NCBI GenBank assembly: GCA_964187785.1
Contig: OZ076413.1
Span: forward strand, 46,376,001-46,440,000
Direction of reading: 5' to 3'
DNA from: Amphiscolops sp. MND2022
Lineage: Eukaryota
Length of the DNA: 64,000 nucleotides
Shown here: piece after piece, positions 1-64,000 of the stretch
How the letters are laid out: the number at the start of each line of letters is the position of its first letter
How positions within the stretch are numbered: the stretch's first letter is position 1
The notes under the pieces: model-generated
Databases searched by the model: none
Told to the model about the DNA's origin: nothing
Seen by the model: only the letters and a program-made list of their open reading frames with translations
Program-made: the position numbers and the translations under genes

Positions 1-239
1 GAGGTCTAATGTCTTATGAAGGGCAACCTCTTTTGTTAATTTTTGGTGCATTGGCATCTGAGCCATTTTCCTCAATAGATGTGGGTTTGTTTCCTTTCAC
101 AACACGTTTGGTGCTCCTTATTTCGAAAGCCTCTCTGAAGCTCTAAATTTTGAAAAAATGCATTAGATCCGTTTTTGATTTTCACAGCAGATCGTTTCTG
201 GACATTATGAACTGAAGAAGGTCTTTAGGATGCCAACAC

Positions 240-1280
240 CCAATACAATTGTAATGTTGTAATATACAGTCACTGGTTCAAAAATTAGCAGGAAAATCAA
301 AATCGTGCCGAAAACTGTTGACATGTGAAAAATTGTTGACGAGTGTTTTGCAGAAACCTTCCGTTCGGCCACGTGTTTGCTGACGGGCATATCTCGTACG
401 TACTGTGAATCGTAATCTAGCAAAATGCTTAGTGGTTTGATCTCGTCGCTATTATATATTTGTGTCTGTAAAAGAAGCGAAAAGGCTCGTCAAAAATACA
501 TTGACCAAGACACTAAAGTTCATCTTTTACAATCTACGATTTTCGATTATCCACAAAAAGCATCTTGTATCTCCCAAAAAAGACATTTTCTGCACGGGAA
601 TAAAAGTTCTCTATCCAGAAAACGTTATGGCACCTCAGACCATGAGCGACAACTTTTTCCGCTCTTTTTTGACATGTTGATAATGACCATATTTCTGGTC
701 ATTTTTTTCGTCAAAAAATTTTTCCGGTCAATTCCAATGACTATTTGGAATTCATTCTAAAAATATTCAAAACTTGCAGTCTTGAAAAGTGAGATTTCGG
801 TGAATTTTGCAGTATTATACACTACTATTATACCCGAAGTGTCATATATTCTGCGAAGAAGTGTTGATAGAAAAATAAGGTTACCACGCGTTGTATTAGA
901 GTAAGGTGGAATCGTAGATAGCCAAATATATAGTAAAATGTTGTCAGAGCATCTTGTGCTAAATTTACCGCCACGGAAACGAACAAAGCATCTTCCCAAG
1001 ACAACGCCTGAGCCCATACTTTAAGGCATATGGTTCAATATTTTCAAGAAAGTAACATACTTCCCACTGATTGGCCTGCTCAAAGTTCGGATATAAATAT
1101 CATGGAGAACTTGTGGAAAGAAATCAAGATAATATCAGGTTCTCCCTTACCGATATCAAAAATTAAGATAAACTAGCTTGGTTGAACATTTTCTCGGAAA
1201 CTAGTGAAGAAAAATATGAAACTTTGTCGAAAAGATTGGAGGCTATTATCAAAATGAAGGGTTTATGAGCCAATTCTAAT
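240..1280 (+). pseudogene. Decayed Tc1/mariner transposase
   Basis: Frame-broken peptides match Tc1 motifs: VRPRV..RAYLVRTVNRN (~340-420), KKHLVSPK, QDNA*AH (997-1017), DWPAQSSDINIMENLWKEIK (1069-1128) and RLEAIIKMKG near 1235-1265. Multiple stops and frameshifts. Confidence 0.8.
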
Positions 1281-1959
1281 TTGTTTCATGTATATTGTCC
1301 TGTTTGACTTAGTGTGTCATGTCATCGAAAGTCTGTCATGTTTTTGATCAGTTGTTTTTGCTGCGAATTCTCTGAATAGAGACTGTAGAAAAACTTCATT
1401 GCAAAACTTGTATTAACAAACCAACTGTTTCGTTTGCAGTTAATTTCCGGACGGGATCTGAATGTTACCACGTTTTGCTACTTTTTGATAACAAACTTAC
1501 TTTTCCTAGATAGTTTTCATCTTTTTAACAGTATTCCCGTGCTTTGGAACTAATTTCGAATAAATTTCGAGATTTTTGTCGATTGGAACTTTCAGTGGTT
1601 TCTGCTCTCTTGTACAATTTCATTCAAATTCCATTTCTCCCCTCACCCAAACTAATTAAATATTCATCCTCTTGCACGTTGCTTTTAAAACTCTGCAAAA
1701 CAACAGTCAGCATAAAACCACTCATCATTTCAGTCATGATTGTCATCAGACCTGAAACCGTCATTTCATATTGTCCAAGACGCTCTGAACATTCACGAGT
1801 TGGCGTCAAAAATGCACATTATCTTCAGGTCAAGTTTTTTTCGGTGCTTCACTTAACTAATTATGCAAATGTAAGACGCAATTGCAGTTACTCAATGAAA
1901 GTCAATAACAAGACGAGAATGTCTCAAGTCGGTGCTATATCTAAGGCTCAAATAAAATC

Positions 1960-2245
1960 GAAGCTCAACCATTTTGAGCCAAAAATATCAGAAAAAAGTC
2001 GCACAGTGCCGAAAAAAAAACGAAAGGGGGACCCTTTACACTCATCCGGTTTTGTAGGCTACGTTTAAAAAGTGGACCCTTTGGAATAACTTAGATGCGT
2101 TTCCCGGGTATTCGTTTAGTTTCCTTTAGCTGAACGTTAACGTTCCTCGCTTCGAGTCTGTCTTGAAAAAAGAACAAAAAACGAGTGACTGTAATAGTCG
2201 GACTCTTTTATTAATAAAAGCACCGACTAAAAATCGAGACATGAT
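1960..2245. repeat. Dispersed repeat family (ggaccctt / gtcggca-ccgactaaaaa); related copies near 23100-23480 (inverted), 25590-25740 and 26310-26460
   Basis: Shared blocks such as ctatagtcg(g)actctttt...aaag(c/t)(a/g)ccgactaaaaa and agggg(g)accctttagtctc recur at these four places. Confidence 0.6.
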
Positions 2246-2389
2246 AAGGGAAACATTTGAATGGTGAAAAACTGGTTTGCTAAATAGTTGATCACGTCTC
2301 AGTTGAAAGTTGAAGATCACTGGAAAGAGAAATTAGCAAGAGTTTCAAAATATTTCGCACTGGATAACTTTCGAAGAAAAACCTCCTAC

Positions 2390-2560
2390 CTGAGCTGTCG
2401 TGAAAGCCATCGTCATTGGTTATAACTTGTATTGATGACACTGGGTTTTTCATTTTCTCATAGAACGCCCAAATTTGTTGCCCGATTGTAAAAATCATCA
2501 AGGAGATAAAAGCACCACTGAGTAAAAAAATGGTTCGGTAATGCATTTTGTAGAGATTTG
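2390..2560 (-). CDS. Putative host exon: TM helix plus FYEKMKNPVSSI motif, PAC/TMEM206-like or DEG/ENaC-like
   Basis: 171-nt open segment bounded by tttctatag| and |gtagga, phase 1 to phase 1. Encodes NLYKMHYRTIFLLSGAFISLMIFTIGQQIWAFYEKMKNPVSSIQVITNDDGFHDSS. Resembles vertebrate PACC1 TM1 followed by ITDFREKLKHPVMSV (recalled from memory). Confidence 0.4.
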
Positions 2561-5500
2561 CTATAGAAACTAAACGACTCCTATTTTAATTTTTCAGGAA
2601 CGAATGAACTGTTTATATACTATTCAGTATACTATTCTATAGATTATTTGAAAAAGATCAAATCTGAAGAGGAGCATTTGAACATCTCAATTTTCGGTTG
2701 GATAAAAAATAACGGGAAGGTTTTTGGTCTTTGTGATAAATCCAGATTAACTGCAGTCGAATTTGGCCATTTCTTGATATCTTCTTAGCCTGGAAACCTG
2801 TAAAATGAACCATTACTGTCTGCCAAAATTCCGGAGTTGTTTTGCACAAACAGCCAATGAAATTCCTTTTGTGCGGAATCATTTTGTTGCTTTGTCCAAT
2901 GAAAAGGGAAAGTCTCAATCTTTGCTCTGCAAAAATCTCTCTATTCTTCCAACATGAAATGACAAAGTCGAGTGACCTTGATTTCAATATATTCATTTCC
3001 AGCGTTTTCAATAAACAACCACAGATAACCTAGTCGCTAGTGATTTGCGTTAGGGAATTCATTTGGCCTTCAAGAGATCTTTGCCATGACTATAATATTT
3101 GCAGGGTAAGTACTGAACAAAAAAAGGTGATTAAAACGATCTATTTTGTTTTGAAAAAAAGTCCCCATAAATTTCTACAGCTTTGTGAATTTATCACAAA
3201 ACCTACAAAAATTTGAAACACTTGTTTCTTCTAATGATTTTCTGGAATCCATATCCGTGTATTTAATCTATGACCAAGCCCCGTCATGAAATATCATAAT
3301 TCCAGGAAGATCAAAACTCCCCCAAAACGCCTGAAAAAGTTCTTCCCAAGAGATGAATTTAGAAACTTATTGAAATTTTGCAGCAAAATAATCAAAAATT
3401 TGCTGAAAACAAAAAGCACATTCAAAAATTCCGATATCTGCTCTCGATGTTCGTAAACTAGGATTGTTCGAAAACTAGAAAAGTAGCCCGAAAATTTTGA
3501 TTTGCCTGAATTAAGCCAAAGGCCAGATATGGGCTCCAAAAAGCTCTTTCCTACCTGAGCACGTCAGAAAACCAAAAAACATTGGTGAAAACCCAAAAAA
3601 TATATACCAATGTGGTGGTGCGATAGCTCTAAAAAATTTTTTCTAGCAAAAATTGCCATTTGATTGAACACACACAGTTGAAAAAAAAATAAAACGGGGA
3701 CACTTTTGTCAAACGCAGTTTTGAAGCTATTGTGAAGCAGAAACGATAGGTGAGATGGCACCGTGATTTTTTTCCGAATTCTCCTACAAGATGCCTCTTA
3801 AGAATTCATACATCAATTGTTTGAGAAAAAACACTGAGAACAAATTAATTCATAAAAGGTTTCGAAAACACAGTTTCAAAATTACTATTTCCGCCACTTT
3901 CTTCTTTGCAAAACCTTTTTGAATAATCACTAAAACACTTTGAATAAACTTTTGGGAAGTAAAATAACTAACAACTCCAGGAGTAAACCCTATTTGAGTT
4001 TTCTCTCAATTCAATCCCCCACATTGGTTTCAACCCACCATATTACAAATTAATTTCCCCACTTCCTGATTAACAGTTTGGTTCTCTGAAAAATACCCAG
4101 GTTGATAACTAGACTAATTATTAGCGGAAAATTATTCTTTTCTGGTGAGATTTACTCTGTCACGGTCTAGCAATTGTTATTCCTTTGTGGAATCAACTGG
4201 AAACAATTGATTTTTAAACAGCCCCGCTTACGTCACACCCTCTGCTAACTTTCCGTCAACAGTTTCAGGAGCCGATGCATTTCGAGAGCGACTCTGGTGT
4301 TGAAAACCGTCTTGTACTTCACAATTGTTACCAACGTCATATGTCACTTCACAAAATGATACCAAAACACATGGTGCAACGAAAAGCGATAACAAAAGCA
4401 AGAAAGTGAAACAAACTGTTCATCGCTTCATGCGAAATTCTATGTGCACCCTTCTTTCATTTGTAAGAATTCCTGATGACCACAAAGGCCTTTTGTATGC
4501 TTTTGTTTCATTTCAAGGTTGAGGAAAAACTGAATAGAGGAAAATTATCCGAACTACTAAAATCCAGAATAGTTTAGGTCGAAACAGTAGCTATTACTTT
4601 TGGTAGTATTTTGAGAAACCTTATAAATATTTTTCGTTTCATTGAATGTTTCTTGTATAAGATATATTGAGCTTTAAAACGCATGCTTTTACATGTCTGC
4701 TGCTTGGCCATTCAGGTACTTCATTAGATATTTGAAAAAAAAAACACACAATCCTCCAAAAACAATGTTGGCAAACAAAATTTTTGTGGATAAACTGTAA
4801 AAATATCATCAAAAAGAAGCTAGATGTTTGAAATATTGAATCGCTCATCCTTCTTTTCATATCAAATTGTAACAGATCTCATTCCTATGAATCTTTCTGA
4901 ATTTCAGTGAAAATTGGTCATATTCGTTAGAATGTGTAACGGCAAGCTGTTGTCGGTTGCTTAACACGTTAACAGAGGTGGAGGAACCTGCAGAAATGGG
5001 CGAATGGTTCGGGACAGGCTCCCATCGCCACAGATCCATTTTGCCTCCAGGGGTGAAATACGTCCCGAGGTCGTGGGTGCTTCGACGAATACTGTCCAAC
5101 CGGTCCTAGTCTTTGATTGCTAATAGTAGCGGGCATCTTTCTGACTCTCTGAAGACCACCGCTTAACTAGCTTGTAAAAACAATGCCAAGAATGAGGTAA
5201 ATTTCCAATTTGAGGGTGACATGGGTACTAAGCTCTAAAATGGGGAATACCGTCTAAAATGCCAAAACTAGCGCTCGAGCTAGCTAAAACCAGTGAAAAT
5301 ACATCAGAACAGGTACGAATATGGCAAACCACACAGCTAAAAGCTGGGGCGCATGGGCTCCAAGCACCAAACAAGGATAATTAAGCCAAACGACTCATTT
5401 TGCTGGTTTCCGCTACTTAAGGTAGCATTATGCTAAAATCAAAGAAAACCAGGGTTAGCACCTGAAAAAGAGTCTTTTTATGAGATTTTTAAGCGCATGG

Positions 5501-6465
5501 GCTTCTTCGTTCTCTGTCTTCTCGCTCGGTCTTGCTCGGTCCTCATTTTGCATGGAAAATGGCGAAAACAGCGAAAAGAGCAATCACATGGCCAGTGCCA
5601 CGTCACACAGCGGATTAGAATTTTTGACAAAATTTCTGAACATGTCCAAGTCGCAAAATCGCTGTACCAGAGGTTCCCGTTACAATGCCTGCAGTTGTTT
5701 ACCCTAACTTCTCTAATCGTGTCTTCAATCGGTGCTTTATTACATAAAATGCCACTAATATAGTGGTTTTTCGTCTATTTTCTTCAAAAATCCGGTTAAA
5801 TCGTTGAAGCGACGATAGAAGATCAACCAAACGATTTAAATCTTTAATTTTAATCTTTTTAAATTACTTTCAGTGATTCACCTGAAGTGGATCAAAGAGG
5901 TTCAACGTTTCCTCCTTTCGTTTTTAACAGTTTCATTTGGTCTGCGAAGTTATGAATGAGTTTTTTCGGCAGTGTGAGACTCACAAAAGAGTTACCCTTT
6001 GTTTTTTCTAATCTGTTATAAAAGAAATTTTCGGCTTGAAGGGACTTCCATTCGAATATTTTTTTGACTCTGTGAGATTTCGAAAAAATATCAAAAACGC
6101 TTCAACGATTTGAAGTGCTTATGCTGATCACAATTTATGCCGACTCAAAAAGCGGAAAGAATTTGAAATGTGTTCGAAAGCTGCTTCTAAAAAATGCAAA
6201 ATCTCAAAGCACTATCTTTAATTCGAATGGGACTTTTTAGCTAAAAATGAAGCTTTTTCCTAACTGAAATTATTCAAAAAATCAATCAAAACATGGAAAT
6301 CTTCTGTTTCATATTGGGGTTATAGGGTATCTTTTTTCTGAAAGAAGTGAAAAAATTCCCGCTTAGCTGTCGACATGATCAAGTTGTTCTCACACTTTGA
6401 TTTCTCAACTGATACTCTGATTTAACAATCATCGCATTTCAAATAAACGGAAGACCAGGCTAAAT

Positions 6466-7151
6466 GGGAGGCGGAAATTTCGTCGCCAGAAGTTTCGTCG
6501 TCAGAAACTTCGTTGTAGGGAATTTTGTCGTATTGATTAGAATTAACCATTTGAATCATTCAATTAATTAATAACTAAAATGAGAACACTGTTTTTGACT
6601 CAATTTACCTTTGCTTTTTGACTCGTTTGTTTTTGATTTTGACTCATTTTATGTTTGTTTTTTGACTCGTTTGTTTTTGATTTTGACTCAATTTACGTTA
6701 GTTTTTGACTCAACGTATGGTTCATTTTCACACCAAAATTGAGTCAAAACGTTATTCAAAGTTAGTCACCAAAAACATTCAATCAAATCAAGACATTTAT
6801 TGACGACGCAGCGGTATATTTTCAGTCCTTAACTATATTTCCGATGTGCGTTCTTTTCACCCCATGATCGTTTCACCCCAGGGACAAAGTAGAAAAAAGA
6901 TATCAAAAATCCGGATAATTTTCGCTTCAAGTGTTGAAGTTGGTGAAAGAAACAAGGTGTATCTGGGGAGATAAGAAACATGGTCCGAATTTTTCCTCTC
7001 AAAACCATAACTAAAAGTCAATGATAGCAATAATTGCACATTTAACGATAGATCAGACAATTCCTAATAGATTAGATCAAATGCGACGTTTTATAGAACG
7101 ACGAAGGAACTTCCATTTTTGACATTTCCTTCGACAAAATTTCTGGTAATC
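6466..7151. mobile_element. Possible MITE / non-autonomous DNA transposon
   Basis: Left end has repeated aaattt(c/t)gtcg motifs, right end has inverted cgacgaa/cgacaaaattt motifs, and the interior has about six TTTTGACTC repeats (6590-6715). ggctaaa flanks both sides (possible TSD). Confidence 0.4.
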
Positions 7152-7420
7152 GGCTAAAAATGACTCAAATGGCCAGTTTGTAGCGTGATTGAAGGAGTTT
7201 TGTATTTAATAATGCCCAGATGCATTTGAAAATACAATTTATGTATAATAAAACCTGCCAAACTTGGAAAATGCGGCTTGAAAAGGCCACCATATTTATA
7301 TGAATCTTTCAAGCAGCTTGATAAAATTCGAATACAACAGGGAAAACTTAATGCTCGGAAGTTTTGCTGGACTTGTTTTGAAAATAATGGTAATAATTGG
7401 TAAATAGTTTTTGAACATGG

Positions 7421-8176
7421 TGTAACGTCCGGCTAGCGGCGCACATCTAGGAAGAGGGACAATGCTTAGGGTGCTTAAACAGGAGACCGTTGCCTTACTA
7501 CACTCCTAAACACTAGTTTTTGATCCCAAAATGGTCTCCATGGGGGACTTTTCTAACGTCTAAGGAGGCTCCTCTGGTTAGAGCTCCGAGGCGACGTGCC
7601 GGCACTCTCAAAGTCCGGACACGCCCCACAAGCCTGTAAAAACAAATCCTAAGGTTTTTAGCGTGTTCCTGCCATCTCCCACATACTTCCGAGGTCCAAA
7701 AAGGTGTCTAGCTGAAATACACTATATTGGTGAATAAGGACTAAAATGAGGCCCTAGTAGGTCAAACATTATCCAAATACGCTATAAACAGTCAAAGTAG
7801 GTGGGGATAGGCCCCAATAAAGTATACAGTTACAGTTCGGTGGCGATCATCGGCTTCCTGCCTCTGGCATCATTCCTCATCTTCGGGGCACAATGGTCTC
7901 ATTTGGCACTTTTCTGCCAAAACCCTGTCTTTTTGCTGTCAGATGGCCGAATTCCTGATTCTCACGCCTTCTGGGTGATGACATCTCGGACATTCTCGTT
8001 CCTGGGTGGTGGGTTGGGTCTTCTGGTGGTCGTTTTTTGCTTTCATTTTTGCTTCCTCTACGGTTTTCGTACCTGCTGGGTCGGCCATCTTGAATGTGCT
8101 TGTTTGATACCGCACATTTCGAATTTTTGATCGAAATTTTCAAAAACTTCTGCAACGCCGACTGCCGGACGTTACA
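7421..8176 (-). repeat. 3' LTR of the non-autonomous element
   Basis: Starts tgtaacgtccggc, ends gccggacgttaca (13-bp terminal inverted repeat); matches 11783-12538. Confidence 0.95.
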
Positions 8177-8190
8177 TCCTCCCCGGGCCG
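8177..8190 (-). promoter_or_regulatory. Polypurine tract
   Basis: Minus strand reads cggcccggggagga immediately before the TGTAAC of the 3' LTR. Confidence 0.6.
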
Positions 8191-11100
8191 TAGTTTGTCG
8201 TCCTCGACAAACGAGAGAGGACGTTCACATCTTGGTTGCCACCATCCAATAATCCAGTGATACTGTTGCAACATGGTACTTCAGGAATCTAAATGGAAAT
8301 CGTTGCCCAAAAACACGTTATTGCCCAAAAACATGAGTTTTTGCCAGCTTAGCAGGCTTCCTTGGATTCCACACCAACAACGGGTTCTTGCACTGGAAAA
8401 ATATTAGCAACTTTAGACACTTAGCCTTATATTCAAAACAAATTCAAACTTTTAATTTCGCACCAAAATTTCAAAATTTTTAGCACCTTATTGCATCTGC
8501 ATAAAAAGCACTCATCACAATAGGTTTGGCACTGACCTGGGGTCCGCCTGATAGGTTAGGTTTTATAAAATGCACGATAGCACTTGAAAAGCGAAAAATA
8601 AAAGTAACAGCTGTGGTCTTGCAAAGTTCATGGCCAACAGAAACTGCACAATAACTAGCACTAATGGTGAAATAGGCCTCAAAAAATCAAAATTATCACC
8701 AAAAATGAGGAACTATTCAACCTATTGTGTCAACAGTGTACGCTCAGTTAAAGTTATTGTCTAGGCAGTACAAGCACCAGTGTATATGCAAGAGATGGAA
8801 ACAAACTACTTCTCAAGAGGGGACAATGTCACTAACGATGATAGAGCAGAACCAATAAAAGTCAAAAATCAGGCATGATAGATCATGAAAACAGTCTTCA
8901 GCATTAAAAACAAGTTCCAGAACAATCAATCGGGTTCTAAAAGCACGGCCGCTGGCCAAGCAGTTCTCAGAGCTTCGAAGCTCTAGGTGTTTCATCATGC
9001 TTGGTGTTGACTTCTCTCGGGTGAGTACGGGTACTCCCCGGGCCAATCTCTGGTCCGGTGTTTTCACATCGACATGGTTCACGCAACTGTGGTACCGAGC
9101 ACCAAAGTACGCCATAGGCATGAATTGAGCAGCGAACACTGATTTTTTGAGAAGTCTGCTTGGCTACAGATGTTAGATTGTCTGAAATGTCCGTTTGGCA
9201 CTCATGCTGCCCTGCTTCTGGAGGGCACAAGTAATAACAAAAATGTGATTAGAGACTACCGGTAGACCTTGGGGTGAGTAGGACAATGGACACTGAGTTT
9301 GAAGTGCTTTCTTGCCTTACGATCGTAGCACGATCAGAAAAAGCGTTCTTTTTCGACTATGGTAGTCGCTACTGCACTTGTTGTCCTGTTTTGAGACGCA
9401 CTGCGTACAAAGTCTAAACTTCTAAAAGTGCCTATAAACGCGCTCCAGCACCCGTAGGGCCCATGGGGCACTGAGTATGCGTAATCTCAATGAACAGATT
9501 GCACTCAAGTGACTTTGATAGCAGCCGGGAGGCGAATTTCCATTTTCGGTTTTTCACCTCCATGTCTCATAGATCGGTTTTCTCAGAGACCCGAGATCTT
9601 AGGGTCAGCTTAGCACTATTCAAAGTGATTCAAGAAGACGTCCTGAGGGCGCTCGGTATGCTAATTGGGTCGTCTTGGCCCTCACTGGCATGTACACTGC
9701 GAAAAACTATGTGATTTTTTGCAAAAATGCCCAAAATCAACAATTTTTTCGTCAACATGCACCTCCGGGGAAGGTGAAAATCACTTGTAGCGCTGCTAGC
9801 GACTTGAAAATTTCACACCGTCTAATACACTGGTTGAATCGTGGGGAATGAACCTCCGATTGCGTCAAAATTGATCCTGTGGGTGTCACGGCCACTTAAC
9901 AATGTTCACTGAAAAATTGACTATGTCGCGAAATTCACAAAAAGTGGTCAAACTCGCCTTCTAGGTGTCCTAGCTACCTGAAATTTCGCATGCGAGCGTA
10001 TTTTATGCCTGCACGACGGAAAAATTCAGCAGCGAGGTGCCTTGACCTATATCTGGCGATTTGAAGTGACAAAACCTTGATGTACCAAGGGTACCGCTTT
10101 TTCGGGTCAAAATTCACAAAAACGTCAATTTCTCAGCTTTGGCTAGTAGCCGGCTGCTCAAATTGCACAAATCGTCGTGATCCAGTGCCGTGCGCACGAA
10201 AATGCAAGAATTTTAGTGTTGGGATACCTGCGAGGTATTGCACTATGCTCAACTAAAATTCAATTTTTTCGACATTTTCGGATCATTTTTGAGCAAAACT
10301 GCGGCTAAGATTTCTCGATCACTAGAAACAGTAGCGCTACGAAAATTACACCACTAACGTAACTTTTTGCGGTCTACATGATGGTGCAATCCGTTTTGGG
10401 CTACTCCTGCTAGGAGAGATTTCGACCTTTCTTTGAAACACTATTTCAATGTTCCGATAATGTCGCAAAAATAGCACGTTTTGGGCTATTTCTCAACAAC
10501 CACTGGTTGGAACCACTCGCGGTTTTCGGCGTTAGTAATCTAGTACTCTCTACTAACAGAAAATAAGCGAGTGAAACCTGGCAGGTTCCAAATAAGGTTT
10601 CTCAAAATTGATTTTAGGTTACACCTTGGACACTCTGGGAGCACCTATGAAAAACACGTATTTTCCCTAGGAACTTTTTATTCTTCGGTTCCCAGAGGTT
10701 CGAGATGGTTTTAACAGTATAGTAGGAAGGTGTAACTACTTTATTCAGGGGAGTGGGGTTCTTTCAATTATTACTTTTGATGTTATAGCTCTCAGGTCTA
10801 TGGGGTCCTGTGCTCAGGTCTATTTTAATGAAAGAAAAGTAATGTTAAAACTTCAATTTATATTGGGGGCAGTCAAAAACCGTCTTGGTAGTAGTATTGC
10901 ATACTACCAAGCTCAACTACAAAATTTTTGGGCCTTTCAAGAGGCTTGGGGACAGACGCCCAAGGCTTCGCCCTTGTCAAAATTGGTCAAAATGGCCAAT
11001 TTTGCCGATTTTTGAACAAAAATTGCTGAAATTTTCATGTTTTCGTGAAAAATAGCCCAACAAAAACTTTTGTTCTCGACCTGGTAGGTCCAACAGAACG

Positions 11101-11748
11101 TCTTTCAGGTATTCCCACAGGCCGTATACAGTTCTATAAAATTCTGGCTTTCAAAACGGGAAAATTCGATATTTGAGCTGTTATTAGTGTTATTTTTGGC
11201 GTTTTCGAGCTCAAGTCCCTAAAATAACTGATGCAAATACCCTGTGGGTATTTTTCACGGTTAATTTATGCAAAAACAGGCCTGGGAATACTAATTTTGG
11301 GCTAGAAAACGTAAAGGGGGCGAAATAACCCAGCTGTCTTCGGTGAATTGGCACCAGGTGGGGAGGAAGAGGCTATGAGGTGAAGCACCTGCAGTCCTGC
11401 ACTCAGCTGGCTCGGGTCTTCACAAACCGTCCTCGCTGTCCCTATACATTGCCAATTAGCTGAAAAGAAGCTGGAAAACCCGTTAAAACACGTTCCGGAT
11501 AAGCCGGAATAGCTTTTTTAACTAGTACAGATAAGGTAAAAGGGGGTACACCGTTTCAAACTGTCTTTTTCAGGCTTGGGACCTCGGAAACATGCAGGAA
11601 ACGCAGGAAAAACGCTAATACAAGGCCCAAAGGGCTAGAATAAGGCAGTAAAAACAATCTAGGACTCTCCTAAAAGCTTCTCCTAGATCCGGACCTTTCA
11701 GGGCCGGAAAGCAGGAGTTGCTCCTCGCAGGACGCGGTAAGGAAAAAT

Positions 11749-11766
11749 ATCCCTCTGTGGTCGCCA
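11749..11766 (-). promoter_or_regulatory. Primer-binding site, tRNA-Arg-like
   Basis: Minus strand TGGCGACCACAGAGGGAT resembles the complement of the tRNA-Arg(TCG) 3' end (TGGCGACCACGAAGGGA). It lies 16 nt inside the LTR end. Confidence 0.65.
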
Positions 11767-11782
11767 TAAAAACTATTCCAGA

Positions 11783-12538
11783 TGTAACGTCCGGCTAGCG
11801 GCGCACATCTAGGAAGAGGGACAATGCTTAGGGTGCTTAAACAGGAGACCGTTGCCTTACTACACTCCTAAACACTAGTTTTTGATCCCAAAATGGTCTC
11901 CATGGGGGACTTTTCTAACGTCTAAGGAGGCTCCTCTGGTTAGAGCTCCGAGGCGACGTGCCGGCACTCTCAAAGTCCGGACACGCCCCACAAGCCTGTA
12001 AAAACAAATCCTAAGGTTTTTAGCGTGTTCCTGCCATCTCCCACATACTTCCGAGGTCCAAAAAGGTGTCTAGCTGAAATACACTATATTGGTGAATAAG
12101 GACTAAAATGAGGCCCTAGTAGGTCAAACATTATCCAAATACGCTATAAACAGTCAAAGTAGGTGGGGATAGGCCCCAATAAAGTATACAGTTACAGTTC
12201 GGTGGCGATCATCGGCTTCCTGCCTCTGGCATCATTCCTCATCTTCGGGGCACAATGGTCTCATTTGGCACTTTTCTGCCAAAACCCTGTCTTTTTGCTG
12301 TCAGATGGCCGAATTCCTGATTCTCACGCCTTCTGGGTGATGACATCTCGGACATTCTCGTTCCTGGGTGGTGGGTTGGGTCTTCTGGTGGTCGTTTTTT
12401 GCTTTCATTTTTGCTTCCTCTACGGTTTTCGTACCTGCTGGGTCGGCCATCTTGAATGTGCTTGTTTGATACCGCACATTTCGAATTTTTGATCGAAATT
12501 TTCAAAAACTTCTGCAACGCCGACTGCCGGACGTTACA
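11783..12538 (-). repeat. 5' LTR of the non-autonomous element
   Basis: Direct repeat of 7421-8176 at offset 4362; the ORF-track translations in the two copies are identical. Confidence 0.95.
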
Positions 12539-12920
12539 TGGTTTAATTCCAATATCGACTGAATTCGTGTACCAGAGGGTGCCGTTACAAATTGTCGATT
12601 TTCATTTTGATAGTGGAATCTAAAGCACATTTCGCAATGTACTTCTAAAAGAGTCTTCATCAATTATTTTACTAGGTTTTTAATTATTTCAGTGGAAAAT
12701 TAACCCTGCGAGCTGGCCTGCGGCATGCAAGAGGTTTCAGCATGCTGCAGAGACTGCAGTCTCAAATTGGGCAATCACAAAAAACTTCGGCAAAGAAAAA
12801 AGGTTTTAGAGCATCAACTCTTTTTTTGATTACGTCACATATATGAACTGAATAACTTTTATTTTCGTTTTTCAATCTTCTTTTTTGGCAACAGGTGGGT
12901 GGAGTACTCAGAAGGAGTAC

Positions 12921-13082
12921 TTAGAAAAATGTAGAATTTCAATTCTCAAACATGCGTCGAAACCACTTGAGAAACCACAGATTTTTTCCTTGAAAAATAA
13001 CGTTATTTTTCAAGGAAAAAATCTGTGGTTTCTCAAGTGGTTTCGACGCATGTTTGAGAATTGAAATTCTACATTTTTCTAA
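12921..13082. repeat. Perfect spacerless 162-bp palindrome
   Basis: 81-bp arms ttagaaaaatgtag...aaataac | gttattt...ctacatttttctaa, centred at 13001/13002. Confidence 0.95.
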
Positions 13083-14319
13083 ATCATTATTTGATTGACT
13101 AGTCACAACTACTTCGGTTTTTCAAATTGGTAATTTGTCGGAAACCGTTCACCTACTGGCAACTGCGAATAGTTATTCAACACGTGTTTCTCATTAGTTT
13201 GCACTCTAGAACATATAATTCAAGACAGAATTGTTACACTGATCATTTTAATGGATCTGTTTGTTGTTGCTTTTACGCTTGGCTAGCTGTTAACATCTAC
13301 AATCCGCTGTAGCTTATTTTCGTGTATTATACCTAGCTATAAAGAAATACATACTTTATTCTGCTCAATTCATTTCTGGCCTTGATTTTGATCACGTCAA
13401 ACTCAAAAATACTTCTGCAGAACATGTGATAGCTTCGAATATGTTCTAGGATCAGTAATTATGAGAGAACTTGTCTGGGTAGCAGAGGCCGAGCGCTTCA
13501 GGTTGAATTTTAAATGCATATTTATTTGGGTAATTTCCATGGCTTTATGCAGGGAAATTTGCCTGCCACTTCAGTGACAAAATTGGTGCATATACTGTTA
13601 ACAACTTTACAACGACACGTCATTTTCGTTGACATATCTGAACCGGTGAAAAAGTCTAATCCGACAAAATTTCGATCTCGTCGCAAGAGAGGGTTAGTAC
13701 GTGATAAAAATGACGCGCGTTTCAAATCAGATTCCACGATGACCACGCAAATCTGGAACCATAGTAAATAAGTCTGGTAATTGCCAGAAAAAATCCGTGA
13801 AATCTTGATGTCACGTTCGAATGTCAAATTCGTTGGTTGCCAGTGTCGGAAATGGACTCATTATTTGAATACCTTGAGTATCTGCCACAATAGTGCTTTC
13901 TGTATATTTTTTTCAGACACATGCCCCAATGTTCCCTGATTCTTTTTTTTCAAATCTATGATAATTCCTCATCTGGAAAGCCTACATCTTTACCCATGGG
14001 AATGTTGCCACTTTTGGACGTTAGATTTCAATTTACTTCAGTTTTCAAGTTTTTCTCTGTCCCAAAAAAGTCGAAAAAGACTCTATCATACACGATTTTG
14101 TACGCACTACTCACAGCAATTAAAGATCAGAATAAACAACAAAGATATACGAGAAAAGACTCTAATATAAAGACCAGAATATACAACAACAACGAAAGAT
14201 CTCCAAAACGACCACATTTCAGACAAAAAAACCTCAGGAGTTTAGTGTCTCTTGATAATGTACACCTTAGGTTTTCGCTCGGTCGTACTACTGTCATGTG
14301 CTCCCAGCGATCGAAGACA

Positions 14320-14465
14320 CGCTACGCTTGCCAAGATCATGGTTAATCTTGCTAAATCATGGTTAACCATGGTACCCTTGTCAAGATCATGGCTAAACAT
14401 GATACATGGAACGCTTGTCAAGATCATGGCAGGATCTTGGCAAGATAACCATGGTAAGACATGTG
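14320..14465. repeat. Clustered aagatcatgg/ccatgg motif repeats; related clusters at ~22720-22830 and ~41145-41260
   Basis: Multiple imperfect copies of (g/t)caagatcatgg, typical of transposon subterminal repeats. Confidence 0.55.
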
Positions 14466-14744
14466 TGCTGCTTTTAATTCTATAATTTATTCTTTTCACG
14501 AAAATTTTTTGTCGTCTCCAATTTCTGAATAAGCCATTGTGATAACTTCGGACAAAACATTTACTTATCGAAAAAAGATTTTATTTTCCGCCCACATATA
14601 ATGGGGGAGGAAAATCATATTCCTCGTGTTGCGTTTTTTTTCCAAATTTTGCCAAATCTCCTCACAGTTTCGTCATCGAAACAGTAACCTCACTTATTTA
14701 CTTGACTATTTTACTAAGTAACTAGAATAGTCAAGTGACTTAAA

Positions 14745-14830
14745 TGAGAGCGCAGTTGATAGTCCGTCTGCCTGGCAGACACGAGGGCGTGTGCTCGAAC
14801 CCGGGCTGATGCGTTACATTTTTAGCGGAA
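14745..14830 (+). mobile_element. tRNA-derived SINE-like head
   Basis: gagagcgcagttgatag...gtgctcgaacccggg gives degenerate A and B boxes, preceded by a 10-bp hairpin cttgactatt/aatagtcaag (14701-14736). Confidence 0.35.
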
Positions 14831-14862
14831 AAAATCCCGGTACGATTTGAAAACAATACGGT

Positions 14863-15456
14863 TTGAAACAACAAATAATTATCAGCAACAAAATTCCTTT
14901 GGACGAACCCCACAACCAACCAGAAAACATCTACGCAAAATTCAAAAAATTATTCGAAACGAACCACACAATCAACAATATAGGAGTGAAGATCCAAATA
15001 AAACCGGGATGCTACCCTATCCAACAGAAAGCAAGACCGAAACCGTACCACCTACAAAAAGACGTAAAAAACGAACTAGACTGGCTAATAAAATCCGGAC
15101 ACCTCGAAAGACTAGAAACAATCGAAGAAGACTGTTTCGTATCACTCGTAGTAATTACGGTGAAAAAAGACAAAACGGCGAACATCGCACTAGATGCCCG
15201 CAAACTCAACAAAGGCTGTGTGAAGAAACGACCACACATGCCAAACATGGAGGAATTACTGAACCAAATATCCGCCGAATTATCCAAGAACGACCACGAC
15301 CCAGTCTGGATAGCCGTAATAGATATTGACTTTGCATACGGACAAATGAAATTAGCACCCGAAGCTAGTAAACACTGCAACTTCGCAATGACAGGCAAAA
15401 ATATCAACGGGTATTATCGATTTTTGAAAGCATTCTACGGACCAACCAGTTTTTAA
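14863..15456 (+). pseudogene. pol: Ty3/gypsy reverse transcriptase N-terminal fragment
   Basis: PIQQKARPKPYHL, IALDARKLNK, AVIDIDFAYGQMKL and FYGPT motifs; frameshifted downstream. Confidence 0.9.
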
Positions 15457-15779
15457 GAAAAAAAGATACAGAACATTGGGACACCAAACACCGCCCGGGC
15501 TGGACGACAAATTCTACCAAAAAGAATCATGATGGCTTGGACACACAAAATCAAAAGATGGTATTAGACCGAACAAGGAAAAAACAGACACAATAAATAA
15601 ACTAGAACCACAAACGAATACCAAGACACTAAAGTCCTTTTTCGGAGCAATACAGTAAATTGTAAAATTCACACCGAATCTGTCCGAAAAAAAAACAGAC
15701 AACATGAGACAACTACTCAAGAAAGGAACAAAGAGGGAATGGATTACCGATCGAAACTCGGGATTTCAACAAAATAAAA

Positions 15780-16260
15780 CGGGAACTAACAACATTACCC
15801 TGCCTAGCACATTACAACGGAAGCAAAGAAAATATTGAAACCACCGATGCTTGCAAAACTGGATTGGGGATAGCACTATGGCAAAAGCAAGGAAATGGGG
15901 AACTAAAACCAATAGCATAAGTCAGCTACCTAAACGATGTCGAAACAAAATGTTCCATCGGCGATCTAGAACTGCTAGCCGTCGTCTGGGGTCTAGAAAG
16001 GTTTCGATTTCACCAATACGGAAAACAAATCCATCTATTCTCGGACCACCAAGCACTAGAACCCCTTCTAAAACGGAATAAAACGAACAAACAAAATAGC
16101 GCACGACTAACGAGATGGTTAGACAGACTAAACCACTTCGACATCTGTTTAAAACTCACCGCCGGTAAAGAAATCAAATTTATAGATTTCAATAGTCGTA
16201 ATTCTAGCAAAAATCCAGAATCGGAACAAAATTACGCAGAAGAATTTGTCATTAACGCCA
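15780..16260 (+). pseudogene. pol: Gypsy RNase H relic
   Basis: TDACKTGLGIALWQKQ, ELLAVVWGLERFRFH, FSDHQALEPLLK and RLTRWLDRL motifs across frameshifts. Confidence 0.85.
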
Positions 16261-18472
16261 TCGCGCAACTAGCAACAGTAAACGCCCGCTTAGAACGGAT
16301 TTTCGACCAATAAGATTACGTCAATACAGCTAATGAAACAGACATGCATGGTACGCGCTCGCTAATTGATACTCGGCGTCAGCAAACAAACAACGGCCAT
16401 ACTCATTCTAATTACCGCATAGAACAGCATCTTTTTGATATCGATCATTCAGAAATGACTAACAACAAAAATAATGCTCGTTTATTCCGAATTGACGGCT
16501 AATTACGTTACCACTGGGGCGCAGACAACGAAATTTTGACCATTTTAAACAGAAGAGAGAAATCAGCAGTAACGACGATACTAGTGAGAAGAAGGGTCGA
16601 ACTTGCAAAGCCAGGCGCAAGGAGACCACAATGGAACAAAAATGTGGGTAGAGAAATCTACATACCAAAAAGGCCAGAAGAAGACGAGAGGAGAGAAATC
16701 AAACGTATTGATCTCCAATTGAAGAGAAAAGAAAGAGAGTCCCACATTGGCGGAGGTTGCTTCCAAAATTTCGGAGACGAGATACCGCAAAGGCAAACAC
16801 AAGAACAACCCGCCAGAAACGAAAATGCCCGAGAAAATGAAACCAACAGAGACATGGAATCCACCACCTACAACAACTCTGAAGACGCGGTGGCGACACA
16901 CGAGCCCGGGTCCTACCCAGCAATACCGTCCAGGAATATAGAGACGGACCAATAGAAGAAATCGCCGTGCACTACGTAAGAATCAATCGCGTAGTTGAAC
17001 AAAAAACAAAACGCAACAAGCAAGAAGAAGACAATATCAGATCAGCTGAGCTGGATTTCTTGCTAGATCTGGCAACCCCAATCAAAGAAAAGGCCGCCGA
17101 TCCCGACCTTATTGAGTTGAATTATTGCATTGAGGACAACAACACGGAACAAATCCCCGCAACTACAAAACAGTGGCCAAAAAGCTGACTTACCGTTGGG
17201 GCATCATAATGTTTGACGAACGCATTGTGATACCGGAATCACTACGAGAGAGCAACAAGCGAGAGCACTAAAACAAGCACTAGAACCTCTTTTAAAACGG
17301 AAGAAAACAAACAAACAATATAGCGCACGACTAACGAGATGGTCAGACAGATAAAACCACTTCGACATCTGTTTAAAACTCACCGCCAGTAAAGAAATCA
17401 AATTTACAGATTTCATTAGCCGTAATCCTAGCGAAAATACAGAACCGGAAGAAAAGTACGAAGAAGAATTTGTCATTAACGCCATCGCGCAACTAGCAAC
17501 GGTAAACGCCCGCATAGAACGGAATTTGGACCAATAAGAATACGTCAACACAGCTAATGAAACAGACATGCATGGTACGCGCTCGCTAATTGATACGCGG
17601 CGTCAGCAAACAAACAACGGCCATACTCATTCTGATTACCCCATAGAACATATTCCTTTTGATATCGATTTTTCAGAAATGAATAACAACAATAATAATG
17701 CTCGTTTCTTCCGAATTGACGGCCAATTACGTTACCACTGGGGCGCAGACAACGAAATTTTGACCATTATAAACAGAAGAGAAAAATCAGCCGTAACCAC
17801 GGAACTAGTGAGAAGAAGGGTCGAACTTGCAAAGCCAGGCGCAATGAGACCACAATGGAACAAAAATCTGGGTAGAGAAATCTACATACCAAAAAGGCCA
17901 GAAGAAGACGAGAGGAGAGAAATCAAATGTATTGATCTCCAATTGAAGAGAAAAGAAAGAGAGTCCCACATTGGCGGAGGTTGCTTCCAAAATTTCGGGG
18001 ACGATATACCGCGAAGGCAAACACAAGAACAACCCGCCAGAAACGAAAATGCCCGAGAAAATGAAACCAACAGAGACACGGAATCCACTACCTCCAACAA
18101 CTCTGAAGACGCGGTGGCGACAAACGAGCCCGGGGCCTACCCAGCAATACCGGTCCAGGAATATAGAGACGGACCGATAGAAGAAATCGCCGTGCACTAC
18201 GTAAGAATCAATCACGTAGTTGAACAAAAAACAAAACGCAACAAGCAACAAGAAGACATGAACAGATCAGCTGAGCTGGATTTCATGCTGGATCTGGAGA
18301 CCCCGATTACAGAAACGGCCGCTGATCCCGACCTTATTGAGTTGAATTATTGCATTGAGGACAACAACACGAAGCAAATCCCCACAACTACAAAACTTTG
18401 GCCAAAAAGCTGACTTACCGTTGGGGCATCATAATGTTTGACGACGGCATTGTGATAGCGAAATCACTACGA
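16048..18472 (+). repeat. Tandem duplication of ~1.22 kb inside pol (16048-17247 and 17273-18472)
   Basis: Aligned blocks at offset 1224-1225, with many substitutions and a 25-nt junction insert. Confidence 0.92.
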
Positions 18473-19408
18473 TACGCAGCCTTAAACGCCCTACACATCG
18501 GACACCCCGGGATAAACAAAATGTTCAACGACGCGGCTTTATTCTGGTGACCAAACATGCAAGAAGGAATCGAAAAGAAGTCGAAGAACTGCTCAGCCTG
18601 CTTGAACGCCGCCAAGAACCTAAAATTTCAATTACCGACGACCGAAAAACAAAGAACGAACCGCCAAAAACACTGAGTGAAGAAATCCAAATAGACATCA
18701 TCGGAAATCCACATAGTAAAAAACTGTAAAAAACTATCATCTCACCCGTACATATTGGTGGCGGTCGACAAAAACAGCCGCTGGCCGATGGCGAATATAT
18801 GCAAAAATACGAATTACGAAACCGTAATTTCATTTTCAAACGAATATATAAATGTATACGGTGAGCCAAAGCGTATAAAATCAGATAAAGGCGGCGCCTT
18901 TATCTCCAAAGAATACAAAGAATTTTGCAGATCGCAAAATATAGACCGCGCGTACGGTACGGCCAACCTACTCACTGGTACCGGATTGGTTGAACGAACC
19001 ATCCAATCATTAATGAATCTAGTACTAGTTAACGTAAAAGACGACCAAAACCTCCAAAAAAACGGAAATAGGGCACTATATGTCCTAAGACTGACGATAC
19101 ACTCAGAAACTAAGAAAACTCCCTTTGAATCCCATTTTGGACGAGCACCGGGAACTAGATTATCAAACCTGAAAAATTCCGTTTTAGTGGACTCCAATGG
19201 CCTTTCAGTCTACTTTACCCGGAATTCAGCTGGAGAAATCACTGACCATTTTGTTATGTCCAAGAAAAAGACGGTGGAACCGAAGTTCAGGCGAGGCATG
19301 ACATTCTTGCAGACATTAAAAAAACCGACCAGTTCGGTAAGTACGAACAAGTTTGAGTATCCATTCAATTTTTTTGAGAAAATTACAAAAAAAGTCAATG
19401 GAGAGTAA
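18421..19408 (+). pseudogene. pol: Gypsy integrase relic
   Basis: LHIGHPGINKM, VAVDKNSRWP, IKSDKGGAF and GLVERTIQSL (DDE core). Confidence 0.9.
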
Positions 19409-20318
19409 AGTCAAGAACAAAATACAATCGGCCGTATAAGGAACGAAACACACCGTAACCACCAACAATAACAAAACAGTACAACGAAAACTAATTTCTA
19501 ACATATTGCCTTTTCAGCAAACAACTACAATTCCGACAAAAAGGATAAATACCCGCGAAATACCGCGGACCAACCAACTTGATCCAAAAAACTAGATGCA
19601 AGAAACAACGGCGGAGCTCCTTGCATCTACAGCCGGAAAGAAACGCCCAAGCCTACAAACTGCGAAAGAAGTGGAAACTGGCTGAAACGAAGGGACCAAC
19701 CCACAAAACAAAGGGCAATTCACGTACCCCAACAAGAACACAGGCACCGACCTAAATTTGAGCATCATATCGGATGACGAATTCGATTGTTACAATAAGT
19801 CGGAAAGAAAGCTGGTACATACCAATATAGACGATGAGCTACAATTACTCCCAAAAGAAAACAACCTAACCCCGGAACAAGGTAGAAATTTTTTTAAAAA
19901 CCAAACCATAAAACCAACAAAATCGGTCAGAAGATCAAATAGACTACCTTTCGCAAACAAATCGAAAAATTAGGCGGAGTACCATACTATACAAATAACA
20001 CCAAGAAAAAAAATATTTAACTCTGACCATTTATTGCAGGAAACAACAACGGAAACAATGTAGAGAAATGAAGAAGAGACAAACCGTTCAATACGGAAAG
20101 ATGAAGATGAAATCCGTCTTATACGGCAACACAAGATAACACAACAAACTCTCGCCGGAGGGAGGGAATGTGACATCATACCAACATCGTGACCTTCACA
20201 TGTACCGTATCATACGGACCTAGACAGAGAGACTAATTACAAACAAACTCTATTTGCTGTCAATTTATGTTATACTACTTACATACCGTTTGTGTTAATT
20301 GAAATACCATAGTACAGT

Positions 20319-22508
20319 CATTAGAGTGCACAGGCAAGCCTTATTTGCTCAAAGCGCAACATAGTGCTTTCAATATCTTGGATTCCACGACCATACCTTT
20401 AACCGTGCAAAATTGGCAAATTACGTCATTTGTCCCGGATTCCACGGATTTAGTCGTGGATTCCAGTAACAAATGCTTAGCTGTACGACTTTCGGCATGC
20501 AGCGGTGTCCCGGATTCCACAAAAACGTAAGTTTTGCGAAATGAACCAATCAGATTGCAGAAATCATAAATTTCCTGTATTCCACGACTTTATGCTTGAC
20601 GCGATACGCGGCATATTTTCTTGAATTAATTTCAAGTGGAAGACTGAACAAACAATATTATGCACACTTTTTCGTATATTAATTCAAAATGATTCAGACA
20701 ATCACACCAATATCACACAAAATTTTGAGATTTTTCAGTTTAGTACCAGTTTTGAAAAAACTGCCAGATCATCACAATCTGCCATTATTTGATGACATGC
20801 TTTAATTTTGGTACCAGTCATGAGTATCTCTCTTTGTACTTCTTGGACTTTTCGTGTCAATCAAAACAATTTCCTTTGATATAAGATTGATTCAATTCAA
20901 GTTCTTCTGCCTTTCTAATAATGATCATGCAAAATGAATATTAAATAACACAAATAATCGTATTTTTCAGTTTAGTACCAGTTTTGAACAAACTGCAAGG
21001 TCATCACAATCTGCCATTATTTGATGACATGCTTTAATTTTGGTACCAGTCATGAGTATCTCTGTTCGTACTTCTTGGATTTTTCGTGTCAATCAGAACA
21101 ATTTCCTTTGATATAAGATTGATTTAATTCAAGTTCTTCTGCCTTTCTAATAATGATCATGCAAAATGCATATTATATAGCACAAATATTCGTATTTTTC
21201 AGTTTAGTACCAGTTTTGAACAAACTGCAAGATCATCACAATCTGCCATTATTTGATGACATGCTTTAATTTTGGTACCAGTCATGAGTATCTCTCTTCG
21301 TACTTCTTGGACTTTTCGTGTCAATCAAAACAATTTCCTTTGATATAAGATTGATTCAATTCAAGTTCTTCTGCCTTTCTAATAATGATCATGCAAAATG
21401 AATATTAAATAACACAAATAATCGTATTTTTCAGTTTAGTACCAGTTTTGAACAAACTGCAAGGTCATCACAATCTGCCATTATTTGATGACATGCTTTA
21501 ATTTTGGTACCAGTCATGAGTATCTCTGTTCGTACTTCTTGGATTTTTCGTGTCAACCAGAACAATTTCCTTTGATATAAGATTGATTTAATTCAAGTTC
21601 TTCTGCCTTTCTAATAATGATCATGCAAAATGCATATTATATAGCACAAATATTCGTATTTTTCAGTTTAGTACCAGTTTTGAACAAACTGCAAGATCAT
21701 CACAATCTGCCATTATTTGATGACATGCTTTAATTTTGGTACCAGTCATGAGTATCTCTACTCGTACTTTGGGTCTTTTCGTGTCAATCAAAACAATTTC
21801 CTTTGATATAAACTTGAAATAATTTAAGTTCTTCTGCCTTTCTAATAATGATCATGCAAAATGAATATTATATTACACAAAGATTAGTATTTTTCAGTTT
21901 AGTACCAGTTTTGAAGAAACTGCCAGATCATCCCAATCTGCCATTATTTGATGACATGCTTTAATTTTGGTACCAGTCATGAGTATCTCTATTCGTACTT
22001 TTTGGATTTTTCGTGTCAATCAGAACAATTTCCTTTGATATAAGATTGACTTAATTCAAGTTCTTCTGCCTTTCTAATAATGATCATGCAAAATGAATAC
22101 TAAATAACACAAATTTTTAGATTTTTCAGTTTAGTACCAGTTTTGAACAAACTGCCAGATCATCACAATCTGCCATTATTTGATGACATGCTTTAATTTT
22201 GGTACCAGTCACGAGTATCTCTATTCGTACTTCTTGGATTTTTTGTGTCGATCAAAACAATTTCCTTTGATATAAAATTGAATTAATTTAAAATGATTAC
22301 TCAAAATCAGCGGACCAATCAGAGAGCAGCGGCAAAAGTGTCATTATAGCAGCAGTATTGGCGTGGAATCCAGGACAAGCACTGTCGTGGAATCCAAGAC
22401 ACGCTTAGCATCAAAGAGAAGTTTTGTCCTGGATTCCACGACTTTTCTCAATTTTCGTGTCCCCGATTCCACGAAAACAGCAAAATAGCTTGCCTGTGCA
22501 CTGTAATG
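20319..22508. mobile_element. Non-autonomous CACTA/EnSpm (CMC)-like DNA transposon, copy 1
   Basis: 21-bp TIR CATTA(G/C)AGTGCACAGGCAAGC, 2-bp TSD gt/gt, repeated GGATTCCAC subterminal motifs in both orientations, no transposase. Confidence 0.8.
20731..22290 (+). repeat. 232-bp satellite, about 6.7 units, with partial dimeric higher-order structure
   Basis: Unit starts at 20731, 20963, 21195, 21427, 21659, 21890 and 22122. Confidence 0.95.
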
Positions 22509-23829
22509 GTTGCTAGAAAAGAGATTGAGTTTACTTTCTAGAACGGTCGCCCTTTGTACCGTAGAGACCGAGAATACAACAGCTAATACCTCACCTATTG
22601 AGGTAACGTGTTGAAATTACTGACAACTGACAATCAAAGTAAGTATAACCAGAAAATAAGAGTTACCAAAAAACGCATTTGCTACCATGTAACAGTTGTC
22701 AAAAACATGGTTAATCTTGTCATCTTTGCCAAGATCATGAAAAAACATGGTACGCTTGGCACGATTTTGCGTAGTTATGGTATCCTTGGCAAGATGTTGG
22801 TACGATCATGGTAAGAATTTGGCAACGATAGCTGGCAATTTACCGCGGTTCTTTGCAAGCGTACCATGTGTACGATCGCTGGGCTAGATTTACATTATCA
22901 TAAACGGTGTAATAATGCTGCAATATTATACCGTGATTTTTAACAACTGCTTGATTATTGTTGGACAACGAAAAGTTCAAAATTCTGAACTTAATTGAAT
23001 GCTTAATCTTTGACCATGTGTTGGTAATAATGGTAAGCACTACATAGCTCTTGTCTATAGTTCTGTTTTAGTCTGCAAAGTGTGTCATGATATGTTCCGT
23101 GTTTTTAGTCGGCACTTTTCTTGAAAAGAGTCGACTATAGTCATGGCTTTTCGTCAGTGTTTTTTTTGATACACCAGAAGTGACCAAAATAGTTCTACAA
23201 AGTTCTTTGAAATTTTATGGTGTCGAATTGAACCATTTGGCCTAGCGAACTGAACCAAAAATATTTTTCCATTTTTCCCACGTAACATACTAGACAGGGT
23301 GAGACTAAAGGGTCACCCTTTTCATTTTTTCGATTTTGTGAGACATTTGTCGATGATTCCACACAATGGATGAAAAATCTTAAAGGGCCCCCCTGGTCCT
23401 TTTGCTATTTTTGAGCCCTAGATATGGCGTCGACTTGGGCCGGTCCCGGATTGTTTTATTGAGGTCCTTGCTATTTATCATAAACAAAGCGTTTTGCGAA
23501 TTTTTTGGTCAAAAGTGTACCCCATTCACTTTCATGAATATTGTCAGCTTGCACAAAAAATTTTGTGATTTTAAAGCGCTTGCGATTTTAAAGGGTCTGC
23601 TTTCGGATTCTTAGGCCCTTAGATTTTTTTAGAAAAAATTTGAAATGAAATGAAAATCAATAGTTTTTTTGATGTTTCAGTTTCAGAAACGCGGTTTTCG
23701 AGTCTTATGGGTATTCCTTTTGGTATTTTTGGTACTGTAAATCTGATTCAAGTTTTCGCAATAGTGTCCCTTGAACGTACGTTTTTTTCAAGGGTCATAT
23801 ACTTGACCTGTGAGGCATGCCCTGTCTAG

Positions 23830-23883
23830 CTCTCTCTCTCTCACTCTTTCTCTCACTCTTTCTCTCACTCTTTCTCTCTCTCT
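23830..23883 (+). repeat. Compound (TC)n microsatellite with three tctctcactctt units
   Basis: Read directly from the sequence. Confidence 0.9.
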
Positions 23884-24669
23884 GTTTGTCTGGGTCCGAT
23901 AAAGCGATAAAGCCCAGTGCTCAAGTCAGAGCATGACATGTATCTCTTTTCATACATACCGCTGATATCTTCGCAACTTTACTCCAATCCTATTAAGAAT
24001 TTGTTCCAACGTTTTTTTGTAAATATCATACCAGCCACTTGAACTTGTGACTTCCCGATTTTTGCAGAGTCAATCTGAGAACAATTCTATTGAGAACAGT
24101 TTCACCTGCCAGTATTTCCATATTGATAATTTCAAGTACCCTATCAAAGCCTTTTCTGCTCTTCTTACTTTCATTAGTCAGCAATGTTATGGAAAGCACG
24201 ACTATTGTAGTGACTTTTCCTTTCGTGTTTTTTTTCAATCCGGTCGAAGTGAAAGCCAAAGTTAAACCAAAATTCCACCAATTGGCAAACTAGTCGGGAG
24301 GGTCTCTGCTTTCCTATTTTCTAATGCTTATTCGGGTTAAATAGTTTTTTTTCGATACCTAAAAGGTAATTTTTGGAACTGTGCGCTTTTTCAGCACTGT
24401 GCGACTTTTTTTTCAAACTGATTCGATTTTCCAAAAGGTCTTTTTTGGGTTTCTAAATAGGTTTAGACGACAAGAAAGAGCGTTTTTAGGCCCGAAAGAA
24501 GTTTTCTCCTCACTGTGCAAATTTTTAAGAAAATCTCTAATTCACAAAAGGGTTTTCGTTTTGGTTTTATGGTTTAAGGTGAGATGTTTCTGCTGAGAAT
24601 GAAAGCAGTAAAAGGCCTTTCGAGCCCAAAGGGTTCCTTCCCTTGTTTTTTCGGCAATGTGAAGTAGAC

Positions 24670-24792
24670 AAAATATTCGATAGGGTACCCCTGATACTTT
24701 GAAGTGTTCTAGAATTTTCTTGCTTGCTCTCTTCTAGAACACTTCAAAGTATCAGGGGTACCCTATCGAACATTTTCTTGCTTGCTCTCTTC
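24670..24792. repeat. Inverted duplication: 45-bp arms (1 mismatch), 17-bp spacer duplicated after the right arm
   Basis: Arms 24670-24714 and 24732-24776; spacer ttttcttgcttgctctc recurs at 24773-24789. Confidence 0.9.
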
Positions 24793-26695
24793 CAGCCTTA
24801 AGTGGGGCGCAGACTTATGCCGTTCTCAGTTTCTTTGTATTTTACACTGGCTTCAAAAAAAATCTTTTTCAAATACATTCATCATTGGGCAAATTGGGAA
24901 CTTAGTGACCATATTCTGTTTCATCTGTAGAATACAGAATCGTACAGAATCTATCAGTAGGTCGGTTTTGCCTCCCTTGGGAACTGTCCTGTCTGGAGGA
25001 GCTGCAGCTCCATGATGATATCTTCCGGCTTGACTCACTCCCAGTCTGTCATTATTAAGGGCAACGTACATTTTAACTTGCCTGAAACACTGGTCCTATA
25101 GCTTTTAACAAGCCGGAAACAGCCCAAGTCGGCGCCCCGCTAAAAGTTCACACAAAGTAAGTTTTTTTTAAAATATGAAGCGACACTAGTGTGATGTGAG
25201 AATTTTATGAAATTTCCAGTGCTTAAAAATACCCAAAGCGACACCATGATATTTAGGAAGGCTTTTTCCCAACTGCAGACATTTAAAAAACGGAATTTTC
25301 TCAAAGTAATTATTATGACTTTTTTTCTTCGAAAAAACGTCTCGTAGCGCCGAAAAGGGAGCTTTAAGCTCGTCAAACGCGATTTTTCGGCCGAAAACTT
25401 CTATAAAAGTGCAAGGGGTACCATTTGATCAAATGAAAACAAAATTCCAAAAAGTGTCAAAATTTGTTCTCAGAATTCTTTTTATTTTTTGGTAAATCGC
25501 ATTGTGCCGGAAAAAAATCTACGGTGGCCATCTATGTTCGCAAAAATCAGAGGGGGTACTTTGTTTGAAAAAAATCTGAGAAAAAGTCGCATAGTCTGAA
25601 AAAATCTATGAGCCTATAAAATTATATCAATCTGTCAGATCGTCGGTCCTAGAAAAAGTCACAACTATAGACTGCTCTTTTTACGAAGGCGACGACTAAA
25701 AACAATGCCAAGGGAGAAACAAAATCAATTTTCAGGGTAGCTAGGGGCAAGACGGGCAAGTCTCAATCAGCGCTACACTTAAGACTCAAAAAGTGTAGTT
25801 TTTTGAAAAAATGCACAGGAACATTTAAATGAAAAACTCACATTCCAAAGTGTACGTTTCGTGCTCGGAAAACGCTTCAAAAATTCAAATATAACCTGCT
25901 GGGTCAAATGGGAGCGCTTCTTTTTGAACTTTCAACCTTCTTTAGGGAAACGCAATTTCCTTCGGATATAACGTCAAACAAGCGTAGAAAATTGAAAAAA
26001 AGTTATTGGTGGATATATATTGACAAAACCTAAGCTCAGACAAAAAATCAGAATTTCGAACAGTCTCCTAGAGCCGAAAAAAAGTAAAAAAGGATTTCTA
26101 ATCTATCTGCTGCATCTGTTCTGTTGCAAAATGTCTAAACAAGTGAAGTGAAAAATCGAAAAAACTTCGGGAGAAAAACAAAAAAAATGATAATTTTGAA
26201 CAGTTCATACTGCCGAAACTGTACAAATGGGGACTCCTAGGGATTTTTTCTACATCTCTTGCAATTTGTTTGAAAAATTGAACGGTAACTTCTGGAGACA
26301 ACTAAAAAGTTTCGGAAAAAAGGCTCACAGTGCTGAAAAAACCGGAAGGGACACTTTAGTCTCCTCCAGTTTTGTATTGAGTTAATTGAACTCGGACCCT
26401 TTCCATGGACTTAGATGCATTTCTGTAGTTTGGTAGTTTCTGCAAAAATGTGTTCACTAGGCATATATTCTGTTATCCTACGATAAAAAAAGGAAAACGA
26501 AAAACTTGCCAATGAACCACTTGTTTTCTACTAAAACGCGGTTACAAAAAAAAACATCCAAATTGCAAATTATAGCTCACGAGCTCAAACAACCAGACAT
26601 GCAATGAATAAAGACGTAAAACATCAAAGTGGTATTTCACATAGCAAACTAGACTACTACAAGAACCGATGTTGGATAATTATGCACAGTGACTC

Positions 26696-27109
26696 TGTTT
26701 CGGGGTAGCTTTCAAGCTACAACGGGCGACTCAAGAAAGAGTTCGAACTACGAAGATTGAAGGAACTCAAAGATAGGTTGTTGACTGGTTATTGGGAAAC
26801 ACAAACGGCACTTACACCCCGGGGGCAACAAAAAGGTTTCAGCAAGTTGTTTATATACGTTTACATTATTGAGCATTTGATCGGTGAGTAAGTGAACATC
26901 AATCGGTAAAGTTAATAAATGAGAAATGAGCATCATTACGGTCAAATAATTAGGTCAACCGAAGTGAATTATACAAAAACGATAAATTAACAAAAAGAAA
27001 CGCCTCCACGGTTTCGAACTCGCACAGTTTGGTACGAAACCAAAGACTGAACTCCTATGCTTAGTGGACTACTTTTTTCACGAAATCATTCTGATGTCAT
27101 ACGGCATCA
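26696..27109 (-). repeat. BEL 3' LTR
   Basis: Homologous to 32963-33467 (about 80% by eye, with indels); PPT-like ggccggcggga is adjacent on the minus strand. Confidence 0.85.
27000..27072 (-). ncRNA. tRNA-like sequence within the BEL 3' LTR
   Basis: Minus strand AAGCATAGGAGTTCAG..TTTGG tttcgta CCAAA..GAGTTCGAAACC: anticodon-like arm (TCG) plus B box. Acceptor stem is poor. Confidence 0.6.
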
Positions 27110-27249
27110 TCCCGCCGGCCACGAACCAGCTTCAATGAATATATAGTTAGCACACGTGCTAATACAGTTTGCAATAATATAATTAGCTAGCACTAGTGAT
27201 AGTACAAATTGTCGAACGACATGAGTTTGAGAGTAAAGTGGAAACAATA

Positions 27250-27325
27250 TTGTTTGTGCTCCGGGGATTTGAACTCCGGATCTTCCGATGAGGTATTATT
27301 GAATTTAGCACCGCACCATCGTCAT
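27250..27325 (-). mobile_element. Second tRNA-like / SINE-like segment in the BEL 3' untranslated region
   Basis: Minus strand GGAGTTCAAATCCCCGG B box with a degenerate upstream A box. Confidence 0.35.
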
Positions 27326-27429
27326 ACATAAGGGGATTGAGTATACTTTGGGACTTTGGGCTGGGTGTGTGCGGCTGCAGTTAAAAAATTAAAATGTTTC
27401 TCGCTTCCCCCGTTCATTCCCCAGTGAGG

Positions 27430-30400
27430 AAGGAATCCAGATCTGAGCAAGGTTCCCCTAGGAAATCGGAACCTACTTGCCAGAGCGAGGCAGGAGTGGG
27501 ACGTCGTGACCTAGTATCAGTTGCATCACTTGACTAATACTCCACTGCAGTGGTGGAATGCCATCGTCTGTGATCAGTACCATGTCATCAACTGAGAGGC
27601 TCTTGCCGCCATTTGTCTCGAGGCTGAAGTGATGGTACATACTCGGAAGACCATCGCTTACAGAATTGAGAGAATAGCTTTTGAAAACTGCGAAATTGTT
27701 TTATTGGAAGCTCACGGGCATCAATCTTTTGCAATCTGCTGTGGAATAGCTGTGGGATAGCATCCAATCGGGTGTCATTGACTACTATTGAAAAAATGAT
27801 CGCAAAGATGTCATTTGGGTTGTTTGTGAAGGCAATCAGTGGACGATTGTTCAATACGTGTTCTATTTGAAACAGAATGCTTGTCATCTCCTCGTTGTTC
27901 AGAATGGAATTGCACCTTACCTTTAGCAAGTGGTGCTGCATTGACTTCGCCGCTGCTTCCCATAGTCCGTCGAAATTGAGCGAATGAGGCGGAATGAAGA
28001 GCCATTCAATGCTGCAGTATGTTTGTGCGAACCACTTTCTCCAACTCGTTGACGTCATGCCTTGCACCCACGAAGTTTGTTGCATTGTCGGAGACACTTT
28101 CACTGGGAATGCGTCGTCTTGCAATGAGTCGTCTCAGAGGTGCCACCATCGCATCCGACGTCAGTGACGATACTGCTTCTAAATGAACAGCCCTTGATGT
28201 AAAACATACAAAAACAGCCACATAACCCTTTACGCATTCATTTCCATTTTTGAATGTTAGAGGTCGGGCGAAGTCGGGGCCTACACAGGAGAAAGCACGT
28301 TCAGGAACCTCAAGGCGACTGGGAGGCAAATCACCCATGTGCTGCTGTGTTGGCCTTGAGTTGAAGCGGAAGCACGTAAAACTCTTCTTGATGCACGCTG
28401 ACGCATTCTTCATAGACTGAGTGACCCAGATTTGACGTCTCATTTCAGCCACTATAACTGTGACACCACTTTGGAATGTTCGCATGTGGGGCGTCATGGA
28501 TTGCAAGTGTTACCAGTTTGCTTCGCTGTGACACTAGCAAAGGGTACCTCTGATCATTAGTCCTTGAGTATCCGTGGACCAATCTGCCACCGACCTCGAT
28601 GACACCGTTGTCCATGAATGGGTTGATGGACTCACCATTTGAGAGGGCGTTGAACTCGGCTTCAAAGTGTACTATCTCACCTGCTTGGACCGCATACAAG
28701 GCGCAAGCCGTTTCCTGCAAACCAAAGATAGTCTTGAGATCTTTCTCGAATGTGGGCGAAATTACCACTGTCATGGCTTTGACTTTTTGGCGGGCTTCCC
28801 CCTTTGTGGGGAGAGTCTTCGGTTGGTCAGGAAAAAAAGGTCCCAACCACGAAGGTCCTTCAAGCCAGAACTTCTGTTCAGCCACCTACTGGGTTGCTAG
28901 CAATCAGCGTGAGAACAAATCTGCTGGACTTTTCTCTGAGGGTACGTGAATGAATTCAGTTGTTGGGAATATAGACTGAATTTGAGACACGCGATTTGAC
29001 CAAACGTATGCCATCGAGCGGGGACTGCCTTGATCCACGAGTGGGAGATTGTTGAGACTGAACACAGCACAGAGATGTTCAATACGTAATTTGATTTTGA
29101 TAGTGCCCCCTTGACCACTGTTGCAAGTTTCGCACCAGTGTGGATTGCTAGAAGCTCGAGTCGAGGGAGAGTTGAGAGCTTGATTGGAGCCCTTTTGCAT
29201 TTGGAGGAAAGAGCATTGGTGAGACTATGTCATCATTGACTGACACCAGGTAGACACAAGCACCATATGCCTTTTGAGAAGCATCACAGAAGTCTTTCAA
29301 GGATGCTTCATTGTACAAGTGTGATGGAAGCCTCTTCCTGGGTATCTTGAGCTGTGACAGCGAGCCCATGTCATACTTCCAGCTTGTGTATTCCCGTGAA
29401 TTATCATCCAGACACATCGTCCACTTGAGATCCAGCTTCCAGCACGACTGAATGACGACCTTGGATAGTACGAGAACTGGAGTACACCATGCATACACAA
29501 ACTGATCTTCTAGAGGATGCCACATCAGTCCACGGGATTTGATTTGGTGGGATTTGTCGTTGATTTCGTAGGCTTTGCTATCTTCTTGAAGGTCTTTCGG
29601 AAGACGAGTGACCAGTTAGGGTTCGTTGCTGCTACACTTGGGTAGTGGGAGACAGTTCTTGTTGAAGGTTTCAATCAGATCGTCTTGAAGCACGCAAGCT
29701 TCCTCCAGTGTATCAGCTCCACTAAGTAGATCGTCAACCCACAAGTCATTGAGAATCATATTCGCTGTGTTGGGATTGTGTCCGTGATTTTTACCACTCT
29801 CCTAAAGTGCTCGGGTTGAATTGTAGGAGGAGCCTGCAACAACATACGTCACACGAGTCATGCGCAATTCTCAGATTTTGTCTGTAATGTAGTCACGCCA
29901 CAGAATGCGATGGGAGTCCCGATCTGCTTCCTCTAGAGCTACTTTCCGGTACTAGCATCGAACACGACTCGGAACTTGGTCGTCATACTATCCTTGAACG
30001 CACAGTGATTTTTGTAAGTAGTAACACAAACCTGACGTCTTATGCGCTCGACCAAGATGACCCATGTCCACAATTTCCTTGATGAAATCAAGATACTGCT
30101 GCTTCACATTATCGTGATCCTTGACTTTTTGCTGCTTGGCGAAACAAGGACAATTGTTGCTTGGCTGTTTGAAAATTGTCCGAAAGACGTCCCTCAGACT
30201 TGAAAGGAAGACGAACCGTGTTGCGGCTATCATCAACAAACGTCGTTGTATCGTAATGCTCTACCAATTTTCTTTGGACATCGGCCTCACTCGAGGAGTC
30301 TCGTCAACATCCCAGAAGCGAGCAAGGACCAGGTCCAGTGCATCTTGAAAACATTGACATTGGTAGGCACGCACTTGGGCCAACACTCCAGTGACCATCC

Positions 30401-31992
30401 ACTTGAAAATATTTTGACGACAGTGAAGCCCATGAGCCATATTCCTTTCGTCCAGAAAGAGATCCTCGTACACATCCGCTCCAAACAACGATTGAACGAG
30501 GCCAGGTTGTTAATTTAGGTGTTGACTTTAATTGTTTCAAGTTAATGGACAAAAAAGTTTAATTACCTGCGATTGAGTTCAGCACTAGTGCTGGTACTAG
30601 CAGTTTTTGAGGACCAATCACATGATTGACTGACTCCTTTGTTTCTTCCCCCGTCCACCAAAATCTGAGATCTTCCCATCAACTGTTGAACGGGCGATGT
30701 TGAGTTTTGATGCTGCATCCGCTGTGATGAAGGATGTTGGAGTCCAGCAGGGCTCGAAACATCAATGTCTTTCCTGCTGCATCATCTATGCCAACCATTG
30801 CTGTTGAAAGAAGCACATAAGGACCACTGAATGTTGCACCACTTGTCACACCACTTTGCTGCTCGACTGGACGATCAAAGTGCAGTGATGTGTGATGCCT
30901 CCGGTTGCAAGTGCGGCAGCTGAACAACGACTCTCAGCCACGAAATGCCCTTCCAGGCAGTTCATGCACAGTTTGAGCTTCCTCGCCACAGCCTTCTTCT
31001 CACGTGTGCCCAAATGCTTGTAGCAATCACACTGGAAGATTGAATGCGACCCACCGCATTCTTTCAACTGACAACTGGTTGAGTGCTTAAAGGTTGAGGG
31101 GTAGGCTTCTTGATGCATCTTCTTAGGAGTCGTTTTGCGGGTAGAAAACTCAGGCTGGTCACCACTGGAATCCAATGCGTGGCTTCGTCTATCCATGAAT
31201 TAGGTTAACTCCTTGAATGTTAACACATCTGTGCCGTGATGAGCCGATTCAAATTGCTTCCTTGATTCAGCACCTAGTTTCTTCAGCAGCCAGTACACTA
31301 GTATTGCATCCCATTGATTGACAGGAAGTCTCAATGCTTCTAGCGCTTGCACCTGTTCGTTCGTCGATTCCAATAACCTTCACAGCTCGACACGTGACTC
31401 CCCCTTTTTGGCTGGTCGGGCATGAATTGCAGCTAAGTGCGCCTTCACAATCGAACGCTTGTTGTTGTAGCGCTCCTCTATTTCTCGCTTCGCAAGGTTG
31501 TAGTTTGCATCACTGACCAACAGTGGCGAAAATATCTGAGATGCATCACCCTTCAGTGACAATTTGAGGTATGATAGCTTCTCAACGCTGGCCATGCCAA
31601 CTTTGCTGTCAACCAGTGTTGTGAATTGGTCCCAGAAAGAGACCCACTGTGTTTTCACAGCTGAAGGAAGGAAGGGTCAGCTTCGGGAGCTTCGTGGTCA
31701 GACTGCCACTTAATGGAGCCGCTGCGCCGCTCATGCTTGGAGGCTGCAACTCCTTGATCTTGTCCTGAAACCACTTCACAGCCCTCCCTTTCTGCTGCCA
31801 CGAACACGTCAGCAGCTTCCTCCACATCGGCTACTAACTCATCCTCGTCTTCAATGAGTTGTTGAACCTGAGAATACAACATTGTCAGCATCTTGCGACA
31901 ATCAATCAGGAACTCCAATGTGGCTTGGAAATCCTGAAGCGCTCCACCGTCTTGCCGGATTTCTGTTGCCCGTCTCACGAAGACGCCGCGAT
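27430..31992 (-). pseudogene. BEL gag-pol polyprotein relic
   Basis: KLPKLTLPSF and WVSFWDQFTTLVDSK (BEL gag); three Cys/His knuckles (CGGSHSIFQC, CMNCLEGH, CRTCNRRHHTSLH); FGADVYEDLF; RT WVDDLLSGAD; DFCDASQKAYGACVYL (Pao RNase H); WLEGPSWL; DFARPL, SDNATNFVGA and GLWEAAAKS (integrase); FCKRWSSEYVPSL. Many frameshifts. Confidence 0.92.
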
Positions 31993-32858
31993 CACTAGAG
32001 TGCATAGGCAAGCTAAATTTGCTCAAATCACAATTTTGTGCTTTCAATACCTCAGATTCCACGACCATATCTTAAACCGTGCAAAATTGGCAAATTACGT
32101 CATAGGTCCCGGATTCCACAAATTTGGTCGCGGATTCTAGTAACAAATGCTTAGCTGTACGCACTGTCGGCATGCTGCTTTGTACCGGATTCCACAAAAA
32201 CGTAAGTTTTGCAAAACGAACCAATCAGTCTGCAGAATTCATAAAATTCTTGGATTCCACAACTTTATGCTTGACACGATGCGCGGCATGTCTTCTTGAA
32301 TTAAATGCTTTGAAAAAACATAAATTTATGCACTCTTTTTCGTATATTGATTCAAAATGATTCAAACTACCACCCCATTTTTACACAAATCTTCGTATTT
32401 TCCAAAGTTTTGTACCAGTTTTGAACAAACTGCCAGATCATCACAATCTGCCGTTGTTTGATGGCATGCTGCAATTTTGGTACCTGTCATGAGTATCTGT
32501 ATTCGTACTTTGGGATTTTTCGTGTCAACCAAAACATTTTTACCTCAAATAATATTGATTTAACTTCTGTCAATCAAACAATTTCAGTTGATATAAAACT
32601 GATTTAATATAAGTTCTTCTGCCTTTCCAGTAATCATCCGACGGATCATTCATAATCAGCGGACCAATCAGAGTGCAGCGGTAAAAGCGTCATTATAGCA
32701 GCAGTATTGGCGTGGAATCCAGGACAAGCACTGTCGTGGAATCCAAGACACGCTTAACATCATAGGGAAATTTTGTCCTGGATTCCACGACTTTCGTCAA
32801 TATTCGTGACCTGGGTTCCACGACAAGCAGCAAAATTGCTTGCCTATGCACTGTAACG
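31993..32858. mobile_element. Non-autonomous CACTA-like element, copy 2, inserted in BEL gag
   Basis: Left end CACTAGAGTGCATAGGCAAGC, right end GCTTGCCTATGCACTGTAACG, 2-bp TSD at/at. Same GGATTCCAC motifs and about one satellite unit. Confidence 0.85.
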
Positions 32859-32945
32859 ATGAGGCTCTCTTGTTCGCTTGAGCTGAGGCAGCTTCAGGAC
32901 ACCACCAGAGTCGTCTGAATTTCCTGAACCATCTGCTGTTGACAT
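32859..32945 (-). pseudogene. gag: BEL gag N-terminus (MSTADGSGNSDDSGGVLKLPQLKRTREPH)
   Basis: ATG at 32945-32943. Removing 31993-32858 plus one TSD copy joins it in frame to RGVFVRRATEIRQ. Confidence 0.85.
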
Positions 32946-32961
32946 CACGTCGAAGTCACCA
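32944..32961 (-). promoter_or_regulatory. BEL primer-binding site, tRNA-Trp-like
   Basis: TGGTGACTTCGACGTGAT versus TGGTGACCCCGACGTGAT (complement of the metazoan tRNA-Trp 3' end): 16/18 match, with both differences G:U compatible. Lies 1 nt from the LTR. Confidence 0.8.
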
Positions 32962-32962
32962 A

Positions 32963-33467
32963 TGTTCCAGGGTAGCTCTCAAGTTCGAACTGGGAAGATT
33001 GAAGGAACTCAAAGATAGAGTTCAAACTATTGAGAGTTGGGTCTTGACTCAAGCAAGAGATCTGTATTTGATAACGTTTACTGACGGTGTGTATGAAATA
33101 TAAATGAAGGAAAAAGAGTGAAAATATGAAGACTGGTTGTTGACTGGTTATTGGCAAACACAAATGACACTTACAGCCCGAGGGCAACAAAATAGTTTCA
33201 GCAGGTTCTTTTTATACCTTTACTTTTTTGAGCAAGTGATTGGTGCATCCACGAGCATCAATCGGTAAATATTATGGATGAGAAATGAGCATCATTACGG
33301 TCAAATATTTAGATCAATCGAAGTGAATGATACAGGAAGGTAAAGAAACAAAAAGAAGCGCCTTCACGGATTCGAACTTGCGCAGTTTGGTTCGAAAGCA
33401 AAGACTGAACCACTATGCTATATGGACTATTTATTTTACGAAATCATACTGATGTCATACACCAACA
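32963..33467 (-). repeat. BEL 5' LTR
   Basis: TGTT...AACA ends, adjacent to the PBS, homologous to 26696-27109. Confidence 0.88.
33358..33430 (-). ncRNA. tRNA-like sequence within the BEL 5' LTR
   Basis: Minus strand TAGCATAGTGG (A box), TTTGC tttcgaa CCAAA, and AGTTCGAATCC (B box). Confidence 0.65.
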
Positions 33468-34143
33468 GACTCAAAATACCTCAATTGATACGTTCAATAA
33501 ATGCTAAGTTTTCATGAGAAATAACTTTTCAGAGCCATCAGGTGTATCTAGCACTTTGTGTTTCTAGAACTTGGAGCAATCAGGTGAATGTTGCAATCAG
33601 GTGTATCTATAATAGAGTTTAAGGCAACGTTGTTTCAGTTTTGCACTATGCATTTTTTATGGTGGGCAGTTCTGATGGTCATGCTCCGTGCTGAGTCAGT
33701 ACTTCACCGAGTTTCTCATCTTTTCGTCGTTTCACGGCAGGTCAGAGGGTCACGATATATCCCCTATAAAACCGCATTGCATTGTAACCATAATTTCCAG
33801 ATATTATCCCCCGCTTCATGTCTCCTCGTAGACGGCATTTGGAAAACCCTATTTCACGATGAGACTGTTGTATTTGTTTTGTGACTTGTACTGCGCTTGA
33901 TTAACAGTCGGTATAAAGTGCAGAAAAACTTGAAACTAGTTCTGGGTGTCTTGAGAGGGGTTTAGGAGAGTTTTTTAAAGCCATTACTTCCAGCACAATT
34001 AATTGCATTTTAAGCTAACTGTGTCAAACCTTATCAAAATTAAGATTTTATACTACCTCAAGTCATCGACCTTCTCGAACTGTCCAATCAGAACAGTTCG
34101 TGGTATTTGATCTATGACGAAACGCATTTTTACGACTATCAGA

Positions 34144-35702
34144 CAGGGCTGTTAAGCAAATAATTGTGGGCAACAAAAATTGCAATAGTATTCGTACCAA
34201 TTATTGTGGAAGGCAAAAAATCACCGAAAATTTAAAATATTAATGCAGGAAATTGACAACGTAGTGTGTTGGAGACTCGCGCTAGCCAGGCAGTGTCATG
34301 GCCAGCCAATCAGATTTCAGATGACGCACTAGATGGCCGTGTTCTGATAGCTACATTACTGGTTGATTGTGTTGCAGATAGACATGCCGCTGAGCAGTAA
34401 GGCTTTGTACGATTACTTTTTCCAACCCGTCGCTGAAAAGGTCCATCATCAACAGTGTCAAAAATGCAATAAAGTTCAAAAACAAAACCTGGCGCATGGC
34501 TACGGCAACTTGATCAGCCATTTACGCGACGAGCATGCAAATCACGAAAAAGAGGCGAGAGTCGATGCCCAAAACAAGTTTCAGCTAACATTTACAGTCA
34601 CGAAGAAAGCGTCCAACATATTTTCGTGGCTACGTTGGATTACCCTAAAGGGACTGCCGTTTTCGTTCGTTGAGGATAATTTAACTGCTGAATACACAAA
34701 GTTGAAATCTATTACTCTGCAGACATTCGTTACATACTTAGAGAAGTAAACACCGTTAGTTGAAAGACAGATAGCAGCTAATCTACCAGATATGTTCGGT
34801 CTTGTGTTCGATGGTTGGACAGATTTTGGCACGTCAACACACTATTTTGCCATCTTTGCGTGTTATCCGAAACAGACTGCGTTGCTGGCATTTTCTCCTC
34901 TTGGCGATGAGTAAAAATATGACGCGTCTACTCATGCACAATTCATTGAAGTTACTCTTGCATTGTATCAGAAATCAATTGCAAATGTTGCTTTTTTCGT
35001 AGTGGATAACGAAAATCTGAACAAGGCAATCGCCAACTTTGAGTCTGTGTCCAAAGAGCTGCTGAAAGATACGTCAAATAAAATTAATTCACGCCTCTTG
35101 TTTGGCAAACTTCGGCAAGGTCATCCAAATCTCCAGCAATATTTAAGCAGAGACGGTGAAATTTTCCACTCTCCGGTATTCGAAACTGCTATCAGCAAAT
35201 ACCAAAGCAAAGAAGGACTTTCTCCAGCTGCGCCAAGCTTACGTCAGGAAAGATTTGCTCCAAATTCCCAATTATCATCTGACTCCGAAGCAAGTACTTC
35301 TTTTGCAGAACGACTTTTGGCTGCGAAAGTTCCAAAATTTACCGACGGAGAGTTTGGAGACTTGTACTGGATTCCAACGACCTGAAATGTTGCCGAGCGT
35401 TTTTTTCAGTCAGGCGAAATGCTATCTCAACTCTTATCGGAAGTCAATTTTGCTTTTACATCTTGAGTCCCAGCTTTTTCTCATGGCAAATGAGAAGTTT
35501 TGGGATGTAAATTTGGTTAACAAAATTGTTTAATTCGATAGCTTTTGCGTTTTTAGAAAGTTTATAGTTTGACAAATTTCTTTTACATTTCACTAGCAAT
35601 ATATTGCAATTATTGCACTTCTCGTGCAGGACCGCTTTTTCTCCAACCCTTATATTATTCCCGAAGAAATATTATATTGCAACACAATACTTACCAGCCC
35701 TA
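34144..35702 (+). mobile_element. Internally deleted hAT DNA transposon
   Basis: TIR (C/T)AGGGCTG(T/G)TAAG(C/T)A; 8-bp TSD ctatcaga/ctgtcaga (7/8 match). Confidence 0.88.
34363..35533 (+). pseudogene. hAT transposase relic
   Basis: BED finger CQKC...GYGNLISHLRDEH, WITLKGLPFSFVE, catalytic LVFDGW (~34802-34819), and C-terminal WIPTT*NVAERFFSQAK...LESQLFLMANEKFWD. Confidence 0.88.
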
Positions 35703-38579
35703 CTGTCAGAGTCTCAAAAAGGCTTCTAGTGCTGTTTATAGGACTAACGAACGAAGAACATCTAAATCGTTAACAGAACTGAGCTTTGAAAAACTTCAGA
35801 TCGTCCCATGTGTTTTATAATTAATCATAATTTGCTCAACAGAGACCTAAATAAGTCAACTAAACGTATTTTTCTCATTGTAAGCAAACTTTCTTAGCTA
35901 TTTTGAATTACTCCAGGTCCACCAATTAATTCGAATGAAAAGCTGATTCTAAAACAACGTCATGAGTTGTTACGATAATGTGATTAATAGTCGCTGGTAA
36001 AAAATCAATTCTTCTCTGGGTTACCAAACCTAGTCTTTAGTTAACAAACCTAGTTTAATTTAGAGAGAACGAATCAAGTGGAGTGTAGCAAGCTCGCAAA
36101 AAAAGCATTTTCAACACTGCACACAATGAAGCTAATAAAGTTGTTCATATATCCAATGTTTGTGAAGCTGCTTCTATAATTAAACAAATGGTAAATCTTT
36201 TTATATTTCTCTATAAGCCCTGGGGAGTAAATTCATTTATATCTTTTTGAAAGGTCTTCAAAAGGTTTTTCTCTTGGATATTTCTAGGCAACTTTTTGAT
36301 GTTCTATCTAGGTTGTTTTTTTTCTGGTGTGGTAGTAGAGTTGTTGAGCGAGTAGTAAAGATGTAACAATTCTGTCACACTCTGATCATGTTTTTCCATG
36401 CAATGGACTCCGTTCTGCCGACTGAATTGCCAGTATCCGTTAAAAAGTTTTCCTTTTCTAGGAAAAAAAATAACAAGCAAAGTGAAAAACAAGGAGGGCT
36501 GTTTCTCTGAAATTATAAGAATTCAAGATTTGGCTTTTCAGGTTTAATCTATTACGTATATGATACACGACGACATGATAATCATCATTAAAAGCTATCT
36601 TTTTTCCCTTTAACAGAAAGACCCTTTTATTACCACGTTCAAGGAACCTGATTTTTAGTACGTGTTTCAAAATAACTAGGACGGTGCATCTGTACTTGCG
36701 GAAGCTCTTGATTACAAGACGCCCGCTGAGCAGCGAGATATTTTCCGCCCCGAACTGTTCTACAACTACATAAATTTGAGGCTCAAGAATAGCCAATGCT
36801 CTATAAAAACGCTAATAAGTTCGAAGAAAAGAAAGCTTTGATTCATCTTTGCCCATTTTTGAAGGAAACACCTAATTTTTTAATTCTGCGACAGCTGCCA
36901 AGTTTTCGTTTTTTTTCGGTACTATATACTATACGACTTACCGAATAAAAAGTAATTTTTCATCATTTCGAAAAACAATTTTCGAAAAACATATTTCGCA
37001 ATTTTTAATTTTTGATGTTTTCTGTAAAGGAAATAAGTTTCCGGAGTTTTGAGAGTGACTTCTTTGTTACTTTTGATCATGTGGAACTGATGATACTCTT
37101 TCCCTGTTGACTGTTTTCAACATTCCAATCCACGAACTCTTAAAAACATTTGACAAAAATTGCATAAAAACTTTGAAAATTGGAAAATTTTGGGTTATTT
37201 GCCTTTTTCGATGACAATTTCAGATATTTTTAATTTAGAAAACAGCTTTTATCTCTTCGGAAAAATACCTCATTACAGTTTTTTCGGCTCTGTGCGTCTT
37301 TCCGAAACTTTCATTTGGTCGAAAGGTACCCCCTTGATTTCATTGTTAATTTCGGCATGAGAAAGGTACTTTTTGAGCTGAAACTTGTTTCGCCATCATA
37401 GGACCTCACAAAAAAATCAAAAAATGGCTTTTTGTGATTCTGTTGGGCAAAACATTGACTTTCGGTTGGGAAACAAATCGGTTTCCGATTCTCAGGCGTA
37501 TTTCTTGGGTTAATTTTTGGCACTGAGAAGTAGGTAAAAGCTTGAAACTGGGTCATTGTCAAGTTTAGAAAACCTGAACCGTCCCAGATTGTTATATTAT
37601 TGCACATAGTTCCACCAGAAGTGTCAAATATAGGATTAAATTGAGGAACTTTTCTAACATGAATCTACAGATGTCTCATCACAAATAAGCCTACTGGACA
37701 CCGTGTTTCGTTGTTATTAAAGGCCTAGATCATTCTAACTCGCTCTAATACATCAAAAAGTTTCCTTTGGAAGGTGTAGTCCATATCCAGTGATTTTGTT
37801 TGGAGCTTATTGAATATTAAATATTTGACAAAGAAGTCGAATTTTACGAGTTCAAGTAAAGTTTGTGAAAGTTGTGCGAAATAACCTGTCTGATATCTTT
37901 TCGAAACACTATCGGTAGCCAAACGTAGCCACCCTGAGCCTATGCGTTTTCTGATTGAATTAAATGTTCGAAACGGGTCCAAAATTGGGACTATATTGTC
38001 GAAAAATGATAAAAATCGGAAATTTTGACACCTTTGTTGTAAACTCGACAATCTTCGTGCTACTTTTCTTCAGAAATCGCATTTTGAATACCCCAGTTTT
38101 TCAACGCTCTGTTCAGTGGAAGTATTATTCTACGAAAACAATCGTGGTTAGTACAAAAACTGGGAATATTCTGTCAAACAACCTGCTGTTTTGTTGTTTC
38201 ATGGATTTTGGGGTGCTTTGATACCCATTCTAAAGTAAATGCAACTATATCTTCAAAATTGCACACTGAATACCAGAATTAGTCATAGTTGAATGTTTAA
38301 AACCATTTGATGCAAGTAAGTAGCTCAAAAGTTGTACAAAAAATGTCTAAAAGTAAAAAGTTTTGAAAATTCACAGGTTTTGCATTGATTGGTGTTACAC
38401 CGTTACATTCTCCTAAACTGAGCTGACTTGCCTTCAACACTACAGTGTTTAGCACTTCAAACGAAGACCTAGTCGATTCGTTTGCAACGATTTTAAGGAT
38501 GCTGTACAACTGTTCTTGGTTCAGGCTATGGTAGGGTGTCCACGAGGTAAACATATTGGTGTAGTCTCGCTAAAACATT

Positions 38580-39420
38580 TTCTGATTAGCTCTCTGTTAT
38601 TGATCGAGAGCTGAGCTGGTTTCCCTTAGTCGTTAGGAGGCCTAACGCAAGACTCTGGATCAGACTCGCCACTGGTGTAAATAGTAATCTGGTGTTAGGG
38701 GGATGCCATAGCTGTAACTAAGGTGGACCGGGTATAAAGGACTGATTCGCGGTCACTGATGGCTGCTAATTCTGTCATGCCATTGGAAACACACATCGTT
38801 GGTGAGGAGTTTGACTTGCCTGTAGACACCGGGTAACGTGGACAGTTTCCCGTGTTAGTATTGATAGCAGGATGCTCTAGTGCAGGAGCAAATTGGAATT
38901 CGTATGAAACCTCACTAGCACAAGCTTGGTTCTCTTCATGACTGGTATCCAGATTGAAATCATGGAGTGGATGAATCTTGAGCGAAGTTGCTAGGGGTCG
39001 TCATGTCAATGCCAGTAGATGTTTCAGGCTTCGCGAACAACCTAAGTTCTTCGCTTTCGCTATGTTTGACCTGTTCATGCCCTTCAAGTATAGTTGTACC
39101 GTCATCCTCCTTTCCATGGCTCCCAACTTCGGAGTAATGGAAGCGCCACAACTTTGGACCGAGCCACTACTGTTAAAGGAAAATCCGCCTCTCCTGTGAA
39201 TTTCTGAGAAGACGAATGATGTCTCAACATCTGGCTCAGCCTTAACAAAAATAGCAGGAAAAGGAGTAGCTGTGACCTCAAGTGGTTCAGGACTTGACAG
39301 TGTAATCTCAAAAACTTCAAAATCTTCACTCGGGGGAAGTACTCCGTTGCTCAACTGAATCCAAGTTTACTGGGCTGGTATCCATGGTTTCACAAGATGT
39401 CTCAACTGGTTGGCCAGTTA
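38580..39420 (-). pseudogene. Decayed coding-like segment of unknown origin
   Basis: Higher GC than its flanks, with overlapping long frames rich in S/T/P/E broken by a few stops. No family motif recognised. Confidence 0.25.
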
Positions 39421-42400
39421 GTTCCTTGTCTGAATTAAGAGAAATGAATAATCACGGTTCACTTCCTGCAAATTCATCTTACAGCATGTAACAAAACTTC
39501 GGGAAGTAATTTTGAAAACGTTCACACATCATATGATGTTTTCACGATGTAGGAAGTAGATTAGTTAAACGATAGCGTTGATCAAGCTTGACTTTAACAC
39601 TTTAAAAGAACCAACCTGAAGTCACTTCCATGATGGAAGGTCTGAATTAGCACCTTGTACGTCTGCCTGATACTGGTACAGCAATTTGAGTAATCCCAGT
39701 CTTTAGAATATAAAAGTACAGTTCCTCTGACTCGTTATTGAGGTGGATCGCGAACACTGCTAACTTCTGTTGGTCAAGTAATCTTTCCAGAGCCAAAAAA
39801 GAGGAAAATTGGGGATGGTAATTGCTACTAATTGAATTGCTAATGGAAAAGAAGTAGTGTTGACGTAAAGTCAAGAAGATTTCAATGATTAGGAAATTAG
39901 TTGATAAATAAACCCAAGGTCAGAGAGAGAGAGTACTTGATTACACGAGTAAACCAGTACGGGTCGAGTGATACTACTTGAAGATCAAAAATAACTAGAA
40001 GGAGAGTGCAAAAAATCACCGAATCACAAATTGCAAACGTAGAAAATTTACGACAAATGCGCAAAACGACTGTTTAGGAAGGAAACTCTCCAACGAATAA
40101 AATTACTAATTTACTTAGTGACGCTACTGTGTACATTGCCAAACCGCATGTGCAACAATATGCTGATAACTATTCTCCTCGTGGTACCAATCAAATTGGA
40201 CGGAAAGTCCACTTGAACGCTATCAAATACATGTACTCGATCTCATTTACAACTGAACAAGTAATACATCTAACTTTGCACGACCGTCTTTGTGACGTCA
40301 TCAACACAACTCGACCTCTGGTACTCTTGACAGCATCAAATACGTTGGGAATTTAACCAGTGAATTTTGAAGCCTTTCCGACTGACTCACTCAATTCATC
40401 CCTTTTATTTACCAGTCGTACTGTTCTTAATAATGTAGAAGAGAGTCGTTGCTACATGAAAATTAACCTTAATTATGTTAGTTTTTCAAAGGAGCACCAA
40501 TTACTCATCAATTGATTCCCTGAAACAACAAGTATTGAACCTGCCAGTGACATATTTGTTAAAGGACTCCAAGTTTAAAGATTAATCTTGACCTTCATCG
40601 TCCATTTGGTTACCTCCTCTTATCGCAAAAACTTCATTTATCATCTTATATTCCGTTTCCTAGAAATTAACCAATTCATTATGATCGCCCATTTTACTTC
40701 CACTTCACTCATATCCATCCGCATTTAATTCAAATTTGTGAAAGCAACCTGATTGGTCAAACCAGCGAATGCAGTCGGCCATTTGATTGTAGTGCTAAGA
40801 TCATGCTCAAAGATGCGCAATCTGGCTGAATTACAGCCACTAAGCCCATAAATTCATCAAAGTCATCATTTGCTGTTCTGACCTAAGGTCATATTGATTG
40901 TATACAAATAACACATGTATTTTTAAGTTTTAGGTTACCAATGTTATGCTGCTAATTGATTTCCTACACTAGTGCAATCACAACTACTCGAGAACTAAAA
41001 CACGTTGTATAGCCATCAACATGAAGCATAACCATTCTAGGACTTTTCTCAGTGAGAAAAAAGAAACGTGACATTTTGTAAGAAACACTCAAGTCTATCC
41101 AGGTTGTCAAAACATACTCACAATACTATTATCAAAGTATGACGATACTATGATCATGATCACTCCATGATCATGATCATGCCAAATCTCACCATGGCGA
41201 CCATGTTTCATAGTATGAACATTGAAAGAGGAGTATGAAAACCATGTTTCAAGAAAAAAAGTGTATCAAGAATGTCGGACATGGCAGTCACATATGCATA
41301 TCGTTCACAGAAATTGTTTTCCGAAATCCTTTTGCTATATTTTTAGGGCGGCACTCAGCTCATGGGATTCATAGTATTGCACTCGACGAGACCCACGACA
41401 AGAAAGTTTCCTCCTTCGGGTCACAGAAATGAAAATAAAAGGAAAATCAGCTAAACTGCGTGAAATTAATGAAAGCAATTCAGATCTCTATTGAGATATA
41501 CTAGAATCGATGGATGATTGTGATTGTATTAAGACCAACGAACTAGTTTTTTATTTGACAGATTAGCAAGAATATTCCCAAAAAACTCTGAGTAAAACAC
41601 CTAAAACGAGCAAAAAATTGCGGACATCAAAGTATTTTGATCTATTTAGGAAAACAAGTCAGATTTGTATACAGAAACACGAGAATCGATGAATAATGAA
41701 TATAATGAGTCCGTAGTAACTAGTTTTTGGATTAGTAAATTGCCAAAATACTTTAAAAACGATACAACAGCAACATGAAATCAGCACAATTTTGCGGAAA
41801 TCATAGAATTTAGATCTATACATTGTTTTATTTTACACTTTTATCTATGTATGTGGTGAAATAGTTGGGGCGGCAAGAAATAATGTGCAAGTGTTCCTCT
41901 TTCAATTCATTTGGCACATTACACAGGAGCTTCGAGGAAACTGAACGGGGCCAGTCCCGTGGTGCCGTCGGTTTTGGTGGCGACGACCCATCCTTTTGCT
42001 TCGTAAGCTTTGTAAGCCATTTTTTCTCCAACTTCGAACGATACCTGGAAGGGAAGGCGAATTCACTAGATTTTTTCCTTCATCAGATCAAAAACGCGTC
42101 AGCAGAACTTTAAAACTCTTTCGGCGAACTCTCACCAGGCCTGGAAAAATTTCAGAGCTACTTTTTGTGCCAAAAAAGTTTGAAATTTTAGTTGACACAC
42201 TTGAAACATATTAAGTTAATACAGGAAAGAATTTTCAATCATTCATGGCCACAGACGTCAAAAATCAAAGGGACTAGTTTGCTTGAAGGTCGAACAAGCG
42301 AAACTTTTGCAGTATTATGTTGTATTCTAATACTTGTTTATCAAGTTTCACAGGTGCAAATTGGCCAACAATACTTTCTTGATCAACCGCTTCTAAAACA

Positions 42401-42559
42401 CAAAATATTAACTATGAGACAGAGCAATCTAACAAAGTTTATCAACAAAGTTCGGTAGCCTAATGTCCGAAATTCAGTAAAAGTCAGGTCGATATGAACC
42501 GTAGAAAAATATCAACAACAAATTAAAAAGTTCTGTCACAACCAAGGTCAAAGTTGGTC

Positions 42560-43680
42560 AATCGGGGACGACAATAAACGGAATAAACGATTGGATTGGT
42601 TGGACCACATCGAATGAAAACGATGCAGCATCTGCCGAGAAGTGTTTGAGTGAGAAAGTCAAAAGATCAACATTAAAACCTTGCTCAACAAGAAACACGA
42701 GAGGGCTTAGGGTTTCCCCGGAACGAGAGTAGCCCCTGCAAACCAAATAGCGACTAGAGTTTTGAAATTGGACAACAGGAGCCTCCAATACAGACATGAA
42801 CTATATTTGCTTCACAATTTACAAAAATTGCGACAGACAACAGCGCACGTTGCACGTTGAGAAGCTTCCACAAAGCATAGAAGTACATTAGTGTTGCCCT
42901 GAAAAATTTCAAAATAGATGAAATGGCGAACTTCGGAAGTTGCAAAAAAGGGAACCTGTTGATCCACATCCTCCGAGTACCTCGAAGGCGATGTCAAGCC
43001 GCAACACATCACAACAAACCAAAGAACAAGGGAGGAAAGATGAGTCTGATTAAAATGACGATGACGATGACGACGACAAGGAAGAAAAGTCAGACGATGA
43101 CGCTTCGCTCCAAGCAAATGAAGCTTCCTGTAATTCGGAGGAAGAATCAGAACAGAGCAGGCCCAAGAGAAAGAAGGGGACAACTGCTGCAAGACAAAAT
43201 GACCCACCAGCACGACAATTGCCGAAAGATCAAGAAAAGGCATTGGGTAAAGAATTTCGAAAAGAAAAGATGAAAGTGCGTCTACCCGGTGAAGATGTCC
43301 GTTTGGAGGCAATGAATGCATATTCTTACTATCCGAACAAATGAAGAGGAATTCAAGACCTCAATCGACTCAAATTTCCACAATTGGATAGCCAAAACGA
43401 CTTGGAAGAAGCCACTGGGAACTTTTCCTGTTTTCACGAGCAATTTGCTGAACTACCCAGGTTTTCGAACTCTGCAAATCTGTGCAGATCAGCAGGATTT
43501 TTGCTGCAGGGTTCTGCAAAGATCGTTGCACTGAATCTCAAATTGAAGATCCATACAGATCTGCAGGATCTTTACAGAAGTGTGCAGAGTTCCTTTGAAG
43601 ATTCTGCGGAAATATGTTTATCTGCAGCTTCTAAGGAACCAATATACTGCATTTTAGACTTGTTTAACTACTTTATCAAC
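42560..43680 (+). pseudogene. Decayed coding-like segment with an acidic tract
   Basis: One frame reads DDDDDDDKEEKSDDD..SEEESEQSRPKRKK, with a CSIC motif upstream. No family assigned. Confidence 0.2.
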
Positions 43681-44338
43681 TAGTTTAGCTGACCAAGGAT
43701 CAGTCAGTTGATACTCTCGATCACTCAAAATTCTCGAGAAAACAAAATTGTCCCCATCACGATAATTTTCGTGACTGGAGAATGCGCCGTATTGGTTAAA
43801 CACCGTGCTTTATCCATTTCACTTGAACTTTCCAAGTGGTTGTTGTACTGACCTACATTAAAAACCAATAGTATTTAGATGTTTATAGAATGTTCTAGAA
43901 TGTACATTTATTTAATATTGAATAACTGTAAAACTCCACTCCTTCAGAGAAAGAAAACTAATAATCAGTGTTTAGTCGATTTCCTTTTTACTCCTCTTTT
44001 CAGACCTCCGAGCTATAAAAGAGCCAGCTAGCTAGCCTTCGTCTAATAACTTAGCTCTGTAACATCTAGAGAAAGACCACCACCACTGAAAATAAAAGAC
44101 TCTTTGAAGCAGCACAATTTGGTAAAAATTCCTTCTTTTCTCCGCTGAATGCTTTCTCTTCTCTCATCAATACAACACCTACCACTCCTTCTCTTTGAAT
44201 TTTTTTTGGATTGCAGTGAATTTTTTGTAAATTTCCTAGAAAATCTAGTCTGTGACTTTCTGAATTTCTTCAATAAATACATCATTGTTAGACAAAAAAA
44301 AGTTCTTCATCTGAAATATATCAAAATTTTCTCCAATT

Positions 44339-44568
44339 CCGGTTTATCACGTTTTTCTATAAACGTTGACACGGTTTTTCTTGCCTTGCCGGTTTATCAC
44401 ATTTTCTAACACGTTGACACGGTACATTTTCAGACTGATTTATCAACAGTGACACAATTCTGCTCTTCTTTTCAGACTGATTTATCCACCGTGACACAGT
44501 TCTGCTCTTCTTTCCAGACTGATTTATCCACAGGGACACAGTTCTGTTCTCCATACTGATTTATCACA
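44339..44568. repeat. Short tandem arrays: 2 x 49 bp and 3 x 42 bp sharing a tttatc(c)ac..gacac core
   Basis: 49-bp units at 44339 and 44388; 42-bp units at 44431, 44473 and 44515. Confidence 0.85.
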
Positions 44569-45372
44569 GCAATCCGGAAGCTTGTTGAAACAGTTTTGTC
44601 TGGTTTATCAAGGTTTTCTAACACCTTTGACACAGCAATAAATTCTTCAATCCTGCTATCTTGAACGTCAGGTGGACTCCTGGTGTAATAGGTGACTGAG
44701 TGCATGCTAGACTCATCTCACCTATAAGCACATACGTTTCAAGATCAAGTTCGTGTTGGCAGAAAACCTGGATTTTCTATTTTTTCGTTTTGGATCCACT
44801 TTCTGATGAAACACTTCAAAATTTACATTCTGAATTAGAATCAGAAATCCATAAAAAGCAACCAAGTCTCTCGCTACCATTCTTCTGTCGACAAAAATCC
44901 CAATATACTCAATAATTTTAAAGTATCCTCACAAAACATTTAATTTTAACAAAGCTACACATAAAATTTTAACACAACTCTTTTGCCCTAAAATCTAAAA
45001 CAGGACACCCAAATAAAAAACACACTGTAAAGTTAGTTTTATACTTTCAGGCACCCACAATTCCTATTCCCTCCCGTAAGACTTAGACAATCAGACCCAC
45101 CTAGTTTTAACTTGCGTAGTCTGATTCTAAGGCTGACTAAACACCTTAGTTATGTTTAAACGTCATTAGGGAGAATCTAGAGGACACCGAACTACGTTCG
45201 AATCTTCGAAATTCTCAAGAAGTAAAAGTAAAAGTCAAACACACAAAAGATCAAACTTTGGTCTTGATCAGTATTGATCCGACGTTGGATAGTGGACGTT
45301 GATTGTTCAGAGTTCCGCTCCTTTAGTCTTAAAACAAACAACCCACCTAAAATTAAAATTCTCTTAGCTTTT

Positions 45373-45500
45373 CTGGACGTGTCAGTAACCTTATGTTAGA
45401 CACCTTAATTAAAGTCCAACTCTAAAATACAACTCTTACTGGATGTGTCAGTGGCCTTATGTCAGACACTTTAATTCAATCCAGACTTAAACCACAACTC
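45373..45500 (+). repeat. Degenerate 66-bp tandem duplication, each unit with a gtgtc...gacac stem
   Basis: Units start at 45373 and 45439. Confidence 0.7.
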
Positions 45501-46066
45501 AGATTCTGTTAGCTATCCATTGAGGTTGAATACAAATTCTATTGCATCCGCTTCTTTCTTCTCTATCCCTAACAATACCAAAACAATACCAACACTTCAG
45601 ACAATTTCATATTTCTTTCATTTTATAATAATATATGAGCTCAAACACACATAACCAAACTTCCGACATATCACCTCTCTCTACTACTTCACTACCTGTT
45701 CCTATACATCTAGTTCTACATCAACTCAGTCAATACGCACAATTCTTTTTCTATCTTTTAGACCAACAACGAAATCACCCAAGATCACCAACTTAATTTC
45801 TAACAAAAACATAACTTCATACATATTAACACAAAATAGAATATACTAATGAATACCTTTGACCACTACCATTTACACAATAGGAACAATCAATGTTGCA
45901 ACTAGTGTTATAATTATAATAAACTCTCACTATTGAATCTAGACAATCTATAATGTGGGAAAAAGTTACCACAAAAACACTTATCACAACTTACACATTT
46001 TCTATTTTATTCTTATTTTGTATCCTGTTGGAAAAGATACTTACAACAATAAGAAGTAATCTCTAA

Positions 46067-49000
46067 CATGAACTCCTCAATACCTTCCCCTTCACCTTTT
46101 GAGATACCTTATATTAAAAATGCAAAAGTAGTAAAAACTGAAATAAGCATTTTTAAATAACATTGTTTACAATTATTCTCAACCACTTTCATGTGAAAAT
46201 GACCCCACAGACTTGAAACAATTCCTCTTATTAGAGAACATCTGGATACATACCTCTTCTATATTAGACATAGATCTACAACTGTCTCTACGGAATATCC
46301 ATCTTTCCAAATTACTTTTCCGCAACAAGAAACCTCGTCTATTCAAACATATAGAAGAACGATAAACCCAATTATTCTCCAAATTCCTGTTAAAGAAGTT
46401 TTCTATGCTTTTCTAAAGAGAGTAAAAGAATACAACTTAGCACTTGAAAACCCAAAATATAGCCCAAATGCACTTGAAGAACTTGAACAATATATACACA
46501 AGTTTGAGGTGGAAGATATAAAAGAATAAGTATAACTCAAAATAATCCTCCTCATTGGTTACAAGCAGATATACTACGAATACACAATTTCCTATATCAT
46601 TATTTCAAAGATATAACATTAAACGAACAAACAATACCTCAAACTAAAGTGATAACCTTATTTCTTAGAAAATGTTTCAAATTTAATTATCAACTATTAT
46701 GGTCAAAACACGATCAACGTGCTTTCGCAGCATTTCATAATCATTTTACAGCTGACGAATGTTTACCGTTCATCATAGATAAACAAAATGAACAGCCTTA
46801 CTTTTTCAAACTAGATAAAATAAAACAACAAACCGTGGATTTCTTATCTTTTGATCCTCGTTTAATCACAGAAAACAATTTTCATGATGATAATAGACCT
46901 TATCGTTTCGAACAGAATATACAAGAACAACTAAACCTAATTACCAACAATGACAATAACAATGAAGAAGACGACAATAACAAGGAAGAATACATATTTG
47001 AAAACCAAAATGAAATTCGCAATGAAGATATCGTACCCCACATAAATGAAAGCAATGCAAGTGAGTATACCACTCCAGAACCTACAACTTCAGCACAAAA
47101 TGCATCACAAACTGAGACATCAACAACCTCTCATTTTGTTAGAATTCCAACTAGGGTTGTTAGTCCAAGACAAAATACACATGATCCACAATCATACTTA
47201 GACACATCTCCACATCGTAATTTCTCCTTTGATCTTCCAACTCACCCAGATGAAGTAGTACAAGATGAAACTAAAAATATAACTTCTACCCGTGATACTT
47301 CTGTTAATGTTTTATCACCTACACAGATTATTTCTAAAAATACACGAAATACAACTCGATCTATATATGATCCTCCATCAATTCCTTCTGTTTTTCAGCA
47401 GTCGAATAAAACAATTCAATCAGAAAATAATCGTAATAGTAACCAACAAACTTCTAGTTAACACTATGATCCATTTAGATATTCCATCTTTCCAACATCT
47501 AATACAAATATTCAAACAAACAATACTCAAAATGTTTATCAACCTAAAATTACTAATTTAATGACACAACACCCATAGGAAACATTTATTACAAACAAAT
47601 TCCTCACAAAGTAATTTTGCTTTACAAAATCAAAGAACATCTTATTCAAACACTGTACAACCTCCTCAAAGAAGATCCCAAAATCCTCCACTTTAGCATA
47701 TATCTACTGACCCTCTATATCAAATGAATCAACATTTAACTTACAACCCTACTACAATTTCACCACCCGTAAACATGATACAACATGTAGTTCCCCCACC
47801 TCAGTATACGCCAATACAACAAGATAACATCATAAATACTTCAGCTTCAATACCAGAACCTATGAAACCTTTGGAGGGTTTACACCCCAGAAGATTATTT
47901 ACAGCAAGTTTAAGCAAGACTGACCTTTCCATAGGTGAAGAACCTCAAAATATTCCTATAAAATATAGGTCAGTGCATAATAGACGCATGGCTTATATAC
48001 AATGTTCTTTAATTGAAACAGCTCTTGATTGGTACACTAATCTCCATATATAATATACACAACAATGGACTTCATTTGTACAACTGTTTAAAAAACAATT
48101 TTCATCTAAAAAACAGCCTATTACGCACAAGTAGAAGCTATGTCACTCATGAAAAAAGATAATGAAACAGTACGCCATTTTGCTCTTAGAGTACAAAAAT
48201 TAGTTAAAAAGGGATGGTGCAATGAAAGTACATCTACCATAAATCTCAAAAACAATGAAATTTTCACAAAAGGATTACCTAAAAGACTTAGCGCACAAAA
48301 GACAAGTTAAACATGTATCAAGAGTACTTGAACCATCAATACCATTTCACACACTCGTTCGACATGTTGATTCTGAGGACATCGCTAATGAAAAAATAAG
48401 AACAAATGACCTAGCTTTAGAAATAAACAAAGTTTCAATTGAAGATGATACTAACAACGAAGAATCCGAAAATGACCATATAATGGTTACTCAATCTGGA
48501 GGCCCGAATAACAAAAGCAAACCAGCCTACAAAAAATATTGTTGTTATTGTCATAAAAACAATCATCGTATTTCAAATTGTTATCAGAAACAAAGCGAGG
48601 AAGAGTATCAAAGATAAAAAAATCAGAGATCAAGAACTCCTCAACAATCCTTTGTACAATACTTCCGTAGTAAACCCAGTAATTCACAAGAATATCGAAA
48701 TGAAAATAAAACTGATTATTCTTCTAGAGATAACGACCGTAAAAGATATAATCAAAACAACTACTCCTACTACAATGACCAATATAGAAATAACGACAGA
48801 TACCGAAGCAACAGTAGAGATTATTCACAAAATACTTATCGATCTAATTCTCGACAAAGATATTCCGATAGATCTCAAAACCCATACCCATCTAGATCCC
48901 GATATGACTATCATTATCAAAGAAGAACTCCATCCAGATCTCCATATAGATCAACCTATAGAAACAACTCCAATTATAGATATAATTCACGATCAAGATA

Positions 49001-49250
49001 TAGATCTCATCTCTATCACAAGGAAACTCTTTTAGACGATACAATTACCCGTATATATCTCCATCTAGACCAAAAGATTACAGATCACGATCTAGAACAC
49101 CCTCACAAAACAGACAACAAAATAGAATAAATCAAGTAGATGTTAAATCTACCAACGACAAAGATAGTACTGAATTTGAAATTCATACATGCCAAATAAC
49201 TGAAATTGCAAATACAATTACTCCTTATAGTTGGTTTCATCCACTATATG
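46067..49250 (+). pseudogene. gag: gag relic of the outer gypsy
   Basis: N/Q/T-rich fragments, LIETALDWYTNL, knuckle YCCYCHKNNHRISNC (48538-48580), and an R/S-rich tail. Confidence 0.7.
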
Positions 49251-50329
49251 TACATGCTTCTGAAGGAAAAGACAACATATTACCTTCAAAATTAAAAATC
49301 CTATTCCTCCTATTAAATTAGAAATCCTATTAAATATAATATTCTTGGAACACCTTTCTTCAAGAAAATTATTCAAAATATAGACTTCCAACAAAATATT
49401 ATGACATACAAAGAACAACATCCAAAACTCCCTACATAACACTTTTCTCAACATTTACAGAAAAGGATTACCCATATATCTCATACATTTATACTATTAA
49501 ATGTAAAGAGCCAATTCACTTCAAACCAAGATCAGGAAAGACTTTACACTTCCCAACCAAAAAAATTATCTTAACATGCACTTTGAACTGGAAGATAAAA
49601 CGAAATTTTATCCATCAATTCCATATACATACTTCTTACAAAAATTTAAATATATTTTTCACTTCTTAGACATGATAGTCAACGACAAAAACAAAGACTC
49701 CTGCTCAACAGTAATTCGAAATTTTTTATCTCACCCAGCTACACTACCACGAGGAATTATTGGATATATAGAGATCCCTATTATTCAAACAACACCTCTC
49801 CATTTTAGAATTCATGCTGTAAACTCGCTTATTCATTCAGTAATACATGCCTTTCTTCCTGATACTACCATTCCAATTGACAAAATGACTACACATATAT
49901 GAATTTATGTACTCGAGTAATCCCACAGTCCTTATTAGAAATCAACAAAATAGAAATAAATGATAAAACACTTCAATTACCCATACCTTCTGTCACAGGA
50001 AATCTTCGACCCTCAGATAAAAATAGAAAAGATTTTCCTTCACTACCATATACTGCAGAAAATCAACAATTTATAAAAAAAGTTCAACTTTGAATATTTA
50101 GATTTGACTGATACTGTAAATATGAATATGTAAACCTCTGCAATGTTCTTTTCATCAATCAAAATTGTTACGCTAAACATCGAAATGACGTAGTAAAAAT
50201 TTCTACTCCATCCAGAATTAGAATTAGAGAAAATTGTAAACTTCAAACACAAAGACCCTCTAAAGTACCAATTCATTACAGAGATAGACTAAACAAACTC
50301 TTAATAGAACTTAAAAAATAAAACATATT

Positions 50330-50527
50330 AAAACAAATTGCTCCACGCCAGATGAAAAACACACTATTGGAACAACATTTTTAAACCCTTCAATCATTAT
50401 CCCCAAAGGAGACGCAATAAAAGTTGTTTTAGATGCTAGACATTTAAACTCAAACACTAATCAAGAACTTGAATCTTAGCCCATTGAAAGTTTATCCCCT
50501 CAATTAGCTAGAGCTAACAAAAAATAC
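50330..50527 (+). pseudogene. pol: Outer gypsy RT, left part
   Basis: PKGDAIKVVLDARHLNSNT...QLARANKKY, ending at the insertion point. Confidence 0.85.
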
Positions 50528-51249
50528 TATAGCGAACCAGGCACTGCCATAGGCGGAGAGAGATGGCGAAAGGCAGATGCTTGGAAAGTAAATTATTAAA
50601 ACAACTTGCAACGCAACAATAACTTGTATCTTTATTATTTATCGCTCTTGAGAGTTCTTGAGAGTGCTCGAGAGAGCAATATAATGATTTCAAATATTTA
50701 ATCCCCTCTCTGCCGCTCAGCCGCAGCACTCCATTTCTACAATGTTTACATTATTAAGTAACTTGAGGCGCTTTTTAATTTCATTTATAAAAGAGTTGGA
50801 GACGAATTTCTTCTTATTCTTTACTATCGCGAATGCTTTCCCCACATTCCCCTCGTGTGCAATAAAATTATTAAACGTTAAAACGTGAAAACGAGTTTCT
50901 GTTGCAGATGCTTTCCCCACATTCCCCTCGTGTGCAATAAATAATTAAACGTTAAAAATTGAAAACGAGTTTGAGAAAAAGATTCGAACATTAGCAAACT
51001 CAACCGCTGAAATGTAAGTTGCTTCCCATACTAGTAATTTTATCTTGAAATTTTATCTTATCTGTTCACTAAATGAAGATAACTTAACTAAATTTTCTTG
51101 TCATAAATTAACTTTTCCTATTTCTAAAATTCTTTTCGTAGAAATCTTATAGAGATAACCCAATCATCAAAACACCAGCAATCGCCCTGCGCATTCGAGC
51201 TATAGTAACATTAATAGCAATATTGAACTAGGAAAAAGCGATTGTTAAA
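50528..51249 (+). repeat. 5' LTR
   Basis: Starts TATAGCG, ends GTTAAA. Contains a TATA (tttataaaag, ~50805), an internal ~90-bp duplication with AATAAA, and a candidate splice donor GTAAGT at 51014. Confidence 0.95.
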
Positions 51250-51250
51250 T

Positions 51251-51268
51251 TGGTGACAAGGGTGGGAT
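51251..51268 (+). promoter_or_regulatory. Primer-binding site, tRNA-Leu-like
   Basis: TGGTGACAAGGGTGGGAT, 1 nt after the LTR. Its complement ATCCCACCCTTGTCA-CCA fits the ATCCCAC...A-CCA end typical of tRNA-Leu. Confidence 0.7.
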
Positions 51269-51947
51269 ACCTCTATAAACAGTAAATTTTAATATTTTTT
51301 CAAGACTATTGTCAACCCCGTATTGTCCGGCCCTGACCAAACCTCCCAAAGTAAAGCCTAGCCTGCCTTGGCAGTGTACAACAGGAATTAGATCCTAGTA
51401 GGCCTTTTAAACTCGCCTCCACGGCTGATTAGAAAAGGAACCTTTCCCTTTGTTAATTTCACGTTTCTCACGAAACCTAATGGTTAGTAGCGTGTAAAAC
51501 AAACGGTCCAGTAGTAATTTGTTTCTCCATCAACCTGAATTAAATTAGTGAGAGAATTGAAGCGGATTTAAACTGTTTTCAAGTTTTTTTTATCCCGGTA
51601 AAATTAAATGTTCCATTGGACCTAAGCACTGAGAAAGCCAGTCTCAATATAGTGCTCCTCACCAGATGCAGCTTCTATGAAACAGGAAGGTCATAGTGCC
51701 CAGTATAAGAATCCAAATTAGCTTAAGGGGCGCTGGTGAGGGAAGGCTGCGCAGTCTGTTATCAGGCTAGCGTTACTAGCTGAAGACAGGTTCCAAGGAA
51801 CTTATAGGAGTCCTTACCGGGCGTGAAAATTTCGATGGAGAAACAATGAACTAGTAAACCGTATTAACTCTTCTTCCTAAATCAAATCTTTTCCAAACTT
51901 TGAGCGTCTAAATAACGTGTTTCCTATTATTTTCACTTACATCATCA

Positions 51948-52217
51948 ATGCCTTGCTCACACGTTCAAAACACTCAGTTACCACTATATGTAATACCCCA
52001 GCAAAACTACCGACCCCCTAGTCCACCACCGTCGTACGATCATGATAGAGAGACTACTGTTTTTTCGCCGTGTGTCATGTTTTTATTAGTTTTTGTTAAT
52101 GCCCTAGCACTTGTCATAGTAGTTGTAGCGATTTGTGGACTCTCCTTTGAAATCAGCAAAGAGAACATAACTTGCCGTAGGGCCGAAGCCCTAACTGTTG
52201 ACTATCACCAGAGCTAA
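51948..52217 (+). CDS. Accessory sORF1: 89-aa single-pass membrane protein with LPLY and PPSY motifs
   Basis: ATG start; LPxY at aa 11-14, PPxY at aa 27-30, hydrophobic helix at aa ~42-65, sequon NIT at aa 73-75. Confidence 0.65.
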   Translation: MPCSHVQNTQLPLYVIPQQNYRPPSPPPSYDHDRETTVFSPCVMFLLVFVNALALVIVVVAICGLSFEISKENITCRRAEALTVDYHQS

Positions 52218-52225
52218 AATTTAAT

Positions 52226-52633
52226 TTGTGTTTTTCGATGTATTCTTTTAGTATCCCGGTTTCGATTCTCACTAACGTACCGTCAGAGAACCTCATAATA
52301 CCTTGTTATTTTTGCCAAGCAAAACTTTTCAAAATCCCTTTCTCGCATCGACCAGAAGGACGTTTCACCGCGCACCAACTAACTTTTCACATACAGCTAG
52401 AGGCGGTTCATTATTGGCAGCATAAAAACACTTACGAAAAGTCTCCTTACAGTCCTCTGGACCACGCGACAAGTGTAAAGGCATCAAGTGCCTCCTTTTT
52501 CCCGCATTTAGCTCAAAGTTGGTATTCACAGATTGAATTCATTGCCTCCCATGTCTCTGATTCCTCCCTGTTGAGATTTCATGACTGCCAAATGCCAAAT
52601 TTATTTTATAGTACTCCTATGCTCCGCCGCTAA
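52226..52633 (+). CDS. Accessory sORF2, up to 135 aa, unknown function
   Basis: Open frame filling the gap between sORF1 and gag, with a CYFC motif and several His residues. Start codon uncertain. Confidence 0.4.
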   Translation: MCFSMYSFSIPVSILTNVPSENLIIPCYFCQAKLFKIPFSHRPEGRFTAHQLTFHIQLEAVHYWQHKNTYEKSPYSPLDHATSVKASSASFFPHLAQSWYSQIEFIASHVSDSSLLRFHDCQMPNLFYSTPMLRR

Positions 52634-52681
52634 AACATTTGAACCTACAGACTCCGAAATTTCGTAACCGTTTGAATTAAA

Positions 52682-53905
52682 ATGGCAACGCCATCTACAC
52701 CGTCAACTACAGGTACTTCCACCGCCTCAGTGTCGACACCCTCGCCAGCAACAACGACAACAAGTGCGAGTGTTAGTGCCGGTGGGAGTAGCTCGGCTAC
52801 TCCGGGGCACTCGTCAGCTTCCACAAGCACAACAATGAGTACTACGACAACTCCCACAGCCTCATTTTTTACTATCCCTGGCACGTCTAGGCCACCTCCG
52901 AATACACCATATATTGCCCCGCTCCCGTCATGCTTGATGCCCGAATCCTTCACGGGTAAGGGCGATTTTGAAGATTACCTTCAACAATTCAACACCGCAG
53001 CACTTTTATCAGGCTGGTACTCGACCGCGCACGATAATCGCCCCCATTACTTCGCATTACGCCTGAGAGATAATGCGCTCCACTTCTACACAACTCTGTC
53101 CGCCGCCCAACAAACAAATTTTGATCAATTGATTGACGCTTTCCGACAGAATTACACTACCAATGGGGACATTTTGAAGGCCAGGTTGAAAGCTGCTAAA
53201 CAGCAGCCTAACCAGGATATTTCAGCATTCCTGTGTGACGTGCGCACATTAGCTCGACGGGCATACCGAGACACGCCTGGCCTGATTGACCCTATGGTAA
53301 TGACATGTTTCATAGAGGGCCTTAAAGATAAGACGCTCCGGTTGGAGTTGCGAAAGGCCAAACCAGCAACAGCTGATCAGGCTTTAACGTTGGCGATGGA
53401 ACTCAATTCGTTCCTAGAAATTGAATGTGGGGGCGCGAAAGCGTCTCAACTCGTCAATCGGGTATCTACTGACGATACTCCTGCAAGTGATCTAATGACG
53501 GAGTTTGTTCGAACTCTACGGCAAGAACTGCAGAGGAGCCGACCACAGAATAGTGGTTAAGGGCCTCAAGGGGACGGTAGGCGCAACAATAGCCCCTCAA
53601 ACCTAAGACCCCGATCTGAAAGTAACGATTCTACTAAGAGTAACCCATCTGTCCGCTTCCAGTCTGCCCAGAATTCCTCCAATTATCGAAACAACGAAAG
53701 TGGGAACAATAAGCGAAACAGAGAGAGTTCACCTCATCCTTCAAAGAAAAGGGATGACAAAACAACAGAAAGTAACAAGAAAATGTGTGATCGTTGCAAG
53801 CGTACTAATCACGCAACAAAGGACTGCAAGGCGTGTTACAATTGCCTAAAGGTCGGTCACTTTCGAAGGGACTGCACCGCCGATAAAAAGAAACCTTTAA
53901 ACTGA
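52682..53905 (+). pseudogene. gag: gag, 407 codons with one premature TAA at 53558
   Basis: S/T-rich N-terminus, PESFTGKGDFEDYLQQF capsid-like region; the frame continues past the TAA to CDRCKRTNHATKDC and CYNCLKVGHFRRDC, then TGA at 53903. Confidence 0.92.
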
Positions 53906-53945
53906 ACGAGTCTACGCTCACGGGTCGAAGCGCAGACGAGACCAC
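53896..53945 (+). promoter_or_regulatory. -1 ribosomal frameshift signal
   Basis: T TTA AAC heptamer (53896-53902) just before the gag stop, followed by a gtct-a-cgct/agcg-c-agac stem. The -1 frame is open into protease. Confidence 0.85.
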
Positions 53946-56310
53946 CGAAAATGGCCCACAAATTCAGACGCTCAACTCTGTGATAGATCACAGAAGTGTT
54001 TTTGTCCAGTTATCTATATGTGGTAAGATAATCGAGGCTGTGTGTGATAGTGGAGCAAGCGTGTCTTGTCTGAGTTCGAATGTCTTTGACCAAATTAAAC
54101 AGTTACAGAAATTAAAGCTGGAGCCAACGCAAGAAAAGCTCGTGGCAGCTAACAAACTACCAATTCAAACGCACGGCAAAGTGCTTCTGTTGTTGAAAAT
54201 TGGACCTAAACAGTTCGAACATGTTTTTCATGTCTTGGAACATTCAGAAGCCGATTGTTTGATCGGATTAGACTTCCTAAAGAAACATAGGTGTGACCCA
54301 TTGATTTCAAAAGACGTACTCCGGTTGGATGATGACACGCAAGTGCCCTTGTATCATCGAGAAATCGATGAGGGAACGACTTCCGTATTTCGAGTAGTCG
54401 TATCAGAGACCGTTTCGGTACCGGCAGGTCACTCGATGATAGTGCCTGCGCTTATGCAAGACTGGAAACGTCCGTTGCATGAAACAGTGTCCATATTTGA
54501 ACCGAATGATCGGTTCGATGGGACAAAGGAGGCAGTTGCTCCAAACATGCTGTTCAACTTGGCCGAGCCAACCGTACCCATGACGGTGGAAAACACGGGC
54601 AATGAACCACTCACAATTTATGAGAAAACGACATTGGGCACCTCTGAAATCCTTCCCATTAGAGCCCTGAGGAGCATCTCTCCTCCGAAAAGCGAAGCGA
54701 TGGGACGTGAGAAGCTGGACCCAGCTTATGATTTGAAATATGTGATTGACTCTGTCAGTCCCGAAATACCGCTGAAATTAAAAAAACAATTCGGGGATCT
54801 TGTCAATGAATTTGAAGATGTGTTCTCCAAGAACCAATGGGATATAGGTCGTTGTGACGCCACTAGTCACAAAATCGATCTCCTACCTGGCTCAAAACCA
54901 AATAAATTACCGAATCGCCGCATGCCATTGCACTACAAAGAAGACCTGCAAGAAAATATAGATGCCTTCTTGGATAAACAATTTATTGAACCCTGCCACA
55001 GTCCATACAGCGCACCGGCAATGCTCGTACCAAAAAAAACGACAAGCTGCGCCTAGTAATAGATTATAGGCAATTGAACAATCAAACGATAAAGTCCTGC
55101 TGGCCGATTCCGTCAATTGAAGAAATTTTCGACACGCTGGAGGGAAGTGCGTTCTTCTCAACAATCGATATGTCTTGGGGATTTTATCAAATACCCATGG
55201 ATGATAAAAGTCAAGATTATACTGCTTTCAGTACACCGTTTGGCTCTTTCAAATGGCTCCGGATGCCAATGGGCCTTTCGAACAGTCCACCTATGTTTCA
55301 GAGTTTAATGGAAGTAGTTCTTTCCAAGTTGATCTGGAAAACTGTCGTCCCGTACTTAGATGATTGTATCATTTTTGCGGCAACACCCGACGAACATATC
55401 CGTAGGATTCGAGAAGTCCTAGTTCGCTTCCGGGCAGCGAATCTGAAAATTAATCCTCTGAAATGTGAGTTCTTTAGAACAAAAGTACAGTTTCTGGGCC
55501 ATGTCATTAGTAAAGATGGTCTACAGGTGGACCCCGAGAAAATTGCTGCTGTCAAACAGTTCCCCGTTCCGGCCATACAAACTCATGTCAAATCATTTCT
55601 GGGACTTTGCTCATATTATCGGCGATATGTGAAGAATTTCGCCGATATTGCAAGACCACTACATAAGGCCAGTGAGACAACTACCACCTTCAAATGGACA
55701 CCTGAAGCACAAGACGCTTTCGACAAACTGATTAACGACAACACCAATTTTAGCTTTTCCATCTATGAAAGAGCCGTTTATTTTGTACACGGATGCTAGT
55801 TTGTCAGGAATGGGGGCAGTCTTAGCTCAAGTTCAAGACGGAAAGGAACGAGCTATTTGTTATGCTTCCAAAGCTCTTTCACGGTCTCAAATGAATTACT
55901 CAGCTACTAAACGCGAACTCCTGGCGGCTGTACATTTCACACGTCACTTTAAACATTACCTACTGGGCCGTAAGTTCATTCTCAGAACTGATCACAGCGC
56001 TCTGCGCTGGTTGCATAACTTCAAAGACCCAGATGGTCTTGTAGCTCGTTGGCTTGAAAAACTAGCCCAGTTTGACTACGATGTGGAACACCGACTAGGG
56101 AAATCCATCGGTCATGCCGATGGACTTTCTCGAATTCCTACAAAACTGGTTTTGCTCGTCTCAGAGGAGCCCAACGTCGCGGGGGTTGAACAAACAGGCG
56201 AGTGGCCTAACGCTCAATCCGCGAGAGATATCAATGACATACCGCCCGCCCCGGCTCCCATTCCGGGGGACGTCTTAGAACGTCTACCTTCCAAGTGTAG
56301 AGTGATTTGA
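53896..56310 (+). pseudogene. pol: pol: protease, RT and RNase H (two frameshifts, stop at 56308)
   Basis: VCDSGASVSC (protease); IDYRQLN, LRMPMGL and YLDDCII (RT); LYTDASLSGMGAVLAQ, ELLAAVHF and RTDHSAL (RNase H). Breaks at ~55035 (A-run) and ~55740. Confidence 0.95.
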
Positions 56311-56373
56311 TCCAAATCATCGGAACCCCTACGGCGAAGGGACGTTTTTGAAGTGGCAACGGAACCGAAGAAT

Positions 56374-56787
56374 TACACCGAGATCAATGGCGACTTGTTT
56401 GACTCAAAGGACTCAATAGCCCATTGTGTCTCAGCGGATTTCAAGATGAGTTCGGGGATAGCTCGGTCTATCAAACGGAAATATCCCACTGTGCATCCGG
56501 GACGTGTCCGATATTACGATGTCCCTCTGTGGACTCAGTGGCTACCGGAAACCAAGAGGTATATTTATCACCTTCTGACGAAGGATCGTTTCTACCATAA
56601 ACCGACATATGCGGCTCTTCGAGCGCATTTGGAACGCATGCGTGAACATGCCGAAGCACACGGCGTGATGGCGATTAGCATACCTCAAATTGGTTGTGGC
56701 CTTGACCAGTTGGAATGGCCTTTGGTACGCACCATAATCCAAGAAATCTTTGAACCCTCGGACTTTCGCATCACTGTCTACTTTCTT
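56374..56787 (+). CDS. TARG1/OARD1-class macrodomain embedded in pol between RNase H and the integrase region
   Basis: GDLF..DSIAHCVSADFKMSSGIA, YIYHLLTK..YHKPTY, IPQIGCGLDQLEW and ITVY align with human OARD1 motifs; same reading frame as the RNase H ORF. Confidence 0.93.
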
Positions 56788-56859
56788 GATCCTTCCACAC
56801 CCGTTTTGAACCATGATGAAACTGAAATACTCGAGGCGCCCGATACAGAGACCAACAAC

Positions 56860-57112
56860 CCTACCGAAAACATCCGCAAAGGACAAGATGCTGATGAATC
56901 GTTACACTTAGAACGAGAGTGGGTACGACGAGGCCGTTTACCACAAAAAAATGATTTGAAGGGATCACCCGAGCTCGCGTGGAAGCTGTATAATCAATTT
57001 CACAGTCTATACCTCTTGAATGATGTATTATGTCGGAAATTTGAACCCACCGGTGGCGATCTACCGTTCCTACAGCAAGTAGTGCCTCCGGCCCTTGTAG
57101 ATGATGTCCTGT
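56860..57112 (+). pseudogene. pol: Pre-integrase segment truncated by a deletion
   Basis: IRKGQDAD..EWVRRG..LYNQFHSL...VLCRK..QQVVPPALVDDVL normally precedes the integrase HHCC finger. No HHCC or DDE core follows. Confidence 0.8.
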
Positions 57113-57130
57113 CGTCCCGTTCTCTTTCAG
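57112..57130 (+). promoter_or_regulatory. Candidate env splice acceptor
   Basis: cgtcccgttctctttcag| ends at 57130, 16 nt before cgccATGc. Confidence 0.6.
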
Positions 57131-57146
57131 AAAATTCCCAATCGCC

Positions 57147-59414
57147 ATGCCTCCTTGTGCATTTTGGGTTGTGTGTCTTCTTACCATAGACATTCCTCTC
57201 TCGTGCGCTCAGGTTCAGTTCAGTACTCATCTCAACGACAACTTGGAACAACCTGTTTTCAAAAAGGGTGCTGCTTTCGTATTCAAATACCAAGCAGTCA
57301 CCTCTGAGAGTGAGAGTAAGGTTCGTGTATTTTCCCCTTTTCCTCAGATGCCAACAATCAGCCTCACCCGTGCTCTAGCAGTTGTAGAGGCCTTTAAAAC
57401 CAAACCCCGCGGCATCGGTTCCATGTATGTTAACACACGCTGTGAATTTACGAACTTCAACAACACTTACACCCTACTTCTCGAGCAACTAGAGACGCGA
57501 GTCCGCTTTCTGCAGTTGGAACTAGCAGCCGCTACAGAGGAGGAACCCACCTTGATGGAAGTAGCGAGATCATTTATTCCACCTAGCATGAAGAAAGATA
57601 GTGCACCTAAACGACAACGTCGTGCTTTTTGCGCTATCGCCGCAATAGCAGCTGGAGCGGGAATGATTCTGGGTGAACCCGTCAAAGAGGCAGCGTGCAC
57701 CGCGCTCTCCATTTTCAATTTATGCCGCAATGACGATGCCCTGTCAAAAGATGTCGATCAAATTATGACCAAACAGAAAACAATAATCGAAACATTGCAA
57801 CGCGTACAGAGTCAAAATGATCAAAACTTCTTCTTACTGGGAAATGAAATCAAGGGCACTCAAGAGAGCGTCACGAATTTCAGGGATAAAGTGGGAGAAC
57901 GCTTCCAGCAAATTGAATATTATTTAGTGAACGCTACTAGATACTTGACTGGAAGTAGTCTAGAATGCGATAAAGTAATAGTTCGACATATTCATCTTTT
58001 GCAGTATATTCGTAATTATATTTATCAATTGGGTACCTTGTACACACATTTGAAGTCGTATCGTGCCGCTTTTTACGCTTATCGTATTTCGCTCTTCACG
58101 ACAATTTCATCCTTAGCTGGTGGTTATATTACACCACAATTTCTGCTTCCGAAACAGGTTGCTGAAATTGTCAAAGAGTTGGCCGAAGACGAAGTTCTGC
58201 GGGGAACTAAATTGTCTCCTGCAATTCGCCCTGGTTTTGAGGCAATTCACTACGAGATTCAACTTGTCCTCGAAGTAACTCAGATACCTCGTGGAATCTC
58301 GGTAATACTTGGGATCCCGATGAATTCAAAATCGTCGACATTTGATATCTATCACGCGACCCCTTTATATCAGCCCAACAATGACCAGAAAACGGCCTCT
58401 CTTTTCAGTTTCACAAATCCGTTCCTCGCACTCTCCACCGACAATAGCAGATTCGCAGAGCTAGGAGCCAATACGCTGCAACAATGCTCGGGTAATAACA
58501 GAATAAAACTTTGCCGGAAGGGTTTCTCTACTACCACGGACGAAACCCTGTTGTACCTGGGCTCTCTGTTTTATAACTATGACATCCCAGCCCTGCGAAA
58601 TTGCGAGGTTAAAACCGTTCTGTTTCCGGACGCTCCTCAAGCCTTCTATCTGGCCGAAGGGATGTACCACATCATCTCTCGAGCCCCACATCTTCAGATA
58701 AAGAACGATAGTCGAGCTACAGACCTGTCCATCTCTACCATAAATTGTCAGGCTTGTGTGATGCGCCCCAGCTGTTCTAGTATCATTTCATTTAATCAAG
58801 GAGATCTCGTTTTGTATCCTGATATGGATTTTTGTGAAACAAACCCTGAACCTTTTCTAGCTTCCATTGAATTAACCCCCTCACTTAATAAGGTCTTTTC
58901 GCATGTCCCATCGATTAGTAACGCTGATTTTCATGCCTATTCTCTGGGTGAAGCACGTCAGTCAGTCCTAGGTACTTTACGCCTTGAACTGGCTGAGCTA
59001 CCAGACGTCGAACAAATGACTGAAGAAACTCTTGACGAGTTAACTCAACCAATCGCTAGCTACTATTCAGCAATCTCGCCAGCCACGTCAGCAGCCTTGG
59101 AATCTTATCTGCCCACTCGAACGGCTATCCTTATGTCAACTCTGTCGATTACTATCTCGCTGTTAACATTCTCGATAAGCTTCACGCTTTTCCGACGACA
59201 GTGGCGACGCCTCTTTACTAATCCACAAATATTCTTTCGGGGTCATTCAGGACGTTTCATCCACATTGTCAACACCGCAAGTGATGAATATGAAGAAACG
59301 GATCCAACTTTTTTGTACCTGACCGTTATGGAGTTTCAAGCTCTTGTTTCTCTGGCAAGAGAAACAATTAATCAACCTATACCTCCTAACACGAATTACA
59401 CTACACTTTTCTGA
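57147..59414 (+). CDS. env: Envelope glycoprotein, class I fusion protein (baculovirus F / errantivirus Env-like), 755 aa, intact
   Basis: Signal-peptide-like N-terminus; furin site RQRR (aa 156-159) followed by hydrophobic AFCAIAAIAAGAGMILG; heptad region; GYITPQF, VILGIPM..FDIYHATP and a Cys-rich region; TM from aa ~659; cytoplasmic tail. Confidence 0.9.
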   Translation: MPPCAFWVVCLLTIDIPLSCAQVQFSTHLNDNLEQPVFKKGAAFVFKYQAVTSESESKVRVFSPFPQMPTISLTRALAVVEAFKTKPRGIGSMYVNTRCEFTNFNNTYTLLLEQLETRVRFLQLELAAATEEEPTLMEVARSFIPPSMKKDSAPKRQRRAFCAIAAIAAGAGMILGEPVKEAACTALSIFNLCRNDDALSKDVDQIMTKQKTIIETLQRVQSQNDQNFFLLGNEIKGTQESVTNFRDKVGERFQQIEYYLVNATRYLTGSSLECDKVIVRHIHLLQYIRNYIYQLGTLYTHLKSYRAAFYAYRISLFTTISSLAGGYITPQFLLPKQVAEIVKELAEDEVLRGTKLSPAIRPGFEAIHYEIQLVLEVTQIPRGISVILGIPMNSKSSTFDIYHATPLYQPNNDQKTASLFSFTNPFLALSTDNSRFAELGANTLQQCSGNNRIKLCRKGFSTTTDETLLYLGSLFYNYDIPALRNCEVKTVLFPDAPQAFYLAEGMYHIISRAPHLQIKNDSRATDLSISTINCQACVMRPSCSSIISFNQGDLVLYPDMDFCETNPEPFLASIELTPSLNKVFSHVPSISNADFHAYSLGEARQSVLGTLRLELAELPDVEQMTEETLDELTQPIASYYSAISPATSAALESYLPTRTAILMSTLSITISLLTFSISFTLFRRQWRRLFTNPQIFFRGHSGRFIHIVNTASDEYEETDPTFLYLTVMEFQALVSLARETINQPIPPNTNYTTLF

Positions 59415-59523
59415 AACCAACACCTAAACATATTCTTCTTTCTGTCTTTCTATCAATGTCATCATTTGTTTCATTTTTCAGCAAACTAGACACACTCAAC
59501 TCAGTTGATGAAAGTAGGATAGG

Positions 59524-59872
59524 TTCTAACTTTGTTAGAAGTCTCCCAACGCTTGCGTTGGTGTTTGTCTTACCACTTCATTGTGTGTAGCCCAATTTGG
59601 TGTATAATTAATTTGAGGACGTCCCTCAAACCTTCTCACTTATTGCCTTGATCTCCCCGTTAGTATGCACCTTTTTAGCCTGTCACAAGTATCCTAGTCT
59701 GTTTCCCATGCAGCTAGTGTAGTTAATGAGATTATCGTCTCCTAGTTGCTTATGTATATCAACTAGTGCGCTTAAGTTCATCACTCTTGATGTATCCTAG
59801 TTGTGTCCCAACCTCAACTAGTGTAGCAAAATAACAGTCCCAGTTTCCCAGTTGTATCTCAAACGCAACTGG
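59524..59872 (+). other. Hairpin cluster including a four-unit stem-conserved, loop-variable array
   Basis: Array stems at 59694-59717, 59742-59766, 59797-59821 and 59848-59872; further hairpins at 59524-59540, 59546-59561 and 59612-59630. Confidence 0.85.
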
Positions 59873-59976
59873 TGCAGCCGCCACAAGTTACTCCTCATCT
59901 ATGTTAGTCATTTGGCTACAGCGTCATTCGAATAAATGTTCTTCGTCAAAACTAATCACACGCATTCTAAAGGAAG

Positions 59977-60999
59977 GTGTTTCTAACGATTCGTTGTTAC
60001 AGGTACAAAATTGATGCCGCAGACAATTCTCCAGCTCCATTCTTGCTCTCCGATGGGCGGGTACACCATCTGGCCCGTGGCCACATCGTCCGTGTCCTAG
60101 ATGTTATGGACTATCGTGTCATACGATGTAACCCACATCGCCAAACAGTCATGATCCAAAAGATTAATTCTAATGACCGCCCCTTTGGCAGAAACGCTAC
60201 TGAACTCTGGTTGCCACCCCCGTTTAAATCGACTATTGCAATCGATGTAAATTTTGACCCAATTCCAATGGAGTGCGACTGTCCATCCCCCTTGCCACCC
60301 CGAGTATACCCAGATATGGTTGATGCGACAGTGGAGGCCTCCTTAGGACAGGACGAAAGTCTCGAGTTTTTGACCGAGGAGTTCAGTTCGGTACAAGACC
60401 TCCACAGTCAACTAGAAGAGGCTCGAAAAGCCTCCGAAGTTACATTCAACTTAATGAAAGAAAGTGTGGAGATGAGCCGCCAAAGAGCAGAGCATATTAC
60501 GGCTTTGGAGACAGAGATAGAGGGTTTTAAAGTTCGTCTGAAAAACTTAACGTAGGAAAATGAGTCGCTACTCCGTCACTTATTAGAGCAAAGTGCCGAA
60601 TTAAGCACTTTACGTCTGGAAACAGCAACGACGAGTAATCACCAGTTAACCACCAAAATGCTCTGTCACCAGATGTCTACATACCCCCCATCACTAGACT
60701 ACGTTGACAACAACCTTTTATTCCATCTTCTTTGCAGTCCGCCGACCTCAACCACAAAGGAATTGAAGGAAAATGCCCACCATTTGTTGAGGTTGATTCA
60801 CCCGGACAAAAATCCTTCTGTCTCCCCAGCGGTTGCCAAATTGGTACCGATAATCAAGGAAGCCCGGAATATCCTAACAGACCCGACCCTCAACAGGATT
60901 TACCAATGTTGTGGGATACAAGGTGTAAGACGTGCGCAAAGGCGCCTTCGGACCTGCATGGACTGTGATCCGCATGTCCGCAAATGGCTGGCCCCTTAG
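59977..60999 (+). pseudogene. Accessory ORF4: unknown N-terminal domain, coiled coil, C-terminal DnaJ J-domain (one in-frame TAG at 60553)
   Basis: ORFs 59977-60555 and 60658-60999 share a frame and the sequence between them is open. J-domain LFHLL...KELKENAHHLLRLIHPDKN...IIKEARNILTDPTLNRIYQCCG, with HPD at 60799-60807. Confidence 0.85.
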
Positions 61000-61018
61000 T
61001 TGCGAGGACGCAACCTTC

Positions 61019-61032
61019 AAAAGAGGGGGTGG
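61019..61032 (+). promoter_or_regulatory. Polypurine tract
   Basis: aaaagagggggtgg immediately before the 3' LTR. Confidence 0.8.
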
Positions 61033-61756
61033 TATAGCGAACCAGGCACTGCCATAAGCGGAGAGAGATGACGAATGGCAGATGCTTGGAAAGTAAATTA
61101 TTAAAACAACTTGCAACGCAACAATAACTTGTATCTTTATTATTTATCGCTCTTGAGAGTTCTTGAGAGTGCTCGAGAGAGCAATATAATGATTTTAAAT
61201 ATTTAATCCCCTCTGTGCCGCTCAGCCGCAGCACTCCATTTCTACAGTGTGTTTACATTATTAAGTAACTTGAGGCGCTTTTTAATTTCATTTAGAAAAG
61301 AGTTGGAGACGAATTTCTTCTTATTCTTTACTATCGCGAATGCTTTCCCCACATTCCCCTCGTGTGCAATAAATTATTAAACGTTAAAAATTGAAAACCA
61401 GTTTCTGATGCAGATGCTTTCCCCACATTCCCCTCGTGTGCAATAAATAATTAAACGTTAAAAATTGAAAACGAGTTTGAGAAAAAGATTCGAACATTAG
61501 CAAACTCAACCGCTGAAATGTAAGTTGCTTCCCATACTAGTAATTTTATCTTGAAATTTTATCTTATCTGTTCACTAAATAAAGATAACTTAACTAAATT
61601 TTCTTTGTCATAAATTAACTTTCTCTATTTCTAAAATTCTTTTCGTAGAAATCTTATAGAGATAACCCAATCATCAAAACACCAGCAATCGCCCTGCGCA
61701 TTCGAGCTATAGTAACATTAATAGCAATATTGAACTAGGAAAAAGCGATTGTTAAA
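61033..61756 (+). repeat. 3' LTR
   Basis: Direct repeat of 50528-51249 with about 15 differences. Confidence 0.95.
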
Positions 61757-61760
61757 ATAC

Positions 61761-64000
61761 AAATCAACTATTGATTTGATGTATGCATACGCTCATGCCC
61801 CATTAGACGAAGAAACAATCAAATTTACAGGATTTTCATCCGGAGATAAATTGTATACCTTTATCGGTGGATTCTATGGATTATAAGGACTCCCAAATTT
61901 TTTCACAAAACAAATGTCAACTTTCTTTCGAACACTTATAGACAAACGTTCTGCGTTAGTATATGTTGATGATATATTTTTATTAGCAGACGAAAAACAA
62001 GAAATGTTTGAACTTATCAAAGAACTCCATAAAATAGCAACAAAAGAAAATCTCAAACTTGCACCTGAAAAATCATTTTATATGTTACTTAAAGTAAAAT
62101 TCCTTGGACATGAAATAGGGAACAACACAATTAAACCAATCCCATCAAAAATTGAAGCCAGCAAAAGAATCCCATCACCAAAGGAAAAGAAAGATGTCAT
62201 GCAATTTTTGGGCAGTGTAAACTTTTATTCAAAATTCATTGAAAAACTGCATATAAATCTCAAACCATTCCATACCTTATTACATGATGATGTTAAATTT
62301 CAATGGACACCCGAATTAGAAAAAATATTTCAAGACGTTAAAAACGCAATGACAGCAGGAACTGAATTAACCATACCCAATACAAAACATCCATTTTTCA
62401 TAACAGTTGATGCTTCCTTAGTTGGTTTAGGCGCAGTCCTATTCCAAATGAATGAAGAAAATAAAATGAGAGTTATTTCTCACGAATACTTAATACACAA
62501 GAACAAAAATTATCAACACTAGACAGAGAACTCCTCGCAATAGTTTATGCATTACAAATTTATGAATTTCTCATCATTGGATCCCCTCTTCCAATATACA
62601 TCTTAACAGACCACAAACCCCTATTACACTGTTTTGCAAAAAAGGAAACCTTAGCCCAAGATTTTTATAGAGCACAAATGCACTTAACAAAACTCTCCAA
62701 ACTAAAAATTATTCAAACTCCTGGAAAAAATTAAATACATGCTTTCTAGAACTTTCACAAAAGAACAACTTCAAATACATCAATTACGACACAAACAATT
62801 ACCACCCCAAATCGATTTCTCTATCATGAAAGATAATCAACTCAAACCCGTACACTATTTAGTAAAACATGAAGAAATCAAATATAATCAAAAAAATGGT
62901 TGCCATCCAATTCTCGCTGATTATGGCGAAGACCAATTTTCCATCCGTATAAACAACAAAGGAGAAGACATTTATATAAAACCCTTAGATTCATTTTCTT
63001 TTCAATCTATTGTTCCATTTGAATCCAAATACGAGAGACCTCCAAAGAATCAAGCAAAATCACTTTTACAACAATCAACTATCGTCAATGACACTGATAT
63101 TCTTAGTGATGAAGATGAACCAAATCAATCACAAAAAACGAAGAATCAAAACACAAACACATTGAGAGAACAAACACTAGCAATACAGTACCCCACTAAA
63201 TCTAATTACTGTAATGAACAAGTTCCATTTTTTGATCCAACTTTCTTCAAATACAAAAGTATATTTTCAATATTTCTTCCTACCAGAAGACACTCAAAAA
63301 ACAATTGAAACTATAAAATCTCAACAAAAACAAGACCCTGTCTTACAAAAAGTTTACCATTGGTTAAAGACTAATAAGAGACCTTTCCGAATAGATCCAA
63401 CAATAGCAAGTAATTCCTCCCTATCAGTTTACTACAAACTCTTCAATCAACTGTACATCAACCATGATACAAAAATCATTCATATAAATTACCCTAACTT
63501 TCATGATTCAAACCCTAATCAAAAAGACAAAATATATTTACCATTTAAACTCTTTCATGCAGCTTTCAATAAACTTCATGCACATGGACACTCTTGAATT
63601 AAAATATCCATAAAAGCTTATAATCAATTTTATTTTCTACCATATTTAAATAAATGGATGTCGATTTTCATTCACGACTGTATTGAATGTCAACAAAACA
63701 AACACATCAATCAAAAAATTCAAACTGCAACAATACAAACTTTTTCAGAAAATGCTTCATATTTCAATTACCTAATATCAATTGATACAAAAGGACCTTT
63801 AAATCAATCATCAAAACAAAACTCAAACATTCATGTGATAGTAGACGCTTTCAGTCATTTTGTAGTAACAGTACCTGTTAAACAGAACAATGCTCAAAAC
63901 GCTGTCACTTCCCTATTACATCATTGGATTACTAAATTTGGACCTCCCATATCTTTAGTTACAGACCGTGGTTCAGAATACATTAATTCTGAACTTGCAA
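61761..64000 (+). pseudogene. pol: Outer gypsy RT (right part), RNase H and integrase relics
   Basis: KSTIDLMYAYAHAPLD, FYGL*GLP, VYVDDIF, ITVDASLVGLGAVL, RELLAIVYAL, IDTKGP, VIVDAFSHF and LVTDRGSEY. Confidence 0.92.

Follow-up and report, generated by a model that had tools for sequence, protein, structure and literature searches.

The provirus at positions 50528-61756 (plus strand) of the window, as we call the whole 64,000-nt stretch analysed, is probably a decayed copy of an env-carrying Ty3/gypsy lineage that would be built like a complex retrovirus; we put the probability of this whole explanation at about 0.68. Read 5' to 3', the element is ordered LTR-PBS-sORF1-sORF2-gag-pol(PR-RT-RH-Macro-IN)-env-hairpins-ORF4-PPT-LTR, and the window copy is defective, with an integrase deletion and several stops and frameshifts. 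Gypsy elements that carry env are usually treated as simple three-gene analogues of retroviruses. A recently active lineage with four accessory modules and a predicted two-acceptor splicing scheme across deep divergence suggests that a 'complex' organisation arose outside Retroviridae.

Structure of the provirus and its place in Ty3/gypsy

The element has the features of Ty3/gypsy (Metaviridae), namely LTRs, a tRNA primer-binding site (PBS), a polypurine tract (PPT) and a short target-site duplication (TSD), but its LTR termini are the non-canonical TA..AA instead of TG..CA. The 5' LTR (722 bp, 50528-51249) and the 3' LTR (724 bp, 61033-61756) are alike in 707 of 725 aligned columns, with 14 substitutions (K2P 0.020). 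Two tRNA-Leu(UAG) genes of the genome have a 3' end complementary to the PBS (51251-51268), and the PPT lies at 61019-61029; these and all features below are on the plus strand. The TSD, ATAC, occupies 50524-50527 and 61757-61760. A length of 4 bp also fits all four scored siblings; a 5-bp TSD was rejected, fitting only three of the five copies (window and four siblings). LTR alignment, PBS, PPT, 4-bp TSD and Pfam domains confirm the preliminary description of an LTR-bounded, env-bearing gypsy provirus with a TSD. In the window copy gag, zinc knuckle, protease, RT, RNase H and DnaJ score above the Pfam cut-off, and Macro (21.4 versus 22 bits) and Baculo_F (17.4 versus 24.1) score below it. The insertion site is inside the RT of another gypsy element. 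The LTR pairs of four siblings are near-identical (0, 0, 1 and 4 differing sites), which points to recent spread.

The gag gene (capsid, zinc knuckles; 52682-53905) is broken in the window copy by a stop at 53558-53560, and pol (protease, RT, RNase H; 53887-56310) carries small deletions near 55034 and 55731 and a stop at 56308-56310. A single slippery heptamer, TTTAAAC (53896-53902), lies within the gag/pol overlap, and pol is in the -1 frame, as expected from the -1 frameshift proposed earlier; structure prediction gave no convincing stimulatory hairpin for it. The pol order PR-RT-RH-IN is that of Ty3/gypsy, with IN read from siblings. Here a remnant upstream of integrase (56900-57116) is followed by the deletion, whereas siblings hold about 1.7 kb extra at window position ~57115, with a complete integrase. 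The earlier statement that IN is deleted is thus true of the window copy only. Among the RTs compared, that of Ty3 is nearest (E 2.9e-44), then a caulimovirus-type chain (3e-32), foamy virus (2.6e-23) and HIV (3e-7). A retroviral RT lineage (Retroviridae) is ruled out, since the RT is far closer to Ty3 than to foamy virus or HIV.

Conservation of the accessory modules

The two leader ORFs, the macrodomain, env and ORF4 occur in every one of the eight close copies. All eight have sORF1 with 101 open codons and sORF2 with 143, five have an uninterrupted 788-codon env and three a 1,617-codon pol. In seven of the eight, ORF4 is open as one frame of 341-342 codons; the window copy alone has it split by a stop. 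The ORF set described earlier (sORF1, sORF2, macrodomain, env, ORF4) is therefore real, except that ORF4 is not split in siblings. Module order is identical in families that are merely 30-58% identical. In a survey of 50 ORF4 loci hand-picked from 140 matches, env was found upstream at the expected distance in 43, Macro in 41, sORF1 in 31 and sORF2 in 33. On an outside, unrelated metagenome contig, ORF4 lies downstream of env (E 1.5e-26); direct ORF4 scans of metagenome and viral contigs returned nothing, and ORF4 there was located beside env. The test set in advance, whether independent copies keep the accessory ORFs, thus found them kept in close copies, in diverged families and on one outside contig.

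Between families, synonymous sites are near saturation (pS 0.67-0.87) and pN/pS ranges from 0.30 to 0.67, with 0.46 for sORF1, 0.38 for sORF2, 0.43 for ORF4, 0.30 for its J part and 0.29 for gag; all bootstrap intervals lie below 1. Judged from these sequence comparisons, it is almost certain that the order is fixed across diverged families and that four accessory modules are under purifying selection. The accessory ORFs might instead be passengers, either captured host fragments or chance frames without function, and single copies, the window copy included, do often have stops in them. This explanation is very improbable: pN/pS well below 1 at saturated synonymous sites largely refutes it, the HPD, CxxC, HxxxH and catalytic residues are invariant at 20-30% overall identity, and the order is fixed in at least five families and on the outside contig.

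Leader ORFs

sORF1 (89 aa, 51948-52217) has LPxY and PPxY motifs, one transmembrane helix (about 45-63) and a short Cys-containing tail. The PY-motif membrane protein described earlier is thereby recovered, with the exception that one of the five sORF1 sequences compared lacks any PY motif. A FAST-like fusogen was considered and rejected: Gly2 is absent from five of five sORF1 sequences, the N-terminus is proline/PY-rich, and sORF1 lacks the combination of N-myristoylation motif, short ectodomain and polybasic tail that marks MDG1 sORF2 and FAST-like proteins. With slightly less than even odds, sORF1 could be a membrane adaptor for NEDD4-type ubiquitin ligases, acting in budding or in removing a host surface protein.

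The second leader ORF, sORF2 (131 aa, 52238-52633), has a conserved CxxCQ..LxxxHxxxH pattern and by its sequence is an additional accessory module, beyond those in the preliminary description. It has no PDB match, no Atlas match at 0.9 and a low recognition score, and is a probable zinc-binding protein outside any known family. Its role would be that of a zinc-binding regulator or defence antagonist, with zinc binding itself a likely property.

A macrodomain within Pol

A TARG1/OARD1-like macrodomain lies inside pol between RNase H and integrase (56368-56787). Macro is below the Pfam cut-off, yet the macrodomain is secured by PDB matches to human TARG1 (E 3e-31, across the whole domain). The catalytic pair, Lys84 and acidic residue 125, is kept in four of five families; the family D copy has Arg/Glu instead, and catalysis seems to be lost in this one family. 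The ADP-ribose eraser proposed earlier is supported at the level of whole-domain similarity and putative active site. The available text of a TARG1 review (PMC7050489) gives Glu125, and the PDB chain alignment used here counts Asp at that position. Compared with human TARG1/OARD1 as presented there, the likeness extends to whole-domain similarity, Lys84 and the acidic residue 125, whereas the element's macrodomain is fused into Pol and has the Arg/Glu pair in one family. We lean towards a function in which the Pol macrodomain would counter a PARP-type defence by stripping ADP-ribose from viral protein, RNA or cDNA.

Env

The env gene (57147-59414; the last ~19 residues are missing in the window copy) encodes, in order, a signal peptide, an RQRR furin site (57612-57623), a hydrophobic fusion-peptide-like stretch, long helices and a transmembrane helix (~59127-59183). 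An Ala/Gly-rich stretch follows RQRR, with a hydrophobic peak at 664, and 33 of 36 aligned relatives have such a site. The third ORF of F-type errantiviruses shows this same set of signal peptide, furin site, fusion peptide and transmembrane anchor. Baculo_F was matched by 4 of 36 env members (best E 3.4e-8), the window protein being below cut-off. The structure model has a low mean pLDDT (49) and no match to PDB structures at E 0.001, its top structural rows being mixed-class viral glycoproteins at TM about 0.1; against PDB sequences the env profile yielded coiled-coil noise, plus one 'fusion protein' (E 0.11). Homology to F proteins, and the env class, are weakly suggested by these data. It is quite likely that Env belongs to the class I fusion proteins, is cleaved by furin and would carry particles between cells.

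ORF4, a predicted J-domain protein

ORF4 (60003-60999; the stop that splits the window copy is at 60553-60555) comprises an SH3/KOW-like barrel, a Pro/Cys linker, a coiled coil of ~95 aa, a J-domain (60727-60903) and a CxxC tail. The J-domain scores above the Pfam cut-off (30 versus 27.8 bits), has a profile match at E 9e-10 and a fold match at Z 10.3 (rmsd 2.4, 74 aligned), and its HPD motif (60799-60807) is present in 11 of 13 ORF4 sequences. J fold and HPD together are those of a class C J-domain protein; helix II is diverged from that of cellular J-proteins. J-domain and Hsp70 are a textbook pair, and the predicted Hsp70 co-chaperone module of the preliminary description is upheld. ORF4 has no Atlas match at 0.9. 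The barrel fits KOW and Tudor domains equally (Z 7.0-7.7), a level of match that may reflect common fold alone. ORF4 is probably a targeted Hsp70 co-chaperone in which the barrel would choose the client, the coiled coil oligomerise and the J-domain recruit Hsp70.

Predicted splicing and the hairpin array

A predicted major splice donor, AT/GTAAGT, lies in the LTR (51012-51019, cut 51013/51014). The same sequence is found 194-236 nt upstream of the PBS in four of five families; the family E copy examined has none, and its best AT donor is weak. Phase-2 acceptors are predicted for env (57129-57130) and for ORF4 (AG/G, 60001-60002). A pyrimidine-rich phase-2 AG/G stands at the ORF4 start in seven of eight loci and is mutated in one family E copy. 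In two families env has an AG/G acceptor and no in-frame ATG ahead of the signal peptide, and families with an AG/A env acceptor possess their own env ATG. As predicted from DNA, joining the AT-ending LTR donor to a phase-2 acceptor would create the ORF4 start codon, and the same splice would create that of env in families without their own env ATG. Three RNAs are therefore highly likely in our scheme: an unspliced RNA for the leader ORFs, Gag and, via the -1 frameshift, Gag-Pol; an LTR-to-env RNA; and an LTR-to-ORF4 RNA, with AUG made at the AT+G junction.

Between env and the ORF4 acceptor lies an array of repeated stem-loops with GUNYCC motifs (59694-59872). Of the array as first described, three strong stem-loops and one weaker one exist in the window copy, but the interval as a whole departs only modestly from expectation in folding energy (z -1.97). 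GUNYCC, a motif defined after these sequences were seen, is enriched on the sense strand of the env-ORF4 interval in all five families. In four families, 15 of 24 sites lie in stems of at least 5 bp whose sequence varies, versus 10 of 212 control sites, counts that are not independent because array units arose partly by tandem duplication; in the window's family the motif is unpaired (0 of 7 in stems). Rfam gave 0 matches at E 1 around the hairpins in five loci, and the interval gave no usable DNA alignment across families. On the outside contig, an A and a stop follow the phase-2 acceptor and the GUNYCC array is absent, so the array is not universal.

If the predicted splice sites are correct, the array lies in the stretch removed from the ORF4 message alone, a Rev/RRE-like layout, and this position fits, but does not require, contact between ORF4 and RNA. 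By analogy with Rev/RRE, the likeliest ORF4 client would be the element's own unspliced and env RNA, reached via the hairpin array, a proposal we hold to be doubtful. The array does occupy exactly the stretch by which genomic and env RNA differ from the ORF4 message, and five families keep its short motif, which speaks against the rival in which architecture and splicing are the same but the hairpins are not what ORF4 acts on. There, Hsp70 would be brought to a protein client (a piRNA/Tudor-type silencing complex, the transcription machinery through KOW mimicry, or the capsid), and the array would be a signal read by the host, for export, localisation or packaging, much as a CTE is. Polyomavirus T antigen exemplifies viral J-domains acting on protein complexes, and CTEs are known beside the 3' LTR. 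This rival comes close to an even chance: the barrel fits Tudor as well as Spt5/NusG KOW domains, ORF4 is kept without a GUNYCC array on the outside contig, and it is retained although the hairpins of family A are shaped differently from those of families B-E.

The complex-retrovirus-like lineage favoured here allows a more far-reaching version, which we consider unlikely, that a Ty3/gypsy lineage independently evolved complex-retrovirus regulation, with a splice-born AUG yielding an early regulator, built of an RNA-binding KOW-like barrel, a coiled coil and a J-domain, that would bring Hsp70 to a hairpin array present in genomic and env RNA alone, and with the ADP-ribose eraser in Pol, the PY-motif membrane adaptor and the zinc-binding protein directed against host defences. 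If true, it would provide a Rev/RRE analogue outside Retroviridae, and evidence for ADP-ribosylation-based anti-retroelement defence in an invertebrate-type host.

Novelty and significance

Precedents exist singly for gypsy elements with env, for leader and other accessory ORFs in LTR retrotransposons, and for macrodomains in retroviruses. Neither the combination nor the J-protein was found in the literature searched, to which subscription journals, Repbase, Dfam and GyDB did not belong. The modules are kept across families and no matching paper was found, which supports the suggestion of an undescribed lineage with a complex-virus-like accessory toolkit. What appears new is the predicted AT-ending LTR donor with phase-2 acceptors making start codons, and the Rev/RRE-like hairpin placement. 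The premise of a narrow group of env-bearing gypsy elements no longer holds, judging from the available text of PMC13524379, where 1,512 are catalogued. Such numbers favour a lineage that is real but already catalogued, as a Repbase/Dfam family set or among published 'ancient errantiviruses', as do macrodomain-bearing Pol proteins in public data (P0275, P0327) and macrodomain ORFs in fish endogenous retroviruses (available text of PMC4977317). We regard this as rather improbable. The main text of PMC13524379 is without 'macro' (as a domain), 'DnaJ', 'accessory' and 'ADP-ribos', 'DnaJ' is absent from seven supplementary files, and the 'macro' matches listed (4 of 14) are species names. None of the relatives of env, ORF4 and sORF2 that were looked up has a name.

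The modules point to host pathways: ADP-ribosylation as an anti-retroelement defence, NEDD4-type ubiquitination, and the remodelling, by means of Hsp70, of retroelement RNA or of silencing complexes. The predictions name the exact nucleotide of each splice junction, and each domain is open to assay in isolation.

Comparison with known systems

In HIV, Rev is a 3'-proximal regulator made from fully spliced RNA, and the RRE is a structured RNA retained in incompletely spliced RNAs. Complex retroviruses have small membrane and zinc-binding accessory proteins, and foamy virus has an LTR donor and 3' accessory ORFs. The element may resemble HIV and foamy virus in how it works, by analogy in regulator, retained RNA structure and accessory proteins; its accessory proteins showed no homology to retroviral counterparts. 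A macrodomain in an LTR retroelement is likewise known from fish epsilon-like endogenous retroviruses, whose macrodomain ORFs are reported in PMC4977317 (available text, citing Basta 2009), but these belong to Retroviridae, not Metaviridae.

F-type env-carrying Ty3/gypsy elements (Chary and Hayashi, PMC13524379) share the gag-pol-env order, multi-copy state and an env with furin site, fusion peptide and transmembrane anchor, and a tRNA-Leu PBS occurs among them. In the available text, however, they are described as three-ORF elements, with no mention of leader ORFs or a 3' J-protein ORF, and their RNase H-integrase bridge holds a pseudo-RNase H or mini domains, a macrodomain being unmentioned there. 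An F-type errantivirus in the strict sense (gag, pol and env alone) was rejected, given four further conserved modules. LTR elements of bdelloid rotifers (PMC5408684) are also Ty3/gypsy-like and captured an F-like env or enzymes as ORF3s (GDSL esterase, DEDDy exonuclease, dUTPase), but these are other enzymes, usually with one ORF3 each, and the available text has no macro or DnaJ term.

The MDG1/412 group (Voichek et al., PMC11952523, available text) likewise places a pair of short ORFs, under purifying selection, between PBS and gag; one of them encodes a single-pass membrane protein. MDG1 elements are without env, and their membrane ORF is second, myristoylated and FAST-like with a polybasic tail, whereas ours comes first, has no Gly2 and bears PY motifs at its N-terminus; in the other leader ORF, CxxC..HxxxH here contrasts with a helix-turn-helix in MDG1. 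As for splicing, in the springer subclade of Drosophila iERVs env is made from spliced RNA, with AU from the upstream exon completing its start codon (bioRxiv 10.1101/2023.08.03.551782, available text). The present lineage would share this device; unlike the springer subclade, it has four accessory modules, and one LTR donor is predicted to be joined to either of two acceptors, that of env or that of ORF4.

Structure and decay of the provirus

The preliminary description read window positions 50528–61756 as a gypsy provirus. Both the claim and its borders are borne out: LTRs, target-site duplication, primer-binding site (PBS) and Pfam domains were all found. The LTRs (50528–51249 and 61033–61756) are identical at 707 of 725 alignment columns; they start with TATAGC (50528–50534) and end with GTTAAA (61751–61756) instead of TG..CA. 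The TATAGC start is also present behind ORF4, the 3' ORF following env, on an outside metagenome contig (L058 tail). The duplication is 4 bp, which fits 4/4 siblings scored; a 5-bp duplication, which fits only 3/5 copies, was rejected. Two tRNA-Leu(UAG) genes complementary to the PBS are present in the genome. Elsewhere in the assembly (contig C8:35589243–35646296), tRNA-Leu-like 3' ends form a long tandem array with ~296-bp spacing, with 789 matches genome-wide. Gag, zinc knuckle, protease, RT, RNase H and DnaJ score above the Pfam cut-off, Macro and Baculo_F below it, and Ty3 RT is the closest among solved structures.

The insertion point is the RT of another gypsy element, a degenerate gypsy-like retrotransposon with gag-like, RT and RNase H sequences (47697–50527 and 61757–64000). 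In the window copy, gag and ORF4 are each interrupted by one stop, pol by one stop and two small deletions, and env has lost 53 bp at its end; a further ~1.7 kb, integrase included, is missing. The integrase deletion noted earlier is thus real for this copy, but a piece of a sibling has the integrase complete.

The window holds further repeats: a perfect 81-nt inverted repeat lacking a spacer (12921–13082), a region of strong A skew with 1.2-kb internal duplications (15001–20000), and a 232-bp tandem repeat of 7–8 units (20613–22317) with a related single unit ~10 kb off (32406–32638). Two identical direct repeats, each ≥300 nt long and spaced by 4,362 bp (7421–7720 and 11783–12082), may be the LTR pair of a short, young element.

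Conservation of the accessory ORFs

The accessory ORFs were sought in independent copies and are present in close siblings (with the window copy, family A), in diverged families of the same genome (B–E, one or two copies of each examined) and, for env and ORF4, on the outside contig. In all eight loci with a match of ≥95%, both leader ORFs between PBS and gag, sORF1 and sORF2, are open; ORF4 (341–342 codons) is open in seven, env (788 codons, uninterrupted) in five, and pol of 1,617 codons, through the macrodomain, in three. LTR pairs of four siblings differ at 0/725, 0/725, 1/631 and 4/651 sites (two further siblings were not scorable). Outside family A there are 140 matches to ORF4, with identity falling to ~30%. 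Among 50 of these, hand-picked as long and non-tandem, env lies upstream at the expected distance in 43, the macrodomain in 41, sORF1 in 31, sORF2 in 33, and env, macrodomain and at least one leader ORF together in 30; these counts are lower bounds because only the best candidates were scored per search. Two loci scored as lacking leader ORFs, or unscored, proved to have them on direct inspection.

The outside contig, of higher GC, carries env at 44% identity and behind it a full ORF4 homologue (E 1.5e–26, HPD retained), so the lineage probably extends beyond this host. No relative that was looked up bears a name.

When family A is compared with family B, synonymous change approaches saturation (pS 0.67–0.87), and pN/pS is 0.46 for sORF1, 0.38 for sORF2 and 0.43 for ORF4; the J part of ORF4 has 0.30, versus 0.29 for gag. 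Bootstrap intervals lie below 1 in 12/12 comparisons (weakest 0.67); the accessory frames are thus coding.

Accessory proteins and env

sORF1 has one strong transmembrane helix and, in four of five families, a PPxY or LPxY motif. In sORF2, CxxCQ and HxxxH are conserved in ≥90% of the 26 rows, which share ~20–30% identity; the protein matches nothing known in PDB and structure-atlas searches. Besides sORF1, the leader of a family D locus (L040:938–2501) has a pair of sORF2 paralogues and an extra 111-codon ORF, four ORFs in all. Features of env are a signal peptide, a furin site that precedes an Ala/Gly-rich stretch (33/36 rows) and a C-terminal helix. PMC13524379 describes this layout for F-type env, but evidence of direct homology is weak (Baculo_F in 4/36 rows), and the env structure model is of too poor quality to settle an F-type fold.

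In pol the macrodomain follows RNase H and precedes integrase; its match to human TARG1/OARD1 has E 3e–31. The TARG1 catalytic pair is given as Lys84 and acidic residue 125, written as Glu (PMC7050489); by our own count residue 125 of the PDB chain is Asp. Lys84 and the acidic residue are retained in families A, B, C and E, and the family D copy has Arg and Glu. Since ADP-ribosylation is involved in L1 silencing (PMC4695847), a role of the Pol macrodomain as an ADP-ribose eraser would be plausible. A macrodomain in retroelement Pol is not unique to this lineage. Two public Ty3/gypsy-type Pol proteins (P0275, P0327) carry a TARG1-like macrodomain C-terminal to integrase, a position that suggests independent captures. 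A second, much larger element group in the same assembly (>100 rows, open frames of ~834 codons; also proteins P0206 and P0210) has it directly behind the protease, unlike the element studied here. In unnamed public proteins P0229, P0264, P0268 and P0303, TARG1-like macrodomains are fused to DNA ligase III-type domains.

The ORF4 model (mean pLDDT 74) opens with a barrel of five strands; a Pro/Cys linker, modelled at low confidence, leads to a helix of 95 residues, and a J-domain follows (structural match of the model, Z 10.3); the HPD motif is present in 11/13 rows. Spt5/NusG KOW and Tudor domains match the modelled barrel equally (Z 7.0–7.7), a similarity that would settle its fold class and says nothing on function. 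J-domain fragments of ORF4 also form tandem arrays in the assembly (C12:54715757–54743077, ~1.25-kb spacing; C8:55925479–55932529, ~0.6-kb).

Predicted splicing and the hairpin array

ORF4 has no conserved ATG. Its conservation starts at a pyrimidine-rich phase-2 AG/G (window 60003) in 7/8 loci and three further loci, and in families A–D a predicted donor, AT/GTAAGT, precedes the PBS by 194–236 nt within the LTR (window 51013). Joining the donor AT to AG/G would create an in-frame AUG for ORF4. The env starts (acceptor at window 57131) serve as an independent check of this model: families B and E have a phase-2 AG/G and no in-frame ATG before the signal peptide, family C has AG/G plus ATG, family A has AG/A and its own ATG, and family D has the same Phe-Arg codon pair, its own ATG and an acceptor below the pyrimidine threshold used. 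Against the model, the family E copy examined lacks this strong donor, and the best phase-2 acceptor of the outside contig is followed by a stop. The start codon predicted here from DNA resembles that of Drosophila springer-subclade env, which is spliced onto an AU dinucleotide (bioRxiv 10.1101/2023.08.03.551782).

The interval between env and ORF4 in the window contains four repeated hairpins, three of them strong and one weaker; folded as a whole, it is only modestly unusual (z –1.97). Families B–E have 3–5 tetraloop hairpins whose stem sequence varies while pairing is kept. Their count is reached in 0/200 shuffles at each of six loci, the hexamer GUNYCC is enriched on the sense strand in 5/5 families (counts reached in 0, 5, 4, 9 and 0 of 300 shuffles), and of all GUNYCC sites in four families, taken whether or not they had a stem, 15/24 lie in stems ≥5 bp versus 10/212 in control DNA, figures that overstate independence because the motif was chosen once the sequences had been inspected and some units arose by duplication. 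GUNYCC is unpaired in family A. Rfam has no match for the region.

Under the splice model the array would be retained in genomic and env RNA and spliced out of the ORF4 message. In the Rev/RRE system, a structured RNA is kept in incompletely spliced RNAs and is absent from the regulator's message; the predicted placement would match that layout. By this analogy ORF4 might act on the array, which we regard as doubtful, and we give a fully Rev-like reading of ORF4 and array a probability of roughly one in four. That the array is an export or packaging signal read by the host, and that ORF4 targets a protein client, is in sum at least as likely, and the outside contig, which keeps ORF4 and has no array, speaks for it.

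Relation to known systems

According to PMC13524379, Ty3/gypsy elements with env are widespread among animals; macro (as a domain), DnaJ, accessory and ADP-ribos are absent from the main text of that source, and DnaJ from its supplements. Searches of literature outside subscription journals, Repbase and Dfam not being covered, found neither a J-domain ORF in an LTR element nor the present combination. The lineage had been proposed as undescribed, which holds for the combination in the literature searched, but env-bearing gypsy elements, leader ORFs and retroviral macrodomains each have precedents. Env-less MDG1 elements have two leader ORFs (PMC11952523), the same number as here but different proteins; rotifer elements have captured enzymes (PMC5408684), and macrodomains are reported in fish retroviruses (PMC4977317, citing Basta 2009). 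Overall, the element belongs to a genuine Ty3/gypsy lineage, conserved and of recent spread, that carries env together with four accessory modules. Its sequence places it in Metaviridae, not Retroviridae, and by analogy it appears to work like a complex retrovirus.

Follow-up and report, generated by a model that had tools for sequence, protein, structure and literature searches.

A small open reading frame (ORF) upstream of gag in an env-bearing Ty3/gypsy element very probably encodes a functional protein, judging from its composition and its conservation in distant relatives. The ORF lies in a 64-kb window (the whole stretch of DNA that was analysed), where it runs from ATG to TAA at 51948..52217 on the forward strand, as do all stranded features described below. 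It specifies a candidate single-pass membrane protein of 89 amino acids, designated P0001; other P numbers denote matches from our searches. We interpret it as an accessory gene of the element and as a candidate membrane adaptor for Nedd4-family ubiquitin ligases, a reading to which we assign a probability of roughly 45%.

The N-terminal part of the protein carries two PY motifs: LPLY, of the LPxY type (aa 11-14; 51978..51989), and PPSY, of the PPxY type, within a proline-rich stretch (aa 27-30; 52026..52037). These are followed by a hydrophobic helix at about aa 42-63 (52071..52136), assigned from Kyte-Doolittle hydropathy and AlphaFold2, and then by about 26 C-terminal residues that include an N-I-T sequon of doubtful use (aa 73-75; 52164..52172). 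A first-pass annotation, made from the DNA alone, had claimed both motifs ahead of one transmembrane (TM) helix and a sequon behind it, and all are present as it described. Prediction likewise bears out the single helix. The hydropathy profile has one peak (best 19-residue mean, KD19, of 3.13) and none at the N-terminus, indicating no apparent signal peptide. The AlphaFold2 model, built on a seven-sequence alignment, consists of a single helix over residues 41-88 (pLDDT 89-94 over aa 41-60) and a coil at the N-terminus, with a pTM of 0.32.

Searches of Pfam, PDB and the ESM Atlas gave no match that explains the protein. A Pfam hit to SF1-HH (E 0.091) fell below the cut-off and was rejected, a PDB sequence search with a seven-member profile returned no matches to E 10, and two Atlas clusters found with P0002 as query scored 0.80, a level that one in three shuffled proteins also attains, and were not used. 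Among 5000 dinucleotide shuffles of the 1432-nt leader, an ATG ORF of at least 80 aa appeared in 512, one with a TM-like segment in 35, one with PPxY in 6 and one with both in none; of the 94 ATG ORFs of at least 60 aa in the window, the ORF at 51948-52217 alone combines TM and PPxY, the criteria in both cases having been chosen after the ORF had been seen.

The host element

The element spans 11.2 kb (50528-61756) and is a defective Ty3/gypsy copy with an F-type env, flanked by a 4-nt target-site duplication, ATAC (50524-50527 and 61757-61760). No second copy of it, or of the small ORF, was found within the window. The 5′ LTR (722 nt; 50528..51249) and 3′ LTR (724 nt; 61033..61756) agree at 707 of 721 aligned bases. 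The LTRs begin with TATA and end with TAAA (50528-50531, 51246-51249), not with TG...CA, and an internal repeat of ~65 nt is present in each. By its position immediately 3′ of the LTR, a sequence starting with TGG (51251..51268) resembles a primer-binding site (PBS); comparison with the PMC13524379 supplements gave no match of 12 nt, and no tRNA gene lies within the window. The polypurine tract is at 61019..61032.

We consider this copy defective because gag (52682..53905; Retrotrans_gag and zinc knuckle in Pfam) has an internal stop at 53558-53560 and pol (53887..57189) is in four pieces. Pfam identifies protease, RT, RNase H and a Macro-like domain in pol of this copy, and no integrase (rve) match. 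The Macro-like domain follows RNase H (56311-57189) and scores 21.4 bits (E 0.00026) against a cut-off of 22; no Macro domain in gypsy-type LTR retrotransposons was found in the open-access literature searched.

The env gene (57147..59414) encodes an F-type protein in which a hydrophobic N-terminus, RQRR at residue 156, a hydrophobic peptide after this site and a TM segment near residue 660 can be recognised. It shows three hydrophobic peaks, and its tail is shorter than that of its 98% identical sibling P0003. We identified 134 Env relatives among 8000 scored candidates, including P0004-P0007 with 73-77% identity. Baculo_F is a weak Pfam match in the window Env and matches 4 of 20 aligned Env members, with a best E of 3.4e-08; PDB matches to entries named ‘fusion protein’ were weak (E 0.003) and ranked below coiled-coil matches. 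Among 28 relatives of near-full-length Env (P0003-P0063), 24 have YPx[VILM] within the last 60 residues, against 2 of 267 ectodomain windows, and often xPx[YF] follows (14/28). We take this motif to resemble a YPDL late motif or a YxxΦ sorting signal. The window’s own Env stops short of it.

An extra reading frame lies 3′ of env (59971..60999). A stop at 60553-60555 interrupts it, and its product includes a DnaJ domain that has HPD and passes the curated cut-off (PF00226, E 5.7e-07). The frame has a coiled-coil-like part, lacks an in-frame ATG early on, and holds a PPRVYPD stretch like that in the P0003 Env tail. CTAAC followed by a CAG ending at 59999, noted by eye and below our acceptor filter, suggests a spliced DnaJ message, possibly from a donor-like GTAAGT in the LTR at 51014.

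The surrounding sequence is A-rich and G-poor (about 44000-50527 and 61757-64000), and the 3′ flank of the element holds interrupted coding sequences for gypsy-type RT, RNase H and integrase. Elsewhere in the window are a tandem array of about seven 232-nt units (20613-22303), a perfect 81-nt inverted repeat with zero spacer (12921-13082), a 1.2-kb tandem duplication within a strongly A-skewed region (16050-18452) and a 100% direct repeat whose copies, 4362 nt apart (7421-7720 and 11783-12082), are a possible LTR pair of another young element.

Relatives and coding status of the small ORF

Protein searches with the small ORF gave seven distinct matches. We kept six as relatives, namely P0002 (97% identity) and the distant P0123, P0125, P0126, P0127 and P0128, and dropped P0124 (E 4.4e-09), a tandem repeat aligning to the hydrophobic stretch alone. 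Compared over aa 1-76, identity to P0001 is 36-53% in the five distant relatives; among themselves it is 52-81%, so they are not independent. PPSY is intact in 4/4 and LPLY in 3/3 of the distant relatives covering the respective motif (coverage starts at the helix in P0128 and immediately ahead of PPSY in P0125), in a set found by score and so biased toward retaining P and Y. The first-pass annotation had staked its reading beforehand on conservation of the ORF and its PY motifs, and both motifs are kept at this level of divergence.

Conservation is uneven along the protein. The best-kept part is aa 1-30, with 59-69% identity to P0001 (20/29, 17/29 and 17/29). Across the helix, identity is 18-41% (4-9 of 20-22 residues) and hydrophobicity is retained, the KD19 maximum being 2.18-3.02 in the five distant relatives. 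Identity to P0001 is 38-54% over aa 64-76, and 0-2 of 9 residues are identical over aa 77-85. The start, the frame (with one whole-codon indel), both motifs and the hydrophobic helix are common to the relatives. Past about aa 85 the five distant relatives run on in differing frames, two of them matching the window’s own frame across the stops, others aligning with the frame of the next ORF; the shared coding unit thus ends near the stop of the window ORF.

Two of the six small-ORF relatives can be paired with Env proteins indirectly, through longest contigs of equal length: P0002 with P0003 (98%; 43,420), and P0123 with P0071 (72%; 557,678), itself 94% identical to a 40-member env cluster. This indirect pairing suggests that the small ORF is common to two families of one element type whose Envs are ~72-73% identical. 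There are 6 relatives of the small ORF versus 134 of env, and they fall in clusters of 1-2 members, compared with 12-188 in the larger env clusters. Gene finders may under-call short ORFs, and this could account for the scarcity; alternatively, the ORF could be restricted to a subclade.

We assessed selection by fitting a neutral nucleotide model to each observed identity, with amino-acid probabilities computed from the protein sequences alone. Substitution quality in the five distant relatives gave z values of 2.23, 2.67, 1.35, 2.01 and 2.62 with kappa 2, and 1.06-2.41 with kappa 4. For comparison, 14 size-matched env slices (75 codons) had z of 0.64-4.55 (median 2.3), and the small ORF’s frame continued past its stop had z of 0.19 and -1.50. 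Under the neutral model at overall identity, retention of the six motif-defining residues had P of 0.005-0.026 per relative. The conservative-change count alone was significant in one of the five relatives (P 0.08-0.55 in the other four).

The counter-reading, that there is no functional gene here and the frame simply happens to be open in a leader whose conservation serves RNA structure or packaging, is improbable. It can draw on the ATG ORF of at least 80 aa found in ~10% of leader shuffles, on leader RNA that folds better than 20 shuffles (z -2.45), on a neutral probability of 0.06-0.13 for the absence of stops in three long comparisons, which is not negligible, and on helix-breaking changes in P0125 and P0126. 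The leader is also alignable outside the small ORF, with 40-48% amino-acid identity in frames beyond it, so part of the small-ORF similarity is plain DNA similarity. Weighing against this are the absence of TM plus PPxY from all 5000 shuffles and the start, frame and motifs shared by both families. In addition, P0123 has 39/74 identical residues, compared with 29.7 predicted from how far its own leader has diverged downstream of the ORF (P 0.019), and changed TM sites stay hydrophobic (z 1.2-2.6).

The gag ATG (52682) begins 464 nt past the end of the small ORF, in a different frame and with stops in between. This interval contains a second leader ORF of 131 aa (52238..52633), with CxxC and several His residues, which P0126 and P0128 match in frame at 46-48%. 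Evidence of selection on it is slight (z 0.01 over 91 aa and 1.97 over 38 aa); were it a gene, the element would have a two-small-ORF leader like that of MDG1. We considered a single long protein joining the small ORF to the next, as P0126 and P0128 do join the frames, but the five relatives use differing frames and this was not supported.

How the small ORF might be expressed is suggested by several features of the leader. Six short upstream ORFs lie between the PBS and its ATG, and a leader scan found no splice acceptor before it that passed the filter; there is an acceptor just before env at 57130. TATAAA at 51274-51279, shortly 3′ of the PBS, could act as an internal promoter of the leader ORFs. 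Reinitiation or shunting could permit translation, as could an internal promoter, each being no more than a possibility. The small ORFs (sORFs) of MDG1 are translated from unspliced RNA (bioRxiv 2025.03.14.642691), and a leader ORF therefore need not be spliced.

Topology and candidate partners of the PY motifs

The first-pass annotation had also argued for type II topology. The sequon does lie C-terminal to the helix, as that argument needs, but it carries little weight, being at the corresponding place in 2/5 distant relatives and ~10 residues from the helix in P0001, where glycosylation usually needs 12-14. Net charge in P0001 is -2 before the helix and +1 after; by the positive-inside rule, which places the positive flank in the cytosol, this leans towards N-out. 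Four relatives with an N-flank have N-/C-flank charges of 0/0, -1/0, 0/+1 and -1/+1. The flanking charges thus give an N-in orientation no support, which counts against an adaptor. On the other side, a C-terminal tail as short as ~26 residues makes tail-anchored insertion likely, with the N-terminus cytosolic. The invariant PY tyrosines also speak for N-in, as their retention would be hard to understand unless WW domains in the cytosol recognise them.

For the adaptor, every step beyond motif conservation is one that we infer. The protein, with no signal peptide and ~26 residues after its helix, would insert in a tail-anchored-like manner, leaving the N-terminus in the cytosol. Tandem WW domains could then bind the unstructured N-terminus through PPSY and, to a lesser extent, LPLY. 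The recruited ligase would ubiquitinate neighbouring membrane proteins and spare the adaptor, whose aa 1-41 contain no lysine (one distant relative of the five, P0126, has a lysine adjoining the helix), and the ubiquitinated neighbours would enter the endosomal/multivesicular-body route. The likely outcome would be that the cell surface loses a host protein, such as a restriction factor or an entry receptor, or that the element’s own Env is routed in this way.

We prefer the adaptor interpretation because the herpesvirus adaptor class is its closest working model. HSV UL56, VZV ORF0, HCMV UL42 and roseolovirus U24, and also MCMV m42, are small and single-pass like the window protein; the same architecture of N-terminal PY motifs, a TM segment toward the C-terminus and no signal peptide is described for UL56, ORF0, UL42 and U24 (PMC5849660). 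According to the same source, these four use PY to bind and relocalise Itch, and U24 reduces CD3 at the cell surface, while KSHV ORF16, which has LPxY only, failed to bind Itch (PMC5849660). The window protein differs in being encoded by an LTR retroelement, in having one PPxY and one LPxY, and in its ~26 residues and possible sequon after the helix, and its PY binding is predicted. Protein, PDB and Pfam searches with it detected no homology to UL56, UL42 or U24. At most, it would work like the herpesvirus adaptors, and it appears not to be a member of the class by descent. Among cellular proteins, Ndfip1/2 and Drosophila Commissureless are also membrane proteins whose PY motifs recruit Nedd4 ligases; they differ in topology and size from the window protein, for which Pfam gave no match above the cut-off.

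The first-pass annotation had offered two functions, a ligase adaptor and a stand-alone budding factor. The former holds up in part, in that it fits the herpesvirus Nedd4 adaptor architecture (PMC5849660); the latter is possible, though we judge it unlikely. On the budding interpretation, a PY-WW contact would bring the ligase and ESCRT to the site of capsid envelopment, supplying in trans what Gag lacks. Gag of the window copy, the one broken copy scanned, has no PPxY, LPxY, P[TS]AP, YPxnL or Gly2; an F-type Env is present, so envelopment would be needed; and late-like motifs seem to reside on membrane proteins of the family. Use of ESCRT by errantiviruses was stated to be unknown in a 2012 review (PMC3383448). 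Against a budding role, expression of the PY-bearing UL56, ORF0, UL42 and U24 in trans lowered retroviral vector yield (PMC5849660), and the YPx[VILM] in Env tails could already serve as a late or sorting signal. The small ORF is moreover not found with most env lineages, and no Gag-binding feature is evident in the protein. A broader version, in which envelopment has moved off Gag and a capsid lacking matrix and late domains is budded by membrane proteins (the PY protein through Nedd4, the Env tail through YPxΦ), we hold to be somewhat less likely again. If true, the element would have its late domain in a gene of its own, that of the PY protein, and this would offer a direct way to study how the membrane of errantivirus particles is acquired.

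We regard as quite doubtful a FAST/sORF2-like cell-cell fusogen oriented N-out/C-in, whose ectodomain would be the proline-rich stretch and whose PY matches would be incidental. A polyproline ectodomain is known from reovirus p15, and the charge bias of P0001 favours N-out. With 89 aa and a single TM, in sense orientation upstream of gag, the protein falls within the size and location of sORF2/FAST-like proteins (60-210 aa), and also within the 63-107 aa range of the insect examples; its N-terminal part of 41 aa fits the 10-50 aa filter used for them (bioRxiv 2025.03.14.642691). Like MDG1 sORF2, it is a small TM ORF of similar length upstream of gag in a Ty3/gypsy element, with a second small ORF adjoining. 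An aromatic residue follows the helix (F in P0001 and P0002, Y in 5/5 distant relatives). Three K/R lie within 15 residues after the helix in P0001, the threshold of the preprint, as in P0002, but the five distant relatives have 0-2, with acidic residues interspersed. The myristoylation motif MGxxxS/T is missing from P0001, P0002 and the three distant relatives with a full N-terminus (0/5), although two of six Drosophila sORF2 proteins also lack one (bioRxiv 2025.03.14.642691). Further points against a fusogen are that both PY tyrosines are invariant where covered, that the tail is merely ~26 aa, and that sORF2 is described in env-less elements (bioRxiv 2025.03.14.642691), whereas this element has env. 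The TM ORF is also the first of the two here, there is no conserved polybasic patch, and the string ‘PPxY’ is absent from the main text of the preprint. The window protein is no typical MDG1 sORF2/FAST protein.

Equally hard to sustain is the idea that the membrane protein is real but uses its PY motifs to bind a WW protein other than a ligase (for example YAP/Yorkie-type, or a scaffold), or that it acts via AP2 like glycoGag: PPxY binds many group I WW domains, but a motif scan found no YxxΦ in P0001, and no long fused form occurred among five all-length search matches. The membrane-anchored viral PY proteins described in PMC5849660 all bound Itch. MLV glycoGag offers a parallel, being an accessory protein with a TM segment whose coding sequence starts 5′ of gag and which clears SERINC5, a membrane protein of the host, but it does so via a YxxL motif and AP2 (PMC9851522), whereas the window ORF carries PY motifs. 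The window ORF is also separate from gag, lying out of frame with stops between; glycoGag runs in frame into Gag.

Place among known retroelements

The plan of the element is, on sequence grounds, that of the F-type errantiviruses described across metazoans by Chary and Hayashi, whose set comprises 1512 elements (PMC13524379). The likeness extends to the LTR-gag-pol-env order, the PBS, an Env with a furin-type site and hydrophobic fusion peptide, and related multi-copy families. The window element differs in its broken gag and pol and in adding the PY-TM ORF, the Macro-like domain and the DnaJ frame after env; the terms ‘macro’, ‘DnaJ’, ‘accessory’, ‘sORF’ and ‘upstream of gag’ are absent from the main text of that study. 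With its Macro-like domain and DnaJ frame, this family seems to exceed in complexity the gag-pol-env elements covered by surveys to date.

Small TM ORFs ahead of gag are known from insect retrotransposons lacking env, in which their products behave as fusogen-like proteins, and a pre-gag ORF is mentioned for HERV-T (PMC5388530). Targeted searches found no report of a small PY/Nedd4 membrane protein in a retrotransposon in the open-access literature covered. Herpesvirus-type PY adaptors and pre-gag TM ORFs are known separately; the window ORF joins the two, placing a herpesvirus-adaptor architecture at the sORF location of an element that already has an env. If Nedd4 binding is true, an invertebrate-type retroelement would have independently evolved either host-surface remodelling, for which Vpu and Nef provide the comparison among accessory proteins, or a stand-alone aid to budding. 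Either reading would give a testable entry to the question of errantivirus ESCRT use, which the 2012 review describes as open (PMC3383448).

Follow-up and report, generated by a model that had tools for sequence, protein, structure and literature searches.

Export of intron-keeping RNA by LTR retrotransposons is little known. A structured element of the kind to which the Rev response element (RRE) of HIV-1 belongs is kept in full-length and singly spliced RNA, as set out in the available part of PMC4588558, and the hallmark of Rev, in the available part of PMC10746203, is an Arg-rich RNA-binding and import domain. In the same accessible portions, export elements are described as often sitting between env and the 3' LTR (PMC4588558, PMC10746203). 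The Gypsy-type element Cer1 makes an export protein, CERV, from a spliced mRNA (PMC10309623, available in part); CERV is the sole invertebrate regulator that we found in print, and the available main text of that paper contains no occurrence of "response element", "RRE" or "cis-acting" and no target so named. In Drosophila gypsy, the env ATG is built from a donor AT and an acceptor G (PMC2585583, available in part). At the locus described here, a brief RNA motif with covariation, a possible reader, and precisely placed predicted splice sites together make the export question testable.

The window is the whole 64,000-nt stretch that was analysed (positions 46,376,001 to 46,440,000 of contig OZ076413.1, assembly GCA_964187785.1) in the 1.07-Gb genome of Amphiscolops sp. 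MND2022, which is assembled into chromosome-scale contigs; positions below are those of the window. The hairpin array is enclosed by an LTR element at 50528-61756, flanked by a 4-bp target-site duplication at 50524-50527 and 61757-61760. Fetched loci were sorted into families A to F, letters that are labels introduced here. The parts of the element, with relatives found by tblastn for the two upstream ORFs, are as follows.

50528..51249, + strand: 5' LTR, 97.5% identical to the 3' LTR over 725 columns
51251..51268, + strand: tRNA primer-binding site, assigned by position and its TGG start
51948..52217, + strand: upstream ORF 1, 89 aa, with a hydrophobic segment; relatives in families B and F
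52238..52633, + strand: upstream ORF 2, 131 aa, with a CxxC motif; relatives in families B, E, and F
52682..57189, + strand: gag and pol (protease, RT, RNase H, macro domain), from Pfam
57147..59414, + strand: env-like gene of the fusion-protein F type, a weak Baculo_F match
60003..60999, + strand: ORF4 exon, with SH3-like (KOW/Tudor) barrel, coiled coil, J-domain with HPD, and Cys-rich tail
61033..61756, + strand: 3' LTR, preceded by a polypurine tract

Along the element, Pfam matches fall in the order gag, protease, RT, RNase H, macro domain, weak F-type env, and then DnaJ, the env match to Baculo_F (E 0.0017) lying under the family cut-off. The start of the primer-binding site is identical in six of eight fetched copies. 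From its two LTRs, primer site, and gene order, and with a weak env match, this is an env-carrying, errantivirus-like Ty3/Gypsy element. It resembles the "ancient errantiviruses" of PMC13524379 (available in part) in being gag-pol-env, multi-copy, and young, with an F-type env; the available main text of that source contains no occurrence of "splic", "accessory" or "macro", and its supplements may list this element. Genome searches gave 71 matches for env and 88 for ORF4, and the window's env-ORF4 intergenic region has seven further genomic copies at 97-98%. The window copy has gag and pol in fragments and, relative to a sibling copy, is short of some 1.7 kb of integrase sequence, and its ORF4 is interrupted by a stop at 60553-60555.

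Other features of the element and its surroundings were recorded. Two pre-gag ORFs were noted (51948-52633 in the window; loci L113, L114, L116, and L118), and family E apparently has four; together with ORF4, the pre-gag ORFs make up an unusually rich accessory gene set. The macro domain in pol lies 3' of RNase H (56353-57189) and is kept in 8/8 fetched copies. The LTR ends (50528 and 61756) are not TG...CA, and the env-bearing element is inserted within another RT-bearing element. Elsewhere, the window holds a perfect 81-bp palindrome (12921-13082), a 45-bp inverted repeat (24670-24776), and a 232-bp tandem repeat (20613-22303).

The array lies between the env stop and the fourth gene, ORF4, and consists of five units.

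59541..59563, + strand: hairpin unit 0, GTCTC, a 6-bp stem of other sequence, TG
59689..59719, + strand: hairpin unit 1, bulged variant with GTATC lead and TG tail
59737..59768, + strand: hairpin unit 2
59792..59823, + strand: hairpin unit 3
59843..59874, + strand: hairpin unit 4, with a compensatory pair

An earlier note, made from the letters of the window, had described four hairpins, and these are present as it gave them: stems start at 59694, 59742, 59797, and 59848 (periods 48, 55, and 51), the last stem ends at 59872, and the loops of units 2-4 are as quoted. Its bulged unit 1, which has a bulged U and a differing upper stem, and its compensatory change in unit 4, a double change from U-A to C-G, were likewise confirmed. 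Unit 0, upstream, was overlooked in that reading. Its stem is unrelated to those of units 1-4 and it has the frame common to all units, GTNTC-[C...G]-TG, with a C-G pair closing the stem. The five framed units compare with a shuffle mean of 0.17, and five were reached in 0/1000 shuffles; three occur in the element's remaining 8165 nt. The exact stem pattern was found twice in the window and never in 100 shuffles, shuffled controls being a check that the earlier note had proposed. Folding of single units modestly beats shuffles (z -1.5 to -2.8), as does that of the 576-nt region (z -2.4), and in whole-region folds some arms pair across units instead. Rfam gave a best E of 0.69 for the window region and no match at five sibling loci. 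A genome-wide count of 210 versus 67 in the control was discarded as evidence, being inflated by an unrelated tandem repeat. That repeat, of 257 bp, contains a part that is tRNA-like by eye and a CCAGTTG hairpin, and is unrelated to the element (loci L051, L055, and L060).

When five diverged copies, which are mutually related and partly decayed, are set against the window, changes are seen at 23/206 positions in stems, 47/161 in loops, 87/248 in spacers, and 6/60 in GTNTC. On this comparison the loops of the window array are not free. The array could be a neutral by-product, a chance inverted repeat duplicated locally in tandem, and the family B units are indeed near-tandem copies, their number ranging from 3 to 7 sites from one insertion to another; plant Retand elements commonly carry, ahead of their 3' LTR, tandem arrays that are specific to a family and have no known function (PMC11963269, available in part). 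However, stems and the GTNTC lead change three times slower than spacers, Tandem Repeats Finder did not recognise the window array as a repeat, and a motif common to six families and compensatory changes, described below, also count against neutrality. We regard this explanation as very unlikely and as largely refuted already.

ORF4 proteins of the six families share 28-53% identity, and a hairpin array is kept between env and ORF4 in each family. Nine of 50 ORF4 loci had no env end or acceptor and were excluded from the intergenic motif and hairpin counts, and of the 58 weaker ORF4 matches without a locus, 20 were fetched. The motif G-U-N-U-C-C is common to all six families, almost only on the transcribed strand: of 41 intergenic regions, 40 have GTNTCC on the + strand, the remaining one having been cut down by deletion to 32 nt, and the - strands of the 41 regions have it twice in total. 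Enrichment of the motif by itself is weak for A2 (160 of 2000 shuffles), C (176), and F (479). In family A, the same six letters serve as the lead into the stems; families B-F have a second form, a hairpin with a G-C-closed UNUC loop.

Tetraloop hairpins of at least 5 bp, sought with a G demanded two bases past the stem so that this letter is partly built in, number four in family B, two in C, six in D, and four in E, with 0/2000 shuffles in each case. The single one in family F is marginal (24/2000 shuffles), family A has none of at least 5 bp, and a control of about 43 kb from the elements' 5' parts contains one. Across 38 unfiltered contexts, 123 of 152 cells are paired versus 97 in column shuffles (0/5000), and the loop-adjacent pair is C-G in 19 contexts, U·G in six, U-A in five, G·U in one, and unpaired in seven. 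The commonest bases after the motif are GTG (16/38), and a family A unit can thus be read as the tetraloop sequence interrupted, between its C and its G, by a stem. In family B, the same CUAG stem as in the window recurs several times, though blastn missed its intergenic DNA, and shows one further double change, from G-C to A-U. Tandem units of array, acceptor, and ORF4, without env, occur on contig C12 at 47.30 Mb (L124 and L125, period 1684 bp), with matches at C11 7.31 Mb and on C1120; separate 1782-bp tandem repeats at C12 56.78 Mb (L009, L011, and L012) combine the 3' end of env with portions of the intergenic region and of ORF4.

The variation also indicates which strand is read. Changes that G·U pairing makes usable on the + strand only account for 20 of 48 CUAG-type rows versus one for the - strand, and in the tetraloops for 11 cells favouring the + strand versus three for the other. 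Since the copies are related, these family, strand, and pairing counts are not independent events, and A-to-I editing of the stems, rather than selection, could be the source of the G·U bias. Nevertheless, given the motif on the transcribed strand in six families, the compensatory changes, and the G·U pairs, the hairpins are, on this evidence, real and selected RNA structure, read on the + strand. This upholds the proposal in the earlier note of selection on structure, and places it at the RNA level. The shared hairpin types follow family kinship, and co-evolution with ORF4 cannot be shown from them.

Protein-binding sites, one of the functions suggested in the earlier note, fit the data as RNA hairpins rather than as DNA operators. 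In the operator version, a dimeric DNA-binding protein such as an anti-silencing factor would sit on palindromic half-sites, and two 7-bp inverted half-sites with a spacer of 10-11 bp speak for it, as does an ORF4 protein with a predicted coiled coil and Tudor-like barrel. We judge it highly improbable: the variation is strand-biased as G·U pairing predicts, and unit 0 and the tetraloops keep pairing, not sequence or spacing.

The position of the array relative to two predicted splice sites bears on what the hairpins may do.

51011..51019, + strand: predicted splice donor in the 5' LTR, GT at 51014, exon ending AT
59983..60003, + strand: predicted branch point CTAAC, pyrimidine tract, and acceptor AG at 60001-60002, with exon G at 60003

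The donor (a slash marks the exon end) is AT/GTAAGT in families A, B, C, and E, where it precedes the primer site by 194-241 nt, AT/GTTAGT in D, and a weak AT/GTCTGT in F. Over all six families it lies 194-244 nt upstream of the primer site and always after AT in 6/6 examined, one copy per family, two of eight fetched 5' regions having been left out of the scan for having no primer site. The 3' LTR bears the same donor (61517-61525), which could splice into downstream host exons. We take CTAAC to be the branch point from its consensus. At the conserved ORF4 start, a T-rich tract precedes YAG/G, and 43 of 50 loci, from six families, have this acceptor in phase 2 at the homologous position. The search demanded AG and then G, so those letters are partly built in. 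The frame was not imposed, and phase 2 was found in 44 of the 47 loci with an acceptor among the 50 examined; in one of these 44, a copy with a changed acceptor, another site was counted. A phase-2 donor within env, gag, or the upstream ORFs was rejected as not conserved, and a probe for a retro-copied splice junction gave no matches.

ORF4 has no in-frame ATG upstream of its conserved start in 26 of 41 copies, including 7/7 of the window's family, and 15 of 41 do carry some in-frame ATG there; the first internal Met lies within or after the barrel. Joining the LTR donor AT to the acceptor G would create the ORF4 ATG by splicing. The in-frame ATG of env is missing in three of eight copies (families B, D, and F), and a phase-2 AG/G is present in env of B and D, passing the script filter, with one in F by eye only. 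In a literature search made mostly through listings, we found no start codon shared by two genes through one LTR donor.

The earlier note had also offered an IRES for ORF4, or small-RNA precursors. A structured region directly before ORF4 would suit either. The IRES is not supported, because ORF4 is without a start codon of its own and the conserved phase-2 acceptor and LTR donor explain initiation. Drosha substrates need about three helical turns, and stems of 5-8 bp with no Rfam match make small-RNA precursors unlikely. Taken together, an IRES or small-RNA source is hardly credible.

With the env stop ahead of it and the ORF4 acceptor behind it, the array falls in the predicted last intron, and by the same position genomic and env RNAs would keep it and the ORF4 mRNA would lose it. 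We give about an even chance to the reading that the array is an export or splice-switch signal of incompletely spliced element RNAs. What comes from sequence is the hairpins, with their strand and conservation, as well as the splice signals and the fold predictions. In the proposed mechanism, the hairpins would form an array of protein-binding sites in the element RNA, and the single 5' LTR donor would splice to env or, further on, to ORF4. A protein on the array would mark the RNAs that retain it for export, or block their last splice, and the loaded array would set the balance between regulator mRNA and structural RNAs. The use of these splice sites, the binding of a protein, its identity, and its action are what we infer. 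ORF4 itself as the reader, in the manner of Rev or CERV, is a tentative version of this reading and somewhat doubtful; a host factor as the reader, in the manner of a CTE, is less probable again.

Two other roles would use the same RNA. A signal for packaging, dimerisation, or localisation, with either Gag nucleocapsid or a transport adaptor as its reader, would be consistent with several small stable hairpins on the genomic strand that are absent from the predicted ORF4 mRNA, but we consider it unlikely. Nucleocapsids prefer exposed G, and the tetraloop is mostly pyrimidine (N is U in 25/38). The array would also be present in env mRNA, which we think a poor site for a genome-only signal. Kissing-loop dimerisation, raised in the earlier note, finds no footing in loops that are not self-complementary, the longest complement between or within window loops being 4 nt. 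Egl-BicD transport is driven by multiple stem-loops, but in the available part of the same source an Egl signal requires a pair of helices, each 6 bp or longer, with a 3' bulge between them (PMC13186709), and the folds predicted here have one helix of 5-8 bp and a weak lower stem.

The second role is a host-read stability or translation element that would shield env and genomic RNAs, whose 3' tail is long, from nonsense-mediated decay, as in Rous sarcoma virus, a precedent cited in the available part of PMC10309623. The array sits just past the stop codon of env and is followed by some 1.5 kb of RNA, and the intergenic regions are 57-65% pyrimidine versus 51% in the rest of the window's element. 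Even so, this is quite improbable in view of the paired stems with compensatory changes. RSV-type stability elements, unlike these, are loosely structured pyrimidine tracts.

Returning to the export or splice-switch reading, the candidate reader ORF4 is a protein of 330-360 aa. The predicted fold of a sibling's uninterrupted ORF4 (mean pLDDT 86) has a barrel at about 11-70, a long helix of 107 residues at 118-224, a J-domain, and a Cys-rich tail. The Pfam DnaJ match is over the cut-off, the fold match has Z 8.8-9.3, and HPDK is invariant in 6/6 families; as modelled, ORF4 is a J-domain protein with a helical J fold and HPD. The barrel is small and basic, with best matches to Spt5/NusG KOW domains (Z 7.1-7.5, rmsd 1.9-3.1, 51-67 aligned). 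Tudor and chromo domains (Z 6.5-7.0, with Tudor at 6.7-7.0) tie with KOW, and the barrel fold therefore cannot settle RNA binding. An Arg-rich patch, with 5-6 R/K in 10 aa, is present in families A and B only, C-F having 3-4, and the one Leu-rich export pattern scanned was found in one of six ORF4 proteins. Protein searches returned 7 and 112 ORF4 relatives, many weak ones matching the J-domain only; a metagenome scan with ORF4 gave 201 pattern matches, none confirmed, and the best ESM Atlas scores (0.79 and 0.81) were uninformative. In a literature search with thin coverage of subscription journals, we found neither this array nor a fourth gene with a J-domain described.

A bolder form of the proposal, drawn from the sequence features and put forward with some doubt, is that these are "complex" Ty3/Gypsy viruses with their own Rev-like switch, in which an ORF4 with a splice-made ATG coats the array before its own acceptor. 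ORF4 would thereby shut off its own splice, license export of genomic and env RNA, and use host Hsp70 via the J-domain. Because family A is without the tetraloop form, a single protein would need to recognise the motif in two different presentations.

Among known systems, those of the CTE/MTE type (M-PMV and MusD, from partly available sources) share the place between env and the 3' LTR and the many stem-loops. They need no element-encoded adaptor, however, and the array here is without an Rfam match and is followed by a further exon. The gypsy donor lies in the gag region and serves env, whereas the donor here belongs to the LTR and seems to be used for ORF4 in every family and for env in some of them. 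In the available part of its description, CERV of C. elegans Cer1 is like ORF4 an accessory protein with a spliced mRNA and a Cys-rich part in an env-bearing Gypsy/Ty3 element. It differs in sharing its start with gag and, compared by description, in having H, M, and G domains in place of the ORF4 barrel, coiled coil, and J-domain.

The likeness to HIV-1 Rev/RRE, as to Rex, Rec, and Rem, lies in several putative binding sites and a regulator predicted from the most spliced mRNA, and the predicted loss of the array from the ORF4 mRNA would parallel the HIV RRE, which is spliced out of the rev mRNA. Unlike the RRE, the element here lies outside env, is made of separate small hairpins, and has a Ty3/Gypsy host rather than a retrovirus; unlike Rev, ORF4 combines a barrel, coiled coil, and J-domain, and has no conserved Arg-rich or Leu-rich motif. 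As these two defining protein features were looked for and are not conserved in ORF4, the array/ORF4 system is not a member of the Rev/RRE type. By analogy, it may nevertheless work like Rev/RRE, and if the Rev-like switch is true, a protein and its RNA target would both be visible in sequence, in six families.
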